NCBI GenBank assembly: GCA_043783505.1
Contig: JAYVZL010000361.1
Span: 1-48,416 of the forward strand
Length of the DNA stretch: 48,416 bases
Direction: 5' to 3'
Source of the DNA: Elusimicrobiota bacterium
Lineage (GTDB): Bacteria > Elusimicrobiota > Elusimicrobia > UBA1565 > UBA9628
Shown here: positions 1 to 48,416 of the stretch, one piece after another
How the letters are laid out: each line of letters begins with the position of its first letter
How positions within the stretch are numbered: the stretch's first letter is position 1
Notes under the pieces: generated by a model
The model's input: the letters and a program-made list of their open reading frames with translations, nothing else
Told to the model about the DNA's origin: nothing
Database searches by the model: none
Position numbers and translations under genes: made by a program

Positions 1-40
1 TACTGATAATCACTAGTTCCGGAACTAGTGATTATCAGTA
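1..40. repeat. Perfect 40-bp palindrome at the window edge (hairpin, terminator, fold-back artefact or element end)
   Basis: tactgataatcactagttcc (1-20) is the exact reverse complement of ggaactagtgattatcagta (21-40). It is AT-rich compared with its flanks. It lies 16 nt downstream of the minus-strand stop at 57-59. Confidence 0.9.
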
Positions 41-56
41 GTAAAAAGGGGCGGGG

Positions 57-542
57 TTAGGCTGTTTTGCGCGCCTTGCGGCGCGCCTCGGCGGCGGTCC
101 AGCGCTCTTTTTCGTCCGGAGTTTCCAGACGCAGGCCGGGAACCGGCGACGGACGGCCCTTAGAGTCGACGGCCACCATGGTCACGAGGCAGGAGTTGGT
201 GTGGACTCGGCGGCCGCCGGGCATGTCCTCGGCGTATACGTCGACGCCGATCTCCATGGAGGAGCGCCCGGTGTGGTTGACCCGGGCAGTGGCGATTAGA
301 AAGGTGCCCACGCGGATGGGGACGAGGAACTCGACGCGTTCCATGGCCACGGTGACCACCGGCTTGCCGGAGTGGCGCATGGCGCAGACTGAAGCGGCTT
401 TGTCCACCATCTGTAGGACCTTGCCGCCGAAAACAGTGCCGTGCATGTTCGCGTCCGGGGGGAACATCAGGTCGGCGACGTCGGAGACCGAGTCGCGCAC
501 GGACTTTGGCGACAGCGCCTTCCCGACCTTCTTAGCGGCCAT
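57..542 (-). CDS. Acyl-CoA thioesterase, hotdog fold (YciA/ACOT-like)
   Basis: The ORF 57..680 is trimmed to the internal ATG at 542 (MAAKKVGK...). The upstream part overlaps the preceding gene and has shadow-like Pro/Arg/Ser composition. Core motifs seen: PPDANMHGTVFGGKVL...VTVAMERVEFLVPIRVG...GRSSMEIGVDV. Confidence 0.75.
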   Translation of the reverse strand: MAAKKVGKALSPKSVRDSVSDVADLMFPPDANMHGTVFGGKVLQMVDKAASVCAMRHSGKPVVTVAMERVEFLVPIRVGTFLIATARVNHTGRSSMEIGVDVYAEDMPGGRRVHTNSCLVTMVAVDSKGRPSPVPGLRLETPDEKERWTAAEARRKARKTA

Positions 543-1314
543 TGCCGTAATACCGGGGGCGGCGGTCGGCGAACAGGTCGCAGTCCGGGTGGACTTTCTT
601 ATCCTTGGCGGTCCAGGCGTCGATGGTGACGACGGCGGCCCCGGGCTGGTCGTGGCCCAGGCGCGCCAGCAGCGAGCCATTGGGCGAAACGACCTGGGAC
701 TGGCCGATATAGCGCAGTCCGCGCTCGGCGCCGACCCGGTTGGCCGTGGCGGAGAAGACGCGGTTTTCGAGGGAGCGGACCTTCATGCCCTCGGGGCCCC
801 AGGGTAGAACGAGGTTCGAGGGATGGGCGATGATCTCGGCGCCTTTGAGGGCCAAGGTGCGCGCGCTTTCAGGAAAGAACCAGTCGAAGCAGATCATGAC
901 GCCGATAGACACCCCTTTGACTTTCTCCGTCCAAAAGCCGGTGTCTCCGGGCGTGAAGTACTTCTTCTCTCCGCCGAACAAATGGGTTTTACGATAGACG
1001 CGTCCTTTGGCGCCGTTGACCAAGATCGCGGAGTTGTACAGCTTGCTTCCCGCCTTTTCCGGGAACCCCGCGACGATGGCGCATCCGTTTTTGACGGAGT
1101 AGGCTTTTAGCAGGGAGACCAGTGGGCCGTTTGCCGTTTCGGCGCACTTGGCCGCCTCTTTTTTCGTCTTAAAGTTATAACCGGAGGCGAAGAACTCGGG
1201 AAGGACCCAAAGATCGGCGTGTTGCCGGTCCATCAGTTCGAAGCAGGCCTTGATGTTTTGCGGCGCCTTGAGGAACTTCGGCGAATTTTGGATGACACCG
1301 AGTCGAAATTCCAT
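532..1314 (-). CDS. Carbon-nitrogen hydrolase family (nitrilase/amidase-like)
   Basis: Starts MEFRLGVIQN. The Glu-Lys-Cys signature contexts are present: LWVLPEFF, YRKTHLF and GVMICFDWFFPE. An AGGA lies 8 nt upstream of the ATG at 1314. Confidence 0.8.
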   Translation of the reverse strand: MEFRLGVIQNSPKFLKAPQNIKACFELMDRQHADLWVLPEFFASGYNFKTKKEAAKCAETANGPLVSLLKAYSVKNGCAIVAGFPEKAGSKLYNSAILVNGAKGRVYRKTHLFGGEKKYFTPGDTGFWTEKVKGVSIGVMICFDWFFPESARTLALKGAEIIAHPSNLVLPWGPEGMKVRSLENRVFSATANRVGAERGLRYIGQSQVVSPNGSLLARLGHDQPGAAVVTIDAWTAKDKKVHPDCDLFADRRPRYYGNGR

Positions 1315-1362
1315 GGCCGATCCTACCAAAAAATAGATGGCCATGAATGATCCGTGGCGTCC

Positions 1363-3180
1363 TTAGTGCGAGAACAGCACTTTGAAGGCATCCTCGGGAG
1401 AACTTTGGCCCGAGGCGACGAGCTCGATGGCCCCGCGCCGCATCGGCGTCATCCCTTCGGCGACGGCTTGGCGAAAAATGGCGTCTTCATCGCCCGTCAA
1501 TACGAGACGGCGCAGCTCGATGCTGTCGAGATCCATCACCTCGAAGACAGGGCGGCGGCCGATAAATCCCGTGCCTTTGCATTTTTTGCATCCGAACGCT
1601 CTATAGACCTTCCCGATTAAGGTGCGTTCCTCGGGAGAAAGCAGGGCGGCTTCCGCCGGAACCAGGGGGCTGGCCCGCTTGCAGTCCGGGCACAGAAGAC
1701 GGACCAGACGCTGGCCGATAATGAGCCTAAGGGCCGCGGCGATAAGATAGGGCTTGATGCCGATGTTGATCAAGCGCGTCACCGTGGCCGCGGCGGAATT
1801 GGTGTGCAGCGTGGAGAGGACCATGTGGCCGGTCACGGCGGCGCGCATGCCGATCTCGGCGGTCTCCAGGTCCCGCATCTCGCCGACGAGGATGACGTTG
1901 GGGTCTTGGCGCAGCAGCGAGCGCAGCACGCGCTCGAAGGTCAGACCTGCGTCGGGGTTGACCGACACTTGCGTTATCCCCGGGAGCTTGTACTCCACCG
2001 GGTCCTCGACGGTCACGATGTTGCGGTCCTCCGTGTTGAGCTTGCTGAGCATCGTGTACAGAGTGGTCGTCTTTCCCGAGCCGGTCGGACCGGTGGCGAG
2101 AACGATGCCCTGAGGCGCGCTGAGGATGGTCTCCACACAGATCTTGTCCCGGGGCTTCATGTCCATGCTCGCCTCGGAGAGATTGCCTTTGTCCTGCGCG
2201 AGCAGGCGCAGGACCAGCTTTTCGCCGTACAACGAGGGCAAAGTACTCATGCGGCATTCCGTGTCCTTCACCGCGGGGTTGCGTATTTGAAATCGGCCGT
2301 CCTGAGGAAGCCGGTGCTCGGAAATGTCGAGGTTGGCCATGATCTTAAGCCGCGCGGCTACTTTCGCGCTTAATCGAGACGGAAGCCGATGCGCGACCTT
2401 GAGCACGCCGTTGACTCGCATGCGTATGACGAGCTCCGATGATTGCGGCTCGATGTGGATGTCGCTGGCGCCAAGCGTGGCGGCTTCGGCGACGATGCGA
2501 TCGACCATGATGACCAATGGAGAGTTCTCCTTGGCCAAGATCGAATTGTTGAACTCCCCGCTCCCGCTCTCAAGGACGTCGGCGGCGTTTCCCGCCTCTA
2601 AGATCAACTGCTTAAAATCGGCGTCCAGCTTCGCCGCGGCGACGGGCTGTATTTCCTGCGGAACGCCCGCGGTGGATGCCACAAGAACTATTTTTCCTGC
2701 GGCTGGACCGTCCGCGGGCAAGACGAGGGGCGGAGCAGAGGGAGAGACGGACAAAAAGGGGGCCGTAAACTCCTCTTTCGCGCCGTTCGTGGCGTTCGCG
2801 TTCTCCGGGTCTTTTGCCGGGACTTGCGCGAGGGCCGCCTTGACGGCGGCGGCCAGGGCGTCGATGTCGAAAGGCTTGACCAGGAAAGCGGACACCTCGA
2901 GCTCGACTAGCCCGTGTATCTCCTTCTTCGTTCCCGTCAGCATGATGACCGGAATCTTCGTCCAGCCGCCCTGCCGTATCTTGGTCAGCACTTGAAAGCC
3001 GTTGATCTCGGGCATCTCGAAGTCGAGGACGACGAGATCAAAGCCGGGAGGGTTGTTCAGATAGGACAGGACATTCCGGCCGTTGTTGAGTGTCGTGACC
3101 TTCATCCCCTCCTGCTCGAGGACCCATTTGATCACCAGCGTCACGTTCGGATCGTCATCGATCGTGAGAATTCGGGCCAT
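1363..3180 (-). CDS. Response-regulator receiver fused to a GspE/PilB-type secretion ATPase
   Basis: The N-terminus is a REC domain (ILTIDDD...DLVVLDFEMP...IMLTG...VKPF). The C-terminus is a T2SS-E ATPase with Walker A GPTGSGKTTT, EDPVEY, LRQDPNVILVGEMRD and a tetracysteine CPDC...CKKCKGTG. Start chosen at MARILTIDDD (ATG at 3180). Confidence 0.85.
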   Translation of the reverse strand: MARILTIDDDPNVTLVIKWVLEQEGMKVTTLNNGRNVLSYLNNPPGFDLVVLDFEMPEINGFQVLTKIRQGGWTKIPVIMLTGTKKEIHGLVELEVSAFLVKPFDIDALAAAVKAALAQVPAKDPENANATNGAKEEFTAPFLSVSPSAPPLVLPADGPAAGKIVLVASTAGVPQEIQPVAAAKLDADFKQLILEAGNAADVLESGSGEFNNSILAKENSPLVIMVDRIVAEAATLGASDIHIEPQSSELVIRMRVNGVLKVAHRLPSRLSAKVAARLKIMANLDISEHRLPQDGRFQIRNPAVKDTECRMSTLPSLYGEKLVLRLLAQDKGNLSEASMDMKPRDKICVETILSAPQGIVLATGPTGSGKTTTLYTMLSKLNTEDRNIVTVEDPVEYKLPGITQVSVNPDAGLTFERVLRSLLRQDPNVILVGEMRDLETAEIGMRAAVTGHMVLSTLHTNSAAATVTRLINIGIKPYLIAAALRLIIGQRLVRLLCPDCKRASPLVPAEAALLSPEERTLIGKVYRAFGCKKCKGTGFIGRRPVFEVMDLDSIELRRLVLTGDEDAIFRQAVAEGMTPMRRGAIELVASGQSSPEDAFKVLFSH

Positions 3181-3247
3181 GTCCCCAAGGATAGCCAGGG
3201 GTCCGGAATTAATCAAGGGGCGCATGATTAATATACAATCAACGATT

Positions 3248-4579
3248 ATGAGAAAAATTTGGATGGCCGCTCTCTTGGCGGCTTCGCCGGCCGCCGGTCA
3301 AAATCTCAAGTTCACGAAGTTCACTCTCGCAAACGGCTTACGGGTGGTGCTTTCGCGCGACGTTTCCGTGCCGGTGACTGCCGTCACCATGATCGTCGAC
3401 GTCGGCGGCCGCCATGAGGCCCCGGGTCGTTCAGGTTTCGCGCATCTCTTCGAGCACATGATGTTCGAGGGATCAAAGCACGTCCCCAAGGGCGAGTTCG
3501 ATAGAATATTGGAGAGTTACGGCGGCGACAACAACGCTTCGACGCACGAGGATTTCACTTTTTATTACGAGGAGATACCTTCCAACGCGCTGCCCGTGAC
3601 GTTGTGGCTCGATGCCGACAGGGTGGGCGCGCTCAGCGTCACTGCCGAGGCGACTAAGAACCAGATTGAGGTCGTCAAAGAGGAGAAGCGCATGCGCGTC
3701 GACAACGAGCCTTACGGAGCGCTGCTCGCCGTGGACATGGCGTCGCATACCTTCACGAACTGGCAGAACGCGCACCCGACGATCGGCTCCTTTCAGGATT
3801 TGGATGCGGCATCGCTTCGGGACGTGCGGGAGTTCTTTGAGGCTTATTACTCGCCCGACAATATAATAATGGCCATCGTCGGCGACATTGATTTAGCCGA
3901 AACGAGACGGCTTGTCGAGGCCTACTTCGGGCCGCTGCCGACGAAGCCTCGCCCGCCTAAAGCGAATATTTCCGAACCAGCACCTTCAGGCGAGAAGACG
4001 ATCGCGTTAAGCGACGCGCACGCGAAGCTGCCGGCGATCGGCTTTACCTGGAAAGACGCCCCCGAGCGCGGAACACGGGATTATTACGCCCTGCTGCTCC
4101 TGGGACGGTCATTTTTCTCCGGCAAAAGCGCGCGCCTCTATCAAAAGCTGGTCAAGGAATCTCAAGTTGCCGTAGCACTCGACGGCGGCTTGGGTTTTCC
4201 GATATCGGATTGGGATGAGTACAAGGCGCCGGGGTCCTTCGGCGGCTACGTCACGTATAAGCGCGATCGCCAGGCCGGCGAGCTTAAGAGGCTGGTGTCG
4301 GCGGAGATCGCCAAGGTCGCCAAAGAAGGTTTGAGCGCCGCTGAACTCGAGCGCGTCAAGATCAAGTTCCGCTCCGATTGGCTGCGCTCGGCCGAGACGA
4401 GGCTGGGCAGGGCTCAGCGCCTGCTCTATGCCGCCTTGCTCGACGGCGATCCCGAGGCCGGCAATCGTGAACTCGCGCGCTTTATGGCCGTCACGCCCGA
4501 CCAGATTCGCGGCGCCGCGGCGCGGCTTGTTCCCGCTGCTGCAACATGGTTTGAGCTCGCCGCGGGAGGGGCTCAATGA
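3248..4579 (+). CDS. M16 (pitrilysin/insulinase) zinc peptidase, catalytic subunit, secreted
   Basis: Signal peptide MRKIWMAALLAASPAAG. Inverted zinc motif HLFEH in GFAHLFEHMMFEGSKH. Trimmed from ORF 3083..4579 to the ATG at 3248. Confidence 0.85.
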   Translation: MRKIWMAALLAASPAAGQNLKFTKFTLANGLRVVLSRDVSVPVTAVTMIVDVGGRHEAPGRSGFAHLFEHMMFEGSKHVPKGEFDRILESYGGDNNASTHEDFTFYYEEIPSNALPVTLWLDADRVGALSVTAEATKNQIEVVKEEKRMRVDNEPYGALLAVDMASHTFTNWQNAHPTIGSFQDLDAASLRDVREFFEAYYSPDNIIMAIVGDIDLAETRRLVEAYFGPLPTKPRPPKANISEPAPSGEKTIALSDAHAKLPAIGFTWKDAPERGTRDYYALLLLGRSFFSGKSARLYQKLVKESQVAVALDGGLGFPISDWDEYKAPGSFGGYVTYKRDRQAGELKRLVSAEIAKVAKEGLSAAELERVKIKFRSDWLRSAETRLGRAQRLLYAALLDGDPEAGNRELARFMAVTPDQIRGAAARLVPAAATWFELAAGGAQ

Positions 4580-5982
4580 ACGCCTTCTTTCTGGTCTTAT
4601 CAATGACGATTGTCGCGACGTCATCTGCCGTGGATATGACAAAGCCTCCGGAGGCGGCCCCTATGCGCGCGGTGAAGCTGCCGCCGCGATCGCAATGGCA
4701 GCTCAAAAACGGCCTGACGGTCGTGCTCGTGACGGACCGACGAGTTCCCCTGATCACCGGACGATTATCCGTGAGGGGCGGGGCTGCCGCGGTGGCCGCC
4801 GAAGACGCGGGCCTGGCCGAAGCCGTGGCTGAATTGCTGACCGACGGCACTGCGCGTAAGACGTCCAAGGAGATATCCGACGCGGCGGAGCTTTTCGGCG
4901 GCTCGATCGCGGCCTCCGCGGGTCCCGACACGATAGTTCTAAGCGCGTCGGCACTAGCCGAAAAGGCGGACGCGATGGCTTCGTTGATGGCGGAAGTCAT
5001 CCGCACGCCGATCTTTCCCGAAGCGGAAGTCGCTCTGCGTAAAGCCAATATGAAGGAAGAGCTCGAGGCTTCTCGCGCCGAAAGCGATTTTTTGGCCGGC
5101 GTTGTCTTTCATAAAAAGATTTTCAGCGGGCATCCGTACGCCGTTACCGCTCCCACGGACGATTCGATTCAACGGCTCGAACGCGAAACAGTGGGCGCGG
5201 CCGCTAAGCGCCTTCTTACGCCGCATGGCGCCCTGTTGGTTCTCGTAGGAGACATCTCCAAGGAGGACGCGCAGGCTCTCGTGGAAAAGTATTTCGGCTC
5301 TTGGGCCGGCGGACCGGCCGCTCAGGACGCGCCGCCGTTGACGGCGAAGAAGGCGGAACGCACGATCTATCTGTTTGACCGGCCGAAATCGAGCCAGGTG
5401 TCGTTTCTTTTCGGAAATCAGGTCGTGCGCGAGGACCACCCGTCCTATTTCGATCTTTTGATCGCCAATCAAGTGCTTGGCGGCTCTTTTTCCTCGCGCC
5501 TGGTCCGCGACATCCGCGAGAGCAAAGGCTACACGTACAACATCGGAAGCCGTTTTGAGCATCGACTGAGCGGGTCGCTGCTGCGAATTCGCACGCCCGT
5601 GCGAAACGAAGTCGCCGAACCCGCGCTCGCGGCGATCCTAGCCCACCTCGACGCGCTTCACCGTAAGGATGTGACCGACGACGAGCTCAAGCAGGCAAAG
5701 ACCTATTTGGCCGGCAGCTTCGCCCGCTCCCTCGAAACGCAGGATGGGGTGGCCGACGCGGTCCTTAAACTCAAGCAACTCCGCTTGCCGGACGACTGGT
5801 ACGATTCCTATGTCGATAATGTCCAGGCGGTAAGCGCCGCCGGAGCCAGGCGCGCGGCGGAAAATTTCATTCGGCCGGACGAGTTGACGATCGTCGCCGT
5901 CGGCGACGCGGCGAAGGTGAAGGACGCGCTCGCCAAGTTCAGCGCGCGGCCGATCGTCGCCGTAGACCAAGACGGCAACTGA
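4576..5982 (+). CDS. M16 family peptidase partner subunit with no HxxEH motif (probably non-catalytic)
   Basis: ATGA overlap with the upstream M16 gene. M16-like length and layout. The position where HxxEH is expected reads GLAEAVAELLTDG. Confidence 0.75.
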   Translation: MNAFFLVLSMTIVATSSAVDMTKPPEAAPMRAVKLPPRSQWQLKNGLTVVLVTDRRVPLITGRLSVRGGAAAVAAEDAGLAEAVAELLTDGTARKTSKEISDAAELFGGSIAASAGPDTIVLSASALAEKADAMASLMAEVIRTPIFPEAEVALRKANMKEELEASRAESDFLAGVVFHKKIFSGHPYAVTAPTDDSIQRLERETVGAAAKRLLTPHGALLVLVGDISKEDAQALVEKYFGSWAGGPAAQDAPPLTAKKAERTIYLFDRPKSSQVSFLFGNQVVREDHPSYFDLLIANQVLGGSFSSRLVRDIRESKGYTYNIGSRFEHRLSGSLLRIRTPVRNEVAEPALAAILAHLDALHRKDVTDDELKQAKTYLAGSFARSLETQDGVADAVLKLKQLRLPDDWYDSYVDNVQAVSAAGARRAAENFIRPDELTIVAVGDAAKVKDALAKFSARPIVAVDQDGN

Positions 5983-6003
5983 CGCTTTTGATAGTATCAG
6001 TCG

Positions 6004-7056
6004 ATGAAATTGTTTCTGCTTCCGGCCTGGCTCTTTCTCGTCGTCGGCGCTAGCGCCCAGACGACCCGGCTTATCGAACTGCCCGACGGCAGCCGGCGGA
6101 GCATGACGCAAGATCAGATCAAAAAACTCTCTCTCCAATCTCACGAAGGCGGGGACTGCCCGGGCTTTATCGATGTGACCGACGCGCAGGCCGGGATCGG
6201 GATCATGAGCGCCGATCACGAGCCCTGGGCCCAGCTGAAGACGCCGATCCCGGCGCAGAAAGAAATCGTCGGCAAGCTTCTCTTGGAGCTGTCCGCTTCA
6301 GAGCTTCTTTCCAATGTCCTGGAGATATCGCGCTATCCCGATCGTGCCTATGACAGCGAGCGGGGCGAGAAAGCCGCTCATTGGGTTCGCGACCGCTTCG
6401 CCGCCGCGGGAGGCTCGCCTGAGCTTATTAAACACCCGCAGTGGCGACAGCCCACGGTCGTCGCCCGGCTCAAGGGGTCGGGGCCCCATGCCGACGAGCT
6501 CGTCGTCCTCGGCGCGCACATGGACTCAGTCGATGGCGCGCCCGGCGCCGACGACAACGGCTCGGGCGTCGCGGTTCTTCTCGAGGTATTCCGAGTGTTG
6601 TCGAAGTCCGGCCTCAAGCTCGACCGCACCATCGAGTTCATCGGATACTCCGCCGAGGAGCCGGGGCTGCGCGGGAGCCAAGCCATCGCCCAGCGCTACA
6701 AGCGAGAAGGTCGCAAGATTTTCGGCGTGCTTAATTTTGACATGGTCATGTATCATGAGTCGAAGCCGGCCGTCGGCGTCACGATGATGCCGGAGCTCAA
6801 TTTCGAGCTCGTCGCCGCTCTTAAGAAGCTAATCGAGACGTACTCGTCCCTGCCTTGGGAGGAGCGCCATACCTGCTGCAGCGACTGGAAGTCTTGGGCG
6901 CAATCCGGATTTCCCGCCGCAAACATGCGCGACGATCCCGCCTACCCGCATTACCATCGCCCCGGCGACACGCCCGACAAGCTCGACGCCGCCTACGGAC
7001 TGCAGTTCGCCCGGGTCGCGCTGGCCTTCGCCGTCGAGCTTGGCTTAGCGCGCTAG
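6004..7056 (+). CDS. M28 family aminopeptidase, secreted
   Basis: Signal peptide MKLFLLPAWLFLVVGASA. Metal-ligand contexts are present: GAHMDSV, GADDNGSGVAVLLE, YSAEEPGLRGS and HYHRPGD. Confidence 0.8.
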   Translation: MKLFLLPAWLFLVVGASAQTTRLIELPDGSRRSMTQDQIKKLSLQSHEGGDCPGFIDVTDAQAGIGIMSADHEPWAQLKTPIPAQKEIVGKLLLELSASELLSNVLEISRYPDRAYDSERGEKAAHWVRDRFAAAGGSPELIKHPQWRQPTVVARLKGSGPHADELVVLGAHMDSVDGAPGADDNGSGVAVLLEVFRVLSKSGLKLDRTIEFIGYSAEEPGLRGSQAIAQRYKREGRKIFGVLNFDMVMYHESKPAVGVTMMPELNFELVAALKKLIETYSSLPWEERHTCCSDWKSWAQSGFPAANMRDDPAYPHYHRPGDTPDKLDAAYGLQFARVALAFAVELGLAR

Positions 7057-7802
7057 TCCGCGGATTTTAGGACGGCGGGCAAGGTCGAAGCCGGCACCGC
7101 GCGCACGCGCGCCGATACTTCGTTAACCCCGGAGCTCTTGTACCGCACGAGCAATGATTTTTTTCGGATCTTGACCGAGACGATGCCGCAGTCGGCGCGG
7201 CAGGCGAGAAAAATCGCCATCTGCGCGGAAAAATCGACGGAAGGCGCTTTCTTGGGAAGCCCCGCGGCGGTCCAGGCTGTTTGCAGCGATGCGGCGTTCT
7301 TGAGGATTAAGGCGGTCGGAGCCGGGGCGACGGGGCGCGCCGGCGGAGCGATGTGTTCGTGGCCGGATTCTATTTCGATGATCTTGACGATTCCCATCCG
7401 CTTCTTTTGCTTCTCCAGATCTTGATAGAGACGCTCGTTGATGGCCGAGCGCTCCTCTTCACTTCGTGGATTGAAGGCGCCGGGGGCCGGCGCGGCCTTA
7501 TCTTCCACGGCCTCGAGGGGTTTTCCGGGAGCGGATTTCTGGGAGCTGGCGGCCGCTCTGCGTTCGGCGGGCTTCGTCAAGCCGCCGCTTAAGTCCAATT
7601 GCGAGGACGGGGCGTCCGCCGCGGTTTTGACGTCGACCTTATCTCCCTGCCAGCCGACGGGGACGGGAGTCGGCTCCACCGGCGGATGGATCTTCTCCCA
7701 AACGGCGAAGGCGACAAGCGAAGCGGAGAGGATGAAAACCGGCAGGCGATAGGTCGGTGGCAGGAACACCCACTGCTTTTGATCTTGAGGAGAGGCCATC
7801 AC
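7053..7802 (-). CDS. Membrane-anchored hypothetical protein (C-terminus weakly PrcB_C-like)
   Basis: One N-terminal TM helix (LPVFILSASLVAFAVW), then a Pro/Ala-rich linker, then a C-terminal ~80-aa globular part. Its start abuts the scoB stop, with a 1-nt gap. Confidence 0.5.
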   Translation of the reverse strand: MMASPQDQKQWVFLPPTYRLPVFILSASLVAFAVWEKIHPPVEPTPVPVGWQGDKVDVKTAADAPSSQLDLSGGLTKPAERRAAASSQKSAPGKPLEAVEDKAAPAPGAFNPRSEEERSAINERLYQDLEKQKKRMGIVKIIEIESGHEHIAPPARPVAPAPTALILKNAASLQTAWTAAGLPKKAPSVDFSAQMAIFLACRADCGIVSVKIRKKSLLVRYKSSGVNEVSARVRAVPASTLPAVLKSAD

Positions 7803-7803
7803 G

Positions 7804-8469
7804 CTAATCCGCGTAAGTCGCGATCTGGGAGGCGGGCGTAAAGGGCGCGCCGGTAAGCGACTTGATCTGGTCGAGGGTCGTGTTGGGAGACATCGCTGTT
7901 AGGACTAGACCCTCTTTGCCTATCTCGAAGGTGGCGAGTTCGGTGACGATCGCGTGCACCACGCCTTTGCCGGTCAGCGGCAGCGTGCATTTGGGCAGGA
8001 TCTTCGGCTTGCCGTCCTTGGTGGCGTGTTCCATGGCCACGATCACACGCTTGGCGCCGGCGACCATGTCCATGGCCCCGCCCATGCCCTTGACTTTCTT
8101 GCCCGGGATCATCCAATTGGCCAGGTCGCCGTCCGCGGAGACCTCCATGGCGCCGAGCACGGTCGCGTCTAGGTGCCCGCCTCGGACGATCGCGAAGGAC
8201 TCGTGAGACCCGAAATAGGAACAACCGGGCAACTCGGTCACGGTTTCCTTGCCCGCGTTGATTAGATCGGGGTCCTGGTCGCCTTCGCGTGGATAGGGGC
8301 CGTAGCCGAGCATCCCGTTTTCGGTGTGCAAGGTGACTTCCACGCCCTTGGGCAGGTAATTGGGGATCAAAGTCGGGATGCCGATGCCGAGATTGACGTA
8401 GGCGCCGTTCTGCAGAAGGCGCGCGGCCTGTTTGGCGATGACGACGCGGGAATCTTTTGGTTCAGGCAT
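7804..8469 (-). CDS. scoB: 3-oxoacid CoA-transferase subunit B
   Basis: [23 protein letters not shown]...[10 protein letters not shown]...NAGKETVT...[11 protein letters not shown]...[18 protein letters not shown]. Full length (221 aa). Confidence 0.85.
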
Positions 8470-8482
8470 TGGTCGCGCGGCC

Positions 8483-9715
8483 CTAAATAAGGAGCTGAGC
8501 CTGTTCCTTGGGCAGCAACACGAAGAAGGACGAGCCTTTGTTGAGCTCGCTCTCGACGCGGACCATGCCTTGATGGGCGTGGATGATGCTGCGGCAAATT
8601 AGCAGCCCCAGCCCAAAGCCTTCTTTCTTGCCTTGGACCGCATTGGATCCGCGGATGAACGCGTTGAAGATATCGTCGATATTCTCAGACGGAATGCCCT
8701 GTCCGTGATCGTCGACGCGCACCTCGACGTTGCGATTCTGCTCGGTCACGCTTATTTCCGCGCCGGTGTTCTGAGGGGAGTACTTTAGCGCGTTTTCGAC
8801 GATATGGACGAGAGCCTCTTCGATTTTCGAGGCGTCCATCTCGACGATCACCGGTTGGGGCGGGCAGGACAGCTTGATCGGGACCTGCGGATGGATGACG
8901 CGGAATTTGGCGGCTATTTTTTCGACCACCTGCCGAATATCGGACCTTGTCAGCTGAAGCGGAACGCTGGTCGATTCCGTCAGCTGCACCTTTAATAGAT
9001 CGTCGATTAGGCGCAGCATCCTTTCCCCTTCGTCTCGCATCTCGCGCAGGCAGTCCGTGATTTTGACCGGATCTAGATGGATTTTCGGATCAAGCGCGCG
9101 CTGGATCGAGCTAAGGAGGATGCCCAACGGATTTTTGAGCTCGTTGGAGACGAGGCTGATGTACTGGTTCTTGTCCTCCGTCAGTTGGCGAAGCTTATAG
9201 TTCGTATCCAGGAGATCTCGAGTCCGGTGCTTGACGACGTCCTCGAGTTTGATGTGGCGGCTATCCTCATCCTGCTGGAGCTTCTTGAGCCCCAAATGCA
9301 TCGAGATGATGTTGAAGAACTCATCCAGCGAGAACGGCTTGCTTAAATAATCGGTGGCGCCCAGGCGCAGGGCGCGGACCACCGCGTCGTAGTCCGCAAA
9401 ACCGGTGATCAGGATGACCGGGATCTTGGTCTTGCTCTCTCGGCGGGCCTCCTCGGCCCGTATGCCTTCCAGGAGATCCACGCCGTTCATGTCCGGCATG
9501 CGCATATCCGTGATCACCAAGTCGATGCGCATGCGAGTGAACAGCTCGAGTGCGACGACGCCGTTATCGGCGGCGAAGACTTGATAGCCCTTCATCTCCA
9601 CGCCGCGGCTGAGGCTGTCGCGAAAGTTCTTGTCGTCCTCGACGATCAGGATCGTCTCTTTTAGAGCGGCAATGTTTTCGCTCGTGCGCTCGGAGGGGGC
9701 TTGCTTCTCGGTCAT
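8483..9715 (-). CDS. Hybrid REC-HisKA-HATPase protein whose H-box His is replaced by Asn (kinase paralog A)
   Basis: REC motifs: [26 protein letters not shown]. The DHp H-box reads [11 protein letters not shown], and I checked the aac codon on the nucleotide sequence near 9150. The N, G1 and G2 boxes are intact ([22 protein letters not shown]). Trimmed from ORF 8483..10426 to the ATG at 9715. Confidence 0.8.
9281..9327. repeat. 47-bp perfect inverted repeat, copy 1 (inside kinase paralog A)
   Basis: cttcttgagccccaaatgcatcgagatgatgttgaagaactcatcca is the exact reverse complement of 13853..13899. Confidence 0.9.
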
Positions 9716-9763
9716 GAGTTTTGTTTTCCGCGGGAGATGGTGTGTCGCTTGTGTACCGGCGTC

Positions 9764-9792
9764 TTGACAATAGTGGATTCGCATCATAACAT
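9764..9792 (+). promoter_or_regulatory. Candidate sigma70-type promoter for the beta-propeller/CheY operon
   Basis: TTGACA (9764-9769), a 17-nt spacer, then TAACAT (9787-9792). It lies in the 117-bp divergent intergenic region. GGGAGA RBS at 9821-9826. Confidence 0.35.
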
Positions 9793-9832
9793 ATGCCCGC
9801 GGATCGTAAAAAGTTCCGATGGGAGAAAAATA

Positions 9833-11074
9833 ATGAGAAAAATTTTGGTTGCCTGCCTCGCTCTTGCGCTGATCGCGACGGTTTGTCCGACCCCTTCCCT
9901 GGCGGCCAAGGCCAAAAGCGCCCCCAAGACGCTGCTGGTCACGCTCAACATCAACGCCGACGATAGCAAGGGAAAAGAGGGTCGTTCTTTGATCTTTATC
10001 GATGTCGCCACCGATCGGACGTGGAGTCTGCCGTTTAGCATGATTTCGGGCGGCGTGCTTGAGGGTCAGCCCATGCATGCCGTCCTTGCTCTCGATAAAA
10101 ACAGAGCCTACGTGACGATGGGGGGCAATGACAAGCTTCCGCTGCGGCTGGCGGTGCTTAAGCTGGACTGGTCGACCGGCTCTCCAACGGCTACCCTCGT
10201 CAAAACCGTCGAGGTGCTGGCGGCCAATACCGCTGCGACGGGCATGATGGCGGGGATGACCGACATGGCTGCGGCGATGCAGGAGGGACATGGGCCGCAT
10301 CTCACTTCGAACGGACGCTACATCCTGTTCAGCGAGCTCAACAATAACCGGCTGCGCGTTTTTAACACCCAAACCGACGAATTCGTTGGGGCGCCCCTCG
10401 CCCATCCCACCCTGAAGACCCCCCATGGAGTCTACCCCAACCGTTCCATGACTCGGGCCATGTCGACCCAGTATGAGTTAAACGGCAACGAGGTTTCCGT
10501 CTGGAAATTAAACCCCGCCACCGGAGCGTTGGCGTTCGACAAGGCGGTCAAGATGTCGGATGGACCGACTCAATGCGCGTACACGCATACAGCCGCCTGG
10601 CTCGATGAGGACCGCTTTTACACGAACTGCACTCAGGAAGCCAACCAAGGGGCTTTGAACACGTCCGAGCGATCCGTATGGCTGGTCGACGCGGCAAAAG
10701 GGACCGCAAAGGCCGTCCTGAAGGCCTCCGATCTGCTGGAGGGAGTGTCCGACGTCGCTATCGCTCAGGGCAAGCTTTATGTGGCCGAGGGCAACATCGC
10801 GAAAACCGGCACGCCGCCCGGTCATGTCTCTATTTGGAATATCAAGGACAACCTCAAGCCGGTGTTTATCAAGCGCTTCAGCGCCGGGAAGGGTTTGCCC
10901 GCGGGCTACGCGGACACCCACGAGTTGGCCGTCACGCCGGACAGCCGCTACGTGTTCGCGGAAAGCTTTCGCAGCGGGTACGTGATTAAAATCGACGCGA
11001 AGACGGACGCCGTCGCCAAGATATGGAGCGCCGCCGAGGGCGTGAGCATGCCGCACGGCTTCGACATCCAGTAG
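9833..11074 (+). CDS. Secreted beta-propeller-repeat protein (YVTN/lactonase-like) with a Met/His-rich loop
   Basis: Signal peptide MRKILVACLALALIATVCPTPSLA. Repeated strand-rich segments, each containing a 'PHG' or 'THE'. Met-rich stretch TGMMAGMTDMAAAMQEGHGPH. Trimmed from ORF 9701..11074. The fold assignment is by eye only. Confidence 0.55.
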   Translation: MRKILVACLALALIATVCPTPSLAAKAKSAPKTLLVTLNINADDSKGKEGRSLIFIDVATDRTWSLPFSMISGGVLEGQPMHAVLALDKNRAYVTMGGNDKLPLRLAVLKLDWSTGSPTATLVKTVEVLAANTAATGMMAGMTDMAAAMQEGHGPHLTSNGRYILFSELNNNRLRVFNTQTDEFVGAPLAHPTLKTPHGVYPNRSMTRAMSTQYELNGNEVSVWKLNPATGALAFDKAVKMSDGPTQCAYTHTAAWLDEDRFYTNCTQEANQGALNTSERSVWLVDAAKGTAKAVLKASDLLEGVSDVAIAQGKLYVAEGNIAKTGTPPGHVSIWNIKDNLKPVFIKRFSAGKGLPAGYADTHELAVTPDSRYVFAESFRSGYVIKIDAKTDAVAKIWSAAEGVSMPHGFDIQ

Positions 11075-11086
11075 AGCCTAACGAAC

Positions 11087-11497
11087 ATGAGTCCAACGTC
11101 TGCACGCGTACTCGTCATCGACGATCAAAAAGGCATGCGCGACATGCTTTGCTTCAATTTAAAGCAGAAGAATATCGAGGTGACCGCCGCCGAGGACGGT
11201 GAAAAGGGCGTGGAGGCCGCTCTCGGCGGCGATTTTGACGCCGTCGTGTGCGACATCATGCTCCCCGGCTTGGACGGCATCGCGGTCCTTCAAATCCTCA
11301 AGCGGGAGCGACCGAAGCTGGAGGTCATCCTCGTCACTGGATTTCCGAGCCCCGAGCGGCGCGCCCGCGCCAAGGAACTCGGCGCCTTCGAGTTCCTTGC
11401 GAAGCCCTATAAGATGGAGCTGCTCTGCTCCCTGCTCGAGGAAGCGGCGACGCGAAAACGCGCGAACAACGATCCGAAGAAGCCGGGTCCGGCCTAG
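11087..11497 (+). CDS. Single-domain CheY-like response regulator
   Basis: VLVIDDQ...DAVVCDIMLPGLDG...ILVTG...LAKPY. No output domain. Starts 12 nt after the propeller gene. Confidence 0.85.
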   Translation: MSPTSARVLVIDDQKGMRDMLCFNLKQKNIEVTAAEDGEKGVEAALGGDFDAVVCDIMLPGLDGIAVLQILKRERPKLEVILVTGFPSPERRARAKELGAFEFLAKPYKMELLCSLLEEAATRKRANNDPKKPGPA

Positions 11498-12075
11498 GCC
11501 GGCGAGATCACGATGTCATATTCGCACACCGCGTCGCCTTTGTTCATGCAGGACTTGTGCGTGACGTCTATCTTATTTTTGTAATAAGCGCCGACAGCCT
11601 CGATGATTCCGACGTTGAAGGCGCATAGTTTTCGGGGCGAACGGTAGAAAAGCTGGAGGTGGTTGGGGACGGAGGTTTCCCTGACCTCGAGAAGTGGAGG
11701 GATCCTCTTTTTTAGAAAAGGGCAGGAGGCCTCTTCTCCGCCGCCCTGGAAGTCTTTATTGACCGCGAGGCGGATTTTCTCATGCGCGGTGAGCAGGAAG
11801 TCTTTGGCGGTCTTCTGGACGATCAAATGAGCGTAGACGTCGAAGAGCTTGGTCATTTCAAAGACGCCGAACTCATGCAGCACGTCTTCGACGGGCTTGC
11901 CGGCGGTGTTGGCCGCGGCCACGACGACGTTGACGACGGCTTCATCGGGGATGTCCGCGGAGGGAGGAAACACGTCGGAGGCAAGCTTTGTCGCCTTCAT
12001 CACGCCGGGCCACACGGAGGCGCCGAGCTTGGCGCCGACATACTCTTTAAAATGCGTCGCGACGATTCCTTTCAT
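11494..12075 (-). CDS. H-NOX (heme NO/O2-binding) domain protein
   Basis: Starts MKGIVATHFKEYV. Candidate proximal His in LLTAHEKI. A PP element is present (RIPPLL). The YxSxR motif is present as YRSPR. C-terminal CMNKGDAVCEY. GGAGG RBS upstream of the ATG at 12075. Confidence 0.7.
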   Translation of the reverse strand: MKGIVATHFKEYVGAKLGASVWPGVMKATKLASDVFPPSADIPDEAVVNVVVAAANTAGKPVEDVLHEFGVFEMTKLFDVYAHLIVQKTAKDFLLTAHEKIRLAVNKDFQGGGEEASCPFLKKRIPPLLEVRETSVPNHLQLFYRSPRKLCAFNVGIIEAVGAYYKNKIDVTHKSCMNKGDAVCEYDIVISPA

Positions 12076-12120
12076 GTGTCCTCCCCAATTAGCGCTTACC
12101 ACAACGCCATAAGCACGCTA

Positions 12121-12129
12121 TGTTATACT
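12121..12129 (+). promoter_or_regulatory. Candidate extended -10 element (TGTTATACT) for the PAS kinase gene
   Basis: Matches the TGnTATAnT pattern, 27 nt upstream of the ATG at 12156, within the 80-bp divergent H-NOX/kinase intergenic region. Confidence 0.3.
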
Positions 12130-12155
12130 TCTGAAGATATGGGTGTCAATCAACG

Positions 12156-13277
12156 ATGAGTGATCGGGAGACGAGCGATGTGGGCGACAGCGAGATCGCC
12201 GAGCATTGGCGCGCGTTCTTTCAGTCCGCATTGGAGGCTTTGCCCGTGGGCGTGCTGCTTGTCAACCGCGCCACCTACATCATCTCGGTCAACAGAGCTT
12301 TCGAGGGTCTCTTCGGGTTCTCCCGCGCCGATGTGGAGACCCAGAAATTGGATGCGGTGATGCCCGAAGCGCTGTTGAAGGAATTCAAGCTCGCCGAGCG
12401 CGTGATGAACGTAGCCTCCTCGGAATCGGGCGACGACGCGTTCGAAGCAGGCCTCAAGATTCAAGGCAAGGATAAGATCCTGCAGTGCATGCTGCGCTCG
12501 GGACAGCACTCCGACCAAGCGACGCGAGGCGCGCCCGTCATCGTGCTCGTGTTCAAGGATGTGACTCACGAGCGGCTCCTGCAGCAGCAGCTCGCCCAGA
12601 GCGGCAAAATGGCCTCCATCGGCCAAATCGCGGGCGGCGTCGCCCATGAGATCAATACGCCGCTGGCCTCGATTCTTTTCAACGTCCAGCTGTTGCAGAC
12701 CTTGCCCGTGACCGATGAGATCAAAGCCGTGCTGAAATCCGTGGAGTCCTCGACGGCGCGCTGCAAGGATATCGTGCAGATGCTCATGAGCTATGTGCGC
12801 CCTACCCAGATGGGCGTGCGTCTTACGCCGATCCGGCTGGCTCCGGTCATCGAGCAGGCGATGGGCCTTATGGGGTCCCTGCTTCAGGCGGATAACGTGA
12901 AGGTCGTGCGCGATATCCGCGCCGACCCCACTGTGCGAGGCCATGGCACCGAGATTTCCCAGATTCTGGTGAACTTCCTGAGCAACGCCAAGGATGCCGT
13001 CGCGGACCGTCCTTCGAAGGTGGTGCACGTGCGGCTCTATGCGGAAGGGGGTCAGGCGGTTTTGGAGGTGGAGGACAACGGAGAAGGGATGTCGGCCGAC
13101 GACGCCTCCCGCGTCTTCGAGCCGTTCTTCACCACCAAGGGGGTCGGCAAGGGCACCGGCTTGGGTCTGGCGGTCTCCAAGAGCATCGCCGACAAGCATG
13201 CCGGCGTCATCGCGGTCAAATCCCAGCGGGGCAAAGGCTCGCTGTTCTCCTTTCGTTTGCCGCTCGTGGGATCGTGA
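12156..13277 (+). CDS. PAS-domain sensor histidine kinase (H-NOX-associated by position)
   Basis: PAS-like N-terminus (LPVGVLLVNRATYIISVNRAFEGLFGF...VFKDVTHER). H-box GVAHEINTPL. N box LSNAKDA. G1 DNGEGM. G2 GTGLGL. Confidence 0.85.
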   Translation: MSDRETSDVGDSEIAEHWRAFFQSALEALPVGVLLVNRATYIISVNRAFEGLFGFSRADVETQKLDAVMPEALLKEFKLAERVMNVASSESGDDAFEAGLKIQGKDKILQCMLRSGQHSDQATRGAPVIVLVFKDVTHERLLQQQLAQSGKMASIGQIAGGVAHEINTPLASILFNVQLLQTLPVTDEIKAVLKSVESSTARCKDIVQMLMSYVRPTQMGVRLTPIRLAPVIEQAMGLMGSLLQADNVKVVRDIRADPTVRGHGTEISQILVNFLSNAKDAVADRPSKVVHVRLYAEGGQAVLEVEDNGEGMSADDASRVFEPFFTTKGVGKGTGLGLAVSKSIADKHAGVIAVKSQRGKGSLFSFRLPLVGS

Positions 13278-13305
13278 CCAGACCGAAGAAGAGGAAATCG
13301 TCGCC

Positions 13306-14697
13306 ATGAAAGAGAATCTCTTGATCGTCGAAGAGGACAAGGATATTCGCGGCTTCCGCGGCCCGGACATCGAGCGGACGGGGCGCATCATGGATGAGTC
13401 CGGCCGCAAGAAGCAGGCCAAGATCCCGGCCGAATCCATCGCTCCGCGGACGTTCGTCGACGAGGCCGCCGCGCAGGATAGCGACGCCGCGTCCCCGAGA
13501 GAAAAAACCGCCATCGTCAAAGAGAATCTCTTGATCGTCGAGGACGACAGCGAGTTTCTCAACAGCCTGAGCATGGGCGCGCAGATGAAGGGCTATCGGG
13601 TCTTCGCGGCCAAGAACGGCATCGAAGCGATGGCGCTGTTTTCCACCGAGCCGATCGATCTGGTGATAACGGATATGCGCATGCCGGACATGAACGGCGT
13701 CGAGCTGCTCGAGGGCATACGCGCCGAAGAGGCCCGTCGAGACAATTCTTCCAAGACTCCGGTCGTCCTCATCACCGGGTTCGCGGACTACGACGCGGTG
13801 GTCAAGGCGCTGCGCCTGGGTGCGGCGGACTATTTAGGCAAGCCGTTCTCGTTGGATGAGTTCTTCAACATCATCTCGATGCATTTGGGGCTCAAGAAGA
13901 TCGAGCGGGATCAAAAGAACCGCCACCTCAGGCTCGAGGACATGGTCATGCAGCGGACCCAAGATCTGCTGGCCGCCAACCACAGGCTTCAACTGCTGAC
14001 GGAAGATAAGAACCAGTTCATCGGCGTCGTCTCCCATGAGCTCAGAAATCCCTTGACCGTCATCTACAGCTGCGTGGAATCCATCGTCGGCGCGCAAAGC
14101 AAGCTCGGTCCCGAGCAGGTCGCCAACTATCTGCATAAGGTGCGCGACGAAGCGAGTCGTATGCTGCGGCTTCTCAACGACCTTTTGACGCTGCAGACGA
14201 CGGAGTCGTCGAATATCCCGCTGCAGTTGGAGAATGCCGACGTCGTCGAGGTGGCCAAGAGGGTCGTTTCTAAGTTCCACATCACCCACCCGGATATTCC
14301 CATCAACCTGTCCTGCCCGAGCGGGCCACTGTCGATGGAGATGGACGCCAATAAGATCGAGGCGACGTTCATCAATATCATCGACAACGCGATCAAATAT
14401 TCGCCTCAGAAAACCGCTGTGGACGTGAACGTGACCGAGAGGGACGGCAGCGTCGAGGTGCGAGTCGCCGACCACGGGTTGGGTATCCCGCCGGAAAATA
14501 TCGAGGATATCTTCAATGCGTTCTTCCGCGGCGCCAATGTGGCCCGCGGCAAGCAGGAAGGGTTCGGTCTTGGCCTTCTGATCTGCCGGAACATCATCCA
14601 TGCCCATCAGGGCAAGATATGGGTTGAGAGCGAGTTAAACAAAGGCTCGACCTTCATATTTCAGCTGCCTAAAGAGCAGAGGCAAGGCATTCTTTAG
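13306..14697 (+). CDS. Hybrid REC-HisKA-HATPase histidine kinase (paralog B, His intact) with a duplicated REC N-terminal stub
   Basis: GAGGAA RBS 9 nt upstream of the ATG at 13306. REC motifs: [27 protein letters not shown]-box VVSHELRNPL. N, G1 and G2 boxes present. The alternative start at ATG 13390 cannot be excluded. Confidence 0.8.
   Translation: MKENLLIVEEDKDIRGFRGPDIERTGRIMDESGRKKQAKIPAESIAPRTFVDEAAAQDSDAASPREKTAIVKENLLIVEDDSEFLNSLSMGAQMKGYRVFAAKNGIEAMALFSTEPIDLVITDMRMPDMNGVELLEGIRAEEARRDNSSKTPVVLITGFADYDAVVKALRLGAADYLGKPFSLDEFFNIISMHLGLKKIERDQKNRHLRLEDMVMQRTQDLLAANHRLQLLTEDKNQFIGVVSHELRNPLTVIYSCVESIVGAQSKLGPEQVANYLHKVRDEASRMLRLLNDLLTLQTTESSNIPLQLENADVVEVAKRVVSKFHITHPDIPINLSCPSGPLSMEMDANKIEATFINIIDNAIKYSPQKTAVDVNVTERDGSVEVRVADHGLGIPPENIEDIFNAFFRGANVARGKQEGFGLGLLICRNIIHAHQGKIWVESELNKGSTFIFQLPKEQRQGIL
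13309..13331 (+). repeat. 23-bp perfect direct repeat, copy 1 (aaagagaatctcttgatcgtcga)
   Basis: Identical to 13519..13541, exactly 210 bp (70 codons) downstream and in frame. Both copies encode KENLLIVE. Confidence 0.9.
13519..13541 (+). repeat. 23-bp perfect direct repeat, copy 2
   Basis: Identical to 13309..13331. Confidence 0.9.
13853..13899. repeat. 47-bp perfect inverted repeat, copy 2 (inside kinase paralog B)
   Basis: tggatgagttcttcaacatcatctcgatgcatttggggctcaagaag is the reverse complement of 9281..9327. It encodes [16 protein letters not shown] in both genes. Confidence 0.9.
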
Positions 14698-14728
14698 GAG
14701 CGGCGCAACGCCCTAAAGAATCCCGGGA

Positions 14729-15436
14729 CTAGAGAGGTGCTGCCGCCTTGCGCACGGTGAGCTTTTCGATCGGCTTGAGATACTTCGGGCCGGCGAGGAC
14801 GAAGTCGACGTAGATGCCGGGCGTGTGGATGTGATCGGGCGGCAGGTCCCCGATCTCGACGAGCTGCTCGACCTCGGCGATCACGCAGTCGGCGGCGGTG
14901 GCCATGACCTGGTTGAAGTTGCGCGAGGTCTTTCGGTACTGCAGGTTGCCCAAGACGTCGCCCTTCCAAGCCTTCACGAAGGCGAAGTCGGCGCGCAGGG
15001 GCTTCTCGAAAACCATCCAGCGGCCGTCGATTTGTCGCGTTTCCTTGCCCTCGGCCACGAGCGTTCCATAGCCGGTGGGGGTAAAGAAGCCGCCGATGCC
15101 GGCCCCGCCGGCGCGCAGGCGCTCGGCCAGCGTGCCCTGTGGGTTCCACTCGACTTCGAGCTGCTTGGTCAGAGTCATCTCCTCGAAGGCCTTGCACTCG
15201 CCTCCGTAGGACATGATCATCTTGCGGACTTGGCCGTTGCGCAGCAAAGTGCCGATGCCGAACTCATCGAGGCCGGCGTTGTTGGACACGAGGGTCAGGC
15301 CCTTGGTCCCGCTCGCGCGCAGAGCGGCGATGAGGTTCTCGGGCAGACCGCAAACGCCGAAGCCGCCGATGAGGACGGTCGCCCCGTCCTTGACCCTTGC
15401 GGCGGCCTCGGCGGCGGTGGCGACGGTCTTGTTCAT
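14729..15436 (-). CDS. scoA: 3-oxoacid CoA-transferase subunit A
   Basis: VKDGATVLIGGFGVCGLPENLI...LTLVSNNAG...GTLAERLRAGGAGIGGFFTPTGYGT. Full length (235 aa). Confidence 0.85.
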   Translation of the reverse strand: MNKTVATAAEAAARVKDGATVLIGGFGVCGLPENLIAALRASGTKGLTLVSNNAGLDEFGIGTLLRNGQVRKMIMSYGGECKAFEEMTLTKQLEVEWNPQGTLAERLRAGGAGIGGFFTPTGYGTLVAEGKETRQIDGRWMVFEKPLRADFAFVKAWKGDVLGNLQYRKTSRNFNQVMATAADCVIAEVEQLVEIGDLPPDHIHTPGIYVDFVLAGPKYLKPIEKLTVRKAAAPL

Positions 15437-15455
15437 CGGCCGGCGACGTCCCCGC

Positions 15456-16664
<1,209 letters not shown>

Positions 16665-16731
16665 GATCTGCGATCCCCCGTGCCGTTTTTAAATGGCGGT
16701 GTCCGCCGACGGCAGATCACAAATTATAGCA
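16665..16731 (-). promoter_or_regulatory. metK promoter (extended -10 TGCTATAAT) plus a ~52-nt structured leader
   Basis: The minus strand reads TGCTATAAT at 16731..16723, overlapping the htrA stop. The leader is UCUGCCGUCGGCGGACACCGCCAUUUAAAAACGGCACGGGGGAUCGCAGAUC-AUG. It contains a GGCGG/CCGCC hairpin and two mutually exclusive pairings: UGCCGU with ACGGCA, or GAUCUGC with GCAGAUC. Confidence 0.4.
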
Positions 16732-17892
16732 TTACTTTCCGGGAGCGATGGCCGCGCTGAGGACGACGAGCTTCTTCTCCCGCCAGACGACGATCTTGGC
16801 CGTCGAGTTCGCGGGCAGCTTGGAACTGATCCGGCGGAGCTGGTAGGAGTTGCTCACCGGGATCCCGGCCAACTCCACGACGACGTCCATGGCCTGAAGG
16901 CCGGTTTTGGCGTTGGGCCCGTCGGGCAGAACGGTGCCGATCAAGACGCCTTGCAGGTCCGGCGGCGCTCCCACGTAAGCGCGCGCTTTGTTGTCCAGCT
17001 TCACGAGCGAGATGCCCATCCTGGTGCGCGAGATCCTTCCGTATTTGATGAGGTCACCGGCGATGTCCGCGACCAGATCGACCGGGATCGCCATGGCGAT
17101 ACCCACGAAGCCCTCGGTGTTGCTCCAGATCGAGGAGTTGATGCCGATGAACTCCCCGGTCTCGGCGAGGAAAAGCGGCCCGCCGGAGCTCCCTTTGTTG
17201 ACGGCCGCGGAAATTTGGATGTAGTCTTCAAAGATGTTCATGTTCAGGTCCTGACGGTGAGTCTGGCTGACGATCCCCGTGGTCACGGTTTGCTTGAGCC
17301 CGAATGGCGAGCCGATGGCGACGACTTCCGCGCCGACCTCGATCCGGCGCGCATCCCCCCAGCGGATCGTCGGGAAATTGGCGCCTTCGATCTTGATCAC
17401 GGCGAGATCGACTTCGGGGTCGACGCCGATGAGTTTGGCGATAAACTCCTTGCCGTCATTCATGACGACCCCGAGCTTGGCGGCGTTCTGAACGACGTGA
17501 TAGTTGGTCACGATGTAGCCATCTTGAGTGACGACGGCGCCGGAGCCCTGGGTCTCGGTAGACGGCAGGAAAGTCGGAATGTCCTCCATGTCTTCCGTGA
17601 AGCGCTCGATCTTGTCCAGTGGCGTAGGCCAGGGCGCCGGCTTGGCGGTCTGCAGGACGTGGATCGCGACAGTGGCATTGAGATTGCTTTGGATGAATTT
17701 CTTGGCGTCATGCACGGCGATCGCGCGCGGAGCGCCGCCATGGAATCCCTCCTTTTTCCGTTCTTCTAGGCTCTGCTGGAGCTCCGTGGCGAACGATTCC
17801 GGGGAGCTGTAGGTCGCCAGAGGGGCGGCCAAGGCCGAGGCGTTGAGAGACAGGATCGTCAAGCCTGCGATGAGGCGGCGGTGAAGCTTCAT
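16732..17892 (-). CDS. HtrA/DegP-family periplasmic serine protease with one PDZ domain
   Basis: Signal peptide MKLHRRLIAGLTILSLNASALA. Catalytic contexts present: TNYHVV, DLAVIKI and NKGSSGGPL. C-terminal PDZ-like region. Trimmed from ORF 16732..18423. Confidence 0.85.
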   Translation of the reverse strand: MKLHRRLIAGLTILSLNASALAAPLATYSSPESFATELQQSLEERKKEGFHGGAPRAIAVHDAKKFIQSNLNATVAIHVLQTAKPAPWPTPLDKIERFTEDMEDIPTFLPSTETQGSGAVVTQDGYIVTNYHVVQNAAKLGVVMNDGKEFIAKLIGVDPEVDLAVIKIEGANFPTIRWGDARRIEVGAEVVAIGSPFGLKQTVTTGIVSQTHRQDLNMNIFEDYIQISAAVNKGSSGGPLFLAETGEFIGINSSIWSNTEGFVGIAMAIPVDLVADIAGDLIKYGRISRTRMGISLVKLDNKARAYVGAPPDLQGVLIGTVLPDGPNAKTGLQAMDVVVELAGIPVSNSYQLRRISSKLPANSTAKIVVWREKKLVVLSAAIAPGK

Positions 17893-17975
17893 GGCGTCTC
17901 CCGTGAAGGTTTCAGAGCGACATTGAAGTATAGGTCGACAAACCGATAATTGGTAGGCCTCGTCGGCCTCGGGCG

Positions 17976-19001
17976 TTAGGCGCGGATGTTGAGCACCGCC
18001 GCCTCGTAGACGGAGATGTTCTCGCGCACGTGGCCGTTGGGGCCGATGATGCAGTTGGTCAAGTGCACATCCTCGCCGACGGTCACGTTGTCGAAGAGGA
18101 TGCAGTTCTTGAGCGTGGAGTTGGTACCGATGGCCGCACGGTCGCCGACGACGGTGTGGGGGCCGATGGTAGCACCCGCGGCGATGCGGCAGCCCTTGCC
18201 GATGACGACCGGAGCCGTGAGCTTGGCCTTGGGATCGATGACGGTGCTTTCTTGGACCCACACGCCCTTGCGTTTCTCCGCGCCGGGGATGTGGATCTTG
18301 ACCTTGCCGTCGAGGCAGTCGATCTGGCAGCGGCGGAACTCGGCCAGGTTGCCAACGTCGCACCAGTACGCCTCGGTCTCGTAGGCGTAGATCGGCTTCT
18401 TGAGCTTGAGGAGCTTGGGCCACAGGTCGTGGCCGAAGTCGTAGACCTTGCCCGCGGGCATGAGCTTGAGGACCTCGGGCTCGAAGAGATAGATGCCGGT
18501 GTTGACCTTGTTGGAGAACACGTCGCCCCAGGAGGGCTTTTCAAGGAAGCCCTTGATACGCTGAGTCGCGTCCATCAGCGTCACGCCGTAGTCGAAGCGC
18601 GCGTCGACGCGCTTGACCGCCATCGTCGCAATCGAGCCGCGCCGACGGTGGAACTGCCACATGGCGTTGAGGTCGATGTCGGAGAGACCGTCGCCCGACA
18701 TGACAAAAAATGGCCCGTCCTTAAAGAAGCCCTCGACCTTCTTGATCGCGCCGGCCGTGCCCATGAGCTTGGGCTCGTGGGAGTATTGGAGCTTCAGGCT
18801 CCAGCGCGAGCCGTCGCCGCAGTAGCCCCTCACCTGCTCGGGGAGCATGTGGAGGTTGACCATGACCTCCTCGACGCCGTGCTTGAGCAGGTTGTCGAGG
18901 ACGTGATGGATGACCGGCCGGTTGACGACCGGCACCATGGGCTTGGGCGTCTCGTAGGTGAGCGGCCGCAGGCGCGTGCCCGCGCCCGCCGCTAGAAGCA
19001 T
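17976..19001 (-). CDS. NDP-sugar pyrophosphorylase (mannose-1-P guanylyltransferase-like) with a C-terminal left-handed beta-helix
   Basis: LLAAGAGTRLRPLTYETPKPMVPV, then hexapeptide repeats at the C-terminus. Start taken at the ATG at 19001. An in-frame GTG at 19019 is an alternative. Confidence 0.75.
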   Translation of the reverse strand: MLLAAGAGTRLRPLTYETPKPMVPVVNRPVIHHVLDNLLKHGVEEVMVNLHMLPEQVRGYCGDGSRWSLKLQYSHEPKLMGTAGAIKKVEGFFKDGPFFVMSGDGLSDIDLNAMWQFHRRRGSIATMAVKRVDARFDYGVTLMDATQRIKGFLEKPSWGDVFSNKVNTGIYLFEPEVLKLMPAGKVYDFGHDLWPKLLKLKKPIYAYETEAYWCDVGNLAEFRRCQIDCLDGKVKIHIPGAEKRKGVWVQESTVIDPKAKLTAPVVIGKGCRIAAGATIGPHTVVGDRAAIGTNSTLKNCILFDNVTVGEDVHLTNCIIGPNGHVRENISVYEAAVLNIRA

Positions 19002-19022
19002 CGCCTTTTTTGGAAACACTAG

Positions 19023-19044
19023 GCCCGGCCTCGAGAGGCCGGGC
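19023..19044 (-). other. GC-rich hairpin between the phosphomannomutase and nucleotidyltransferase genes
   Basis: gcccggcctc-ga-gaggccgggc, giving a 9-10 bp stem. No clear T-tract follows on the minus strand, so it is more likely an intercistronic structure than a strong terminator. Confidence 0.4.
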
Positions 19045-19075
19045 ACAGATGCGTGTGTGGAATGTGCTTTAGCAT

Positions 19076-20503
19076 CTAGACGTTCAGGTTCGGCGCGACC
19101 CACTTCTTGGCCATGTCGAGCAGGCCCTGCGTGCGCTCGAGCTTGTCGCTTTCGGCGTAGACGCGCATCAGGGGCTCGGTGCCCGAGGGGCGCATCAAGA
19201 GCCAGTGGCCGTCCTCGAGGATGATCTTCAAGCCGTCGATGGAGATCAGCTCCTTGATCGGCGTGCCTAGGATCTTCTTGGGCAGCTTCTTGATCAACTT
19301 CTGCGTCCAGATCGCCTTGTCGACGACGGCCTTGTGGATGCGGTAGTCGATGCGCTTGTAGGCGCTGGCGCCGTAGCGGGTCTCGACTTCCTTCCAGAGC
19401 TGCGAGGGCGTCTTGCCGGTGACGGCCATCATCTCGAGGATCAGCAGCGCGGTTTGCATGCCGTCGCGCTCGGCGATGCCGTTCTTCGTAGACCAAGCGT
19501 AACCGCCAGATTCCTCGCCGGCGATCGAGGCCTCGCCCGCGGCGAGCTTCTCGGCGACGTGCTTAAATCCGACGGGCAGCTGCTCGAAGGGGATGTTCTT
19601 CTCCTTGGCGATGCGCTCGGCTAGATAGCCCAGGGAAACCGACTGCACGATCTTGCCCGTGAACTTCTTCTTCTCGATGAGATAGAGGACGATCATGGGG
19701 AAGACCTGGCAGGGCGTCAGATAGCGGCCGTTCTCGTCGACGAGTCCGAAGCGGTCGGCGTCGCCGTCGAGCGCCAGGCCCACCGAGGCCTTGTTCTTCT
19801 TGACGGCGTCGCAGAGCGCTCCCAAATACAGCTCGATGGGCTCGGGGTGCACGCCGCCGAACAAGGGGTCATGCTTGGCCCGGATCTCCACGAGGATATT
19901 CGGCGACAAAAATTCGGCCATCAGACCGGTGCCGGCGCCGTGCATGTAGTCGATGACGACGGTTTTCTTGATCTTGGCCTTGATCTTAGGCAGATCGGCG
20001 CGAGTCTTGAGATAGTCGAGGTACACGTCGCGGTAGCTCTTGATCTTGATCTCGGTGGCGCGGGTGGGCGAGGTGCGGTCCACCCAGGACTCCACGCCTT
20101 TGGTTACGGTCTCAGGCGCGGCGCGGCCGTCCATCTTGATCTTCACGCCGTTGTACGACGGAGGGTTGTGGCTGGCCGTCACCATGATGCCCACTCCGCC
20201 CAACTTCTTGCTCATGAGGCTGACGGCGGGCGTGGGAAGGGACTCGGCCATGAGGATTGGGCTTAAATGGTTGGCCTCGAGGACCTTGGCGATCTCGCGC
20301 GCGAAGACGTCGGATTGGAAGCGGCGGTCGTAGCCGATGACCATGGGGCCCGACAGCGGCCCTTTCTTGCGCGCGTTCTTGATCTGCTCGTCCTTGACGT
20401 AGTCGGCGATCGCCTGAGCGACGCGGCGGCAATTCTGAAAAGTGAAGTCGCGCGCGATAATGCCGCGCCAACCGTCCGTGCCGAACTTGATCGGGTCCAT
20501 CAT
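19076..20503 (-). CDS. Phosphomannomutase/phosphoglucomutase (alpha-D-phosphohexomutase)
   Basis: FGTDGWRG. Active-site loop TASHNPPSYNGVK. Metal loop LDGDADR. GEESGG. GGAGG RBS. ATGA overlap with the upstream cupin gene. Confidence 0.9.
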   Translation of the reverse strand: MMDPIKFGTDGWRGIIARDFTFQNCRRVAQAIADYVKDEQIKNARKKGPLSGPMVIGYDRRFQSDVFAREIAKVLEANHLSPILMAESLPTPAVSLMSKKLGGVGIMVTASHNPPSYNGVKIKMDGRAAPETVTKGVESWVDRTSPTRATEIKIKSYRDVYLDYLKTRADLPKIKAKIKKTVVIDYMHGAGTGLMAEFLSPNILVEIRAKHDPLFGGVHPEPIELYLGALCDAVKKNKASVGLALDGDADRFGLVDENGRYLTPCQVFPMIVLYLIEKKKFTGKIVQSVSLGYLAERIAKEKNIPFEQLPVGFKHVAEKLAAGEASIAGEESGGYAWSTKNGIAERDGMQTALLILEMMAVTGKTPSQLWKEVETRYGASAYKRIDYRIHKAVVDKAIWTQKLIKKLPKKILGTPIKELISIDGLKIILEDGHWLLMRPSGTEPLMRVYAESDKLERTQGLLDMAKKWVAPNLNV

Positions 20504-20850
20504 TTTCCCCTCCGTCCGTAATCGTCCTGCAGGCGAACGACGTCCCACAGTTCGGGCGTGGATACCTCGATGAGGGTCACGCGCCCTTTTGGCGCTTCAA
20601 ATCGGTGAATGGTGCGCGGCGGCACGGCGAACGCGGTGCCCGGTCCGACGATCTTCGTCGTCTTGCCCAGGCGCAGGCCGAGCTTGCCCCGCAGCACCAT
20701 CAGGCTCTCGTGCTTCTTGCGGTGATACTGCAGGCTCAAGCGGCGGCCTTTCTCGATGACGAGGATCTTGCCCACATATTTGGAAGCGCGGGCAAAGATG
20801 AGCTCGCGGCCCCAGGGCTTTTTGACCGTCTCCACAGGAGTGGTTTTCAT
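20500..20850 (-). CDS. Cupin-domain protein (type II phosphomannose isomerase-like)
   Basis: KPWGRE...SLQYHRKKHE...IHRFEAP cupin motifs. The ATG at 20850 overlaps the upstream stop as TGATG. The GTG at 20853 is an alternative start. Confidence 0.65.
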   Translation of the reverse strand: MKTTPVETVKKPWGRELIFARASKYVGKILVIEKGRRLSLQYHRKKHESLMVLRGKLGLRLGKTTKIVGPGTAFAVPPRTIHRFEAPKGRVTLIEVSTPELWDVVRLQDDYGRRGK

Positions 20851-21869
20851 CACAGTTGGCTGTAGTCCCCGACCGACGAGCCGCCGGCGAGGGCCGTACC
20901 GGGCCCAAGGGAGGCGTGCGTGCCGATACGCGCGCGCGGACCGACGACGCAGCGATCGAGGCGCGCGCCGTCGCCGATGACGACGTCGTCGAGCACGACG
21001 CAGTCGGATAGCTGCGCGCCGCGGCCGATGCGCACGTTCGAGCCCAGGCTGACCGCGCCCGTGAAGCGCGCGAACGCCGCGGCCGTGGTGCCCGGTCCGG
21101 CGGTCACGTGGGCGCCGTCGTGGTTGCGGAAAGGCCGGGCGTAGGAGCCGGCCTTAAAGGGAGTGCGGCCTTCGAGCAGGTCCAGGTGCACCTGCAGGTA
21201 TTTGCCGATGGTGCCGATGTCGATCCAATAGCCGGGGGTCACGTAGCCGGCGATGCGCGCTCCGGCGACGAGGCGCTCGGTGAACAGTCCGCGCTCGAGG
21301 GAGTAGGGCTTGCCCGCCGGGATGTGATCGAGCACGGACGGCTCGAAGATGTAGGCGCCGGCGTTGACGGTGTTGGTCTCGACTTCGTCCCAAGAGGGCT
21401 TTTCCAAGAAGCGGCGCACCATGCCTTTTTCGTCGGTGAGCACGAGTCCGTAAAGGGTCGGGTCCTTAACCCGCGTCAGCGCGATCGAAATCTCGGCGTG
21501 GTGAGACTTGTGAAAGCGCAGCAGGGCGCCTAGGTCGACGGCGTTGAGCACGTCGCCGTTGAGGACCAAGGTCGTACCCGTGAGCAGACGCTCGGCGTTC
21601 TTGAGCGCGCCCCCGGTGCCTAGAGGGAGCTTCTCGCGCACGTAGGATATCTTCATCCCCAGTCGTTTGCCGGTCCCGAAGGCGCGGCGGAAGGACTGGG
21701 CGTGGTAGGACGTGCAGAGGATGACTTCGTTGATCCCATGACGGCGCAGGATCTGGAACTGATATTCAAGGAAAGGGCGGTTGAGGACGGGCAGCAGTGG
21801 CTTGGGCGTGGCCAAGGTGAACGGCCGCAGCCTGGTACCCATCCCGCCGATGAGGATCACCGCTTGCAT
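20850..21869 (-). CDS. NDP-sugar pyrophosphorylase (mannose-1-P guanylyltransferase-like) with C-terminal hexapeptide repeats
   Basis: MQAVILIGGMGTRLRPFTLATPKPLLPV...GTGGAL...EKPS. Confidence 0.8.
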   Translation of the reverse strand: MQAVILIGGMGTRLRPFTLATPKPLLPVLNRPFLEYQFQILRRHGINEVILCTSYHAQSFRRAFGTGKRLGMKISYVREKLPLGTGGALKNAERLLTGTTLVLNGDVLNAVDLGALLRFHKSHHAEISIALTRVKDPTLYGLVLTDEKGMVRRFLEKPSWDEVETNTVNAGAYIFEPSVLDHIPAGKPYSLERGLFTERLVAGARIAGYVTPGYWIDIGTIGKYLQVHLDLLEGRTPFKAGSYARPFRNHDGAHVTAGPGTTAAAFARFTGAVSLGSNVRIGRGAQLSDCVVLDDVVIGDGARLDRCVVGPRARIGTHASLGPGTALAGGSSVGDYSQL

Positions 21870-21976
21870 AGGGTCGGGATTCTACATTAATAGGGCGCTC
21901 TGTGACACGGTGGGGGGCGCCCGTCTTTGGGCCCGGCGGCGGCGTTCGTCGGCGCCGTGGATTGGAAAGGTCGTCT

Positions 21977-23116
21977 CTACTTTCCCAGTCCGTACAGCCC
22001 TTTGTCGAGGGCATATCGACGAACGGTGTCGGGCACCAACGCGAAGTTACCGGCGCGCACTTCCGACGAAGAAGCTTCGAAGCCCGCGTGCTGGACGAAC
22101 TTTACGTCCAGTTTCGTGGCCACGAATTCGGTCGGACGCTCGCGCTCGATGAAGGCCACCTTGATCTTATGAAGGGGCGTGCCGCCTGGAAATTTATTTT
22201 GATTGGCCTCAAGCTTGGGCAAAGTATCCGGGTTTCCTTTTTTATCAGTCTGACGGTAGTGATCGTCGCCGACCATGTACCAGGCCTCAACGGGTGTGCG
22301 TCGGTTGAGCGCGAGAAGGCGAAAGATGTTGGTCTCGCCGTCGTATTGAGTCCCGATCGCGATCGGGGAGTACGCGAAAAACGGGGCGAACAGACTCAAT
22401 ACTTTCCGTCCCATCGGGTGGCGATCGACGACCGGGGTCATCGTGGGCTTGCGGGGATCGTCCCCGGCGAGGACGAAGACCACTTTGTCCAAGCTCAGGT
22501 CTCCGATGGCGCGCAAGGCGACGATGAGATGTCCCCAGTGGAGCGGGTCTCCGGCCACGGGGTAGACGCCGACCTTGATCGGGCGGGAATTGGGCGCGAC
22601 AGATTTCGCTTTCTTGGCCATGCGCAGTTTTAGACGGGGATCGATTTCTTTGTCCTGAAGACGGCGCTCGATGACGGACAGCGTGCGGTCGGACTCCGTG
22701 GCCACGGTTTCAAGGAGGCTACCGTCGGTTTGAAGCATCGCACGCGCGGTGCTCAGCAGTTCGTTGCGTATGCGGAAGCGAACCGCGGCGGCGCGGCTTT
22801 TCGCCGGCAGGGGAAACTCCTCGTCGAGATGCGCGAAGCGGCTCTCGAGTCGGGCAGCGAGGTCCGTCGCGGGCGGCAACGCCTGAGTCGGGACGATGGC
22901 AACCGGGGCGGCGGGGGTTTGAGCCGGGCTTGTGGGCGCTAGGTGCGGAGTCGGCATGCCCGTTGTCATTACTGCCGCGCCGGCAAGGGTTGGCGCTAAG
23001 AACACGGGTGCCGCGGAAAAAGACGAAGCCGCGAGCGCGGGAACGCGCTGGATCGCCGCGTCGCAAAGACCGGGGCTGAGGAGCAGCAGAAGGACCAGCT
23101 TCGCTTTCACCTTCAT
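21977..23116 (-). CDS. NadD-like nucleotidyltransferase domain fused to a ~190-aa N-terminal extension that begins with a signal-peptide-like segment
   Basis: C-terminal half: VGVYPVAGDPLHWGHL (the (H/T)xGH class motif), MVGDDH, SSSEVR (ISSTxxR-like), and RRYALDKGLYG. N-terminus: MKVKAKLVLLLLLSPGLCDA, then Ala/Pro-rich and helical segments. The internal Met at MAKKAKSV is a possible alternative start. Confidence 0.6.
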   Translation of the reverse strand: MKVKAKLVLLLLLSPGLCDAAIQRVPALAASSFSAAPVFLAPTLAGAAVMTTGMPTPHLAPTSPAQTPAAPVAIVPTQALPPATDLAARLESRFAHLDEEFPLPAKSRAAAVRFRIRNELLSTARAMLQTDGSLLETVATESDRTLSVIERRLQDKEIDPRLKLRMAKKAKSVAPNSRPIKVGVYPVAGDPLHWGHLIVALRAIGDLSLDKVVFVLAGDDPRKPTMTPVVDRHPMGRKVLSLFAPFFAYSPIAIGTQYDGETNIFRLLALNRRTPVEAWYMVGDDHYRQTDKKGNPDTLPKLEANQNKFPGGTPLHKIKVAFIERERPTEFVATKLDVKFVQHAGFEASSSEVRAGNFALVPDTVRRYALDKGLYGLGK

Positions 23117-23199
23117 AGGATAGACGCCCCGTCGGCTTTCGACATGAGCACTTTGGCCCGCGTTCCTGGGTCCTTTTTTTATTATGATGACCGCCCCGT

Positions 23200-25347
23200 A
23201 TGGAGAACGTGTACGCTCCGCCGACGTCCAGCCCTCGCCGCAAGGCCCTCGTTCTTGGCCTCATGGGGCTGGTCGCTTTCCTCGGCGCCGAGGCGTTCCT
23301 GCTGCGTTCCTACACGCGCGTGGACACGCGGCCCCCGGCGTGGGATCAGTCCATCCACATGGAGATCGCCCTCGACTACCGCCAGGCGCTCAAGGCCGGG
23401 CGGCTGGCCGACGCCTGGTATTTGGCGCCCAAGCCGGGCATGCCGCCCTTCCCGCCGCTGTATCACCTGCTGCTGACGCGGACCTACGACTTTGCCGACC
23501 CGGCCCACGCGGCGCTGTGGGTGAACTGGCTCTATTTAGCTCTGCTGTCAGTCTCTATTTTCGGCCTGGCCTGGTACTTCCGGCCCGATGAAACCGCGCT
23601 CGCGGCGACGGTAATGTTCGTCGCCTCGGCGGGGATCCAAGACCTGCTCACGACTCAGCTCGTCGACCTGCCGCTGATCGCGCTGGCGGCCGCGGCCTAT
23701 TGGGCGCTGCTCGCCTCCGAGGGCTTCACGAGCTGGGTCCCGTCGCTGCTGTTTGGCGTCATGCACGCGGCCGGCATGCTGCACAAATGGAGCTTTTTTA
23801 GCTACATGCTGCCAGCTTACTGGATCGCGTTCATGGCGCTGGCCGACAGGCGCTCGGCCTTCCCGATGCTCGCGGCGGCCGCACTTTCGGTCGCGCTGAC
23901 GTTCCCGTGGTATTCGGCGCATCTGGCCTTGCTGCCATCTAGGCTGGTGCAGGCTTCGGCCGATTTCGCCGTTCCGGTGTGGAAGGCGGGGGCCTGGGCG
24001 GTCTATTTCAAGCAGGCCTGCGACGCCTTCGGCCCGATCTTCTGGGTGCTGGGAATCATCGCCCTGCTCGCGCCTCAATTCCCGCGCCGCGGCCATCAGG
24101 GCTGGATAGTGATCGCTTGGTTTGTCACCAGCTATGTCTTCTGGACCATCGTGCCCAATCGGCAGCTGCGCTTTCTCTTTCCCGGCTTGGTCCCTCTGGG
24201 CATCGTTTTCTGCTCGACTTGGCCCAAGGCCCTGTCCTGGAGCCTGGCCGTCTTTCAGCTTTTTGGGATGTTCAACTATTACAGCGGCTGGGTCGGGCCG
24301 ATCGGGGTGAATGCGCCTTTCTATCATTTCGAATTTTTCGCCAACCGTCCGGCCGTGCGCGCGGACTGGAAAACCGAGGAGATTCTGCGCAAGGTCGAGG
24401 CGATGCGCGACCCCTCGCGGCCGATCACCAACGTGACGCTGGTGGCCAACGACGAGTATTTCAACGCGCCCACTTTCCACTGGACCCAGCGCCGCCTGGG
24501 CCTGGAGCACGTCCGCATGCGCGGCGTCAATCGCCGTCTGTGCGAGCTGTCGGAGTTCGTGCTTCTTAAGGATCCGAAGATCGGACCTACGGGCGTCATT
24601 TCCGGCCTGCCCGAGGCCGCCGCGGTGATCCACGATCAATCCAGCTGGTTCAACACGGCCTATGAGGAAATCGCCCGCTGGCCGCTGCCCGACGCCAGCA
24701 CGGCGACGCTGTTCCGCCAGCGGCGCGGCCTCAAGAAGCTCTTCAGCGACAAGAGCATGGGCTATCAAGTCTTCAATGCCGGGAAAGTCGAGCTCACCGG
24801 CTTGAAGGCTCGGTTCGGCGAGTGGGACCAGTCGCGCTCAGCGTACAAGAGCGTCGCGTTGAGCGCCAAGCAGGTGGATATTCGCGGCTTGATCACGATC
24901 GGGCCGGAGCTTGAGCTTGAGGGCGTGGGTTTTGTTCCCGTGTTCGAGGGCGGCCGCGGCGGCGCCTGGACGGACGTGCGCGTGCTGCGCTTGGAACGGC
25001 TCAGGGTCAAATCTCTTAACGTCGGCGCCGAGGAGTTGATGGATTTTCTCACCGCGCGCGTGAAGGGTCTTGTGGTGACCAACCTCATCCTCGAGAAAAC
25101 CGTGCGCATCGTCGGCACCTACAAGGGCAAGGGCGTGTCGGCCGAGGCCGGCATCGATCTTCTCGACTCTCCGCGCCGCCTTAAAATCGACATCCTGTCC
25201 GCGAAGATCGCGGGGGTCGCCATTCCCCTGTCGATGTTCCGCGAGATCAAGGAGCTTGTCATCCCGCTTTATCCCAACCCCGAGACGCCCTTTTTCATCG
25301 ATCTGCCGAGCCTCACGATCAAGAACGGCCGCTTGACCGTTCCCTAG
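23200..25347 (+). CDS. GT-C fold membrane glycosyltransferase (family 39/83, PMT/ArnT-like) with a ~300-aa C-terminal soluble domain
   Basis: About 11 hydrophobic segments in the first ~400 aa. An early periplasmic-loop acidic motif is present (PPAWDQSIHME). The hydrophilic C-terminal region ends LPSLTIKNGRLTVP. Confidence 0.55.
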   Translation: MENVYAPPTSSPRRKALVLGLMGLVAFLGAEAFLLRSYTRVDTRPPAWDQSIHMEIALDYRQALKAGRLADAWYLAPKPGMPPFPPLYHLLLTRTYDFADPAHAALWVNWLYLALLSVSIFGLAWYFRPDETALAATVMFVASAGIQDLLTTQLVDLPLIALAAAAYWALLASEGFTSWVPSLLFGVMHAAGMLHKWSFFSYMLPAYWIAFMALADRRSAFPMLAAAALSVALTFPWYSAHLALLPSRLVQASADFAVPVWKAGAWAVYFKQACDAFGPIFWVLGIIALLAPQFPRRGHQGWIVIAWFVTSYVFWTIVPNRQLRFLFPGLVPLGIVFCSTWPKALSWSLAVFQLFGMFNYYSGWVGPIGVNAPFYHFEFFANRPAVRADWKTEEILRKVEAMRDPSRPITNVTLVANDEYFNAPTFHWTQRRLGLEHVRMRGVNRRLCELSEFVLLKDPKIGPTGVISGLPEAAAVIHDQSSWFNTAYEEIARWPLPDASTATLFRQRRGLKKLFSDKSMGYQVFNAGKVELTGLKARFGEWDQSRSAYKSVALSAKQVDIRGLITIGPELELEGVGFVPVFEGGRGGAWTDVRVLRLERLRVKSLNVGAEELMDFLTARVKGLVVTNLILEKTVRIVGTYKGKGVSAEAGIDLLDSPRRLKIDILSAKIAGVAIPLSMFREIKELVIPLYPNPETPFFIDLPSLTIKNGRLTVP

Positions 25348-25405
25348 CGATAATGGGAGCATTGGGGCGGATCGGGGATTTGCGTCGTTGATTGTGGGGG
25401 TTGCG

Positions 25406-26380
25406 ATGAATAAGCGTCTCTTGGCGGCGGTTCTGCTCTCCCTGTTCGCGGCCGGTTCCGTGTCGGCGGAGGAGCGGGTGCTCTGTCGCGGCTTCTTGCC
25501 TGACAACGACCTTAAAATCCCGGTGGGAGCCGTCACCGCTCTCGGCATGGGAGAGGCCTCCTTCAACGCGGTGCTCGACCGCGTCGAGGCCGTGTATAAG
25601 CCCATCTTCGCGGCCAAAGGCGCCAAGCTTCGCGTCAACCGCAAGTGGACCGACGACACCGTCAATGCCGGGGCCATGCAGTTCAACTCCACCTGGGTCA
25701 TCAACATGTTCGGCGGCTTGGCCCGTCACCCCGCGGTCACGCCCGAAGGCTTCGCCTTGGTGGCCTGCCATGAGATCGGCCATCACGTCGGAGGATTCCC
25801 TAAAAAGGAGCTCACATTCCCCAAGCCAGCGCCCTTCTGGGCCACTACTGAAGGGGGCGCCGATTATTTCGCGACGCTCAAATGCCTGCGCCTGATCATG
25901 ACCGGCAAGGAAGACACCTCGAAGCTTGATCCTTTCGCCGTCAAAGCGTGCAATGCCGCCTTCGCCGATACGGCTGACCGGAAATTCTGCGAAATCGGCG
26001 CTCTGGCGGGCATGTCGAGCGCGACCTTATCTAAGTCCGTGCGCGGGGAATCGCTCGCGCTCGCATTCTCGACGCCCGACCTTTCCATGGTGGGGAAAAC
26101 CCTCGAAGAGCATGGCGGGACTCAATGCCGTCTCGACTCTCTCTTCCAGGGCGCGCTTTGCGCCAAGCCCGTGACGGAGGACGTTGTGGATAAGGGGCCC
26201 GCTTCCGGCGCCTGCACGGCCGCCCAGGGCTTCCGCGTCGGTTTGCGGCCGCGCTGCTGGTACAAGGCTCCCGCCAGTCAGGAAGCTCCGTCGATGACGG
26301 CACGCCCGGAGAATGCGCCGAGCGCGGCGAATCTCGAGAAAACCATCGAGGCCATGCGCCTAGCCTTGTCCGGCTCTTAA
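25406..26380 (+). CDS. Secreted putative zinc metalloprotease (HExxH)
   Basis: Signal peptide MNKRLLAAVLLSLFAAGSVSA. HEIGH in LVACHEIGHHVGG. Several Cys residues. Trimmed from ORF 25388. Confidence 0.6.
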   Translation: MNKRLLAAVLLSLFAAGSVSAEERVLCRGFLPDNDLKIPVGAVTALGMGEASFNAVLDRVEAVYKPIFAAKGAKLRVNRKWTDDTVNAGAMQFNSTWVINMFGGLARHPAVTPEGFALVACHEIGHHVGGFPKKELTFPKPAPFWATTEGGADYFATLKCLRLIMTGKEDTSKLDPFAVKACNAAFADTADRKFCEIGALAGMSSATLSKSVRGESLALAFSTPDLSMVGKTLEEHGGTQCRLDSLFQGALCAKPVTEDVVDKGPASGACTAAQGFRVGLRPRCWYKAPASQEAPSMTARPENAPSAANLEKTIEAMRLALSGS

Positions 26381-26387
26381 CGCCGGC

Positions 26388-27344
26388 ATGAGCCGTCATT
26401 TTGTCTTGCCCGTGATCGCGCTGGCCCTGGCGGGTCCGGCCGGAGCCGTCGATTGGCCGCTGCGCGAGCCGTTTGCCGTCATGAACACGGTCTCGACTTT
26501 GCAGTTCTACGGACCCAAGCCCGGCTTCCACCACGGGGCGGACCTGAAGACGCGAGCCGGCGCCAAGGTGTACGCTCCCGTCGAGGGCAAGGTCGGCATG
26601 GGTTATTACTACCCGCCCCGGCAGACGCCCTACACCTACATGGTATTCATCGACGCCGTCGACGGCTTTCGCTGGGAGTTCCATCACGTCGATCAGAATT
26701 CGATCACGCCGGAATTGCGCGCGCTCGCGGCACGGGGCGGATCGGTGAAGGCGGGGACCTATCTGGCCGAAGTCTACGACGCGCCGCTGACCGATCCGCG
26801 CATCGCGCCGCACGTCCATGTCGACGTGATCGATCGCGCCGGGGTCCACCATAACCCGTTGAAGTTCTTCCCGCGGCTTGCGGACGACCAGTCTCCCGTC
26901 GTCAACGCTCTTTATCTGGTGGACAAGGACAACCGGGCGCTCGCGGGTGACCGGCTCGATTTCCGGATTTCCGAAGTCGTGGCCGACGTCATCGATTTCA
27001 TTCCAGGTTCGCCGTTGGGCGACACGGTCAAGCGGCTCGAGCTTCGCGCCGGCGAGATCGTCGTCAAGATAATCGATTTCGACCGCCTGCCCGAGAAGGA
27101 TTATCTCAAAGGCGTCGCCGACGTTTATAAGATCGAGCCGATCCGCCTGCCCGACGGCTCCGAGCTGACCAACCAAGTCGAACTGGACCGGCCGAGAAAA
27201 TTTCTCTACCGCTTTCCGTTCGACGGAGCGATGGTTCCCACGGGAACTAAGACTTTGGTTCTGACGCTGGAAGTCCTCGACTTCTACGGCAATCGCAGCG
27301 TGTTCACTTCACGCCTTTCCGCCGGTCAATCCCCTAATCTTTAG
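26388..27344 (+). CDS. M23 (LytM-type) metallopeptidase, secreted
   Basis: Signal peptide. HxxxD present as FHHGADL. HxH present as PHVHVDV. Confidence 0.8.
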   Translation: MSRHFVLPVIALALAGPAGAVDWPLREPFAVMNTVSTLQFYGPKPGFHHGADLKTRAGAKVYAPVEGKVGMGYYYPPRQTPYTYMVFIDAVDGFRWEFHHVDQNSITPELRALAARGGSVKAGTYLAEVYDAPLTDPRIAPHVHVDVIDRAGVHHNPLKFFPRLADDQSPVVNALYLVDKDNRALAGDRLDFRISEVVADVIDFIPGSPLGDTVKRLELRAGEIVVKIIDFDRLPEKDYLKGVADVYKIEPIRLPDGSELTNQVELDRPRKFLYRFPFDGAMVPTGTKTLVLTLEVLDFYGNRSVFTSRLSAGQSPNL

Positions 27345-27374
27345 TTCCGAACTATTTTGATTTGATTCGATCTA

Positions 27375-27403
27375 TTGCATTTTTCGTGAACACGCTTTAT
27401 ACT
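27375..27403 (+). promoter_or_regulatory. Candidate sigma70 promoter (TTGCAT-N17-TATACT)
   Basis: TTGCAT at 27375-27380, a 17-nt spacer, then TATACT at 27398-27403. It lies in an AT-rich stretch 34 nt upstream of the ATG at 27437, which has a GGAGG RBS at 27427-27431. Confidence 0.45.
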
Positions 27404-27436
27404 TCGAATAGACCAAATCCCCAGTTGGAGGTTGTT

Positions 27437-27646
27437 ATGAAGCAGATTGTTTTTCTTGTTCTCTTTGGTCTTTTGGCATGGTGGCCGCCGAAAGTCGCCG
27501 CGTTGATGGACAATCTTCAACTGAAAGAAAAGGTTATTTTTTATTTTCCCATGGCGGGCGCGGTCGTGTCCAGCAAAGCCGAATCACTGTATTTTGCAGT
27601 CGACGCGAATAATCTTCCTTATGCCGACTTTGGCGCAGCGGCCTGA
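27437..27646 (+). CDS. Small hypothetical secreted protein (69 aa), possibly the 5' part of a frameshifted gene
   Basis: Strong RBS and promoter. Hydrophobic N-terminus MKQIVFLVLFGLLAWW. No recognisable family. Confidence 0.35.
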   Translation: MKQIVFLVLFGLLAWWPPKVAALMDNLQLKEKVIFYFPMAGAVVSSKAESLYFAVDANNLPYADFGAAA

Positions 27647-27897
27647 GACTATATTTTAAAAGAGACAAAAAGCCGGATTTTGAGGCGGGCTTTCGCTTCG
27701 CGGAGCTGATAAGCAGCGGGGAGATCGAATCTATAACCGAAGGCAAAAGTCATGATTTCTCGGATTGGTGTATCAAGTTTAACCACGGCACGCAGAGCGG
27801 TATTGTGCCCAAGACGATTTTGGGATCTTCGTTGAGCGACCGGAACTATGCGCGTAAGGATCAGGATGAGTGCGTCAGCGGGAACGTGCCTCGCTAG
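27613..27897 (+). pseudogene. Open frame without a start codon, continuing the small ORF in another frame (frameshifted remnant?)
   Basis: The frame is open from 27613 to the TAG at 27895-27897. It translates as ...LRLYFKRDKKPDFEAGFRFAELISSGEIESITEGKSHDFSDWCIKFNHGTQSGIVPKTILGSSLSDRNYARKDQDECVSGNVPR. There is no in-frame ATG. It repeats the LYFxxD...DF pattern found at the end of the 27437 ORF. Confidence 0.25.
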
Positions 27898-27944
27898 GGC
27901 CGCTGTCGATGACAGCCGTATTCGAAGATCCGCTTTTCCGCGCC

Positions 27945-29114
27945 CTAAGTACCGGGGAAGCCGCCGCTCTCGAGTTGTGTCCAAGGGATGGCTGTTAGCC
28001 CTGGAGCGAGTCGAAGTGCCCGCTCTCCTCGATAGACGACGAAGCCCGAACGAAGCTGAAGATCCTTCATGCACTGGCGGATCCCGAGCAAGCCCTTGGC
28101 GGACAGCGAGGAGCCCGCCTTGACCTCCACGACCATTCGCGTGCGGCCGTTTTCGATGATCAAGTCGGCTTCCGCTCCGGCCTGGGTCCTCCAGAAGTAG
28201 CAGCCCGGAGCCGGCCAGCGCAGCTTCGCCCGGCGGATAAGTTCCTCAAGGACGAACCCTTCCCAAGAGTTTCCCCGTCCGGGCCAAGTCTCCAAGTCTT
28301 GAGGCCTCCGCAGTCCGGCGAGGTGGTGCAGAAGCCCCGTGTCCCGGATGTAGAGCTTGGGGCTCTTGACCAGGCGTTTGGAGATGTTCGCGTGGTAGGG
28401 CTGCAGACGGCGGATCATGAAAGCGCCTTCTAAAATATCGAGATGATGGGCCACGCTGGGAACACTTAGGTCGAGCGATCTCGCCAAGTCCGAGAGATTG
28501 AGCAGGCCGCCATGGACGTGGGCGAGCATCATCCAGAGTTTACGCAGGCGCACGGCCGGCACTTGGATTCCCATGGCAGGGATGTCCCTTTCAAGAAAAG
28601 TGCGGACATACTGCTCAAGCCAGGAGGTCTTGCTCTGCGCCGAGTTCAGCGCATAGAGCGGCGCAAGGCCGCCCCAGAACCATCTTTGCGCCAGCCAGCG
28701 CGGCTTTGCCGCCAGCTCGGAACTGCCGAAAGGCGTCATTTCGAGGACCCCGATGCGGCCCGAGAGGCTCTCGCCGGACTGCTTCAGAAGGGGAGGCGCG
28801 GCCGACCCCGTCAAGACGAAGGACCCGGCTCGCCGCTTTCGGTCGACCACTCCGCGCAGGATCGGGAAAAGCTGAGGATAGCGCTGCGCCTCATCGATGA
28901 TCAGTTTTCCCGGGTTGGCCGCTAGAAACCCCTCGGGGTCGGAGCTCAGGAGGTCGAGATCGGTGGGGTTTTCAAGATCCAGGTACTTCCAGGAGGGAAG
29001 CTCGGCGCGGACTAAAGTCGTCTTGCCGGACTGTCTGGGGCCAGCTACGAGGACGACGGGGAAGATCTTGAGGTTGGATCGAAGGGCGGCGGCTTCGTCG
29101 CGCCTTATCAACAT
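27945..29114 (-). CDS. AAA-family ATPase of the AAA_14/DUF4143 type
   Basis: Walker A VAGPRQSGKTTL. Walker B LIIDEAQ. The C-terminal region is typical of DUF4143 proteins, including a winged-helix-like LSDLARSLDLSVPSVAHHLDILEG. Confidence 0.8.
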   Translation of the reverse strand: MLIRRDEAAALRSNLKIFPVVLVAGPRQSGKTTLVRAELPSWKYLDLENPTDLDLLSSDPEGFLAANPGKLIIDEAQRYPQLFPILRGVVDRKRRAGSFVLTGSAAPPLLKQSGESLSGRIGVLEMTPFGSSELAAKPRWLAQRWFWGGLAPLYALNSAQSKTSWLEQYVRTFLERDIPAMGIQVPAVRLRKLWMMLAHVHGGLLNLSDLARSLDLSVPSVAHHLDILEGAFMIRRLQPYHANISKRLVKSPKLYIRDTGLLHHLAGLRRPQDLETWPGRGNSWEGFVLEELIRRAKLRWPAPGCYFWRTQAGAEADLIIENGRTRMVVEVKAGSSLSAKGLLGIRQCMKDLQLRSGFVVYRGERALRLAPGLTAIPWTQLESGGFPGT

Positions 29115-29121
29115 ACCACGT

Positions 29122-29150
29122 ATTATATAGGACGATGTTTAAATTTACAA
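29122..29150 (-). promoter_or_regulatory. Candidate strong promoter producing a leaderless mRNA for the ATPase gene
   Basis: The minus strand reads TTGTAA (29150-29145), a 17-nt spacer, then TATAAT (29127-29122), then 7 nt, then the ATG at 29114. No SD sequence. Confidence 0.5.
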
Positions 29151-29190
29151 GGTATAAATGGCATCCCGCGAGATCCTTCTCTGTATAGGC

Positions 29191-30123
29191 CTAGCGGCCG
29201 TTGTCGACGACGGAGTCCACGACGAACAGCGGGCGGCGCTTGACCTCGTCGAGGATGCGCCAGACGTACTCGCCGATCACGCCTAGGACGAGGAAGTTTC
29301 CCCCGCCGAGGACGAGCGTGACCACCATCATCGCGGTCCAGCCCGGGATCGGGATGCCGCTGCGGAGTTTCAATGTTATGAGGTAGGCGGCGTGACAGAA
29401 GCCGCCGACGGCGACCAGAAGGCCGAACCACTGCACCACACGGATGGGGAAGTAGGAGAAGGCGAGGATCGAGTCGATGAAATACTTCACCTTCTTGCGC
29501 AGGGTCCACATGCTGACGCCCTTCTCCCTGCGTCGGCGCGTATAGTAGATGACCTCGCGGTCAAAACCAAGCCAGAGGATGAGGCCCATCAAGGTGGTGT
29601 TCTTCTCGGCTGCTTGGACGACCGCGTCGATGACCACCCGGTCGATGAGCACGAAGTCGAATCCGCCCTTGGGCATCTCCGGGAAGACGAAGCGGCGCAG
29701 GATCCAGTAGTAGATCCCGGAGAAAAGGCGCTGTCCCAATCCTTCCTCTCGCTCCTGGCGCGCTGCCAGGACGACTTGGCGTCCGGCCTTCCAATGCGCG
29801 AGCAGGTCCGGGATGAGCTCCGGAGGGTCCTGGAGATCGGCGGAGATCAGCACGGCGGCGCGGCCGCGCGCGCGGCTTAAGCCGGCCACGCAGGCCGTGA
29901 AGGAGCCGAAGTTCCGGGAGAGGCGGATGGCTTGGGTGTGGGGGCGTTTTTTGGCGTAGGCCTGAAGCTGGGCCCAGGAGTCGTCGCGGGAGCGGTCGTC
30001 GACAAAGACCAGCTCCGCGTTCGGTCCCGCCGCTTTTTCCAAGGCCGGAAACAGATCGGGGAGATTGGCGGAGTTGTTGTAGACGGGAACGACGACGCTC
30101 AGCTCGGGAAGTTCATTTGCCAT
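29191..30123 (-). CDS. GT2 polyprenyl-phosphate glycosyltransferase (ArnC/GtrB/DPM1-like)
   Basis: LSVVVPVYNN...FVDDRSRDDS...ISADLQDPPE, plus two C-terminal TM helices. Confidence 0.85.
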   Translation of the reverse strand: MANELPELSVVVPVYNNSANLPDLFPALEKAAGPNAELVFVDDRSRDDSWAQLQAYAKKRPHTQAIRLSRNFGSFTACVAGLSRARGRAAVLISADLQDPPELIPDLLAHWKAGRQVVLAARQEREEGLGQRLFSGIYYWILRRFVFPEMPKGGFDFVLIDRVVIDAVVQAAEKNTTLMGLILWLGFDREVIYYTRRRREKGVSMWTLRKKVKYFIDSILAFSYFPIRVVQWFGLLVAVGGFCHAAYLITLKLRSGIPIPGWTAMMVVTLVLGGGNFLVLGVIGEYVWRILDEVKRRPLFVVDSVVDNGR

Positions 30124-31213
30124 GGAATTGTCTTACCGCTCCCGCGATGAATTCGAGTTCCTCGTCGCGCAGGTGCGGGAAAAAGGGCAGGCTGAGCAGG
30201 TTCTTGGCCGCGACTTCCGCGACGGGGAACGAGCCTTCGCCGTATCCCCAATTCCGGTAACAGGGCTGGAGATGAAGCGGAGTGGGGTAGTGGACGCGCG
30301 TGATCACGCCGCGCTCCTCGAGGAAATCGCGCATGGCGTCGCGTCGCGCCGAGAGCACTGGGTAAAGATGGTAGACCGAGCGCCCGCCGTCCACCGTCTC
30401 GGGCCGGAATAAAGGAAGGCCCTTGAAGGCCGCGTCGAAACGCTCGGCCATTTTGGCGCGCCGAGCGTTCCATCCGTCGAGATGCCGCAGCTTGACACGC
30501 AGGATCGCGGCCTGCAGCTCGTCGATCCGGCTGTTGAGCCCCTCTTCTTCATGATGGTCGCGGCGCGTCTGTCCGTAGTTGCGCAGGCGGCGCAGCCGCT
30601 CGGCCAGCGCGGCGTCGTTGGTGGCCACCGCTCCGGCGTCCCCGTAGGCGCCCAGGTTCTTCGAGGGGTAGAAGCTGAAGCACGACATGACGCCGATCGT
30701 TCCGGCCTTTTGCCCGCGGTAGATGGTTCCGTGCGCCTGGGCGCAGTCCTCGATGATCGGCAGGCCCAGCCCTTTGAGCGCGTCCAGGTCGGCGGGCCCT
30801 CCGAACAAGTGCACGGGGATGACGGCCTTGGTCTTCGATCCCATCGCGCGGCGCGCGGACTTGGGGCACATGGTCAGCGTGTGCGCGTCGGCGTCCGTGG
30901 GAATGGGCGTCGCGCCCGCCAGCCGCACGCCGGTGGCCGTAGGCACGCACGTGTTGGTCGGAACGAGGACCTCGTCGCCGTCGCCTATATCGAGCGCGCG
31001 CAGGGCCAAGGTCAGGGCTTCGGTGCCGGAGGCGCAGGCGACGACGTACTTGACGCCGAGCCACGCGGCGAACTCGGACTCGAAAGCGTCCGTCTCGGGT
31101 CCGAGCAGAAAATAGCCTCGGGCGAGAACGCGCGCCGTCGCCTCGTCGATCTCGTCCTTGATCTCGGCGTACTCGCGCGCCAGATCGCCCTGCGGTATGC
31201 TCAATGAATGCAT
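30113..31213 (-). CDS. DegT/DnrJ/EryC1/StrS-family sugar aminotransferase (ArnB-like)
   Basis: GPETDAFESEFAAWLG...ASGTEAL...FSFYPSKNLGAYGDAG (PLP lysine context)...RNYG. Trimmed from ORF 30113..31345 to the ATG at 31213. Confidence 0.9.
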   Translation of the reverse strand: MHSLSIPQGDLAREYAEIKDEIDEATARVLARGYFLLGPETDAFESEFAAWLGVKYVVACASGTEALTLALRALDIGDGDEVLVPTNTCVPTATGVRLAGATPIPTDADAHTLTMCPKSARRAMGSKTKAVIPVHLFGGPADLDALKGLGLPIIEDCAQAHGTIYRGQKAGTIGVMSCFSFYPSKNLGAYGDAGAVATNDAALAERLRRLRNYGQTRRDHHEEEGLNSRIDELQAAILRVKLRHLDGWNARRAKMAERFDAAFKGLPLFRPETVDGGRSVYHLYPVLSARRDAMRDFLEERGVITRVHYPTPLHLQPCYRNWGYGEGSFPVAEVAAKNLLSLPFFPHLRDEELEFIAGAVRQFHGK

Positions 31214-31713
31214 CGGGAGGGGGGCGCGTCGGCGCGCTCGCCGCAGAAGCAGGCCCAGCCTTGGCGGCGGGCGGGATTGCCGAAGACCACGGCGTGGGGC
31301 TCGACGTTGCGCGTGACGACCGCGCCCATGCCCACCATCGCCCATTCGCCGATCACCACGCCCGGTCCGATGATCGCTCCGGCTCCGAGCGAGGCTCCTT
31401 TCTTGACCAAAGTCTCGGGATGGGCCACGGGCCGCCGGCTGCGGGGCCGGCGATCATTGGTGAAAGTGACGTTGGGCCCGACGAATACGTCGTCTTCCAG
31501 GCGCACGCCGTCCCACAAATACACGCCGCACTTGAGCGTGACGCGGTCGCCCACGCGCACGTCGTTCTCGACGAAGACGTGGGAGTTGAGATTGCAGTCC
31601 TCGCCGATCGTGGCACCCTTGAGCACGTGTGTGAACTCGTAGATCCGGGTGCGCGGACCGACTTTTTCCGTGTCCACGATGGCGCGCGGATCGATGAAGG
31701 GGGCGTCGCTCAT
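31201..31713 (-). CDS. Left-handed beta-helix sugar N-acyltransferase (WxcM/QdtC-like)
   Basis: Hexapeptide repeats (IGEDCNLNSHVFVENDVRVGDRVTLKCGVYLWDGVRLEDDVFVGPNVTF). ATGA overlap with the upstream SDR gene. Confidence 0.75.
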   Translation of the reverse strand: MSDAPFIDPRAIVDTEKVGPRTRIYEFTHVLKGATIGEDCNLNSHVFVENDVRVGDRVTLKCGVYLWDGVRLEDDVFVGPNVTFTNDRRPRSRRPVAHPETLVKKGASLGAGAIIGPGVVIGEWAMVGMGAVVTRNVEPHAVVFGNPARRQGWACFCGERADAPPSRCIH

Positions 31714-32723
31714 TGCCAGTAGCGGGCGCGGTGGCGCTTGTAAAAATCCGTCGTGCGCCGCAGGCCGTCGTCGAGCTTGACTTGCGGCGACCAACCGGCG
31801 GTCTCGCGGATGCGCGTGATGTCGCTGCAGAAATCGCCGGGCTCCTGCGCGGCCCGCTCCGCGGAGAAGGGCTTGAAGGCCCAGGACCCGTGGCCCAAGA
31901 CCTCGATCAAAGTCTCCGCGTACTGCTTGAACGTCACTGGCTCGCCGTAGCCCACGTTGAGGACGCGGCCGTAGGTCTTTTCCTCGACCGCGCAGGCGAG
32001 CATGGCGTCGATGCAGTCGTCGACGTACAGGAAATCGCGCTTGATGCTGCCGTCGCCGAAGATCGGGATCTCCTTTTCCTCGAGAGCCAGGCGCACGAAC
32101 CAATTCGCCACGCCGAAATGGTGATGCTGCATCTGCGCGCGCGGGCCGTAGATGTTGGTGAGTCTTAGGTTCACGCAGCGCACGCCGTGAATGTCGTGAT
32201 AGACCTGAAGGATCTTCTCCGCCGTGAGCTGGGAGATCTCGTAGATCCCCTTGGGGTTTGAGGGCGCGTCCTCGGAGACCGGCTGCTTGGAGGTCGGGCC
32301 GTACTGCCCGCGCGTGCCGCCGCGGATGACGACGGCCTTCTTGTTGTTCTTTTTCAAGGCTTCCATCAGCACGGCCGTGCCCTTGATATTGATGTCGATG
32401 TCGAGGAAGGGGTCGCTGAGACTGTGCACGTGGCTGACCTGAGCGGCGAGATGAAAGACGAAGTCGGCCCCTTGAACCAAGTGGTTCATCCCATGCTCGT
32501 CGCGCACGTCGGAGATGTTGACCCGGATCTTGGCGGCCGATTCCGGAAGGCCGCTCTCGAGGTTGAACTTGTTCCCGCCGTAGCCCGGGATCAGGGCGTC
32601 AACGACCGTGACGTCGGCGCCAGCCTCGGCCAGTCTCAGGGCGAGCGTGCTGCCGATAAATCCCAGTCCGCCGGTGACCAGCACCCGGCAGCCGTTAAAA
32701 CGCTTGTCGCTGGGCGGGCTCAT
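31710..32723 (-). CDS. Extended-SDR NAD-dependent sugar epimerase/dehydratase family protein with an atypical YxxxQ
   Basis: Rossmann motif VLVTGGLGFIGS. The catalytic-region alignment gives GGTRGQYG and IYEISQLTAEK. Confidence 0.8.
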   Translation of the reverse strand: MSPPSDKRFNGCRVLVTGGLGFIGSTLALRLAEAGADVTVVDALIPGYGGNKFNLESGLPESAAKIRVNISDVRDEHGMNHLVQGADFVFHLAAQVSHVHSLSDPFLDIDINIKGTAVLMEALKKNNKKAVVIRGGTRGQYGPTSKQPVSEDAPSNPKGIYEISQLTAEKILQVYHDIHGVRCVNLRLTNIYGPRAQMQHHHFGVANWFVRLALEEKEIPIFGDGSIKRDFLYVDDCIDAMLACAVEEKTYGRVLNVGYGEPVTFKQYAETLIEVLGHGSWAFKPFSAERAAQEPGDFCSDITRIRETAGWSPQVKLDDGLRRTTDFYKRHRARYWQ

Positions 32724-32761
32724 CTGAAGACGATACCGTATTCGTCCCCGCCCTTGCTATA

Positions 32762-33799
32762 ATGGACGCTCCCGTGACGACCGCCACCGCTTCCCTGCCC
32801 GACATCGTTTCCCGTCTTTTCGCCTGCCCGTGCTGCCACGGGACCTTGGAGTTATCTTCCTTCGGCGGCGAGGAAACCGGCGCGGCGCGCTGCGGCGCCT
32901 GCGGTGCCTGGTACCGCGTCGAAAACGGGGTGGCCGAGCTTCTGCCGCCGCGCCTGCAGGATGCGGGCCTCCGGAGCGATTTTCAACGCCGCCACGCGGC
33001 CGCGTGGGGGGGGTGGAACGCGGGCCCGAAGGATCCCTCTCGCCAGGACGACGTCCACAAGCTCGGGCAGAAAAATTTTTACGACGAGGACGCTCTCGCC
33101 TACGAGACCAGCATGCTGAAGCTGTCTTTCTGGCAGGCCTTCGACCGGACCTTCCGGGGCATGATCCGCGCCGCCGGCGGCGGCCTGCTCGTGGAGGTCG
33201 GCTGCGGCACGGGGCGCATCTCGGTGCCCTGCCGAGACAGCTTTTCGGCGATCGTGGGTTTCGACATCTCCGAAGCCATGGTGCGCACCGCCGAGCGCAA
33301 GCGCCGCGAACTCGGCGACGCGGGACACCTGCGCTACTTGGTGGGCGACGCGGAGAACATCCCGCTGCGCGATGGGGTGGCCGACGCGGTCGTCTTCTCG
33401 GGCATCCTGCATCATGTCGAGAACCCGGGCCGCGTCATCAAAGAAGCCCTACGCGTGCTCAAGCCCGGCGGGCGCTATTGGGGGCTCGAGAACAACCGCA
33501 GCGCGTTTCGTCCACTCTTCGACCTGCTCATGCACGTGAGCACGATCTGGAACGAAAAGGCTCATGAGGACCACTTCATCATGTCCGCCCGCGAGATCAG
33601 GCAGTGGCTGATCGAGGCCGGCGCCGGCGTCGAGGCCGAGACCTGGACCAGCGTGTTCCTGCCGCCGCACGCCTTCAACCTGCTCGACGCTCAAGGTGCT
33701 GAGTCACTCATGGTCAAGAGCGACGCGTTCATGCGCCGCATACCCTGGCTTCGCGACCAGGGCGGGCTCGTCCTTTTCTCGGGCCGCAAGCCGGGATGA
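32762..33799 (+). CDS. Class I SAM-dependent methyltransferase with an N-terminal Trm112-like zinc ribbon
   Basis: CPCCHG...CGACG ribbon. SAM motif I LLVEVGCGTGR. LKPGGRYW. The start could instead be the GTG at 32774, because a TGCTATAAT box overlaps the ATG at 32762. Confidence 0.8.
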   Translation: MDAPVTTATASLPDIVSRLFACPCCHGTLELSSFGGEETGAARCGACGAWYRVENGVAELLPPRLQDAGLRSDFQRRHAAAWGGWNAGPKDPSRQDDVHKLGQKNFYDEDALAYETSMLKLSFWQAFDRTFRGMIRAAGGGLLVEVGCGTGRISVPCRDSFSAIVGFDISEAMVRTAERKRRELGDAGHLRYLVGDAENIPLRDGVADAVVFSGILHHVENPGRVIKEALRVLKPGGRYWGLENNRSAFRPLFDLLMHVSTIWNEKAHEDHFIMSAREIRQWLIEAGAGVEAETWTSVFLPPHAFNLLDAQGAESLMVKSDAFMRRIPWLRDQGGLVLFSGRKPG

Positions 33800-35277
33800 G
33801 CCGGAGCCGCGAGCTTTCCCTTCCCGCCGCGTCTCTCATACTTATCGCGCTCACGGTCATCGTCCACGGAATTTTTGTTCCGTGGAAGGGCATCTATATG
33901 GACGATTGGCGCTTCATTCAGCTTTGGGAGTCGGCGCCGAGCCGCTCGTTGTCCGCGCTGATGTCGGCCTTCAACATCGGCGGCTTCTGCTGGTACCGGC
34001 CGCTCGATATCCCCTACTTTACGATCCAATACTGGCTGTTCGGCCGCGCCTTCTGGATGTATCAAGCCCTGCAGTTGATCTTCAGCGTCGGCTCGGTTCT
34101 TTTTCTGCACGCGGCCTGGCGCCGCGCCAGCGGCGATGCCGCGCTCGCCTTTCTTGCCGCGATTATCTTCGCCGTTTACCCGAATCATGCCTCCACTTAT
34201 CATTGGCTCTCGGCCCCATTCGCCGCCGTCTCTATTCTCTTTTCCGGAGCGCTTCTGCTGCAGTTGGAGGCCGCGAAGTCCGGCCGATGGGTACACGCGC
34301 TGAGCGCCTCCGTTTTGTTCGCGGCCGCCATACTCACGTATGAGGCCGTGCTGCCTTTAGCGGTCCTGATCCCGGCGTTGAGCGCGATGCGTCTGCGCCG
34401 CGACGGGCGTACGACCAAAAAGGCCTGGCTCATCGCCTTCTGCTCCTCCATTCCTCTGATCTTGGCCGCGGTCGCGGCCGTGCTCTACCAACAGGTCTTG
34501 ATCCCGCGCCTGTTCCCCACGGGCCAAACCCGGCCTATGAGCTTTAACTTCGTGCGCCTGCTGCAAGTGTATGGGCGTTCATTCGAGTGCAGCACCAGCG
34601 GCGTGCTGGCTTTGGCGGCTGATTCCGGGCGCCGCGCCGTCGAGGCCGGGCTTTGGCTTCTGCTGCCGGCCCTGGCCGGGGCCGTCGCCGGCGGCTATTG
34701 GCTGTGGCGTCGCAGCGGTATCGAGACGTCGCAGGCCGGCCAGGTCGGGCGCGAGGAATGGCTGATCGCAGCCGTCGCGGCCTGGGTCGCGTCTTACGCC
34801 CCCGTCGCGGTCTCAGCTCAGGGCTACATGCCGCATATCTTCGACGAGCAAAACCGCCTCAACGCCGCCGGCACCGTCGGCGGATCCATGCTGGCGGCGA
34901 GCGCCTTGATGTTCTTGGCGCGGACGCGGCGAAAGACAGCCGCCGCGCTTTTCGTTCTGTTCTTTACCCTATCAGCGGGCGTCGATTGGGTCGCGGGTTG
35001 GGACTGGATGCGCTCCTGGCTTCTTCAGACCCATGTTCTCACCGAGATCGCCCGGCAGGCCCCATCGGGGCCTGCCGATATCGCTCTCTCCGGTGTGCCT
35101 GAGACCATCGGCCGGGCCGCGGTTTTCCATGCCGACTGGGAGTTCGAAACCGCGCTGCAGGTCTGGACCCGCCGCCCCGATCTGTCGGGCCGTCTTCGGC
35201 CGGCCGCCCAGCCGGCCGGACGGCCGGCGTTTGTTTACCAGTATCCCCAGAGCGTCATCGCTCCATCGTCGAAATAG
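33796..35277 (+). CDS. Polytopic membrane protein, probable GT-C-type glycosyltransferase
   Basis: ATGA overlap with the upstream methyltransferase. At least 10 hydrophobic segments. An early loop carries MDDW. No firm family assignment. Confidence 0.5.
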   Translation: MSRSRELSLPAASLILIALTVIVHGIFVPWKGIYMDDWRFIQLWESAPSRSLSALMSAFNIGGFCWYRPLDIPYFTIQYWLFGRAFWMYQALQLIFSVGSVLFLHAAWRRASGDAALAFLAAIIFAVYPNHASTYHWLSAPFAAVSILFSGALLLQLEAAKSGRWVHALSASVLFAAAILTYEAVLPLAVLIPALSAMRLRRDGRTTKKAWLIAFCSSIPLILAAVAAVLYQQVLIPRLFPTGQTRPMSFNFVRLLQVYGRSFECSTSGVLALAADSGRRAVEAGLWLLLPALAGAVAGGYWLWRRSGIETSQAGQVGREEWLIAAVAAWVASYAPVAVSAQGYMPHIFDEQNRLNAAGTVGGSMLAASALMFLARTRRKTAAALFVLFFTLSAGVDWVAGWDWMRSWLLQTHVLTEIARQAPSGPADIALSGVPETIGRAAVFHADWEFETALQVWTRRPDLSGRLRPAAQPAGRPAFVYQYPQSVIAPSSK

Positions 35278-35474
35278 CGGGTATTTAGAACTGTTTCCAG
35301 GAGCAGTTCTATATCCGAGAGCAACGCCATGGTCGAATACGATCGCTTTAAAAAAATAGGGGACAAGCATCCCATCGCCTTGTTGGTCAGAAATGCGTTG
35401 GCTCCATGCAGACGATGGTCGGTACGCAAACGCCGGTGCTGGAAAGGGTGACGCGCAAGTGATTAGGCGTCGAA

Positions 35475-36944
35475 CTAAAGTTTATTATCGAGGGGAAAGA
35501 TAATCAGCTTCCCGTCGTCCCAAACCGGCGCGCCCTTCGCGCGGAAGCGGCGCCACAGGGCGCCCTCGGGCTCAGCGAAAATGCCGCGCTTTTCCGAGGC
35601 GATGAAACGCGCCCCATGGTCCGCGGCCCAATTGATCTTTCCCTCGGCGAGCTCGGGATGCAAGGCGAACTCATCGGACCAGCCTCGCCGGTCAAGGTAA
35701 TACAGCAGGATCGAGGCGGCCTGGCAGTTGGTCATGAACAAGTCGGAGGGAGCGCTCACGGTCGCCGCCGCTTTGCCCGCATTGGCGAGATAAGTGTAGC
35801 CTTGGCGATACCAGTGGCCGATGCGCAGGGCCGCGTGCACGGGGACCGATAGGACGAGGAGGACGAGGCCGGCCAGGGCCCAGGAGCGGCGGGAGCGAGA
35901 CACGCCGGCGACGCGCGCGCGCAGAAGCGCGACGCCGACGCCGATAAAGCCCGCGACGACAGGGGCCATGGGCAGGGCCGTGTACTCGTGGTAGTGCGCG
36001 TAGCCGCCCATCGCGAACAGGTGCAGGGCGACGCCCCCCAGCCAGCTCATCCAGAATATGTCGCGACGGCGCCCCAGGATCTCGCGTACGCCGACGGCGA
36101 ACAGAGCCAGCCCGCCGTAAGTCGTGGTGACCTCGGGGAAGCGAGAGGTGATCTGAAAGAAGATGAAGTAGAGCACACGGTCGTAGGCCAACAGCTTCGT
36201 GTACTCGTCGCCGCGCGTGGGCACGACGTAGAGCCCGGTGCGCGCCCAGAGATACCAGGCGATCACGCCGCCCATCGCCGTCAATCCAGCCAGCCACATC
36301 CGCCAATCCAGGAACGTTCGGCGGCCCAAGCGCCGCCAGGTCAGGCCCGCCAACGGCACGAGCAGATGCGTGTAGGGAAGCTTGAGCCCGGCCGCGATAA
36401 ACGCGCAGAACACGGCCACCGCCCAGGCGCCCCACGGTCTTCCGGGGCCCAGCGAGCGTTCCCAGAAGAAGAGAGAGGAGACCAGAGCCAGCAGTGCGAC
36501 CGCCTCGGGCTGGACGGTTCGGCCGAAATAGACTTCGATCGGCAGGACCGTGAACAGTGCCGCACCCCACAGCGCCTGCTCCCGACCGAATTCGCGCTCA
36601 AAAAACGCAAACAGGAGTAGCGTGGTGAGCGCTGAGGCCAGCACGGAGATCAGCCGGCCCCACTTCTCGCCCCAACCGAAGACGGGCCACAGCTTGCCGT
36701 ATAGCCACATGTAAACGGGCATCTCGGTGGCGGCCAACTTGTCCTCGGGGCCTTCCCAATCGATGCGCGGTCGATAGATCGCACGCGCCTCGCGCGCGTA
36801 ATTTCGCGCGATTGAGGCGGTGTTGACCTGTCGATGAAAGTGGTAATCGAGCAAGGGCGCCCACAGGCCTTTGGAGTGGACGAAAAGGGATAGGAGCCCG
36901 ACCAAGGCGAAGCACAGGCCCCGCCGCCGGAGCAGAAATCCCAT
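35475..36944 (-). CDS. GT-C glycosyltransferase, family 39/83 (ArnT/PMT_2-like)
   Basis: Polytopic. The N-terminal loop HFHRQVNTASIARNYA...WEGPEDKLAATEMPVYMW is typical of ArnT-like proteins. The ATG at 36944 overlaps the upstream stop as TGATG. The GTG at 36947 is an alternative start. Confidence 0.6.
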   Translation of the reverse strand: MGFLLRRRGLCFALVGLLSLFVHSKGLWAPLLDYHFHRQVNTASIARNYAREARAIYRPRIDWEGPEDKLAATEMPVYMWLYGKLWPVFGWGEKWGRLISVLASALTTLLLFAFFEREFGREQALWGAALFTVLPIEVYFGRTVQPEAVALLALVSSLFFWERSLGPGRPWGAWAVAVFCAFIAAGLKLPYTHLLVPLAGLTWRRLGRRTFLDWRMWLAGLTAMGGVIAWYLWARTGLYVVPTRGDEYTKLLAYDRVLYFIFFQITSRFPEVTTTYGGLALFAVGVREILGRRRDIFWMSWLGGVALHLFAMGGYAHYHEYTALPMAPVVAGFIGVGVALLRARVAGVSRSRRSWALAGLVLLVLSVPVHAALRIGHWYRQGYTYLANAGKAAATVSAPSDLFMTNCQAASILLYYLDRRGWSDEFALHPELAEGKINWAADHGARFIASEKRGIFAEPEGALWRRFRAKGAPVWDDGKLIIFPLDNKL

Positions 36945-37939
36945 CACTCTTTGAATGCGTACATCTCGAAAGTGCCGCCGGAGCGCAGGACGGTCTCGAG
37001 AACAGTCGCGACCAAAGTCAGCGGCGCGAAGATAGGGAGAAGCAGGACGATTATCAGGCTTTGGAACGGGTAACGCCAGGCCGCGTCGGTGCGCGCGCTG
37101 GAGTCCTTGAGCAGGGAGTAAAGCAGGTTGAAGCGAAGCCCTAAGGCGTTGTAAATGCTTTGCAGGAGCCCGTACGGGTTCTGCTCGAAGCTGAAATAGT
37201 CGAGCTGCACGACGCGCAGATGGTGGCGGGTGAGGACCGCCTCGAGCGCCTTGGGCCCGAAGTGGAAATAGTGCCGCGGCACGTCGAGATGGAACCAGAA
37301 ACGGCCGAACACCCGCGCCTGCCAGCTGTCGTAGTTGGGCACCGCGACGGCGAGCACGCCGCCGGGCTTGAGCAGCTCGTAAGCGCGAGCGATCGCCGAC
37401 ACCGGGTTGGCGAAATGCTCGAGCGAGTGCCAGAAGATCACCGCGTTGTAGCGGTCCTTCTCGTGCGGCGAGGTCAGGAAGTCGCCCGTGGCCACTTCAA
37501 GCCCGAGAGTGTTGCGCGCGTGCCAGGCGGCTGTTTCCGAGAGCTCCAGGCCGTGGGCCTCATAGCCGAGCTCGCGCAGATAAGAGAGCATCATCCCGCG
37601 CCCGCAGCCCACGTCGAGCACGGGCCCGCGCGGCACGCGGTTGTGAAGCACGCCCGCCCGGCGTTTGCGGAACCAGCGCACCATCTTCTCGAAAAGCGGG
37701 TTGAAGCGGACGTTCGCCTTGCCGTAGTACTGCTCGGGATACCAGGCGCCGATCTGCTCTCCGGGGACCGGCGGCCAGGTTCGCCCCAACCCGCAGTCCG
37801 GGCAGGCCAGAACCTCGAAGCCGCTTTCCACCGTGGGGCGCACGGTTTCCGGCCCGTCGTGGCCGCAGGCGGGGCAGCGCGTCGGGCGCTTATTCTGGTC
37901 GTGCAGCTCGGGCTGGAAGCGGGGCGCGGAAGTTATCAT
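36944..37939 (-). CDS. Class I SAM-dependent methyltransferase with an N-terminal zinc ribbon and a C-terminal TM helix
   Basis: CPACG...CPDCG. Motif I VLDVGCGRG. LKPGGVLAV. C-terminal SLIIVLLLPIFAPLTLVATVL. Start taken at 37939, because the ATG at 37969 would collide with the divergent htrA start. Confidence 0.75.
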   Translation of the reverse strand: MITSAPRFQPELHDQNKRPTRCPACGHDGPETVRPTVESGFEVLACPDCGLGRTWPPVPGEQIGAWYPEQYYGKANVRFNPLFEKMVRWFRKRRAGVLHNRVPRGPVLDVGCGRGMMLSYLRELGYEAHGLELSETAAWHARNTLGLEVATGDFLTSPHEKDRYNAVIFWHSLEHFANPVSAIARAYELLKPGGVLAVAVPNYDSWQARVFGRFWFHLDVPRHYFHFGPKALEAVLTRHHLRVVQLDYFSFEQNPYGLLQSIYNALGLRFNLLYSLLKDSSARTDAAWRYPFQSLIIVLLLPIFAPLTLVATVLETVLRSGGTFEMYAFKE

Positions 37940-37967
37940 CGAGCTGTAATTATATAAAATCGAATTC

Positions 37968-39002
37968 ATGAACACGGCTCTTCGGACGTCTTTATTCCTG
38001 CTTTTGGCCGCGGCCCGGGCCGCGGCCGCGCTGCTTCCCGATGAGGAGAACACGATCAAGGTGTTCAAGGAGAACGCCGCCTCCGTCGTCTACGTCACCA
38101 ACGTGGCCATCACCCAGAACGCGTACATGGACGAGTTCGCCATCCCCCAGGGATCGGGCTCGGGCTACGTGTGGGACGAGAAAGGCCACATCGTCACCAA
38201 TTTCCACGTCGTCCAGGGCGGAGACGCCTTTCTTGTGACCCTTCAGGACCAGACCCAGCTCGAGGCGCGGCTAATCGGCACCGATCCGACCAAGGACATC
38301 GCCGTGTTGGAGGTGACCAAGGAGCTCAAGAAGCTCAAGCCCGTCAAACTCAGCTCCTCCGACGTCCTCCAGGTCGGTCAAAAGACCATCGCCATCGGCA
38401 ATCCTTTCGGCCTCGACCATACGCTGACGACGGGCGTGATCTCAGCGCTCGGGCGCGAGGTCCAGGGCGTGAGCGGCGTGACCATCCGCGACATGATCCA
38501 GACAGACGCGGCCATCAACCCGGGAAACTCCGGCGGCCCGCTGCTCGATTCCGACGGCAACCTCATCGGCATGAACACCATGATCTTCAGCCGCACGGGT
38601 GCTAGCTCGGGCATCGGTTTCGCCGTGCCGGTCACCTTCATCAAGAGACTGGTGCCCCAGCTCATCGAATTCGGGAAAGTGGTCCGCCCGGGCATGGGTG
38701 TCAGCATCCTCAACGGCGGGCAAAAATTCTATCTGCTCGGAGACCAGCCCGGCGTGGTGATCAACGCCGTCTCGGCCGGTAGTCCGGCCGCGAAGGCGGG
38801 CCTGCGCGGCCTGAGGCGCCAGCCGGGCGGGCGCGTCGTCCTAGGCGACGTCATCGTCGGCATCGACTCCTTTAAGATCGTCGACTTCGACGATCTTTAC
38901 AACGCCTTCGACCGCTACAAGGCGGGCGACGTCGTGACCGTGAAAGTCCTACGCGGCGGCAAGACGGTGTCGCTGCGCGTGACGCTCGTCAACATCCAGT
39001 AG
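37968..39002 (+). CDS. HtrA/DegP-family serine protease with a PDZ domain (second copy)
   Basis: Signal peptide. Catalytic contexts present: TNFHVV, DIAVLEV and GNSGGPLLD. C-terminal PDZ. Confidence 0.85.
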   Translation: MNTALRTSLFLLLAAARAAAALLPDEENTIKVFKENAASVVYVTNVAITQNAYMDEFAIPQGSGSGYVWDEKGHIVTNFHVVQGGDAFLVTLQDQTQLEARLIGTDPTKDIAVLEVTKELKKLKPVKLSSSDVLQVGQKTIAIGNPFGLDHTLTTGVISALGREVQGVSGVTIRDMIQTDAAINPGNSGGPLLDSDGNLIGMNTMIFSRTGASSGIGFAVPVTFIKRLVPQLIEFGKVVRPGMGVSILNGGQKFYLLGDQPGVVINAVSAGSPAAKAGLRGLRRQPGGRVVLGDVIVGIDSFKIVDFDDLYNAFDRYKAGDVVTVKVLRGGKTVSLRVTLVNIQ

Positions 39003-40383
39003 CCGCGATCTCGGCGTACAAATACACGGCCGAGGCGATGGCTTTTTTGAACATGCCCAGATGCAGGCTCTCGTTCTCAGAGTGCGGGTTGGAAAGAGGG
39101 TCCTCGACGCCGATGAGCAGGGCGGGCGCGCCCTTGAGCGCCTTGGCGAACGGCCCCACGAACGGGATCGAGCCCCCGCAGCCCATGTCCACGGCCGGCT
39201 TGCCGTAGCCTTTTTGGAGCGCGCGTCGCGCGGCGGCGAAAGCGGGCGCGTCGGTGTCGGTGGTCCACGAGGGGTTCGCCGTCTCGCCGGAGAACTCCAC
39301 GGACACGCCCCAGGGCGCGTTCTTCTTGAGATGCTTCTTGAGCGCGTCGAGCGTCTTGTCCGGGTTCATGCCCGGCACGACGCGGATGCCCATGTGGGCC
39401 CAAGCCGAGTCGTTGATGATATTGGCGCAATCTTTCTTAGACGAAGCCTGGATCGCGTTGACCGAGAACGAAGGTTGATACCAGTTTGAACGCAGAAGGT
39501 CCTTGGACGCGGCCATGAGCTTGGTCTTGGAGAAAATGCCGGACTGCGCGCGAAAGGTTTTTTCCGAATACTTGAGGACTTTCAGGCTGGCCTCGGCGGC
39601 TTTGCCCGGCTTCTGGATCCCTTTGTAGACGCCGGGGATCAGCATGCGGCCCTTGGCGTCCACGCAGGACGAGATCATCTTGGCCAGCGCCTGCACCGGA
39701 TCGGCGACCGCGCCGCCCCACATGCCCGAGTGCAGGGGATGGTCCATCGAGCGCACGGTCACGTCGAGGGCCACGATGCCGCGCAGGGCCACGGTAATAG
39801 AAGGGGTGTCGTGGTCAAAATTGCCGGTGTCGGTGAGCACGATCGCGTCGGCCATGACCTTTGACGCGTACTTCTGAAGGAAGGGCTCCAGATGGTCCGA
39901 GCCGCACTCCTCCTCGCCTTCGATGATCAACTTCACGTTGACGGGCAAAGAGCCATGTGTCTTTAACCAGGCGGCGATGGCACTGGTGTGCGCGACGGCG
40001 CCGGCCTTGTCGTCGGCGCAGCCGCGGCCGAACAGGCGGCCGTCGCGCTCGGTGGGCTCAAAGGGCGGCGACTTCCACAATTCCGCGCGGCCGGCGGGCT
40101 GGACGTCGTGGTGCGCGTACAGCAGAAGCGTGGGCTTGCCCGGGGCGTGCAGCCAGTCCGCGTACACGTAAGGGTGCGCGCCGGGAAGCGTCAGTATCTC
40201 GACGTTCTCCAGGCCGCGGACCCGGCACAGGGCGGCGACCGCCTCGGCGGAGCGTACGACCTCTTTCGGGTCGAAGCCGGGGAAGGAGACGCTGGGAATG
40301 CGGGCCAAGGTCTTAAGATCCTCGAGAAATTCGCCGTAGTGCTCGTCGGCGTATTGGACGGCTTTATCGGTGTTGACGCTCAT
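38989..40383 (-). CDS. M20-family dipeptidase (ArgE/DapE/ACY1/CPG2 clan)
   Basis: LLYAHHDVQP...GRGCADDKAG...IEGEEECGS. Trimmed to the ATG at 40383. Confidence 0.85.
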   Translation of the reverse strand: MSVNTDKAVQYADEHYGEFLEDLKTLARIPSVSFPGFDPKEVVRSAEAVAALCRVRGLENVEILTLPGAHPYVYADWLHAPGKPTLLLYAHHDVQPAGRAELWKSPPFEPTERDGRLFGRGCADDKAGAVAHTSAIAAWLKTHGSLPVNVKLIIEGEEECGSDHLEPFLQKYASKVMADAIVLTDTGNFDHDTPSITVALRGIVALDVTVRSMDHPLHSGMWGGAVADPVQALAKMISSCVDAKGRMLIPGVYKGIQKPGKAAEASLKVLKYSEKTFRAQSGIFSKTKLMAASKDLLRSNWYQPSFSVNAIQASSKKDCANIINDSAWAHMGIRVVPGMNPDKTLDALKKHLKKNAPWGVSVEFSGETANPSWTTDTDAPAFAAARRALQKGYGKPAVDMGCGGSIPFVGPFAKALKGAPALLIGVEDPLSNPHSENESLHLGMFKKAIASAVYLYAEIAATGC

Positions 40384-40420
40384 GGGCCCGATCATACCAA
40401 AGTTGGTAGAATCGACCGAG

Positions 40421-41503
40421 ATGCTCATCCTGCCGCGCTATGTCATGCGCCTATTCTTTCCGATCTTCGGCGCGTGCGCGGCTCTTTTTCTCGGCGTGCT
40501 GATGATGAATCAGTTCCTGCGGCTGTTCTCGTTGGCCATGATGAAGGGCATCCCTGCCTGGTGGATATTGACGTGCTTTGCGCGCCTGCTGCCGTCCTTG
40601 GCGGCTTTGGCCATGCCCATGTCTTACCTGGTCGCGGCGATGGTGGTCCTAGGGCAGTTGACGGACTCCGGCGAGATCATGGCCCTGCGCGCAAGCGGAT
40701 TCTCCTACCGCGAGATCACCCGGCCCTTGCTTTGGATCGCGCTGGGCCTATCGGCGCTTCTGCTCGTCGTCAACCATAAGGCGGGGCCGGAGGGGTATCA
40801 CTCCTTCAAGAAGCGGACGACCGAGGCGGCGCAAAAAGTCGCCCATGTGGAGGTGGGGCCGCGCTCGTTCACCGAGCTTGGTCCTTGGCGGCTGTATGCC
40901 CGCGATTCGGACAAGGAAACGGGGCGTTTGGAAGGCGTCTATCTCGTCAAGCCGGGCAAGAAGCAGGGAATGCGCATCAACGCCGAAAACGGGACGCTGA
41001 GTACGGTGCCCGAGCGAGGGGTCTCCTTGGAGCTCTTTGACGGGCAGTTTCAGCTTCCCAACGATGATCCGGAGCGCTTTACCAGCGGCCGCTTCGAGCG
41101 CTACCGCGTGTTCGTACCCTTGTCCGCGCCCTTGATAGAGCGCCCAATGGACATGCAGGAGATGAGCACCTCGCGCCTGCGCGAAAGGGTCGCCGATCCC
41201 GCGACCAAGGAAGACCGCCGTCTTGAGTATCGCGTGGAAACGGCCGTCCGCAGCGCGGGTGCGCTGTCGCCGTTCGTCTTCTTTTGGGTCGGCGTTCCCC
41301 TGGGTCTGGGCCTCAAGCGCGGCGCGCGGGGGGCGGACTTCGCCGTCAGTTTGGGCGTGATGTTCGTCTTTTACGGCCTGCTGGTCCTGGGCGTCAGCTT
41401 GGGCCGTCAGCACTCGTCTTTGGCCTCGGTGGCTCCGTGGTTGAGCAACTGCGTGGGTTTTGTCGCCGGCTTGTGGCTGACGCGGCGGGCGGCGGCGCAA
41501 TGA
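40421..41503 (+). CDS. LptF/LptG-family (YjgP/YjgQ) LPS export permease, first of the pair
   Basis: MLILPRYVMRLFFPIF...SGEIMALRASGFSY. Six-TM layout with a periplasmic insert. Confidence 0.8.
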   Translation: MLILPRYVMRLFFPIFGACAALFLGVLMMNQFLRLFSLAMMKGIPAWWILTCFARLLPSLAALAMPMSYLVAAMVVLGQLTDSGEIMALRASGFSYREITRPLLWIALGLSALLLVVNHKAGPEGYHSFKKRTTEAAQKVAHVEVGPRSFTELGPWRLYARDSDKETGRLEGVYLVKPGKKQGMRINAENGTLSTVPERGVSLELFDGQFQLPNDDPERFTSGRFERYRVFVPLSAPLIERPMDMQEMSTSRLRERVADPATKEDRRLEYRVETAVRSAGALSPFVFFWVGVPLGLGLKRGARGADFAVSLGVMFVFYGLLVLGVSLGRQHSSLASVAPWLSNCVGFVAGLWLTRRAAAQ

Positions 41504-42573
41504 AGATTTACACGCGCTACATGATGGGGCGGTTCTTCCAGCCATTTCTCTTTGGTCTCGGGATCTTCGTGGTGCTCATCTTCTTGGGCGACACGTTCGA
41601 CAAGATGAACAACATCATGCGCTCGAAGGCGCCCTTTTTGATCATTCTCGAGTGCCTGTGGCTGGGCGTGCCGTATTGGGCGGTGCGCGTGATCCCGATG
41701 GCGACCTTGCTGGCGACGTTGATGGCGATCAGCGGCTTCGTGCAAAGCGGGGAGTGGCTGGCCACGCAGTCATGCGGCATCGAGACGAAGCGTTTTTGGA
41801 TCCCGGTGCTCTATTGCGCGTTTGCGATATCGGTCCTGGCCTTTGTTGCACAGGAGACGGTGATGCCCGCGGCGTGGGCGCGCTCGCGCCGGCTGTGGCG
41901 CGAGCGGGTCCACACCGAATGGGAGTGGAATAAATACGAGAACGTGGCCCTGCTCGGGGGCCCCGATCAATTCGTCCAGACCTGGCTGTTTCTGCCCAAG
42001 GACGGCAAGCTCGAGCGGCCCATCTTCGAGACGATCGGCGCGCTCGGCGTCAACCGCCAGCTCGACGCCAAATACGCGTTATGGAACCAAGCCCAAAACC
42101 GCTGGATTTTTTACGAGGGGGTGGAAAGGGTTTTCGGCCCGCAGGGCGTGGTGGAGACCTCGTTTTCCACGATGGTCTCCGAGCTGGCCACTCCTCCCCT
42201 GGCTTTGGTGCCGCGGGCCACGAGTCCCGATGAGCTGACGATGCGTGAGGCGTTTAGCTACGCGCGCAGCGTTGGGCGATTCGGCGGGTCGCCTCGCGAG
42301 TATGTCGTCGCGGCCCATGCCAAGCTCGCCTATCCCTTCACCAGCCTGGTGATCGCCGCCTTGGGCATCCCCATCGCGTTGAGGCTGCGCCGGTCCTCGC
42401 GCGTGGTCAGCTTCTGCGCGGCTCTAGCCCTGTCCTTCGTCTTCCTGTGGACGATGGAGATCGGACGCACGCTCGGCGTCAGCGGCCGATTGCCGGCGTT
42501 CGCGGCGGCGTGGATGGCCAACGCCTGCTTCGGCCTCATCGCCTTGACCTTGATCCGCCGATGGGATCTGTAA
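41500..42573 (+). CDS. LptF/LptG-family LPS export permease, second of the pair
   Basis: ATGA overlap with the first permease. MKIYTRYMMGRFFQPFLFGL...SGEWLATQSCGIE. Confidence 0.8.
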   Translation: MKIYTRYMMGRFFQPFLFGLGIFVVLIFLGDTFDKMNNIMRSKAPFLIILECLWLGVPYWAVRVIPMATLLATLMAISGFVQSGEWLATQSCGIETKRFWIPVLYCAFAISVLAFVAQETVMPAAWARSRRLWRERVHTEWEWNKYENVALLGGPDQFVQTWLFLPKDGKLERPIFETIGALGVNRQLDAKYALWNQAQNRWIFYEGVERVFGPQGVVETSFSTMVSELATPPLALVPRATSPDELTMREAFSYARSVGRFGGSPREYVVAAHAKLAYPFTSLVIAALGIPIALRLRRSSRVVSFCAALALSFVFLWTMEIGRTLGVSGRLPAFAAAWMANACFGLIALTLIRRWDL

Positions 42574-42576
42574 GCT

Positions 42577-43962
42577 TTACTTTTTCGTTGGCTCGGGCGC
42601 GGGGGTAGCCGCGGGCGCAACGGGTTTTGCCGTCTGGGCGTCGAGCTCCTTCTGGGCTTTCTCGGAGGCCTCGCGAACCTTCTCGGTCGAAGCCGGCTGT
42701 TCGTCCGAGCCGCGCATCTCGCGGGACTCATCGGAGCCGCCGAATAGGACGCTGAGCTGAAGTGCTACAGCCGCTTCGCGCGGCACCTTCGTTTCCTTGC
42801 CCTGGCTTTGGGTGACGACACGCTTGGGGCTCAGCGCGGCGGAGGCGTCGAAGAGCACGTGCAGGAAGTTGAGGCCCGCGCCGGCGGTCAGCATCGTGCC
42901 CGACCCGCTTTCGGCGAGGTTGCGCATCAATCCGACGCGCAGGGGGATGTTGATCCAGGAGCGGTTGAACACGTTGAACTCGTTGCCCACTCCGAACTGG
43001 CGGCTGGCCACGTTGTCGACGGGCGTCAGATTGCGGGTCAGGTCGAGGTCGCTGGTGATGTTCCACCAGTTGAAGGGGGTGATCGACGCGCCCATGCGCA
43101 CCTGGCCGTTGACGGCGTAATCGTTCTTCGCGCCGGCGGCCGTGGCCGTGGCAGGCTGCTTGAAGGTGGGGTTATTAAGGTTGCGTCCGACGAGACCGAC
43201 GCGGGGATGGAGCACGGCACCATCGAAGGTCCGGGTGATGTCCCAGAGCACGCCCACGTCCACGCCCACGTTGCTGCTTTTCGCGGCCCCATCCTTGAAC
43301 TTGCTGAGCATGTTGCTGTCGCTGTTGTCGTTGCGGAGCACGTAGTAGTCGTAGTAGCCGACCTGGGCGGTCATGAGCTTGAGGTTTCCGCCCAGGTACA
43401 GCCCGGGAGCAAAGGACATTTCCCGGCCGTAGCCGACGCCGAGTTCAAGGACTTGAGCGCCTTTGAGGGTGAGTTTGGAGTTGTTCGTGCCGGCGACGAT
43501 CGCGGCTTGACCGCTGTTGACCAGGTCGACCGTGGGGACCGCGCCCATGTCCAGGTAGCTGTTGGTAAATAGCGCGACTTTGCCGATCTTGACGTTGAGG
43601 CCGGCGTCTACGCCCACGCGCACGCCGTTGCCGGGCTGGTTGAGCTTGGCCAAGGCCGTGTCGATCTGGGCTTGGGTGGGGGCAGTCGAGCTGTCTTTGA
43701 GGGCCTTCAGGTCGTTGCCCCCCTCTATGACCGAGCCGGTGACGGCGGCGCGCACGCCGATGGGCAGCTGCATGCCGTAGGCGTTGGCGGTCGGGCGTCC
43801 GAGCGCGGCCGGATTCCAGTAAGCGGCTATCGGCCCCTGCGCGGCGGCGACCCCCGCTCCTCCCATGCCCATGGCGCGCGGGCCCACGGTGTGCCATTCC
43901 AGGGCGCGAGCGGGTGCGGCGGCGATCAGCAGCACGACGAGGAAGGAGAGAAATTTTTTCAT
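42577..43962 (-). CDS. Outer-membrane beta-barrel protein, TraF-like, with a Lys/Glu/Pro-rich C-terminal tail
   Basis: Signal peptide MKKFLSFLVVLLIAAAPARA. N-terminal GPRAMGMGGAGVAAAQGPIAAYWNPAAL motif. Alternating beta-strand pattern. Alternative start at the ATG at 43980. Confidence 0.55.
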   Translation of the reverse strand: MKKFLSFLVVLLIAAAPARALEWHTVGPRAMGMGGAGVAAAQGPIAAYWNPAALGRPTANAYGMQLPIGVRAAVTGSVIEGGNDLKALKDSSTAPTQAQIDTALAKLNQPGNGVRVGVDAGLNVKIGKVALFTNSYLDMGAVPTVDLVNSGQAAIVAGTNNSKLTLKGAQVLELGVGYGREMSFAPGLYLGGNLKLMTAQVGYYDYYVLRNDNSDSNMLSKFKDGAAKSSNVGVDVGVLWDITRTFDGAVLHPRVGLVGRNLNNPTFKQPATATAAGAKNDYAVNGQVRMGASITPFNWWNITSDLDLTRNLTPVDNVASRQFGVGNEFNVFNRSWINIPLRVGLMRNLAESGSGTMLTAGAGLNFLHVLFDASAALSPKRVVTQSQGKETKVPREAAVALQLSVLFGGSDESREMRGSDEQPASTEKVREASEKAQKELDAQTAKPVAPAATPAPEPTKK

Positions 43963-43991
43963 GACGGAAGTATGCCACATATCTGACGGGC

Positions 43992-44027
43992 AAAAAAAGG
44001 CCGGGCGGCCCCGAAGGACCGCCCGGC
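43992..44027 (-). terminator. Rho-independent terminator after the metalloprotease operon
   Basis: The minus strand reads GCCGGGCGGTCC-TTCG-GGGCCGCCCGGC followed by CTTTTTTTG. It lies 19 nt after the stop at 44047. Confidence 0.75.
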
Positions 44028-44046
44028 TGCTGCCGACAGCGGAACC

Positions 44047-46596
44047 TTAAGAACTGTGGCCGTCGAACCAATTCCGGACCGTCTCAACGAGCCCGTGCAC
44101 TTCTTTTTCGGAACCTTCGATGGTCAGCAGGTAATCGGAGCTGAACCAGCCGGCATATTCCCGGATGACGTACTTGGCGCCCTCGGCATCCAAGTAGCGG
44201 CGCAGTTCAGCGAGGGCCTGCGTCCGGTACAGCATCCCGACGTTGAAGGTCACCCGCGCCTTGACGATCGGCGACGCGTCGCCGCCGGCGACAAGAGGCC
44301 CGATGGACGCAGGCGTTTGTTTCTTAAACCGGACGCCGTCGAGGCTCATCCTCGACAGCGGACCGGCGTGAGCGCGCATCTTCTCGACAAACGAGGTGCT
44401 TTGCGTTTGCGGCAGGTTGATGCCGTGGGCTTTCGCGGCGGCGCGGATTTCATCCTCGTGGAGGATGTTTCCGTCCCTGTCCGTGGCGTTGACGAGGACC
44501 TGCTTGATCGCGTCCGGGATGGTGGTGGCCTTGGCGAACATCGTCGGCAGGACCAGGGACTCGACGACGGCCGAGCCCTCTTTCTCTCCGAGCTTTTCGA
44601 TGAGCGCTTTGCGCAGCTTCCAGGCGAAGCCGCCCCAGGCCTGGCCCTGGGCGTGGACTTCGTCGAACTCGTTGTACTGGTACTTGTTCTCGCCGTGGCG
44701 GATGTAGTCCACGCCGCCGCGGGGCACCTTCATGAAGTGCTCGCCGATGATGGGGTTGTTTAAGTCGAACATCGAGAGGATGTCGCCCCAGCCTTCGGAC
44801 AAGCCGCCGTTGACGATGCCGCCGGGCGTGAAGTCGTCCCAGTAGTGGCCGGTCTCGTGCTGGGAGACGCTGTCGTAGGCCGTGTTCCAGCACCGGCTGC
44901 TCGAGCGGAAGAAGTTCTCGCTGGGGCTGCCGGGCGTGTAGTAGGCGTTGCAATCCTGGTTGATGTTGGTGCGGATGGGCATCTGTGTCGAGTCCATCTT
45001 CGCGGTAGTCAGCTTGCGCTCGCGCAGGTAGTTCAGCGCGCGGTTGACGGTGCGGAAGGCGTTGACCTGGGCCAAGGCGTTCTCGTTGCTGATGTTGGCG
45101 TCCGGGTTGAAGACGATCTGGTTGTCACCGGGCTTGATCGTGACGTTGATCGACAGGGTCTTGCCGGTGGTGTCCTCGACGCGGATATAGGGGCCGGAGA
45201 GGGTGGCCGTCAGCGTCGTGCCGGCCGCGGCGTCGATGACGGCGTCGGACGAAAATTTCCCGTCCTTGTCGGTGACGTAGGTCTTCTCGCCGATCTTGAT
45301 CTGCAGGAAGGCGAGAGGGACTTCGGTCAGCTTGGAATTGGGCAGGACCGGCCCTTTGTCGACGGTTTTGCCATTGACGGTCCCCGAGACGCTTGATTTT
45401 TTCGTCGCGGCTTCGACGTCCTCGGACACTAAGCCCGTGCGGTTGTCCCACAGAAAGACGAGGCCGCTGAGCACGTCCACGGCGACCATGTACTCGAGGC
45501 CGTCCGCCAGATAGAGCTTCACGTGGCGCCATGAGCCGCGCGCATAGATCAATTTTTCTTGATAGAACTTGAATTTGTCGGCCACTTCATTGGTGGACAT
45601 GCCCGTGCGCTTGGCGATTTGGTCCATGATCTGGTCATTGGTAAACACCGTTTCGGTGTTGACGTCGAGCTGAGGGAAAACTCGCCCGTTCTGAGAGACG
45701 ATCGTGGCCTTCTCCTTGACGGTTTTTATCGTAAAGGACATGTAGGTGCCGTTGACTTCGAACCCGTTCTTGACCTGACGGAAAAGGAGGAAGATCGAGT
45801 CGGCCTGCGTGCCGTAGCCTTTGAAGGCGGTGGCGCCGATGAGACGCAGGTCGGAGCTGCCCACGCGGTAGCGGGGGAGGTCCGCGTCGATCATGGCCTT
45901 GACCTCCGCGACGACGGAGTCGACGTTGGCCGGGTCGGCCGAGAGAACCTTGCGGCTGGTCTCGAAGACGCCGCCGATGTCCTGACTGCCGGGCAGACCG
46001 TAGGCTTCGACGAGCGTCGTCGGCTCGCGATCGGGTGAGGGCACCGTCGCCTGTTCGTCTGGATGGGTGCCGTTGGGCAGCGTGAGAGGCTTCTGCTCGC
46101 GCAGGCTCATGCGTCCAGCGAGGGGCGCGGGCTTCTCGCGGGCGCCGTCGAAGGAGATCGTGGGCTTGGAGTGGCCGCGGACGGCGTTGAGGACGCGGGC
46201 GACGAATCCTTTTTCGGTGGCCGGCGTCGAGGTCTTGGAGGTCGAGGCGGCGGGGATTTTCTTGGCGTAGGCGGCGGCTTCGGCGGCGATGGCGGCTAGG
46301 TCGCCGCCGGCGCGCACGCTGATCGGCGCGCCGGCTTGCGCGGATAAGACGGAATTTAAGGTCGGGGCCGGCGCGGCGGGCGCCAACTGCATGACCCCGG
46401 CGTTGGCCCCGGGCATGAGAGGCATGGAAATCGCGCCGGAGGCGGACACGGCGGGGATGCGGACTTGGCCGGGCACGCGGGCGGCGCCGGCGAGGACCGT
46501 TCCATGCATGACCTGCGCGGCGACCGGAAGAGGACCGGAGCCGAGGAAAAGGGAGACGGCGACAAGGATGGGGAAGAGGCGGGCCTTTTTGTTCAT
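44047..46596 (-). CDS. Secreted thermolysin/fungalysin-like (clan MA(E), M4/M36-like) preprometalloprotease
   Basis: Signal peptide. FTP/PepSY-like propeptide segments (FRQVKNGFEVNGTYMSF; VAVDVLSGLVFLWDN). HExxH present as QHETGHYWDD (44845-44859). Third zinc ligand in NGGLSEGWGDILS. Downstream DEVHAQGQ. Confidence 0.7.
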   Translation of the reverse strand: MNKKARLFPILVAVSLFLGSGPLPVAAQVMHGTVLAGAARVPGQVRIPAVSASGAISMPLMPGANAGVMQLAPAAPAPTLNSVLSAQAGAPISVRAGGDLAAIAAEAAAYAKKIPAASTSKTSTPATEKGFVARVLNAVRGHSKPTISFDGAREKPAPLAGRMSLREQKPLTLPNGTHPDEQATVPSPDREPTTLVEAYGLPGSQDIGGVFETSRKVLSADPANVDSVVAEVKAMIDADLPRYRVGSSDLRLIGATAFKGYGTQADSIFLLFRQVKNGFEVNGTYMSFTIKTVKEKATIVSQNGRVFPQLDVNTETVFTNDQIMDQIAKRTGMSTNEVADKFKFYQEKLIYARGSWRHVKLYLADGLEYMVAVDVLSGLVFLWDNRTGLVSEDVEAATKKSSVSGTVNGKTVDKGPVLPNSKLTEVPLAFLQIKIGEKTYVTDKDGKFSSDAVIDAAAGTTLTATLSGPYIRVEDTTGKTLSINVTIKPGDNQIVFNPDANISNENALAQVNAFRTVNRALNYLRERKLTTAKMDSTQMPIRTNINQDCNAYYTPGSPSENFFRSSSRCWNTAYDSVSQHETGHYWDDFTPGGIVNGGLSEGWGDILSMFDLNNPIIGEHFMKVPRGGVDYIRHGENKYQYNEFDEVHAQGQAWGGFAWKLRKALIEKLGEKEGSAVVESLVLPTMFAKATTIPDAIKQVLVNATDRDGNILHEDEIRAAAKAHGINLPQTQSTSFVEKMRAHAGPLSRMSLDGVRFKKQTPASIGPLVAGGDASPIVKARVTFNVGMLYRTQALAELRRYLDAEGAKYVIREYAGWFSSDYLLTIEGSEKEVHGLVETVRNWFDGHSS

Positions 46597-46666
46597 GGGC
46601 GAATACTACGCCATTCGCCTTTTACTCCACCTGGGTCTAAGGGGCTTTCCGTCGAAGACAGAGGTC

Positions 46667-47332
46667 CTAGATGTTTTTAGGACTTTTGGCCCGAACCAGC
46701 TTCAGAAATAAGGCCCACCCGTCGTTGGTGTAAATATTGACGTTGAAGACCACCGTCTCGGCGGCGTTGACGGTATGTGCGATCACGGCGTTGAGACGTC
46801 CGGTCCGCTGCATCTCGTCGAGCCGCGCCGCCAGATACGCGGCGTCTTTCCCGAGAGAGAAGTTGAGGCTCTCGTCGGTTTTGAGCAGGGAGATCACCTT
46901 GTCCGCGCCGACGGTCGTCTTGGATTGATCGTTCGGACCGTCGTTGCTTTGCAGGGCGGCGACGGATTTCTTGAGGTCGAACGTCTCCATGTCGTAGCTC
47001 ATGACGAACGAGCCGCCGTTTTTGAGATCGACATTGTTCCCGATCGCGTTGAGGAGCTGTATGGCGACGATTTTTGAGGCTTTGGTGGAGACGTAATCGG
47101 TCTTGGGAGTCCGCTGATTCGCGGTCGGCCCCGGCGCCGCCAGAGCGCTATCAAGGCTCGCGGGCGGCATGAGAGGTATGGACGCCGCCACAGGGTTGAT
47201 TAAGAAGGCGCCGGAGATTAGTCCGGACAGACGGGCGCTGGATCCGCCGGCGATGGGGCCATGTACCTGCGCGAGGGCCGGTCCAGAGACGAGCAAAAGA
47301 CAGGCAAGGGCAAGACGAGGCAGTTGAGTCAT
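46667..47332 (-). CDS. Secreted hypothetical protein: shared N-terminal leader plus an uncharacterised 'X' domain
   Basis: Signal peptide MTQLPRLALACLLLVSGPALA. The leader carries AQVHG...ASIPLMPPAS. The C-terminal ~135 aa are clearly homologous to the C-terminus of the 47354 gene product. Confidence 0.55.
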   Translation of the reverse strand: MTQLPRLALACLLLVSGPALAQVHGPIAGGSSARLSGLISGAFLINPVAASIPLMPPASLDSALAAPGPTANQRTPKTDYVSTKASKIVAIQLLNAIGNNVDLKNGGSFVMSYDMETFDLKKSVAALQSNDGPNDQSKTTVGADKVISLLKTDESLNFSLGKDAAYLAARLDEMQRTGRLNAVIAHTVNAAETVVFNVNIYTNDGWALFLKLVRAKSPKNI

Positions 47333-47353
47333 TATTCCCGAAGGATACGCGGG

Positions 47354-48416
47354 CTAGTCGCCCATCGCGAAATGCAGGTGCATGACGTCCCCGTCATAGG
47401 TGTAAATCTCGAAGTAGAAGAGAACCGTGTAGGTCTCGCCGGTGACTTTGACGGTGCGCGCGAACACGGCTCGCAGACGCCGGGAATCCTCCATCTCTTT
47501 GAGTCGCTTCGCCAGGTATGTGGCGTCGCCTTTCAGCCAGGAGTTGATGCCCGCATCGGTTTTGAGCAGGGTGACGACGTTGTTCGCGCCGATGGTGGTC
47601 TTGTACTGATAGTTCGGTCCCTCGTTGGAGAGGCGCTCTTCCAAGGCGGCGACGGATTTATCGAGATCGAACTTCGTCCTGTCGTAGCTCTCGATGAGCG
47701 CGCTGCCATTGTTGAGATCGACATGTTTCCCGATAGCGCTGAGAAGTTGTTTGGTGGTCTTCTCCAGGTTGGCGGAGTCGAAAATTTTCGCCGCATTATT
47801 AGAGGTGTAGGCGGGCGTTATTGTCGGCGCGTAGGAAATGCTCCAATCGCGGTTGCCAAAATACTTGCTGGCGACGGGAATGGCCGCGCCGGTTTTGAAA
47901 TCGCTCGTGTTCTTGCCGGCAACATTTATTACTAGAGACGCCGAAACGGGAATCCCAGGCTCGGGGCGATCCTTAATAAAGGAGCGGCCCACCATCTGGA
48001 CCTCAATCTTGCCGTCCTTGAATGACCAAGTACCCGCTCCGTTGTAGACAGTTGGCACTATATTCATAACGGGGGCCGGCACGGACTTCTTGAAATTATA
48101 ATCCACGAGTTCGCCCGTAAATTTTAATGTATGGTCAGCGCTGAACTTGAACTCATAAGTATTCTTGCCGTCTTCATCCATGAACGTCGCGACATAAGAA
48201 TTGGGAATATCCGCTTCCGCAATGGGAGCGCGCAGCGCTGGGGAGCGGCCCAGGGCGGAGTCACCCCAGCCCTCAGATAGGCCGCCATTGACGATGCTGC
48301 CGGCATAGGCGTCGTCCCAATAGTGGCCGATCAAGTGAGTGATGACGCTGCCGTGGGCAAGGGCTTCCGAGGGGTGCGCGGGGGCGTCGACGTCTCCGGG
48401 TTTCGCCTCGGATCCG
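47354..48416 (-). CDS. Partial (5' end outside the window) paralog of the metalloprotease with HLxxH in place of HExxH, a beta-rich middle region and a C-terminal 'X' domain
   Basis: The frame stays open upstream of the listed TTG start to the window end: ...GSVITHLIGHYWDDAYAGSIVNGGLSEGWGD. It aligns with QHETGHYWDDFTPGGIVNGGLSEGWGD of the 44047 gene. Confidence 0.6.
   Translation of the reverse strand, partial: GSEAKPGDVDAPAHPSEALAHGSVITHLIGHYWDDAYAGSIVNGGLSEGWGDSALGRSPALRAPIAEADIPNSYVATFMDEDGKNTYEFKFSADHTLKFTGELVDYNFKKSVPAPVMNIVPTVYNGAGTWSFKDGKIEVQMVGRSFIKDRPEPGIPVSASLVINVAGKNTSDFKTGAAIPVASKYFGNRDWSISYAPTITPAYTSNNAAKIFDSANLEKTTKQLLSAIGKHVDLNNGSALIESYDRTKFDLDKSVAALEERLSNEGPNYQYKTTIGANNVVTLLKTDAGINSWLKGDATYLAKRLKEMEDSRRLRAVFARTVKVTGETYTVLFYFEIYTYDGDVMHLHFAMGD

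What the first reader, a model, noticed from the sequence alone, without database searches (positions are those of the whole stretch)
7804..15436. scoA and scoB are split by a 6.26-kb six-gene signalling cassette
Both CoA-transferase subunit genes are intact and on the same strand. In other bacteria they form an adjacent two-gene unit (A then B). Here 6,259 bp (8470-14728) lie between them. That stretch holds a REC-kinase hybrid, a secreted beta-propeller, a CheY-like regulator, an H-NOX protein, a PAS kinase and a second REC-kinase hybrid. The cassette fits tightly, with gaps of only 13 bp and 31 bp to scoB and scoA. As a result scoA now follows metK, and scoB follows the His-less kinase paralog. 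No integrase or transposase is present, so how the cassette got there is unexplained.
Basis: partly seen in the sequence, partly recalled or inferred. Interest (0 to 1): 0.7.

Follow-up and report, generated by a model that had tools for sequence, protein, structure and literature searches.

The report
Signalling gene cassette splits scoAB operon
In one small branch of uncultured groundwater Elusimicrobiota, a 6.3-kb block of six signalling genes was inserted long ago between two overlapping genes that encode the halves of one CoA-transferase; both halves survived intact, so this is a well-documented but fairly ordinary case of an operon being split.

Summary
scoA (14729-15436) and scoB (7804-8469) are intact, lie on the minus strand and are 6,259 bp apart.

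In about 57 other Elusimicrobiota genomes, metK-scoA-scoB is contiguous. In the closest ones scoA and scoB overlap by 8 nt (ATGTCTGA). The split occurs in the window, in two contigs with identical genes, and in at least four further lineages from other samples. Window and L083 group together inside the contiguous genomes. The split is therefore one old, derived insertion.

Synonymous divergence of the cassette genes equals that of the flanks. dN/dS is 0.08-0.27 for every gene, including scoA and scoB.

The insert runs from the stop codon of one REC-histidine-kinase gene to the stop codon of its inverted paralogue. This is a 1.2-kb inverted repeat with 62% amino-acid identity. A relic of about 20 nt of the scoB 5' end follows the scoA stop, so the target was duplicated.

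No integrase, transposase or tRNA is present, and GC3 is native. A simpler version of the module lies next to murC in a related contig.

scoB now sits 6-14 nt behind the His-less kinase, downstream of a promoter-like site inside the cassette.

The "H-NOX" protein lacks the haem-ligating histidine. The insertion mechanism remains unknown. Interest is moderate.

The parts
15456..16664 (-). metK (S-adenosylmethionine synthetase). It is the ancestral upstream neighbour of scoA.
   Evidence: Three S-AdoMet synthetase Pfam domains. metK lies upstream of scoA on the same strand in most Elusimicrobiota loci, usually within 10-330 nt but up to about 8 kb.
14729..15436 (-). scoA, 3-oxoacid CoA-transferase subunit A, 235 aa, intact.
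   Evidence: TIGR02429 at 280 bits (cut-off 128.5). PF01144 E=4e-73. dN/dS 0.10-0.11 against the split relative L083.
14698..14728 (-). Left junction spacer (31 nt). The first ~11 nt (TCCCGGGATTC) are a relic of scoB nt +9..+20. The rest forms a hairpin with the 3' end of RHK2 (ATTCTTTAG-N15-CTAAAGAAT).
   Evidence: Sequence. Relic versus the ancestral GCCCAAGGATTC: P=0.002 in the window and P=0.027 in L083. Hairpin energy -22 to -25 kcal/mol, z -1.6 to -2.5. The hairpin is absent from L083.
13306..14697 (+). RHK2: REC-HisKA-HATPase kinase, 463 aa, with the phospho-acceptor His (SHELRNP). It is convergent with scoA and forms the right-hand arm of the inverted repeat.
   Evidence: Pfam. 62% aa identity to RHK1. 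H-box in the alignment. dN/dS 0.19.
13290..13558 (+). Degenerate partial duplication of the REC 5' end inside RHK2. It gives RHK2 a ~65-aa N-terminal extension.
   Evidence: Direct repeat D1, 13290-13348 / 13500-13558, 76%. Inverted match I3, 13393-13429 to RHK1 9418-9454. Second BLASTP segment. The extension is also present in the L083 orthologue P0042.
12156..13277 (+). PAS-HisKA-HATPase histidine kinase (365-373 aa), upstream of RHK2 on the same strand.
   Evidence: Precomputed Pfam PAS/HisKA/HATPase_c. The best NCBIfam match is AtoS at 207 bits, far below its cut-off of 646.
12076..12155 (.). Divergent intergenic region between the H-NOX-like gene and the PAS kinase. It holds a promoter-like site TTGACA-18-TAACAT (12149-12120, minus strand) pointing at the H-NOX-like gene.
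   Evidence: The motif is conserved in L083 and degenerate in L096.
11494..12075 (-). H-NOX-fold (HNOB) protein, 193 aa. It keeps YxSxR (Y144, S146, R148) but has Arg102 in place of the proximal haem-ligating His. It also carries a 12-aa insertion with an invariant Cys.
   Evidence: PF07700 E=2e-22. The best PDB sequence match is S. oneidensis H-NOX 2kii, E=2e-12, whose H103 aligns with R102. Alignment A4. Invariant residues in the orthologues.
11087..11497 (+). Single-domain CheY-like response regulator, 136 aa. Its 3' end overlaps the 3' end of the H-NOX-like gene by 4 nt.
   Evidence: PF00072 E=4e-24. Coordinates.
9833..11074 (+). Secreted 7-bladed beta-propeller, 413 aa, with an N-terminal signal peptide and six invariant His residues.
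   Evidence: No Pfam or NCBIfam family. AlphaFold2 pLDDT 91, pTM 0.88. Foldseek PDB hits 1l0q, 3u4y and 4qrj, TM 0.58-0.75. Only 25 homologues among 5.8 billion proteins. Invariant His.
9716..9832 (.). Divergent intergenic region between RHK1 and the propeller gene. It holds overlapping promoter-like sites: TTGACA-17-TAACAT (9764-9792, +) for the propeller, and TTTACG-16-TATGAT with a TG (9810-9783, -) for RHK1-scoB.
   Evidence: The region is conserved in L083.
8483..9715 (-). RHK1: REC-HisKA-HATPase paralogue, 410 aa, with His->Asn at the phospho-acceptor site (SNELKNP). It forms the left-hand arm of the inverted repeat and lies directly upstream of scoB.
   Evidence: Pfam. The Asn is present in all five RHK1 orthologues P0043-P0047. 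dN/dS 0.20.
8470..8482 (-). Right junction spacer (13 nt, GGCCGCGCGACCA) between the RHK1 stop and the scoB ATG.
   Evidence: The spacer is 6-14 nt in the five lineages. Its resemblance to the ancestral scoA 3' end is not significant (P 0.08-0.17).
7804..8469 (-). scoB, 3-oxoacid CoA-transferase subunit B, 221 aa, intact, with the catalytic-Glu motif TENG.
   Evidence: TIGR02428 at 307 bits (cut-off 243.6). Sequence. dN/dS 0.08.
8482..9693 (.). Left arm of the 1.2-kb inverted repeat. Its partner is 13487-14698.
   Evidence: Inverted repeats I1 (585 nt, 78%) and I2 (450 nt, 72%). The outer ends fall at 8482 and 14698, which are the ends of the insert.
7053..7799 (-). Conserved hypothetical gene (248 aa) that also follows scoB in contiguous relatives.
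   Evidence: tblastn synteny. No Pfam or NCBIfam family.

Best explanation
Shown. In the common ancestor of a small subclade of uncultured Elusimicrobiota, a block of six two-component signalling genes was inserted once into the 8-nt overlap between scoA and scoB. Those two genes were translationally coupled within a conserved metK-scoA-scoB arrangement. The event duplicated at least ~20 nt of the target (the overlap plus the first codons of scoB). As a result scoA kept its stop codon and scoB kept its start codon. Both genes have stayed under purifying selection as strong as in unsplit relatives.

Inferred with fair support. The core of the insert is an H-NOX-like gene divergent from a PAS kinase and a REC-kinase. 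It belongs to a module family that also occurs at another chromosomal site in a related Elusimicrobiota-like contig. Its codon usage is native. The source was therefore the same lineage or a close relative, not a distant donor.

The REC-kinase gene was duplicated in inverted orientation at about the time of the insertion. The two copies now form the exact ends of the insert. The copy next to scoB lost its phospho-acceptor His and has been kept in that state.

Inferred consequence. scoA is still expressed with metK. scoB, and the conserved gene after it, is now transcribed with the His-less kinase from a sigma-70-like promoter inside the cassette. The two halves of one enzyme are therefore made from separate transcription units.

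Not resolved. The enzyme or repair process that carried out the insertion is unknown.
For: Synteny:
- All loci that carry both genes have them adjacent, except the split group.
- The closest relatives share the ATGTCTGA overlap.

A single derived event:
- Window and L083 group together, nested among contiguous genomes, with contiguous L009 as sister (neighbour-joining, no bootstrap).
- The same order and junction positions occur in independent assemblies: L001, L002, L083-L085, L086/L087, L098 and L099.

Age and inheritance:
- Window versus L083 dS is 0.43-0.69 for cassette genes and 0.20-0.73 for flanking genes.
- RHK1/RHK2 paralogue dS is 0.80-0.95. This is close to the dS between the window and the nearest contiguous genomes, 0.63-0.90.

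Selection:
- dN/dS is 0.10 for scoA and 0.08 for scoB.
- Pairs of contiguous genomes give 0.07-0.16 and 0.10-0.23.
- All cassette genes fall at 0.08-0.27.

Target duplication:
- scoA keeps its ancestral length and stop position, and scoB keeps its ancestral start.
- A relic of scoB nt +9..+20 follows the scoA stop (P=0.002 in the window, P=0.027 in L083).

Inverted-repeat ends: arms 8482-9693 and 13487-14698, 62% aa identity.

Origin:
- L096 carries H-NOX-like (73%), PAS kinase (60%) and a single REC-kinase (57-58% to both paralogues) next to murC.
- Its MurC is 76% identical to that of L009.
- No other REC-kinase exceeds about 39% local identity (33% over most of the length).
- GC3 is 0.78 in the cassette against 0.81 elsewhere, P=0.19.

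Expression:
- All three promoter-like hits in 9.2 kb fall in the two divergent intergenic regions, and they are conserved in L083.
- The RHK1-scoB gap is 6-14 nt in five lineages.
Against: - No transcript data exist. Co-transcription of RHK1 and scoB rests on spacing and a consensus scan whose total hit count (3) is close to the shuffle expectation (2.2).
- The taxon of L096 is inferred from one protein (MurC, 76%).
- The whole-genome content of the split lineages is unknown. A second scoAB copy, or an empty or occupied L096-type site, cannot be checked.
- The relic at the right junction is not statistically significant.
- dS values of 0.6-0.95 are close to saturation in this GC3-rich genome, so the relative dating of the paralogue duplication and the insertion is rough.
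- Total GC of the cassette (58.5%) is lower than that of any equal-sized window elsewhere in the 48 kb (minimum 60.6%). The difference lies in codon positions 1 and 2.
Confidence: 0.75

Rival explanations
1. The cassette is, or was, a mobile element. One form would be an integrase-type island whose att-like direct repeats rebuilt both gene ends and whose integrase was later lost. The other would be a foldback or composite-type unit whose ends are the 1.2-kb inverted kinase genes, moved by a transposase supplied in trans.
For: - The insert ends coincide with the outer ends of the inverted repeat. In L083 the 10-nt left spacer resembles the scoB relic along its whole length (7 of 12 positions).
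- The target is duplicated over at least ~20 nt.
- The insertion restored two overlapping genes, as integrative elements do at their targets.
Against: - No integrase, transposase, tRNA or other mobility gene occurs in the window or within 10 kb in relatives.
- The cassette is found at only one site in all the public data searched.
- The related module in L096 is not bounded by inverted repeats.
- By my own count on the sequences, the outermost 36 nt of the two arms are less alike (about 64%) than the arms overall (72-78%). This gives no sign of conserved recognition ends.
- A duplication of 20 nt or more is longer than the usual transposase footprint (general knowledge).
- Gene packing is tight throughout this genome, so exact ends could result from later trimming.
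Confidence: 0.15
2. The insertion is adaptive rewiring. Placing scoB behind the His-less kinase puts assembly of the CoA-transferase under control of the H-NOX-like sensing pathway.
For: - The RHK1-scoB linkage is tight and conserved in five lineages.
- A promoter-like element inside the cassette is conserved.
- Selection on every component is strongly purifying.
- The PAS kinase's best NCBIfam match is AtoS. In E. coli, AtoS controls the homologous atoDA CoA-transferase genes (for the match; general knowledge for ato).
Against: - The cassette encodes no DNA-binding or other recognisable transcriptional output.
- The AtoS match (207 bits) is far below its cut-off of 646 and looks like generic PAS-kinase similarity.
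- The related module in L096 works without any scoAB neighbour.
- Conserved linkage is expected from simple inheritance once the insertion was fixed.
Confidence: 0.15
3. The split arrangement is ancestral, and the contiguous scoAB of other Elusimicrobiota arose by loss of the cassette.
For: None beyond the fact that deletions are common.
Against: - The split group is nested within contiguous genomes.
- Contiguous scoAB also occurs in the Myxococcota, Bacteroidota and Sphingomonadaceae outgroups.
- Many independent, precise deletions that each recreate the same 8-nt overlap would be needed.
- The relic of the scoB 5' end after the scoA stop only makes sense as a duplication of an already contiguous target.
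Confidence: 0.02
4. The split is an assembly or binning chimera.
For: All the sequences are metagenome assemblies.
Against: The same junctions appear in contigs assembled independently from different samples and by different pipelines: ENA ERZ27314312, ERZ28573543, ERZ909583, ERZ1292639 and ERZ27315198; NCBI GCA_001458795.1; JGI 3300038829; and Logan SRR21685395. These copies are 76-97% identical rather than clonal.
Confidence: 0.01

Closest known systems
Contiguous scoAB / atoDA / pcaIJ genes for family-I 3-oxoacid CoA-transferases
   Same: Both subunit genes pass the TIGR02429 and TIGR02428 cut-offs. The B subunit keeps the ENG catalytic-Glu motif. The genes are orthologous to the adjacent pair in relatives.
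   Different: Here the pair is interrupted by 6.26 kb and the two genes lie in different transcription units. Every one of the other ~78 loci examined has them adjacent or overlapping.
Bacterial H-NOX / HnoK-type signalling operons (Shewanella hnoX-hnoK with HnoB, HnoC and HnoD; H-NOX/HahK)
   Same: An HNOB-fold protein is encoded next to cytoplasmic histidine kinases and receiver proteins. The best structural relative by sequence is S. oneidensis H-NOX. His-containing homologues at 27-34% identity sit in classic operons of REC-EAL, H-NOX, kinase and HD-GYP, or next to NnrS.
   Different: - The proximal His is replaced by Arg, and there is a 12-aa Cys-containing insertion.
- The gene is divergent from its kinase rather than co-oriented with it.
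- The kinase has a PAS domain.
- No EAL, HD-GYP or DNA-binding output is encoded.
- There are two REC-first kinases, one of them His-less, and a secreted propeller.
Genomic islets and integrative islands that insert into genes and rebuild them with flanking direct repeats
   Same: This is a discrete block that is absent from relatives, flanked by a duplicated piece of the target, and both interrupted genes are restored.
   Different: There is no recombinase, no tRNA target, no foreign GC3 and a single known site. The ends are formed by an inverted gene-length paralogue pair.
Pseudo-histidine kinases (paralogues that lack the phospho-acceptor His)
   Same: RHK1 keeps its receiver Asp-containing motif, DHp helix and ATP-binding boxes but has Asn at the H-box. 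This state is conserved in five lineages with dN/dS 0.20.
   Different: It is the inverted twin of an intact kinase in the same cassette, and it is now the gene that leads scoB.

Membership tests
3-oxoacid CoA-transferase, subunits A and B (family I CoA-transferases) | Sequence membership in the A- and B-subunit families | tested here: met
   TIGR02429 at 280 bits (cut-off 128.5) and TIGR02428 at 307 bits (cut-off 243.6). PF01144 matches both.
3-oxoacid CoA-transferase, subunits A and B (family I CoA-transferases) | Catalytic glutamate in the (S/T)ENG motif of subunit B | tested here: met
   scoB reads ...[10 protein letters not shown].... The role of the motif comes from general knowledge of the family.
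3-oxoacid CoA-transferase, subunits A and B (family I CoA-transferases) | A and B genes adjacent in one operon | tested here: not met
   They are 6,259 bp apart here and adjacent in all other loci examined. This is a feature of gene order, not of the enzyme.
3-oxoacid CoA-transferase, subunits A and B (family I CoA-transferases) | Substrate pair (succinyl-CoA:acetoacetate versus acetate:acetoacetyl-CoA) | not testable with these tools
   The acetate CoA-transferase equivalog NF007394 scores 228 bits, below its cut-off of 315.
H-NOX (haem-nitric oxide/oxygen binding) sensors | HNOB fold / family match | tested here: met
   PF07700 E=2e-22 over 163 of 163 profile positions. PDB H-NOX proteins match at E=2e-12.
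H-NOX (haem-nitric oxide/oxygen binding) sensors | Proximal histidine that ligates the haem iron (So H103, Sw H104) | tested here: not met
   So H103 aligns with Arg102. The motif is I-R-L-A-V in four cassette-type proteins against I-H-x-E-V in eight His-type relatives. Sw H104 is named as the proximal His in bioRxiv 10.1101/2020.08.21.262071. The equivalence with So H103 follows from the identical 29-residue spacing to YxSxR.
H-NOX (haem-nitric oxide/oxygen binding) sensors | YxSxR motif that binds the haem propionates | tested here: met
   Y144, S146 and R148 are invariant. The role of the motif is stated.
H-NOX (haem-nitric oxide/oxygen binding) sensors | Haem and gas binding | not testable with these tools
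   This needs the purified protein and spectroscopy.
Hybrid (REC-containing) histidine kinases | HisKA with phospho-acceptor His, HATPase_c and a receiver domain | tested here: met
   RHK2 has all three domains and SHELRNP.
Hybrid (REC-containing) histidine kinases | Phospho-acceptor His in RHK1 | tested here: not met
   SNELKNP occurs in the window and in four further orthologues. RHK1 is therefore filed as a pseudo-kinase paralogue.
Mobile genetic elements (integrative island or transposon) | A recombinase or transposase gene, or a tRNA target | tested here: not met
   None was found in the window or in the flanks of relatives.
Mobile genetic elements (integrative island or transposon) | Flanking direct repeat of the target | tested here: met
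   The overlap and the scoB 5' end are present twice. The left relic is significant (P=0.002 and 0.027). The right relic is not.
Mobile genetic elements (integrative island or transposon) | Copies at more than one site, or in unrelated hosts | tested here: not met
   All cassette copies found lie between scoA and scoB.
Mobile genetic elements (integrative island or transposon) | Foreign composition | tested here: inconclusive
   Total GC is 58.5% against 62.8%, but GC3 is 0.78 against 0.81 (P=0.19).
YVTN / lactonase-type 7-bladed beta-propellers | Fold match with a confident model | tested here: met
   pLDDT 91. Foldseek E down to 3e-13 with TM 0.58-0.75 to 1l0q, 3u4y and 4qrj, and a match to YncE 7seu.

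The most novel reading that the evidence does not exclude
The cassette may be a previously undescribed sensing system. It would be built on an H-NOX-fold protein that has lost its haem-ligating histidine (Arg102, plus a conserved Cys-bearing insertion), paired with a kinase and its His-less inverted twin, and with a rare secreted His-rich propeller. By capturing scoB behind the His-less kinase, it would make assembly of a two-subunit CoA-transferase depend on the signal it senses. A still bolder variant is that the inverted kinase genes themselves served as the ends of a non-autonomous mobile unit.
Probability: 0.12. Interest if true: 0.6.

Novelty: new variant of a known kind. Interest (0 to 1): 0.38.

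Why it matters
This is a clean, datable natural experiment. Two overlapping, translationally coupled genes for one enzyme were separated by 6.3 kb, and both stayed under unrelaxed purifying selection across several lineages. It shows that such coupling can be given up.

It also shows how an insertion into overlapping genes can be survived, namely by duplicating the overlap.

The locus offers three testable side questions:
- What does an H-NOX fold without its iron ligand sense?
- What does a conserved His-less kinase twin do?
- Does placing scoB behind that twin tie central CoA metabolism to a signal?

None of this overturns current understanding. The value is mainly for operon evolution and for annotating Elusimicrobiota signalling.

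Tried and rejected
1. Distant homologues of the propeller (39-56% identity) were checked for the cassette. They sit in unrelated contexts, so the propeller did not lead to a donor.
2. A metagenome scan with an alignment of the H-NOX-like proteins returned only the already known CXWL01004515 contig.
3. Cluster names gave no organism for L096. Its affinity rests on MurC being 76% identical to that of L009.
4. A foreign-DNA test by composition found lower total GC but normal GC3 and codon choice. Recent acquisition from a distant donor is therefore not supported.
5. The relic of the scoA 3' end upstream of scoB looked convincing by eye in L086 and L099 (GGCCGCCC). It is not significant against shuffles (P 0.08-0.17), so it is reported only as a possibility.
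6. Terminator-like hits inside the region fall in coding sequence (the kinase G2-box regions) and were disregarded.
7. The analogy with AtoS/AtoC control of atoDA was considered. The scores are far below the cut-offs and there is no sigma-54 activator or DNA-binding output.
8. I looked for conserved terminal sequences at the outer ends of the inverted repeat. The last 36 nt are only about 64% alike by my own count, less than the arms overall.
9. A second scoA or scoB in the window was sought and not found.
10. Full-text searches found no paper linking H-NOX with Elusimicrobia, and only one paper holding the terms Elusimicrobia, groundwater and CoA transferase; I did not open it.

Full report
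**1. What is in the sequence**

Pfam, NCBIfam and the gene calls on two metagenome contigs with identical genes agree on the gene order below. Coordinates are on the plus strand of the window.

| Gene | Coordinates | Strand |
|---|---|---|
| scoB | 7804-8469 | - |
| RHK1 (REC-HisKA-HATPase) | 8483-9715 | - |
| Secreted protein | 9833-11074 | + |
| CheY-like receiver | 11087-11497 | + |
| HNOB-family protein | 11494-12075 | - |
| PAS-HisKA-HATPase kinase | 12156/12180-13277 | + |
| RHK2 (REC-HisKA-HATPase) | 13306-14697 | + |
| scoA | 14729-15436 | - |
| metK | 15456-16664 | - |

- scoA and scoB pass the curated cut-offs of TIGR02429 and TIGR02428.
- The secreted protein has no sequence family. 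It folds with pLDDT 91 into an all-beta structure that matches 7-bladed YVTN/lactonase-type propellers.

**2. Is the split derived?**

A scan of one genome per species with ScoA returned 80 loci. A tblastn synteny table shows scoA directly followed by scoB in every locus that holds both. This includes about 57 Elusimicrobiota genomes (61-88% ScoA identity) and outgroups from Myxococcota, Bacteroidota and Sphingomonadaceae. In most Elusimicrobiota loci metK lies upstream on the same strand, usually close by. In the closest relatives the genes overlap by 8 nt...GCCGCCGCCC ATGTCTGA GCCCAAGGA....

The split form was found in these places:
- the window and two contigs with identical genes;
- a second lineage, L083-L085 (groundwater; ScoA 91%, ScoB 92%, MetK 97%; cassette proteins 76-90%);
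- L086/L087;
- L099;
- the more divergent L098.

In a neighbour-joining tree of ScoA+ScoB (no bootstrap), window and L083 group together, nested among contiguous genomes, with the contiguous L009 as sister. This points to one insertion in the ancestor of a small subclade. The metK-scoA adjacency is ancestral and not a consequence of the insertion.

**3. Age and selection**

| Comparison | dS |
|---|---|
| Window vs L083, cassette genes | 0.43-0.69 |
| Window vs L083, flanking genes | 0.20-0.73 |
| Window vs nearest contiguous genomes | 0.63-0.90 |
| RHK1 vs RHK2 (paralogues) | 0.80-0.95 |

- The cassette was therefore already present in the common ancestor of window and L083 and has been inherited vertically since.
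- dN/dS is 0.10 for scoA and 0.08 for scoB. That is at the low end of the range among pairs of contiguous genomes (0.07-0.16 and 0.10-0.23). The split has not relaxed constraint on either subunit.
- Every cassette gene has dN/dS 0.08-0.27, including the His-less RHK1 at 0.20.
- The kinase duplication is roughly as old as the insertion. These dS values are near saturation, so the dating is only approximate.

**4. Junction anatomy**

- scoA keeps its ancestral length and stop position (CAT GTC TGA became CCT CTC TAG). scoB keeps its ancestral start (ATG TCT GAG became ATG CCT GAA). The 8-nt overlap therefore exists twice.
- After the scoA stop, the window reads TCCC-GGGATTC, compared with the ancestral scoB sequence GCCCAAGGATTC. 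L083 reads GACTCAAGCT. Against composition-matched random sequence these give P=0.002 and P=0.027.
- The target duplication thus spans at least about 20 nt.
- A matching relic of the scoA 3' end upstream of scoB (GGCCGCCC in L086 and L099) is plausible but not significant.
- The insert itself runs from the RHK2 stop to the RHK1 stop.
- These two genes are 62% identical in protein. They form an inverted repeat (8482-9693 and 13487-14698, 72-78% nt identity) whose outer ends are the ends of the insert.
- In the window only, the left spacer also holds a hairpin made with the last 9 nt of RHK2 (-22 to -25 kcal/mol). L083 lacks it.

**5. Where the cassette came from**

- REC-kinases of this type have no close relatives outside the cassette. 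After the RHK2 orthologues (78%) and RHK1 orthologues (57-62%) there is one single-copy protein, P0048 (58%). After that the best full-length matches are 33% identical; the highest local identity is 39% over half the length.
- P0048 lies on a 68-kb contig (L096) in a simpler module: two receiver proteins and the H-NOX-like gene (73%) on one strand, and the PAS kinase (60%) and one REC-kinase (57-58% to both paralogues) on the other.
- That module sits between murC and murA. It has no propeller, no CheY-like gene and no scoAB.
- The MurC of L096 is 76% identical to that of L009, the Elusimicrobiota sister of the split clade. In L009, murC lies only 1.5 kb upstream of htrA-metK-scoA-scoB.
- Cassette GC is 58.5% against 62.8% for the rest of the window, but GC3 does not differ (0.78 vs 0.81, P=0.19). 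The deficit is in codon positions 1 and 2, which reflects amino-acid composition.
- No integrase, transposase or tRNA gene was found in the scanned ORFs of the window or within 10 kb in relatives.
- The most economical reading is a module native to this bacterial group that was relocated, or exchanged between close relatives.
- I could not identify the mechanism. The long target duplication and the inverted-repeat ends are compatible with an integrative element that later lost its recombinase. They are equally compatible with a repair or replication accident followed by trimming.

**6. How the locus probably works now (inference)**

- All three sigma-70-like hits in 9.2 kb fall in the two divergent intergenic regions:
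  - TTGACA-17-TAACAT before the propeller gene;
  - TTGACA-18-TAACAT before the H-NOX-like gene;
  - TTTACG-16-TATGAT on the minus strand before RHK1.
- The first two share their architecture. They are conserved in L083, and the H-NOX one is conserved in degenerate form in L096.
- RHK1 ends 6-14 nt before scoB in all five lineages.
- scoB, and the conserved gene behind it, is therefore most likely transcribed with RHK1, while scoA stays with metK.
- The signalling genes themselves suggest a phosphorelay: PAS kinase to the receiver domains of RHK2, RHK1 and the CheY-like protein.
- No output domain is encoded, so there is no evidence that the cassette regulates transcription of scoB.

**7. The 'H-NOX' label**

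- The protein is a full-length HNOB match, and its best solved relative is S. oneidensis H-NOX.
- That protein's H103 aligns with Arg102 here. H103 is the counterpart of the proximal His104 of S. woodyi H-NOX; both lie 29 residues before YxSxR.
- Four cassette-type proteins read I-R-L-A-V and carry a 12-residue insertion with an invariant Cys. Eight relatives at 25-34% identity read I-H-x-E-V.
- Those His-type relatives sit in classic hno-type operons, with REC-EAL, a kinase and HD-GYP, or next to NnrS.
- The YxSxR motif is kept.
- The cassette protein therefore has the fold but fails one defining feature of the family. Its ligand is unknown.

**8. Verdict**

It is an old, lineage-specific insertion that split a coupled two-gene unit without harming either gene. 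Operon disruption by inserted genes is a known phenomenon.

The unusual points are:
- insertion into an 8-nt gene overlap;
- a target duplication of at least 20 nt;
- an insert bounded by an inverted pair of kinase paralogues, one of them kept as a His-less form;
- a non-canonical H-NOX-fold sensor.

Interest is moderate (0.38). I class it as a new variant of a known kind.

Noticed in passing
window 11494-12075 (-); also L083 11647-12228 and L096 8176-8754: The H-NOX-fold protein has Arg at the position of the haem-ligating proximal His. It also has a 12-aa insertion with an invariant Cys (EASCPFL) while keeping YxSxR. Only this small group (72-90% identical) has these traits. All relatives at 25-34% identity keep the His.
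   Followed up: yes
window 13290-13558 (+): RHK2 carries a ~65-aa N-terminal extension that is a decayed partial copy of its own receiver domain (MKENLLIVEEDKD..., ...GRKKQAKIP). It is conserved in the L083 orthologue and absent from RHK1 and from the L096 kinase. The kinase gene therefore underwent both a partial tandem duplication and a whole-gene inverted duplication.
   Followed up: partly
window 9833-11074 (+): The secreted propeller has only 25 homologues among 5.8 billion proteins. It has six invariant histidines spread along the sequence (H82, H153, H198, H252, H363, H408; motifs PHG and MPHG). This may indicate a metal site. Fold matches include cd1 nitrite reductase, NirN/NirF, hydrazine synthase and N2O reductase propellers, but only at generic fold level.
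   Followed up: partly
window 9764-9792 (+) and 12149-12120 (-); L083 and L096 counterparts: The propeller gene and the H-NOX-like gene are preceded by the same promoter-like architecture, TTGACA-N17/18-(A)TAACAT(A). It is conserved between lineages whose synonymous divergence is about 0.6, which suggests shared control.
   Followed up: partly
L009 2119-3468 (-) and L096 4928-6271 (+): In the contiguous sister genome L009, murC lies 1.5 kb upstream of htrA-metK-scoA-scoB. In L096 the simpler H-NOX-like module abuts the 3' end of murC (MurC 76% identical). This hints that the module may have moved only a short distance, but the other neighbours of murC differ between the two contigs.
   Followed up: partly
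window 14698-14730: A hairpin (9-bp stem ATTCTTTAG/CTAAAGAAT around an inner GGCG-TTG-CGCC stem) lies exactly between the convergent stops of scoA and RHK2. It has no U-tract and is absent from L083. It could be a bidirectional terminator or a local template-switch scar.
   Followed up: partly
window 1363-3225 (-): A PilB/GspE-type secretion ATPase has an N-terminal receiver domain (REC-T2SSE, 620 aa) and lies about 4.6 kb from scoB. It is conserved at the same place in L083 and is a possible phosphotransfer target of nearby kinases.
   Followed up: no
window 7053-7799 (-); L009 7925-8995: The conserved gene after scoB has no family in the window. Its longer L009 homologue (45% identical over the shared part) starts with a zf-HC2 anti-sigma-type zinc finger.
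   Followed up: no
window 27945-29114 (-) and 42577-43980 (-): An AAA_14/DUF4143 ATPase gene is present in the window; a homologue sits next to murC in L009. A TraF_2-family outer-membrane protein gene is also present. Neither is linked to the cassette.
   Followed up: no

Follow-up and report, generated by a model that had tools for sequence, protein, structure and literature searches.

The contig analysed here (the window; 48,416 nt) comes from an uncultured groundwater Elusimicrobiota bacterium. At one end, ORF calling places three genes that all run in the same direction on the minus strand, as do the features described below: g1 (48415..47354, partial), g2 (47332..46667, 221 aa) and g3 (46596..44047, 849 aa). 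The coordinates give intergenic gaps of 21 nt (g1-g2) and 70 nt (g2-g3). An intrinsic terminator 3' of g3 (43990..44027) directly follows the gene; it has a 12-bp stem with 11 G-C pairs and a TTCG tetraloop, with the hairpin and a T7 run at 44027..44000. The co-directional layout of the initial annotation, with these gaps and a rho-independent terminator, is therefore borne out. A second hairpin, GGCGAAT-N8-ATTCGCC (46598..46619), ends 1 nt 5' of the g3 ATG and overlaps the likely Shine-Dalgarno sequence. Its stem is kept in relatives, being identical in locus L003, where the loop is different, and present also in L009. The 5' end of g1 is cut by the contig end; three assemblies all stop at one identical base within this gene, and its 5' end was not recovered. 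The scanned ORFs of the window include no gene for a nuclease.

The third gene encodes a secreted zinc metalloprotease preproenzyme of the thermolysin clan (M4/M36-like; 849 aa, 44047..46596), as judged from its homologs and from Foldseek. The 72 homologs, at 47-70% identity, are essentially all from Elusimicrobiota. The chain starts with a signal peptide, for which cleavage is expected after the invariant A27|Q28, and a disordered Ala/Pro-rich leader of ~170 aa (together 45997..46596), in which F149-D150 is invariant within an ISFDG motif. Residues 1-200 have pLDDT values below 50 in the AF2 model, and the folded parts 70-96. The FTP/PepSY-like propeptide (aa ~205-385, 45442..45984; pLDDT 80-96) matches the vibriolysin propeptide (3nqz_A) and the fungalysin prodomain (4k90_B), both with Foldseek probability 1.0, and has no match to Pfam FTP or PepSY. 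The catalytic region (aa ~425-730, 44407..45324), delimited by alignment, the AF2 model and Foldseek, adopts a thermolysin-like fold (3nqz_B, 3nqx, LasB and ProA, probability 1.0), with E-values of 1e-8 to 1e-5 and TMt of 0.53-0.64 against M4 enzymes.

The zinc motif HETGH (44845..44859) corresponds to H580-E581-T-G-H584, and its H, E and H are invariant among 20 relatives. The third zinc ligand in such enzymes is a Glu on the following helix, within an EGWSD-type (M36) or NExxSD-type (M4) motif. The equivalent stretch of g3 reads GGLSEGWGD, and both E601 (codon 44794..44796) and D605 are invariant in the same 20 relatives. Secondary structure and pLDDT define a further C-terminal alpha/beta domain (aa ~750-848, 44053..44349), for which Foldseek gives only weak KH-like matches. 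The sequence itself has diverged far: g3 scores 17.4 bits against Pfam Peptidase_M36, below the gathering cut-off of 23.3, and does not match Peptidase_M4, while M36 matches with E<0.01 were obtained for 13 of the 20 relatives, the best at 7.9e-6. A PDB sequence search with the g3 family profile returned no match. The earlier description of a full preproenzyme with an FTP/PepSY-like propeptide, HExxH and a Glu ligand agrees with these results, and g3 is apparently an M4/M36-like preproenzyme that is predicted to be active.

This very divergent thermolysin-like protease occupies a fixed envelope-biogenesis neighbourhood across the uncultured phylum Elusimicrobiota. The module consists of ychF in reverse orientation, the secreted M4/M36-like protease and a PorV/TraF_2-like outer-membrane protein gene, both forward, followed by lptG and lptF in reverse. 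The protease adjoins the outer-membrane protein gene in ~35 loci, where it lacks X, the domain shared by g1 and g2. The locus in the window is a lineage-specific addition to this conserved module.

The product of g2 was annotated as a signal peptide, a leader and X, and this composition is confirmed. Its first 80 residues (47093..47332) are a copy of the signal peptide and leader of g3, recognized by similarity; the N-terminal leader common to g2 and g3 spans 75 aa. The X domain (46697..47080), placed by HMM and by alignment to g1, is followed by a 9-residue read-through tail, VRAKSPKNI (46670..46696), left by a ~33-nt deletion that took away the conserved HF-x-MGD* end. In the window clade, every X gene has a leader copied from the protease gene, and a leader HMM run against all ORFs of the window and of 76 loci matches only protease homologs and X genes. 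The leader in X genes has been retained under purifying selection (omega about 0.3). Upstream sequence was duplicated from the protease gene together with the leader. Within one narrow groundwater clade, part of the 5' end of the protease gene has been duplicated and fused to X. The duplication takes in upstream sequence, the region for the signal peptide and the Ala/Pro-rich disordered leader, and in g1 a zinc-helix relic of 40 aa as well.

The relic lies in g1 (47354..48415), which lacks ~95-100 aa at its 5' end relative to P0076, a full-length relative. Since the window lacks the g1 5' end, the comparison rests on P0076, which shows g1 to be made up of a signal peptide, a disordered leader and a ~40-aa zinc-helix relic, with a beta-rich segment and then X behind them. 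In g1 the relic (48260..48382) contains HLIGH (48323..48337) and SEGWGD and is recognized by similarity to g3. The catalytic Glu has been lost, because the motif reads HLIGH, with Leu in its place. The beta-rich segment (47801..48238) has no Pfam match and is common to P0079 (62% amino acid identity). The X domain follows with an intact conserved C-terminus, HLHFAMGD* (HMM match 6e-53); the ~135-aa C-terminal domain noted earlier is present, at about 47357-47764.

The initial annotation regarded g1 as a pseudoprotease paralog, that is, a full protease duplicate and pseudoenzyme partner of g3, in which the zinc site was kept and the remaining catalytic domain replaced. All three zinc ligands (His, His and Glu) are indeed kept, the stretch that holds them is 53% identical to g3, and the relic is 90% identical in DNA to that of P0076 (84/93 nt, versus 69/93 between g1 and g3). 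However, the zinc site is not kept as such, given the replaced catalytic Glu, and the similarity to g3 covers only ~41 g1 residues, in 51 alignment columns that include a 10-residue gap. No homology to the protease outside the zinc motif was found in g1; the absence of the propeptide and N-terminal lobe is inferred from P0076, where the relic directly follows the leader. The first g1 residues in the window, GSEAKPGDVDAP, correspond to leader/linker sequence in the full-length P0076 and P0077, not to the protease catalytic domain, and P0079 has the g1-type beta-rich segment with no relic at all. Codon changes in the relic are evenly split (4 synonymous, 4 non-synonymous), with no sign of selection. 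The shortness of the similarity, the leader match and the relic-free P0079 together argue against a protease paralog stripped of the remaining catalytic domain. A pseudoprotease is thus very improbable, and P0076 contradicts it; g1 carries just a short zinc-helix relic inside a copied leader.

The shared uncharacterized domain itself stands: X of g1 and X of g2 are 49% identical over 147 aa (E 6e-37). X is ~135 residues long and very rare, with 17 matches among 1.84 billion cluster representatives. It has no match in Pfam, NCBIfam, PADLOC, PHROGs or PDB sequences, and none of 16 X domains matches any Pfam family. It is conserved down to 23% identity in hosts that span 45-66% GC. X proteins begin with signal-peptide-like sequences, and many unrelated N-terminal modules precede X in fusions; the domain often stands behind other modules or in tandem. 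Four members consist of a signal peptide and X alone, with two invariant Cys, and X therefore acts as an autonomous exported module. In nine of 15 X proteins the C-terminus falls exactly 11 residues past an invariant hairpin Gly and ends in [G/T][D/T]; a tenth ends one residue longer. This conserved end was lost twice independently by indels, in g2/P0079 and in L003, all protease-proximal copies.

Such losses raise the question of whether g1 and g2 are functionless, decaying debris of recombination-prone partial duplication of the protease 5' end. Their mosaic architectures would fit, since P0079 combines a g1-like N-terminal part with a g2-like X and the relic is present in some relatives and absent in others, as would the omega of 0.78 between the g1 and g2 paralogs and the three assemblies that end at one base inside g1. 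But open reading frames are intact in all X copies, related copies from other loci have dN/dS of 0.38-0.48, like the protease itself (0.37), and X is conserved in distantly related taxa and has a confident fold model. These features mark X as a genuine domain under selection, and we consider the debris explanation unlikely.

X is the last domain in 15 of 15 proteins examined, with P0076 and P0077 having an additional internal copy. By analogy with type IX secretion, it might then be a C-terminal sorting or anchoring signal, read for example by the PorV/TraF_2-like protein, whose PorV-family-like gene lies downstream of the protease. The X model is, however, a 135-aa alpha/beta fold rather than a beta-sandwich C-terminal domain, the NCBIfam T9SS C-terminal domain models give no match, the four proteins made of a signal peptide and X have no cargo, and the protease sits beside the outer-membrane protein in ~35 loci with no X. 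We regard this role as highly unlikely.

An association of X with proteases beyond this locus holds only in part. In the window lineage and in three further loci, L003, L009/L010 and L080 (the protease neighbourhood being implied for L080), X genes occupy the interval from ychF to the protease. These four protease-linked loci belong to one narrow clade and therefore count as a single evolutionary event. Elsewhere, X is missing from the 10 kb around the protease in all 64 loci taken as species representatives; in general, the protease can therefore do without X. Most of the distant X homologs lack a protease neighbour. One unrelated X protein, P0084 (on a contig of 66% GC), ends 7 nt before a gene for an S1/P1 zinc nuclease that bears a signal peptide, while no hydrolase partner was found in the contexts of the X homologs L006, L008, L077 and L082.

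This distribution suits an alternative that we consider doubtful but serious, namely that X proteins are co-exported cargo unrelated to protease activity: a binding or structural module, an inhibitor of another enzyme such as a nuclease, or substrates cut at RSPxISFDG linkers. X would then lie beside the protease because it was built by copying the 5' regulatory, signal and leader region of that gene. The duplicated leader and upstream sequence, the lack of X in 64 species with the protease, and the joining of X to many unrelated N-terminal modules are all in line with this. So are the RSPxISFDG-like motif, of which P0076 has three copies and the protease leader one (with the invariant F149-D150), and the fact that the sole independent enzyme neighbour is a nuclease, the target class of NuiA (see below). 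On the other hand, purifying selection on the leader and the repeated tandem X genes favour a link to the location of the protease, the window ORFs scanned include no nuclease gene, and processing at ISFDG is pure conjecture.

The sensitive HMM and structure searches proposed earlier yielded no known sequence family for X and a marginal fold match. The AF2 model of the g1 X domain is confident (pLDDT 90.3, pTM 0.87) and has five helices and five strands in an alpha/beta arrangement. Its top PDB match in Foldseek, over the full length, is the nuclease inhibitor NuiA (2o3b_B, probability 0.98), a marginal match by its other scores (E 3.2e-3, TM 0.42, rmsd 6.9); the next-best match has a probability of at most 0.6. 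X does not match the Pfam NuiA family, and the profiles A2 and A6 miss 2O3B and 1J57 at E<=10.

An inhibitor role is plausible because NuiA is the best fold match, the C-terminus is positionally conserved, and a distant member lies beside another secreted zinc hydrolase; the earlier suggestion of an inhibitor is thus plausible but unproven. The X genes also carry the protease's own leader, and protease and inhibitor genes in one operon have a precedent in protealysin and emfourin (PMC9505478). Against it count the marginal NuiA match with no sequence similarity behind it, the 64 protease loci that lack X, the single clade that holds all protease-linked X loci, the X homologs with no hydrolase partner, the protease's own inhibitory-type propeptide and the absence of the conserved C-terminus from protease-proximal X copies. 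Our tentative reading is that X may be an exported NuiA-like inhibitor or modulator. X proteins would be exported, with the shared leader bringing X to the location of the protease, where X would bind and then inhibit or modulate the enzyme in a NuiA-like manner. The conserved free C-terminus (...G-D-COOH) and a conserved Y-D loop may enter the metal site. In this scheme g1 would retain the inhibitory C-terminus, and g2, which lost it by deletion, may be weakened or re-purposed. The wider proposal, which we hold to be rather doubtful, is that X represents a new family of exported inhibitors with a remote relationship to NuiA. Its members would act on secreted zinc hydrolases by a C-terminal plug, with both an M4/M36-like protease and an S1/P1 nuclease as targets, and in this clade recruitment would have gone through a copied promoter, signal peptide and leader.

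Should X prove to be an inhibitor, the few known families of bacterial proteins that inhibit metalloproteases would gain a new one. The NuiA-type mechanism, in which a C-terminal residue sits on the catalytic metal, would then reach beyond a nuclease inhibitor of the cytosol to include exported proteins that target zinc proteases and nucleases. The locus would also show a cognate partner evolving through duplication of its target's 5' leader; copying the promoter, signal peptide and leader of the target would be an unusual way to bring an inhibitor to the place of its enzyme. Without an inhibitory role for X, the locus amounts to a modest example of lineage-specific gene mosaicism. Regardless of X, the analysis identifies a very divergent thermolysin-like protease that has ychF, a PorV/TraF_2-like gene and lptGF as its neighbours throughout the phylum Elusimicrobiota.

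Among known systems, NuiA, the NucA inhibitor of Anabaena/Nostoc PCC 7120 (2O3B chain B), resembles the model of X in being a single alpha/beta domain of the same length (135 versus ~135 aa). The nuiA gene adjoins nucA, which encodes a secreted metal-dependent hydrolase, and X of P0084 is likewise encoded beside such an enzyme. NuiA inhibits its nuclease through a C-terminal residue that bridges the catalytic metal (PMC2790893), and its extreme C-terminus, functional there, is the end that is positionally conserved in X. However, X has no detectable sequence similarity to NuiA, with a fold TM-score of only 0.42. NuiA is cytosolic (PMC13522737), whereas X proteins carry signal peptides and so do not qualify as cytosolic guards; in one X subfamily, the two invariant Cys may form a disulfide. 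The target of NuiA is a beta-beta-alpha-Me nuclease, the putative targets of X a zinc protease and an S1/P1 nuclease, and X, by contrast, is often fused behind other modules or in tandem.

Emfourin (M4in) of Serratia proteamaculans is a small inhibitor of an M4-type protease, protealysin, encoded in an operon with its target (PMC9505478), and X also occurs near a protease. X differs in lying upstream of the protease, in its predicted export and its copy of the protease leader, and in being a putative inhibitor only. It lacks homology to emfourin, because no Pfam or NCBIfam family matches X. The Inh/AprI inhibitors (MEROPS I38) are periplasmic proteins of serralysin operons that form an eight-stranded beta-barrel, with a chain terminus, the N-terminus, that reaches the zinc and blocks the active site. 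A signal-peptide-bearing inhibitor encoded next to a secreted zinc metalloprotease resembles the layout of the X genes, whereas the X model is alpha/beta with a conserved C-terminus, and no I38 structure is among its Foldseek matches. As for g3, it shares HExxH, the thermolysin-like fold and a downstream Glu ligand in an EGWxD-type motif with M4/M36 preproenzymes (MCP-02 3NQZ, LasB, ProA and Aspergillus Mep 4K90), and its propeptide matches the MCP-02 and fungalysin prodomains. It differs from them in its far-diverged sequence (under the Pfam M36 cut-off, with no PDB sequence match), its ~170-aa disordered leader and its additional C-terminal alpha/beta domain, and is set apart by its conserved position near ychF, the PorV/TraF_2-like gene and lptGF.

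The operon consists of three co-directional genes on the minus strand: g1 (48415..47354; 353 codons, cut by the contig end), g2 (47332..46667; 221 aa) and g3 (46596..44047; 849 aa), the last encoding a secreted, M4/M36-like zinc protease. The ORF coordinates give intergenic gaps of 21 nt (g1-g2) and 70 nt (g2-g3). No convincing terminator was found between the three genes, and g3 is followed by a strong intrinsic terminator (44027..44000; 12-bp stem with 11 G-C pairs, TTCG loop, T7 run), confirming the gene order, the gaps and the clean terminator described in the initial annotation. A sigma-70 promoter scan of the region, which is uninformative for this phylum, gave no match. A hairpin, GGCGAAT-N8-ATTCGCC, ends 1-2 nt ahead of the ATG of the protease gene (window 46598-46619, minus strand), where it overlaps the likely ribosome-binding site. 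Its stem is identical in two homologous loci, L003 (5641-5662) and L009 (about 4187-4208); the loop of L009 is that of the window, while that of L003 is different. This hairpin may control translation of the protease.

The g3 protein contains the motifs HETGH and GGLSEGWGD. In an alignment of 20 relatives, H580, E581, H584, E601 and H648 are invariant and D645 is nearly so; by our own comparison, D645 and H648 resemble the Asp/His pair of thermolysin. Sequence evidence places the protein weakly: it scores 17.4 bits against Pfam M36, below the cut-off of 23.3, 13 of the 20 relatives match M36 at E<0.01, and a search of PDB sequences with the family profile gave no match. The fold is settled by the predicted AF2 model, in which a disordered stretch (residues 1-200) precedes a segment (residues 205-385) that matches two known prodomains, the FTP/PepSY propeptide chain of vibriolysin MCP-02 (3nqz_A) and that of fungalysin (4k90_B). 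The catalytic part matches the M4 enzymes 3nqz_B, 3nqx, LasB and ProA (probability 1.0, TMt 0.53-0.64). Based on these matches, the first description of g3 as a full preproenzyme, with an FTP/PepSY-like propeptide, HExxH and a Glu third ligand, is correct. As modeled, g3 would belong by fold with the preproenzymes of the M4/M36 thermolysin clan and work like them, although it fails the Pfam sequence threshold. It also differs from M4/M36 enzymes of known structure, which have no counterpart of its predicted C-terminal alpha/beta domain (window 44053-44349, aa 750-848; beta-beta-alpha-beta-beta-alpha), whose fold matches are weak and KH-like.

Downstream of the terminator are a gene for a TraF_2/PorV-like outer-membrane protein and convergent lptG/lptF. 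The order of ychF (divergent, at about 135 nt), protease, TraF_2-like gene and convergent lptG is found in about 35 of 64 species-representative loci, and this module (window 41284-46596; L004, L013-L066) is kept across Elusimicrobiota, which suggests a core function of the protease in the envelope. The host, judging from homolog names, is a member of Elusimicrobiota from groundwater-type metagenomes. The remaining genes of the window are ordinary chromosomal ones, including a T2SSE-type ATPase, M16/M28/M20 peptidases, an HtrA-like protease, hybrid histidine kinases, and sugar-nucleotide and glycosyltransferase genes. The product of the T2SSE gene (1363-3225, minus strand), a type II/IV secretion ATPase, has a response-regulator receiver domain fused at its N-terminus, and two hybrid histidine kinases are encoded nearby (8483-10426 and 12994-14697).

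The C-terminal 135-140 residues of g1 and g2, hereafter X, are 49% identical (E 6e-37), so that the shared domain proposed initially is borne out, as is its unrecognized nature: X matches no family in Pfam, NCBIfam, PADLOC or PHROGs, X profiles match no PDB sequence, BFVD gave no meaningful match, and a search for related loci with the X alignment found none. The domain is rare. In word-indexed protein searches, g2 and the X profile recovered little beyond themselves, and relatives came solely from an exhaustive HMMER search with both copies, in which 17 proteins were found at E<=1e-3 among 1.84 billion cluster representatives. One group, from Elusimicrobiota (P0076-P0081), carries X once or twice, preceded by N-terminal modules of various kinds. 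The second comprises distant members on contigs of 45-66% GC, four of which are a signal peptide and X alone, with two invariant Cys. The AF2 model of g1 X (15 sequences; pLDDT 90.3, pTM 0.87) has the topology alpha-beta-alpha-beta-alpha3-beta3. Its top PDB fold match, over the full length, is NuiA (2o3b_B; probability 0.98, E 3.2e-3, TM 0.42), the inhibitor of Anabaena nuclease A; every other match has a probability of 0.6 or less. Hot-dog/thioesterase and BlaR1/MecR1 sensor folds were rejected as chance matches (probability <=0.16, TM <=0.28). X is thus an undescribed family, with NuiA as its nearest structural neighbor on the predicted model.

The first 75 residues of g2 and g3 are 40% identical. 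This leader comprises a signal peptide, an A|Q cleavage-type site, HG, MPLMP and APxPT; when an HMM built on it was run against all six-frame ORFs from the window and from the 76 loci collected by then, protease homologs and X genes alone matched. Since the non-coding sequence upstream is likewise duplicated, the X genes were assembled from copies of the protease 5' region. The leader region is predicted to be disordered in the protease, as part of a longer disordered N-terminus (window 45997-46596, g3 aa 1-200); the g2 leader is at 47093-47332 (aa 1-80). Invariant positions in the g3 segment of ~200 residues are A27-Q28, A72-P73 and F149-D150 (ISFDG). The motif RSPxISFDG is repeated in the linkers of X proteins, with three copies in P0076, and may mark a site of processing or recognition.

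The g1 protein was initially read as a pseudoprotease paralog that keeps the zinc-site region. Its similarity to g3 is limited to about 41 residues, and the motif is HLIGH, the catalytic Glu being gone. The full-length relative P0076 (781 aa) is ordered as signal peptide, leader, '...DGSEAKSRDVDAP...SVITHLIGHFWDD...SEGWGD', linker motif RSPKISFDG, more modules and two X domains. The first residues encoded in the window, GSEAKPGDVDAP, align with the P0076 leader/linker, and P0079 has the beta-rich segment of g1 and lacks the zinc-helix stretch. What was read as a zinc site is thus a remnant of two helices, ~40 aa long, within a copied leader, and a pseudoprotease is very improbable. The relic DNA of g1 and P0076 is 90% identical (9 nt differences); the changed codons, 4 synonymous and 4 non-synonymous, are too few for a statement on selection.

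The window lacks about 95-100 residues of the g1 N-terminus, and the full 5' gene was not recovered from adjacent sequence. An exact-protein look-up found two other assemblies (L001, L002), and all three independent assemblies (the window, ENA ERZ28573543 and Logan SRR14689481) break at one base inside g1 (window about 48400-48416; L001 1-36; L002 1); a metagenome scan with g1 gave no match. The last 16 nt of the window encode GSEAK, as relatives do, while the extra 35 nt of L001 are unrelated, with an in-frame stop TAA. The shared break could be caused by a leader repeat, strain heterogeneity or rearrangement.

An alternative reading takes g1 and g2 to be recombination debris. Related X copies across loci have dN/dS values of 0.38-0.48, close to that of the protease (0.37), so that X is not undergoing decay; debris is improbable as an explanation. 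It was considered and given less weight, as were the pseudoprotease reading and that of X as a T9SS-like sorting tag. A sorting tag would suit the position of X, after which none of the 15 proteins examined has a further domain. This reading is highly improbable for a family whose distant members include signal peptide and X alone.

The C-termini are in a conserved register: nine of the 15 proteins end exactly 11 residues past an invariant hairpin Gly, with GD, TD or TT, and one further protein ends GDL. Three of the five other ends are secondary (g2, P0079 and the second X of L003). In g2 and P0079, a ~33-nt deletion makes strand beta5 run on into what was once intergenic sequence and so creates the tail VRAKSPKNI; in L003, a 10-nt insertion carries a stop, and the relic ATGGGCGACTAG (MGD*) persists just downstream. 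Comparison of the tails (window 46670-46696 and 47354-47380; L003 5520-5555) indicates that the conserved ...HF-x-MGD* end was lost twice, independently, in the protease-nearest X copies. [quoted passage not shown] We infer a comparable role for the X C-terminus; the C-terminal 'plug' would then be intact in g1 and damaged in g2.

Beyond the window, X is associated with the protease in one narrow clade and within 10 kb of it in none of the 64 species-representative loci. The loci with an X gene placed between ychF and the protease are confined to the window lineage, L003 (protease 70% identical; a single X gene with two X domains), L009/L010 (P0076, a DUF4143 ATPase gene, then the protease) and L080 (ychF, P0081, a second leader-bearing gene, then the contig end); as a single narrow clade they count as one evolutionary event. 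Elsewhere, in L081 (10001-12497), the gene for P0084 (516 aa, C-terminal X, ending ...SVGD) stops 7 nt upstream of one for an S1/P1 zinc nuclease with a signal peptide (Pfam 1e-47), and ParE/Phd toxin-antitoxin genes are just downstream. The neighbors of P0078, P0085, P0089 and P0090 are uninformative. AAA_14/DUF4143 ATPase genes occur near X in L009 (3291-4067, between the X gene and the protease), L011 (1-510, directly upstream of P0079) and L082 (726-1898), and also in the window (27945-29114, minus strand); they may be a coincidence or a mobile companion.

The likeliest of the readings, a tentative one, is that X would be an exported module that binds or inhibits secreted metal-dependent hydrolases in the manner of NuiA; joined to copies of the protease leader in the window clade, it would travel with the protease. 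The sequences and models show the domain, its rarity and its predicted fold, the duplicated leader, the synteny and the register of the C-termini, whereas binding, inhibition and the part played by the C-terminus are inferred. As weak points, the resemblance to NuiA is marginal, proteases of this family generally come without X, the loci that link X to the protease are not independent of one another, the neighbors of several X genes are uninformative and the protease-proximal tail was lost twice. X proteins might instead be co-exported cargo or substrate, tied to the protease through the copied leader alone, an alternative almost as likely. The evidence for the inhibitor hypothesis is purely computational and concerns uncultured organisms, and the association is phylogenetically narrow.

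Operons combining a protease with its inhibitor are known, Inh/AprI being one case. Emfourin and protealysin are likewise encoded in one operon (PMC9505478). X is not assignable to emfourin or I38, nor to the NuiA family, although NuiA is the nearest structural neighbor. If the inhibitor hypothesis is true, the present operon would add an undescribed family to the known protease-plus-inhibitor operons.
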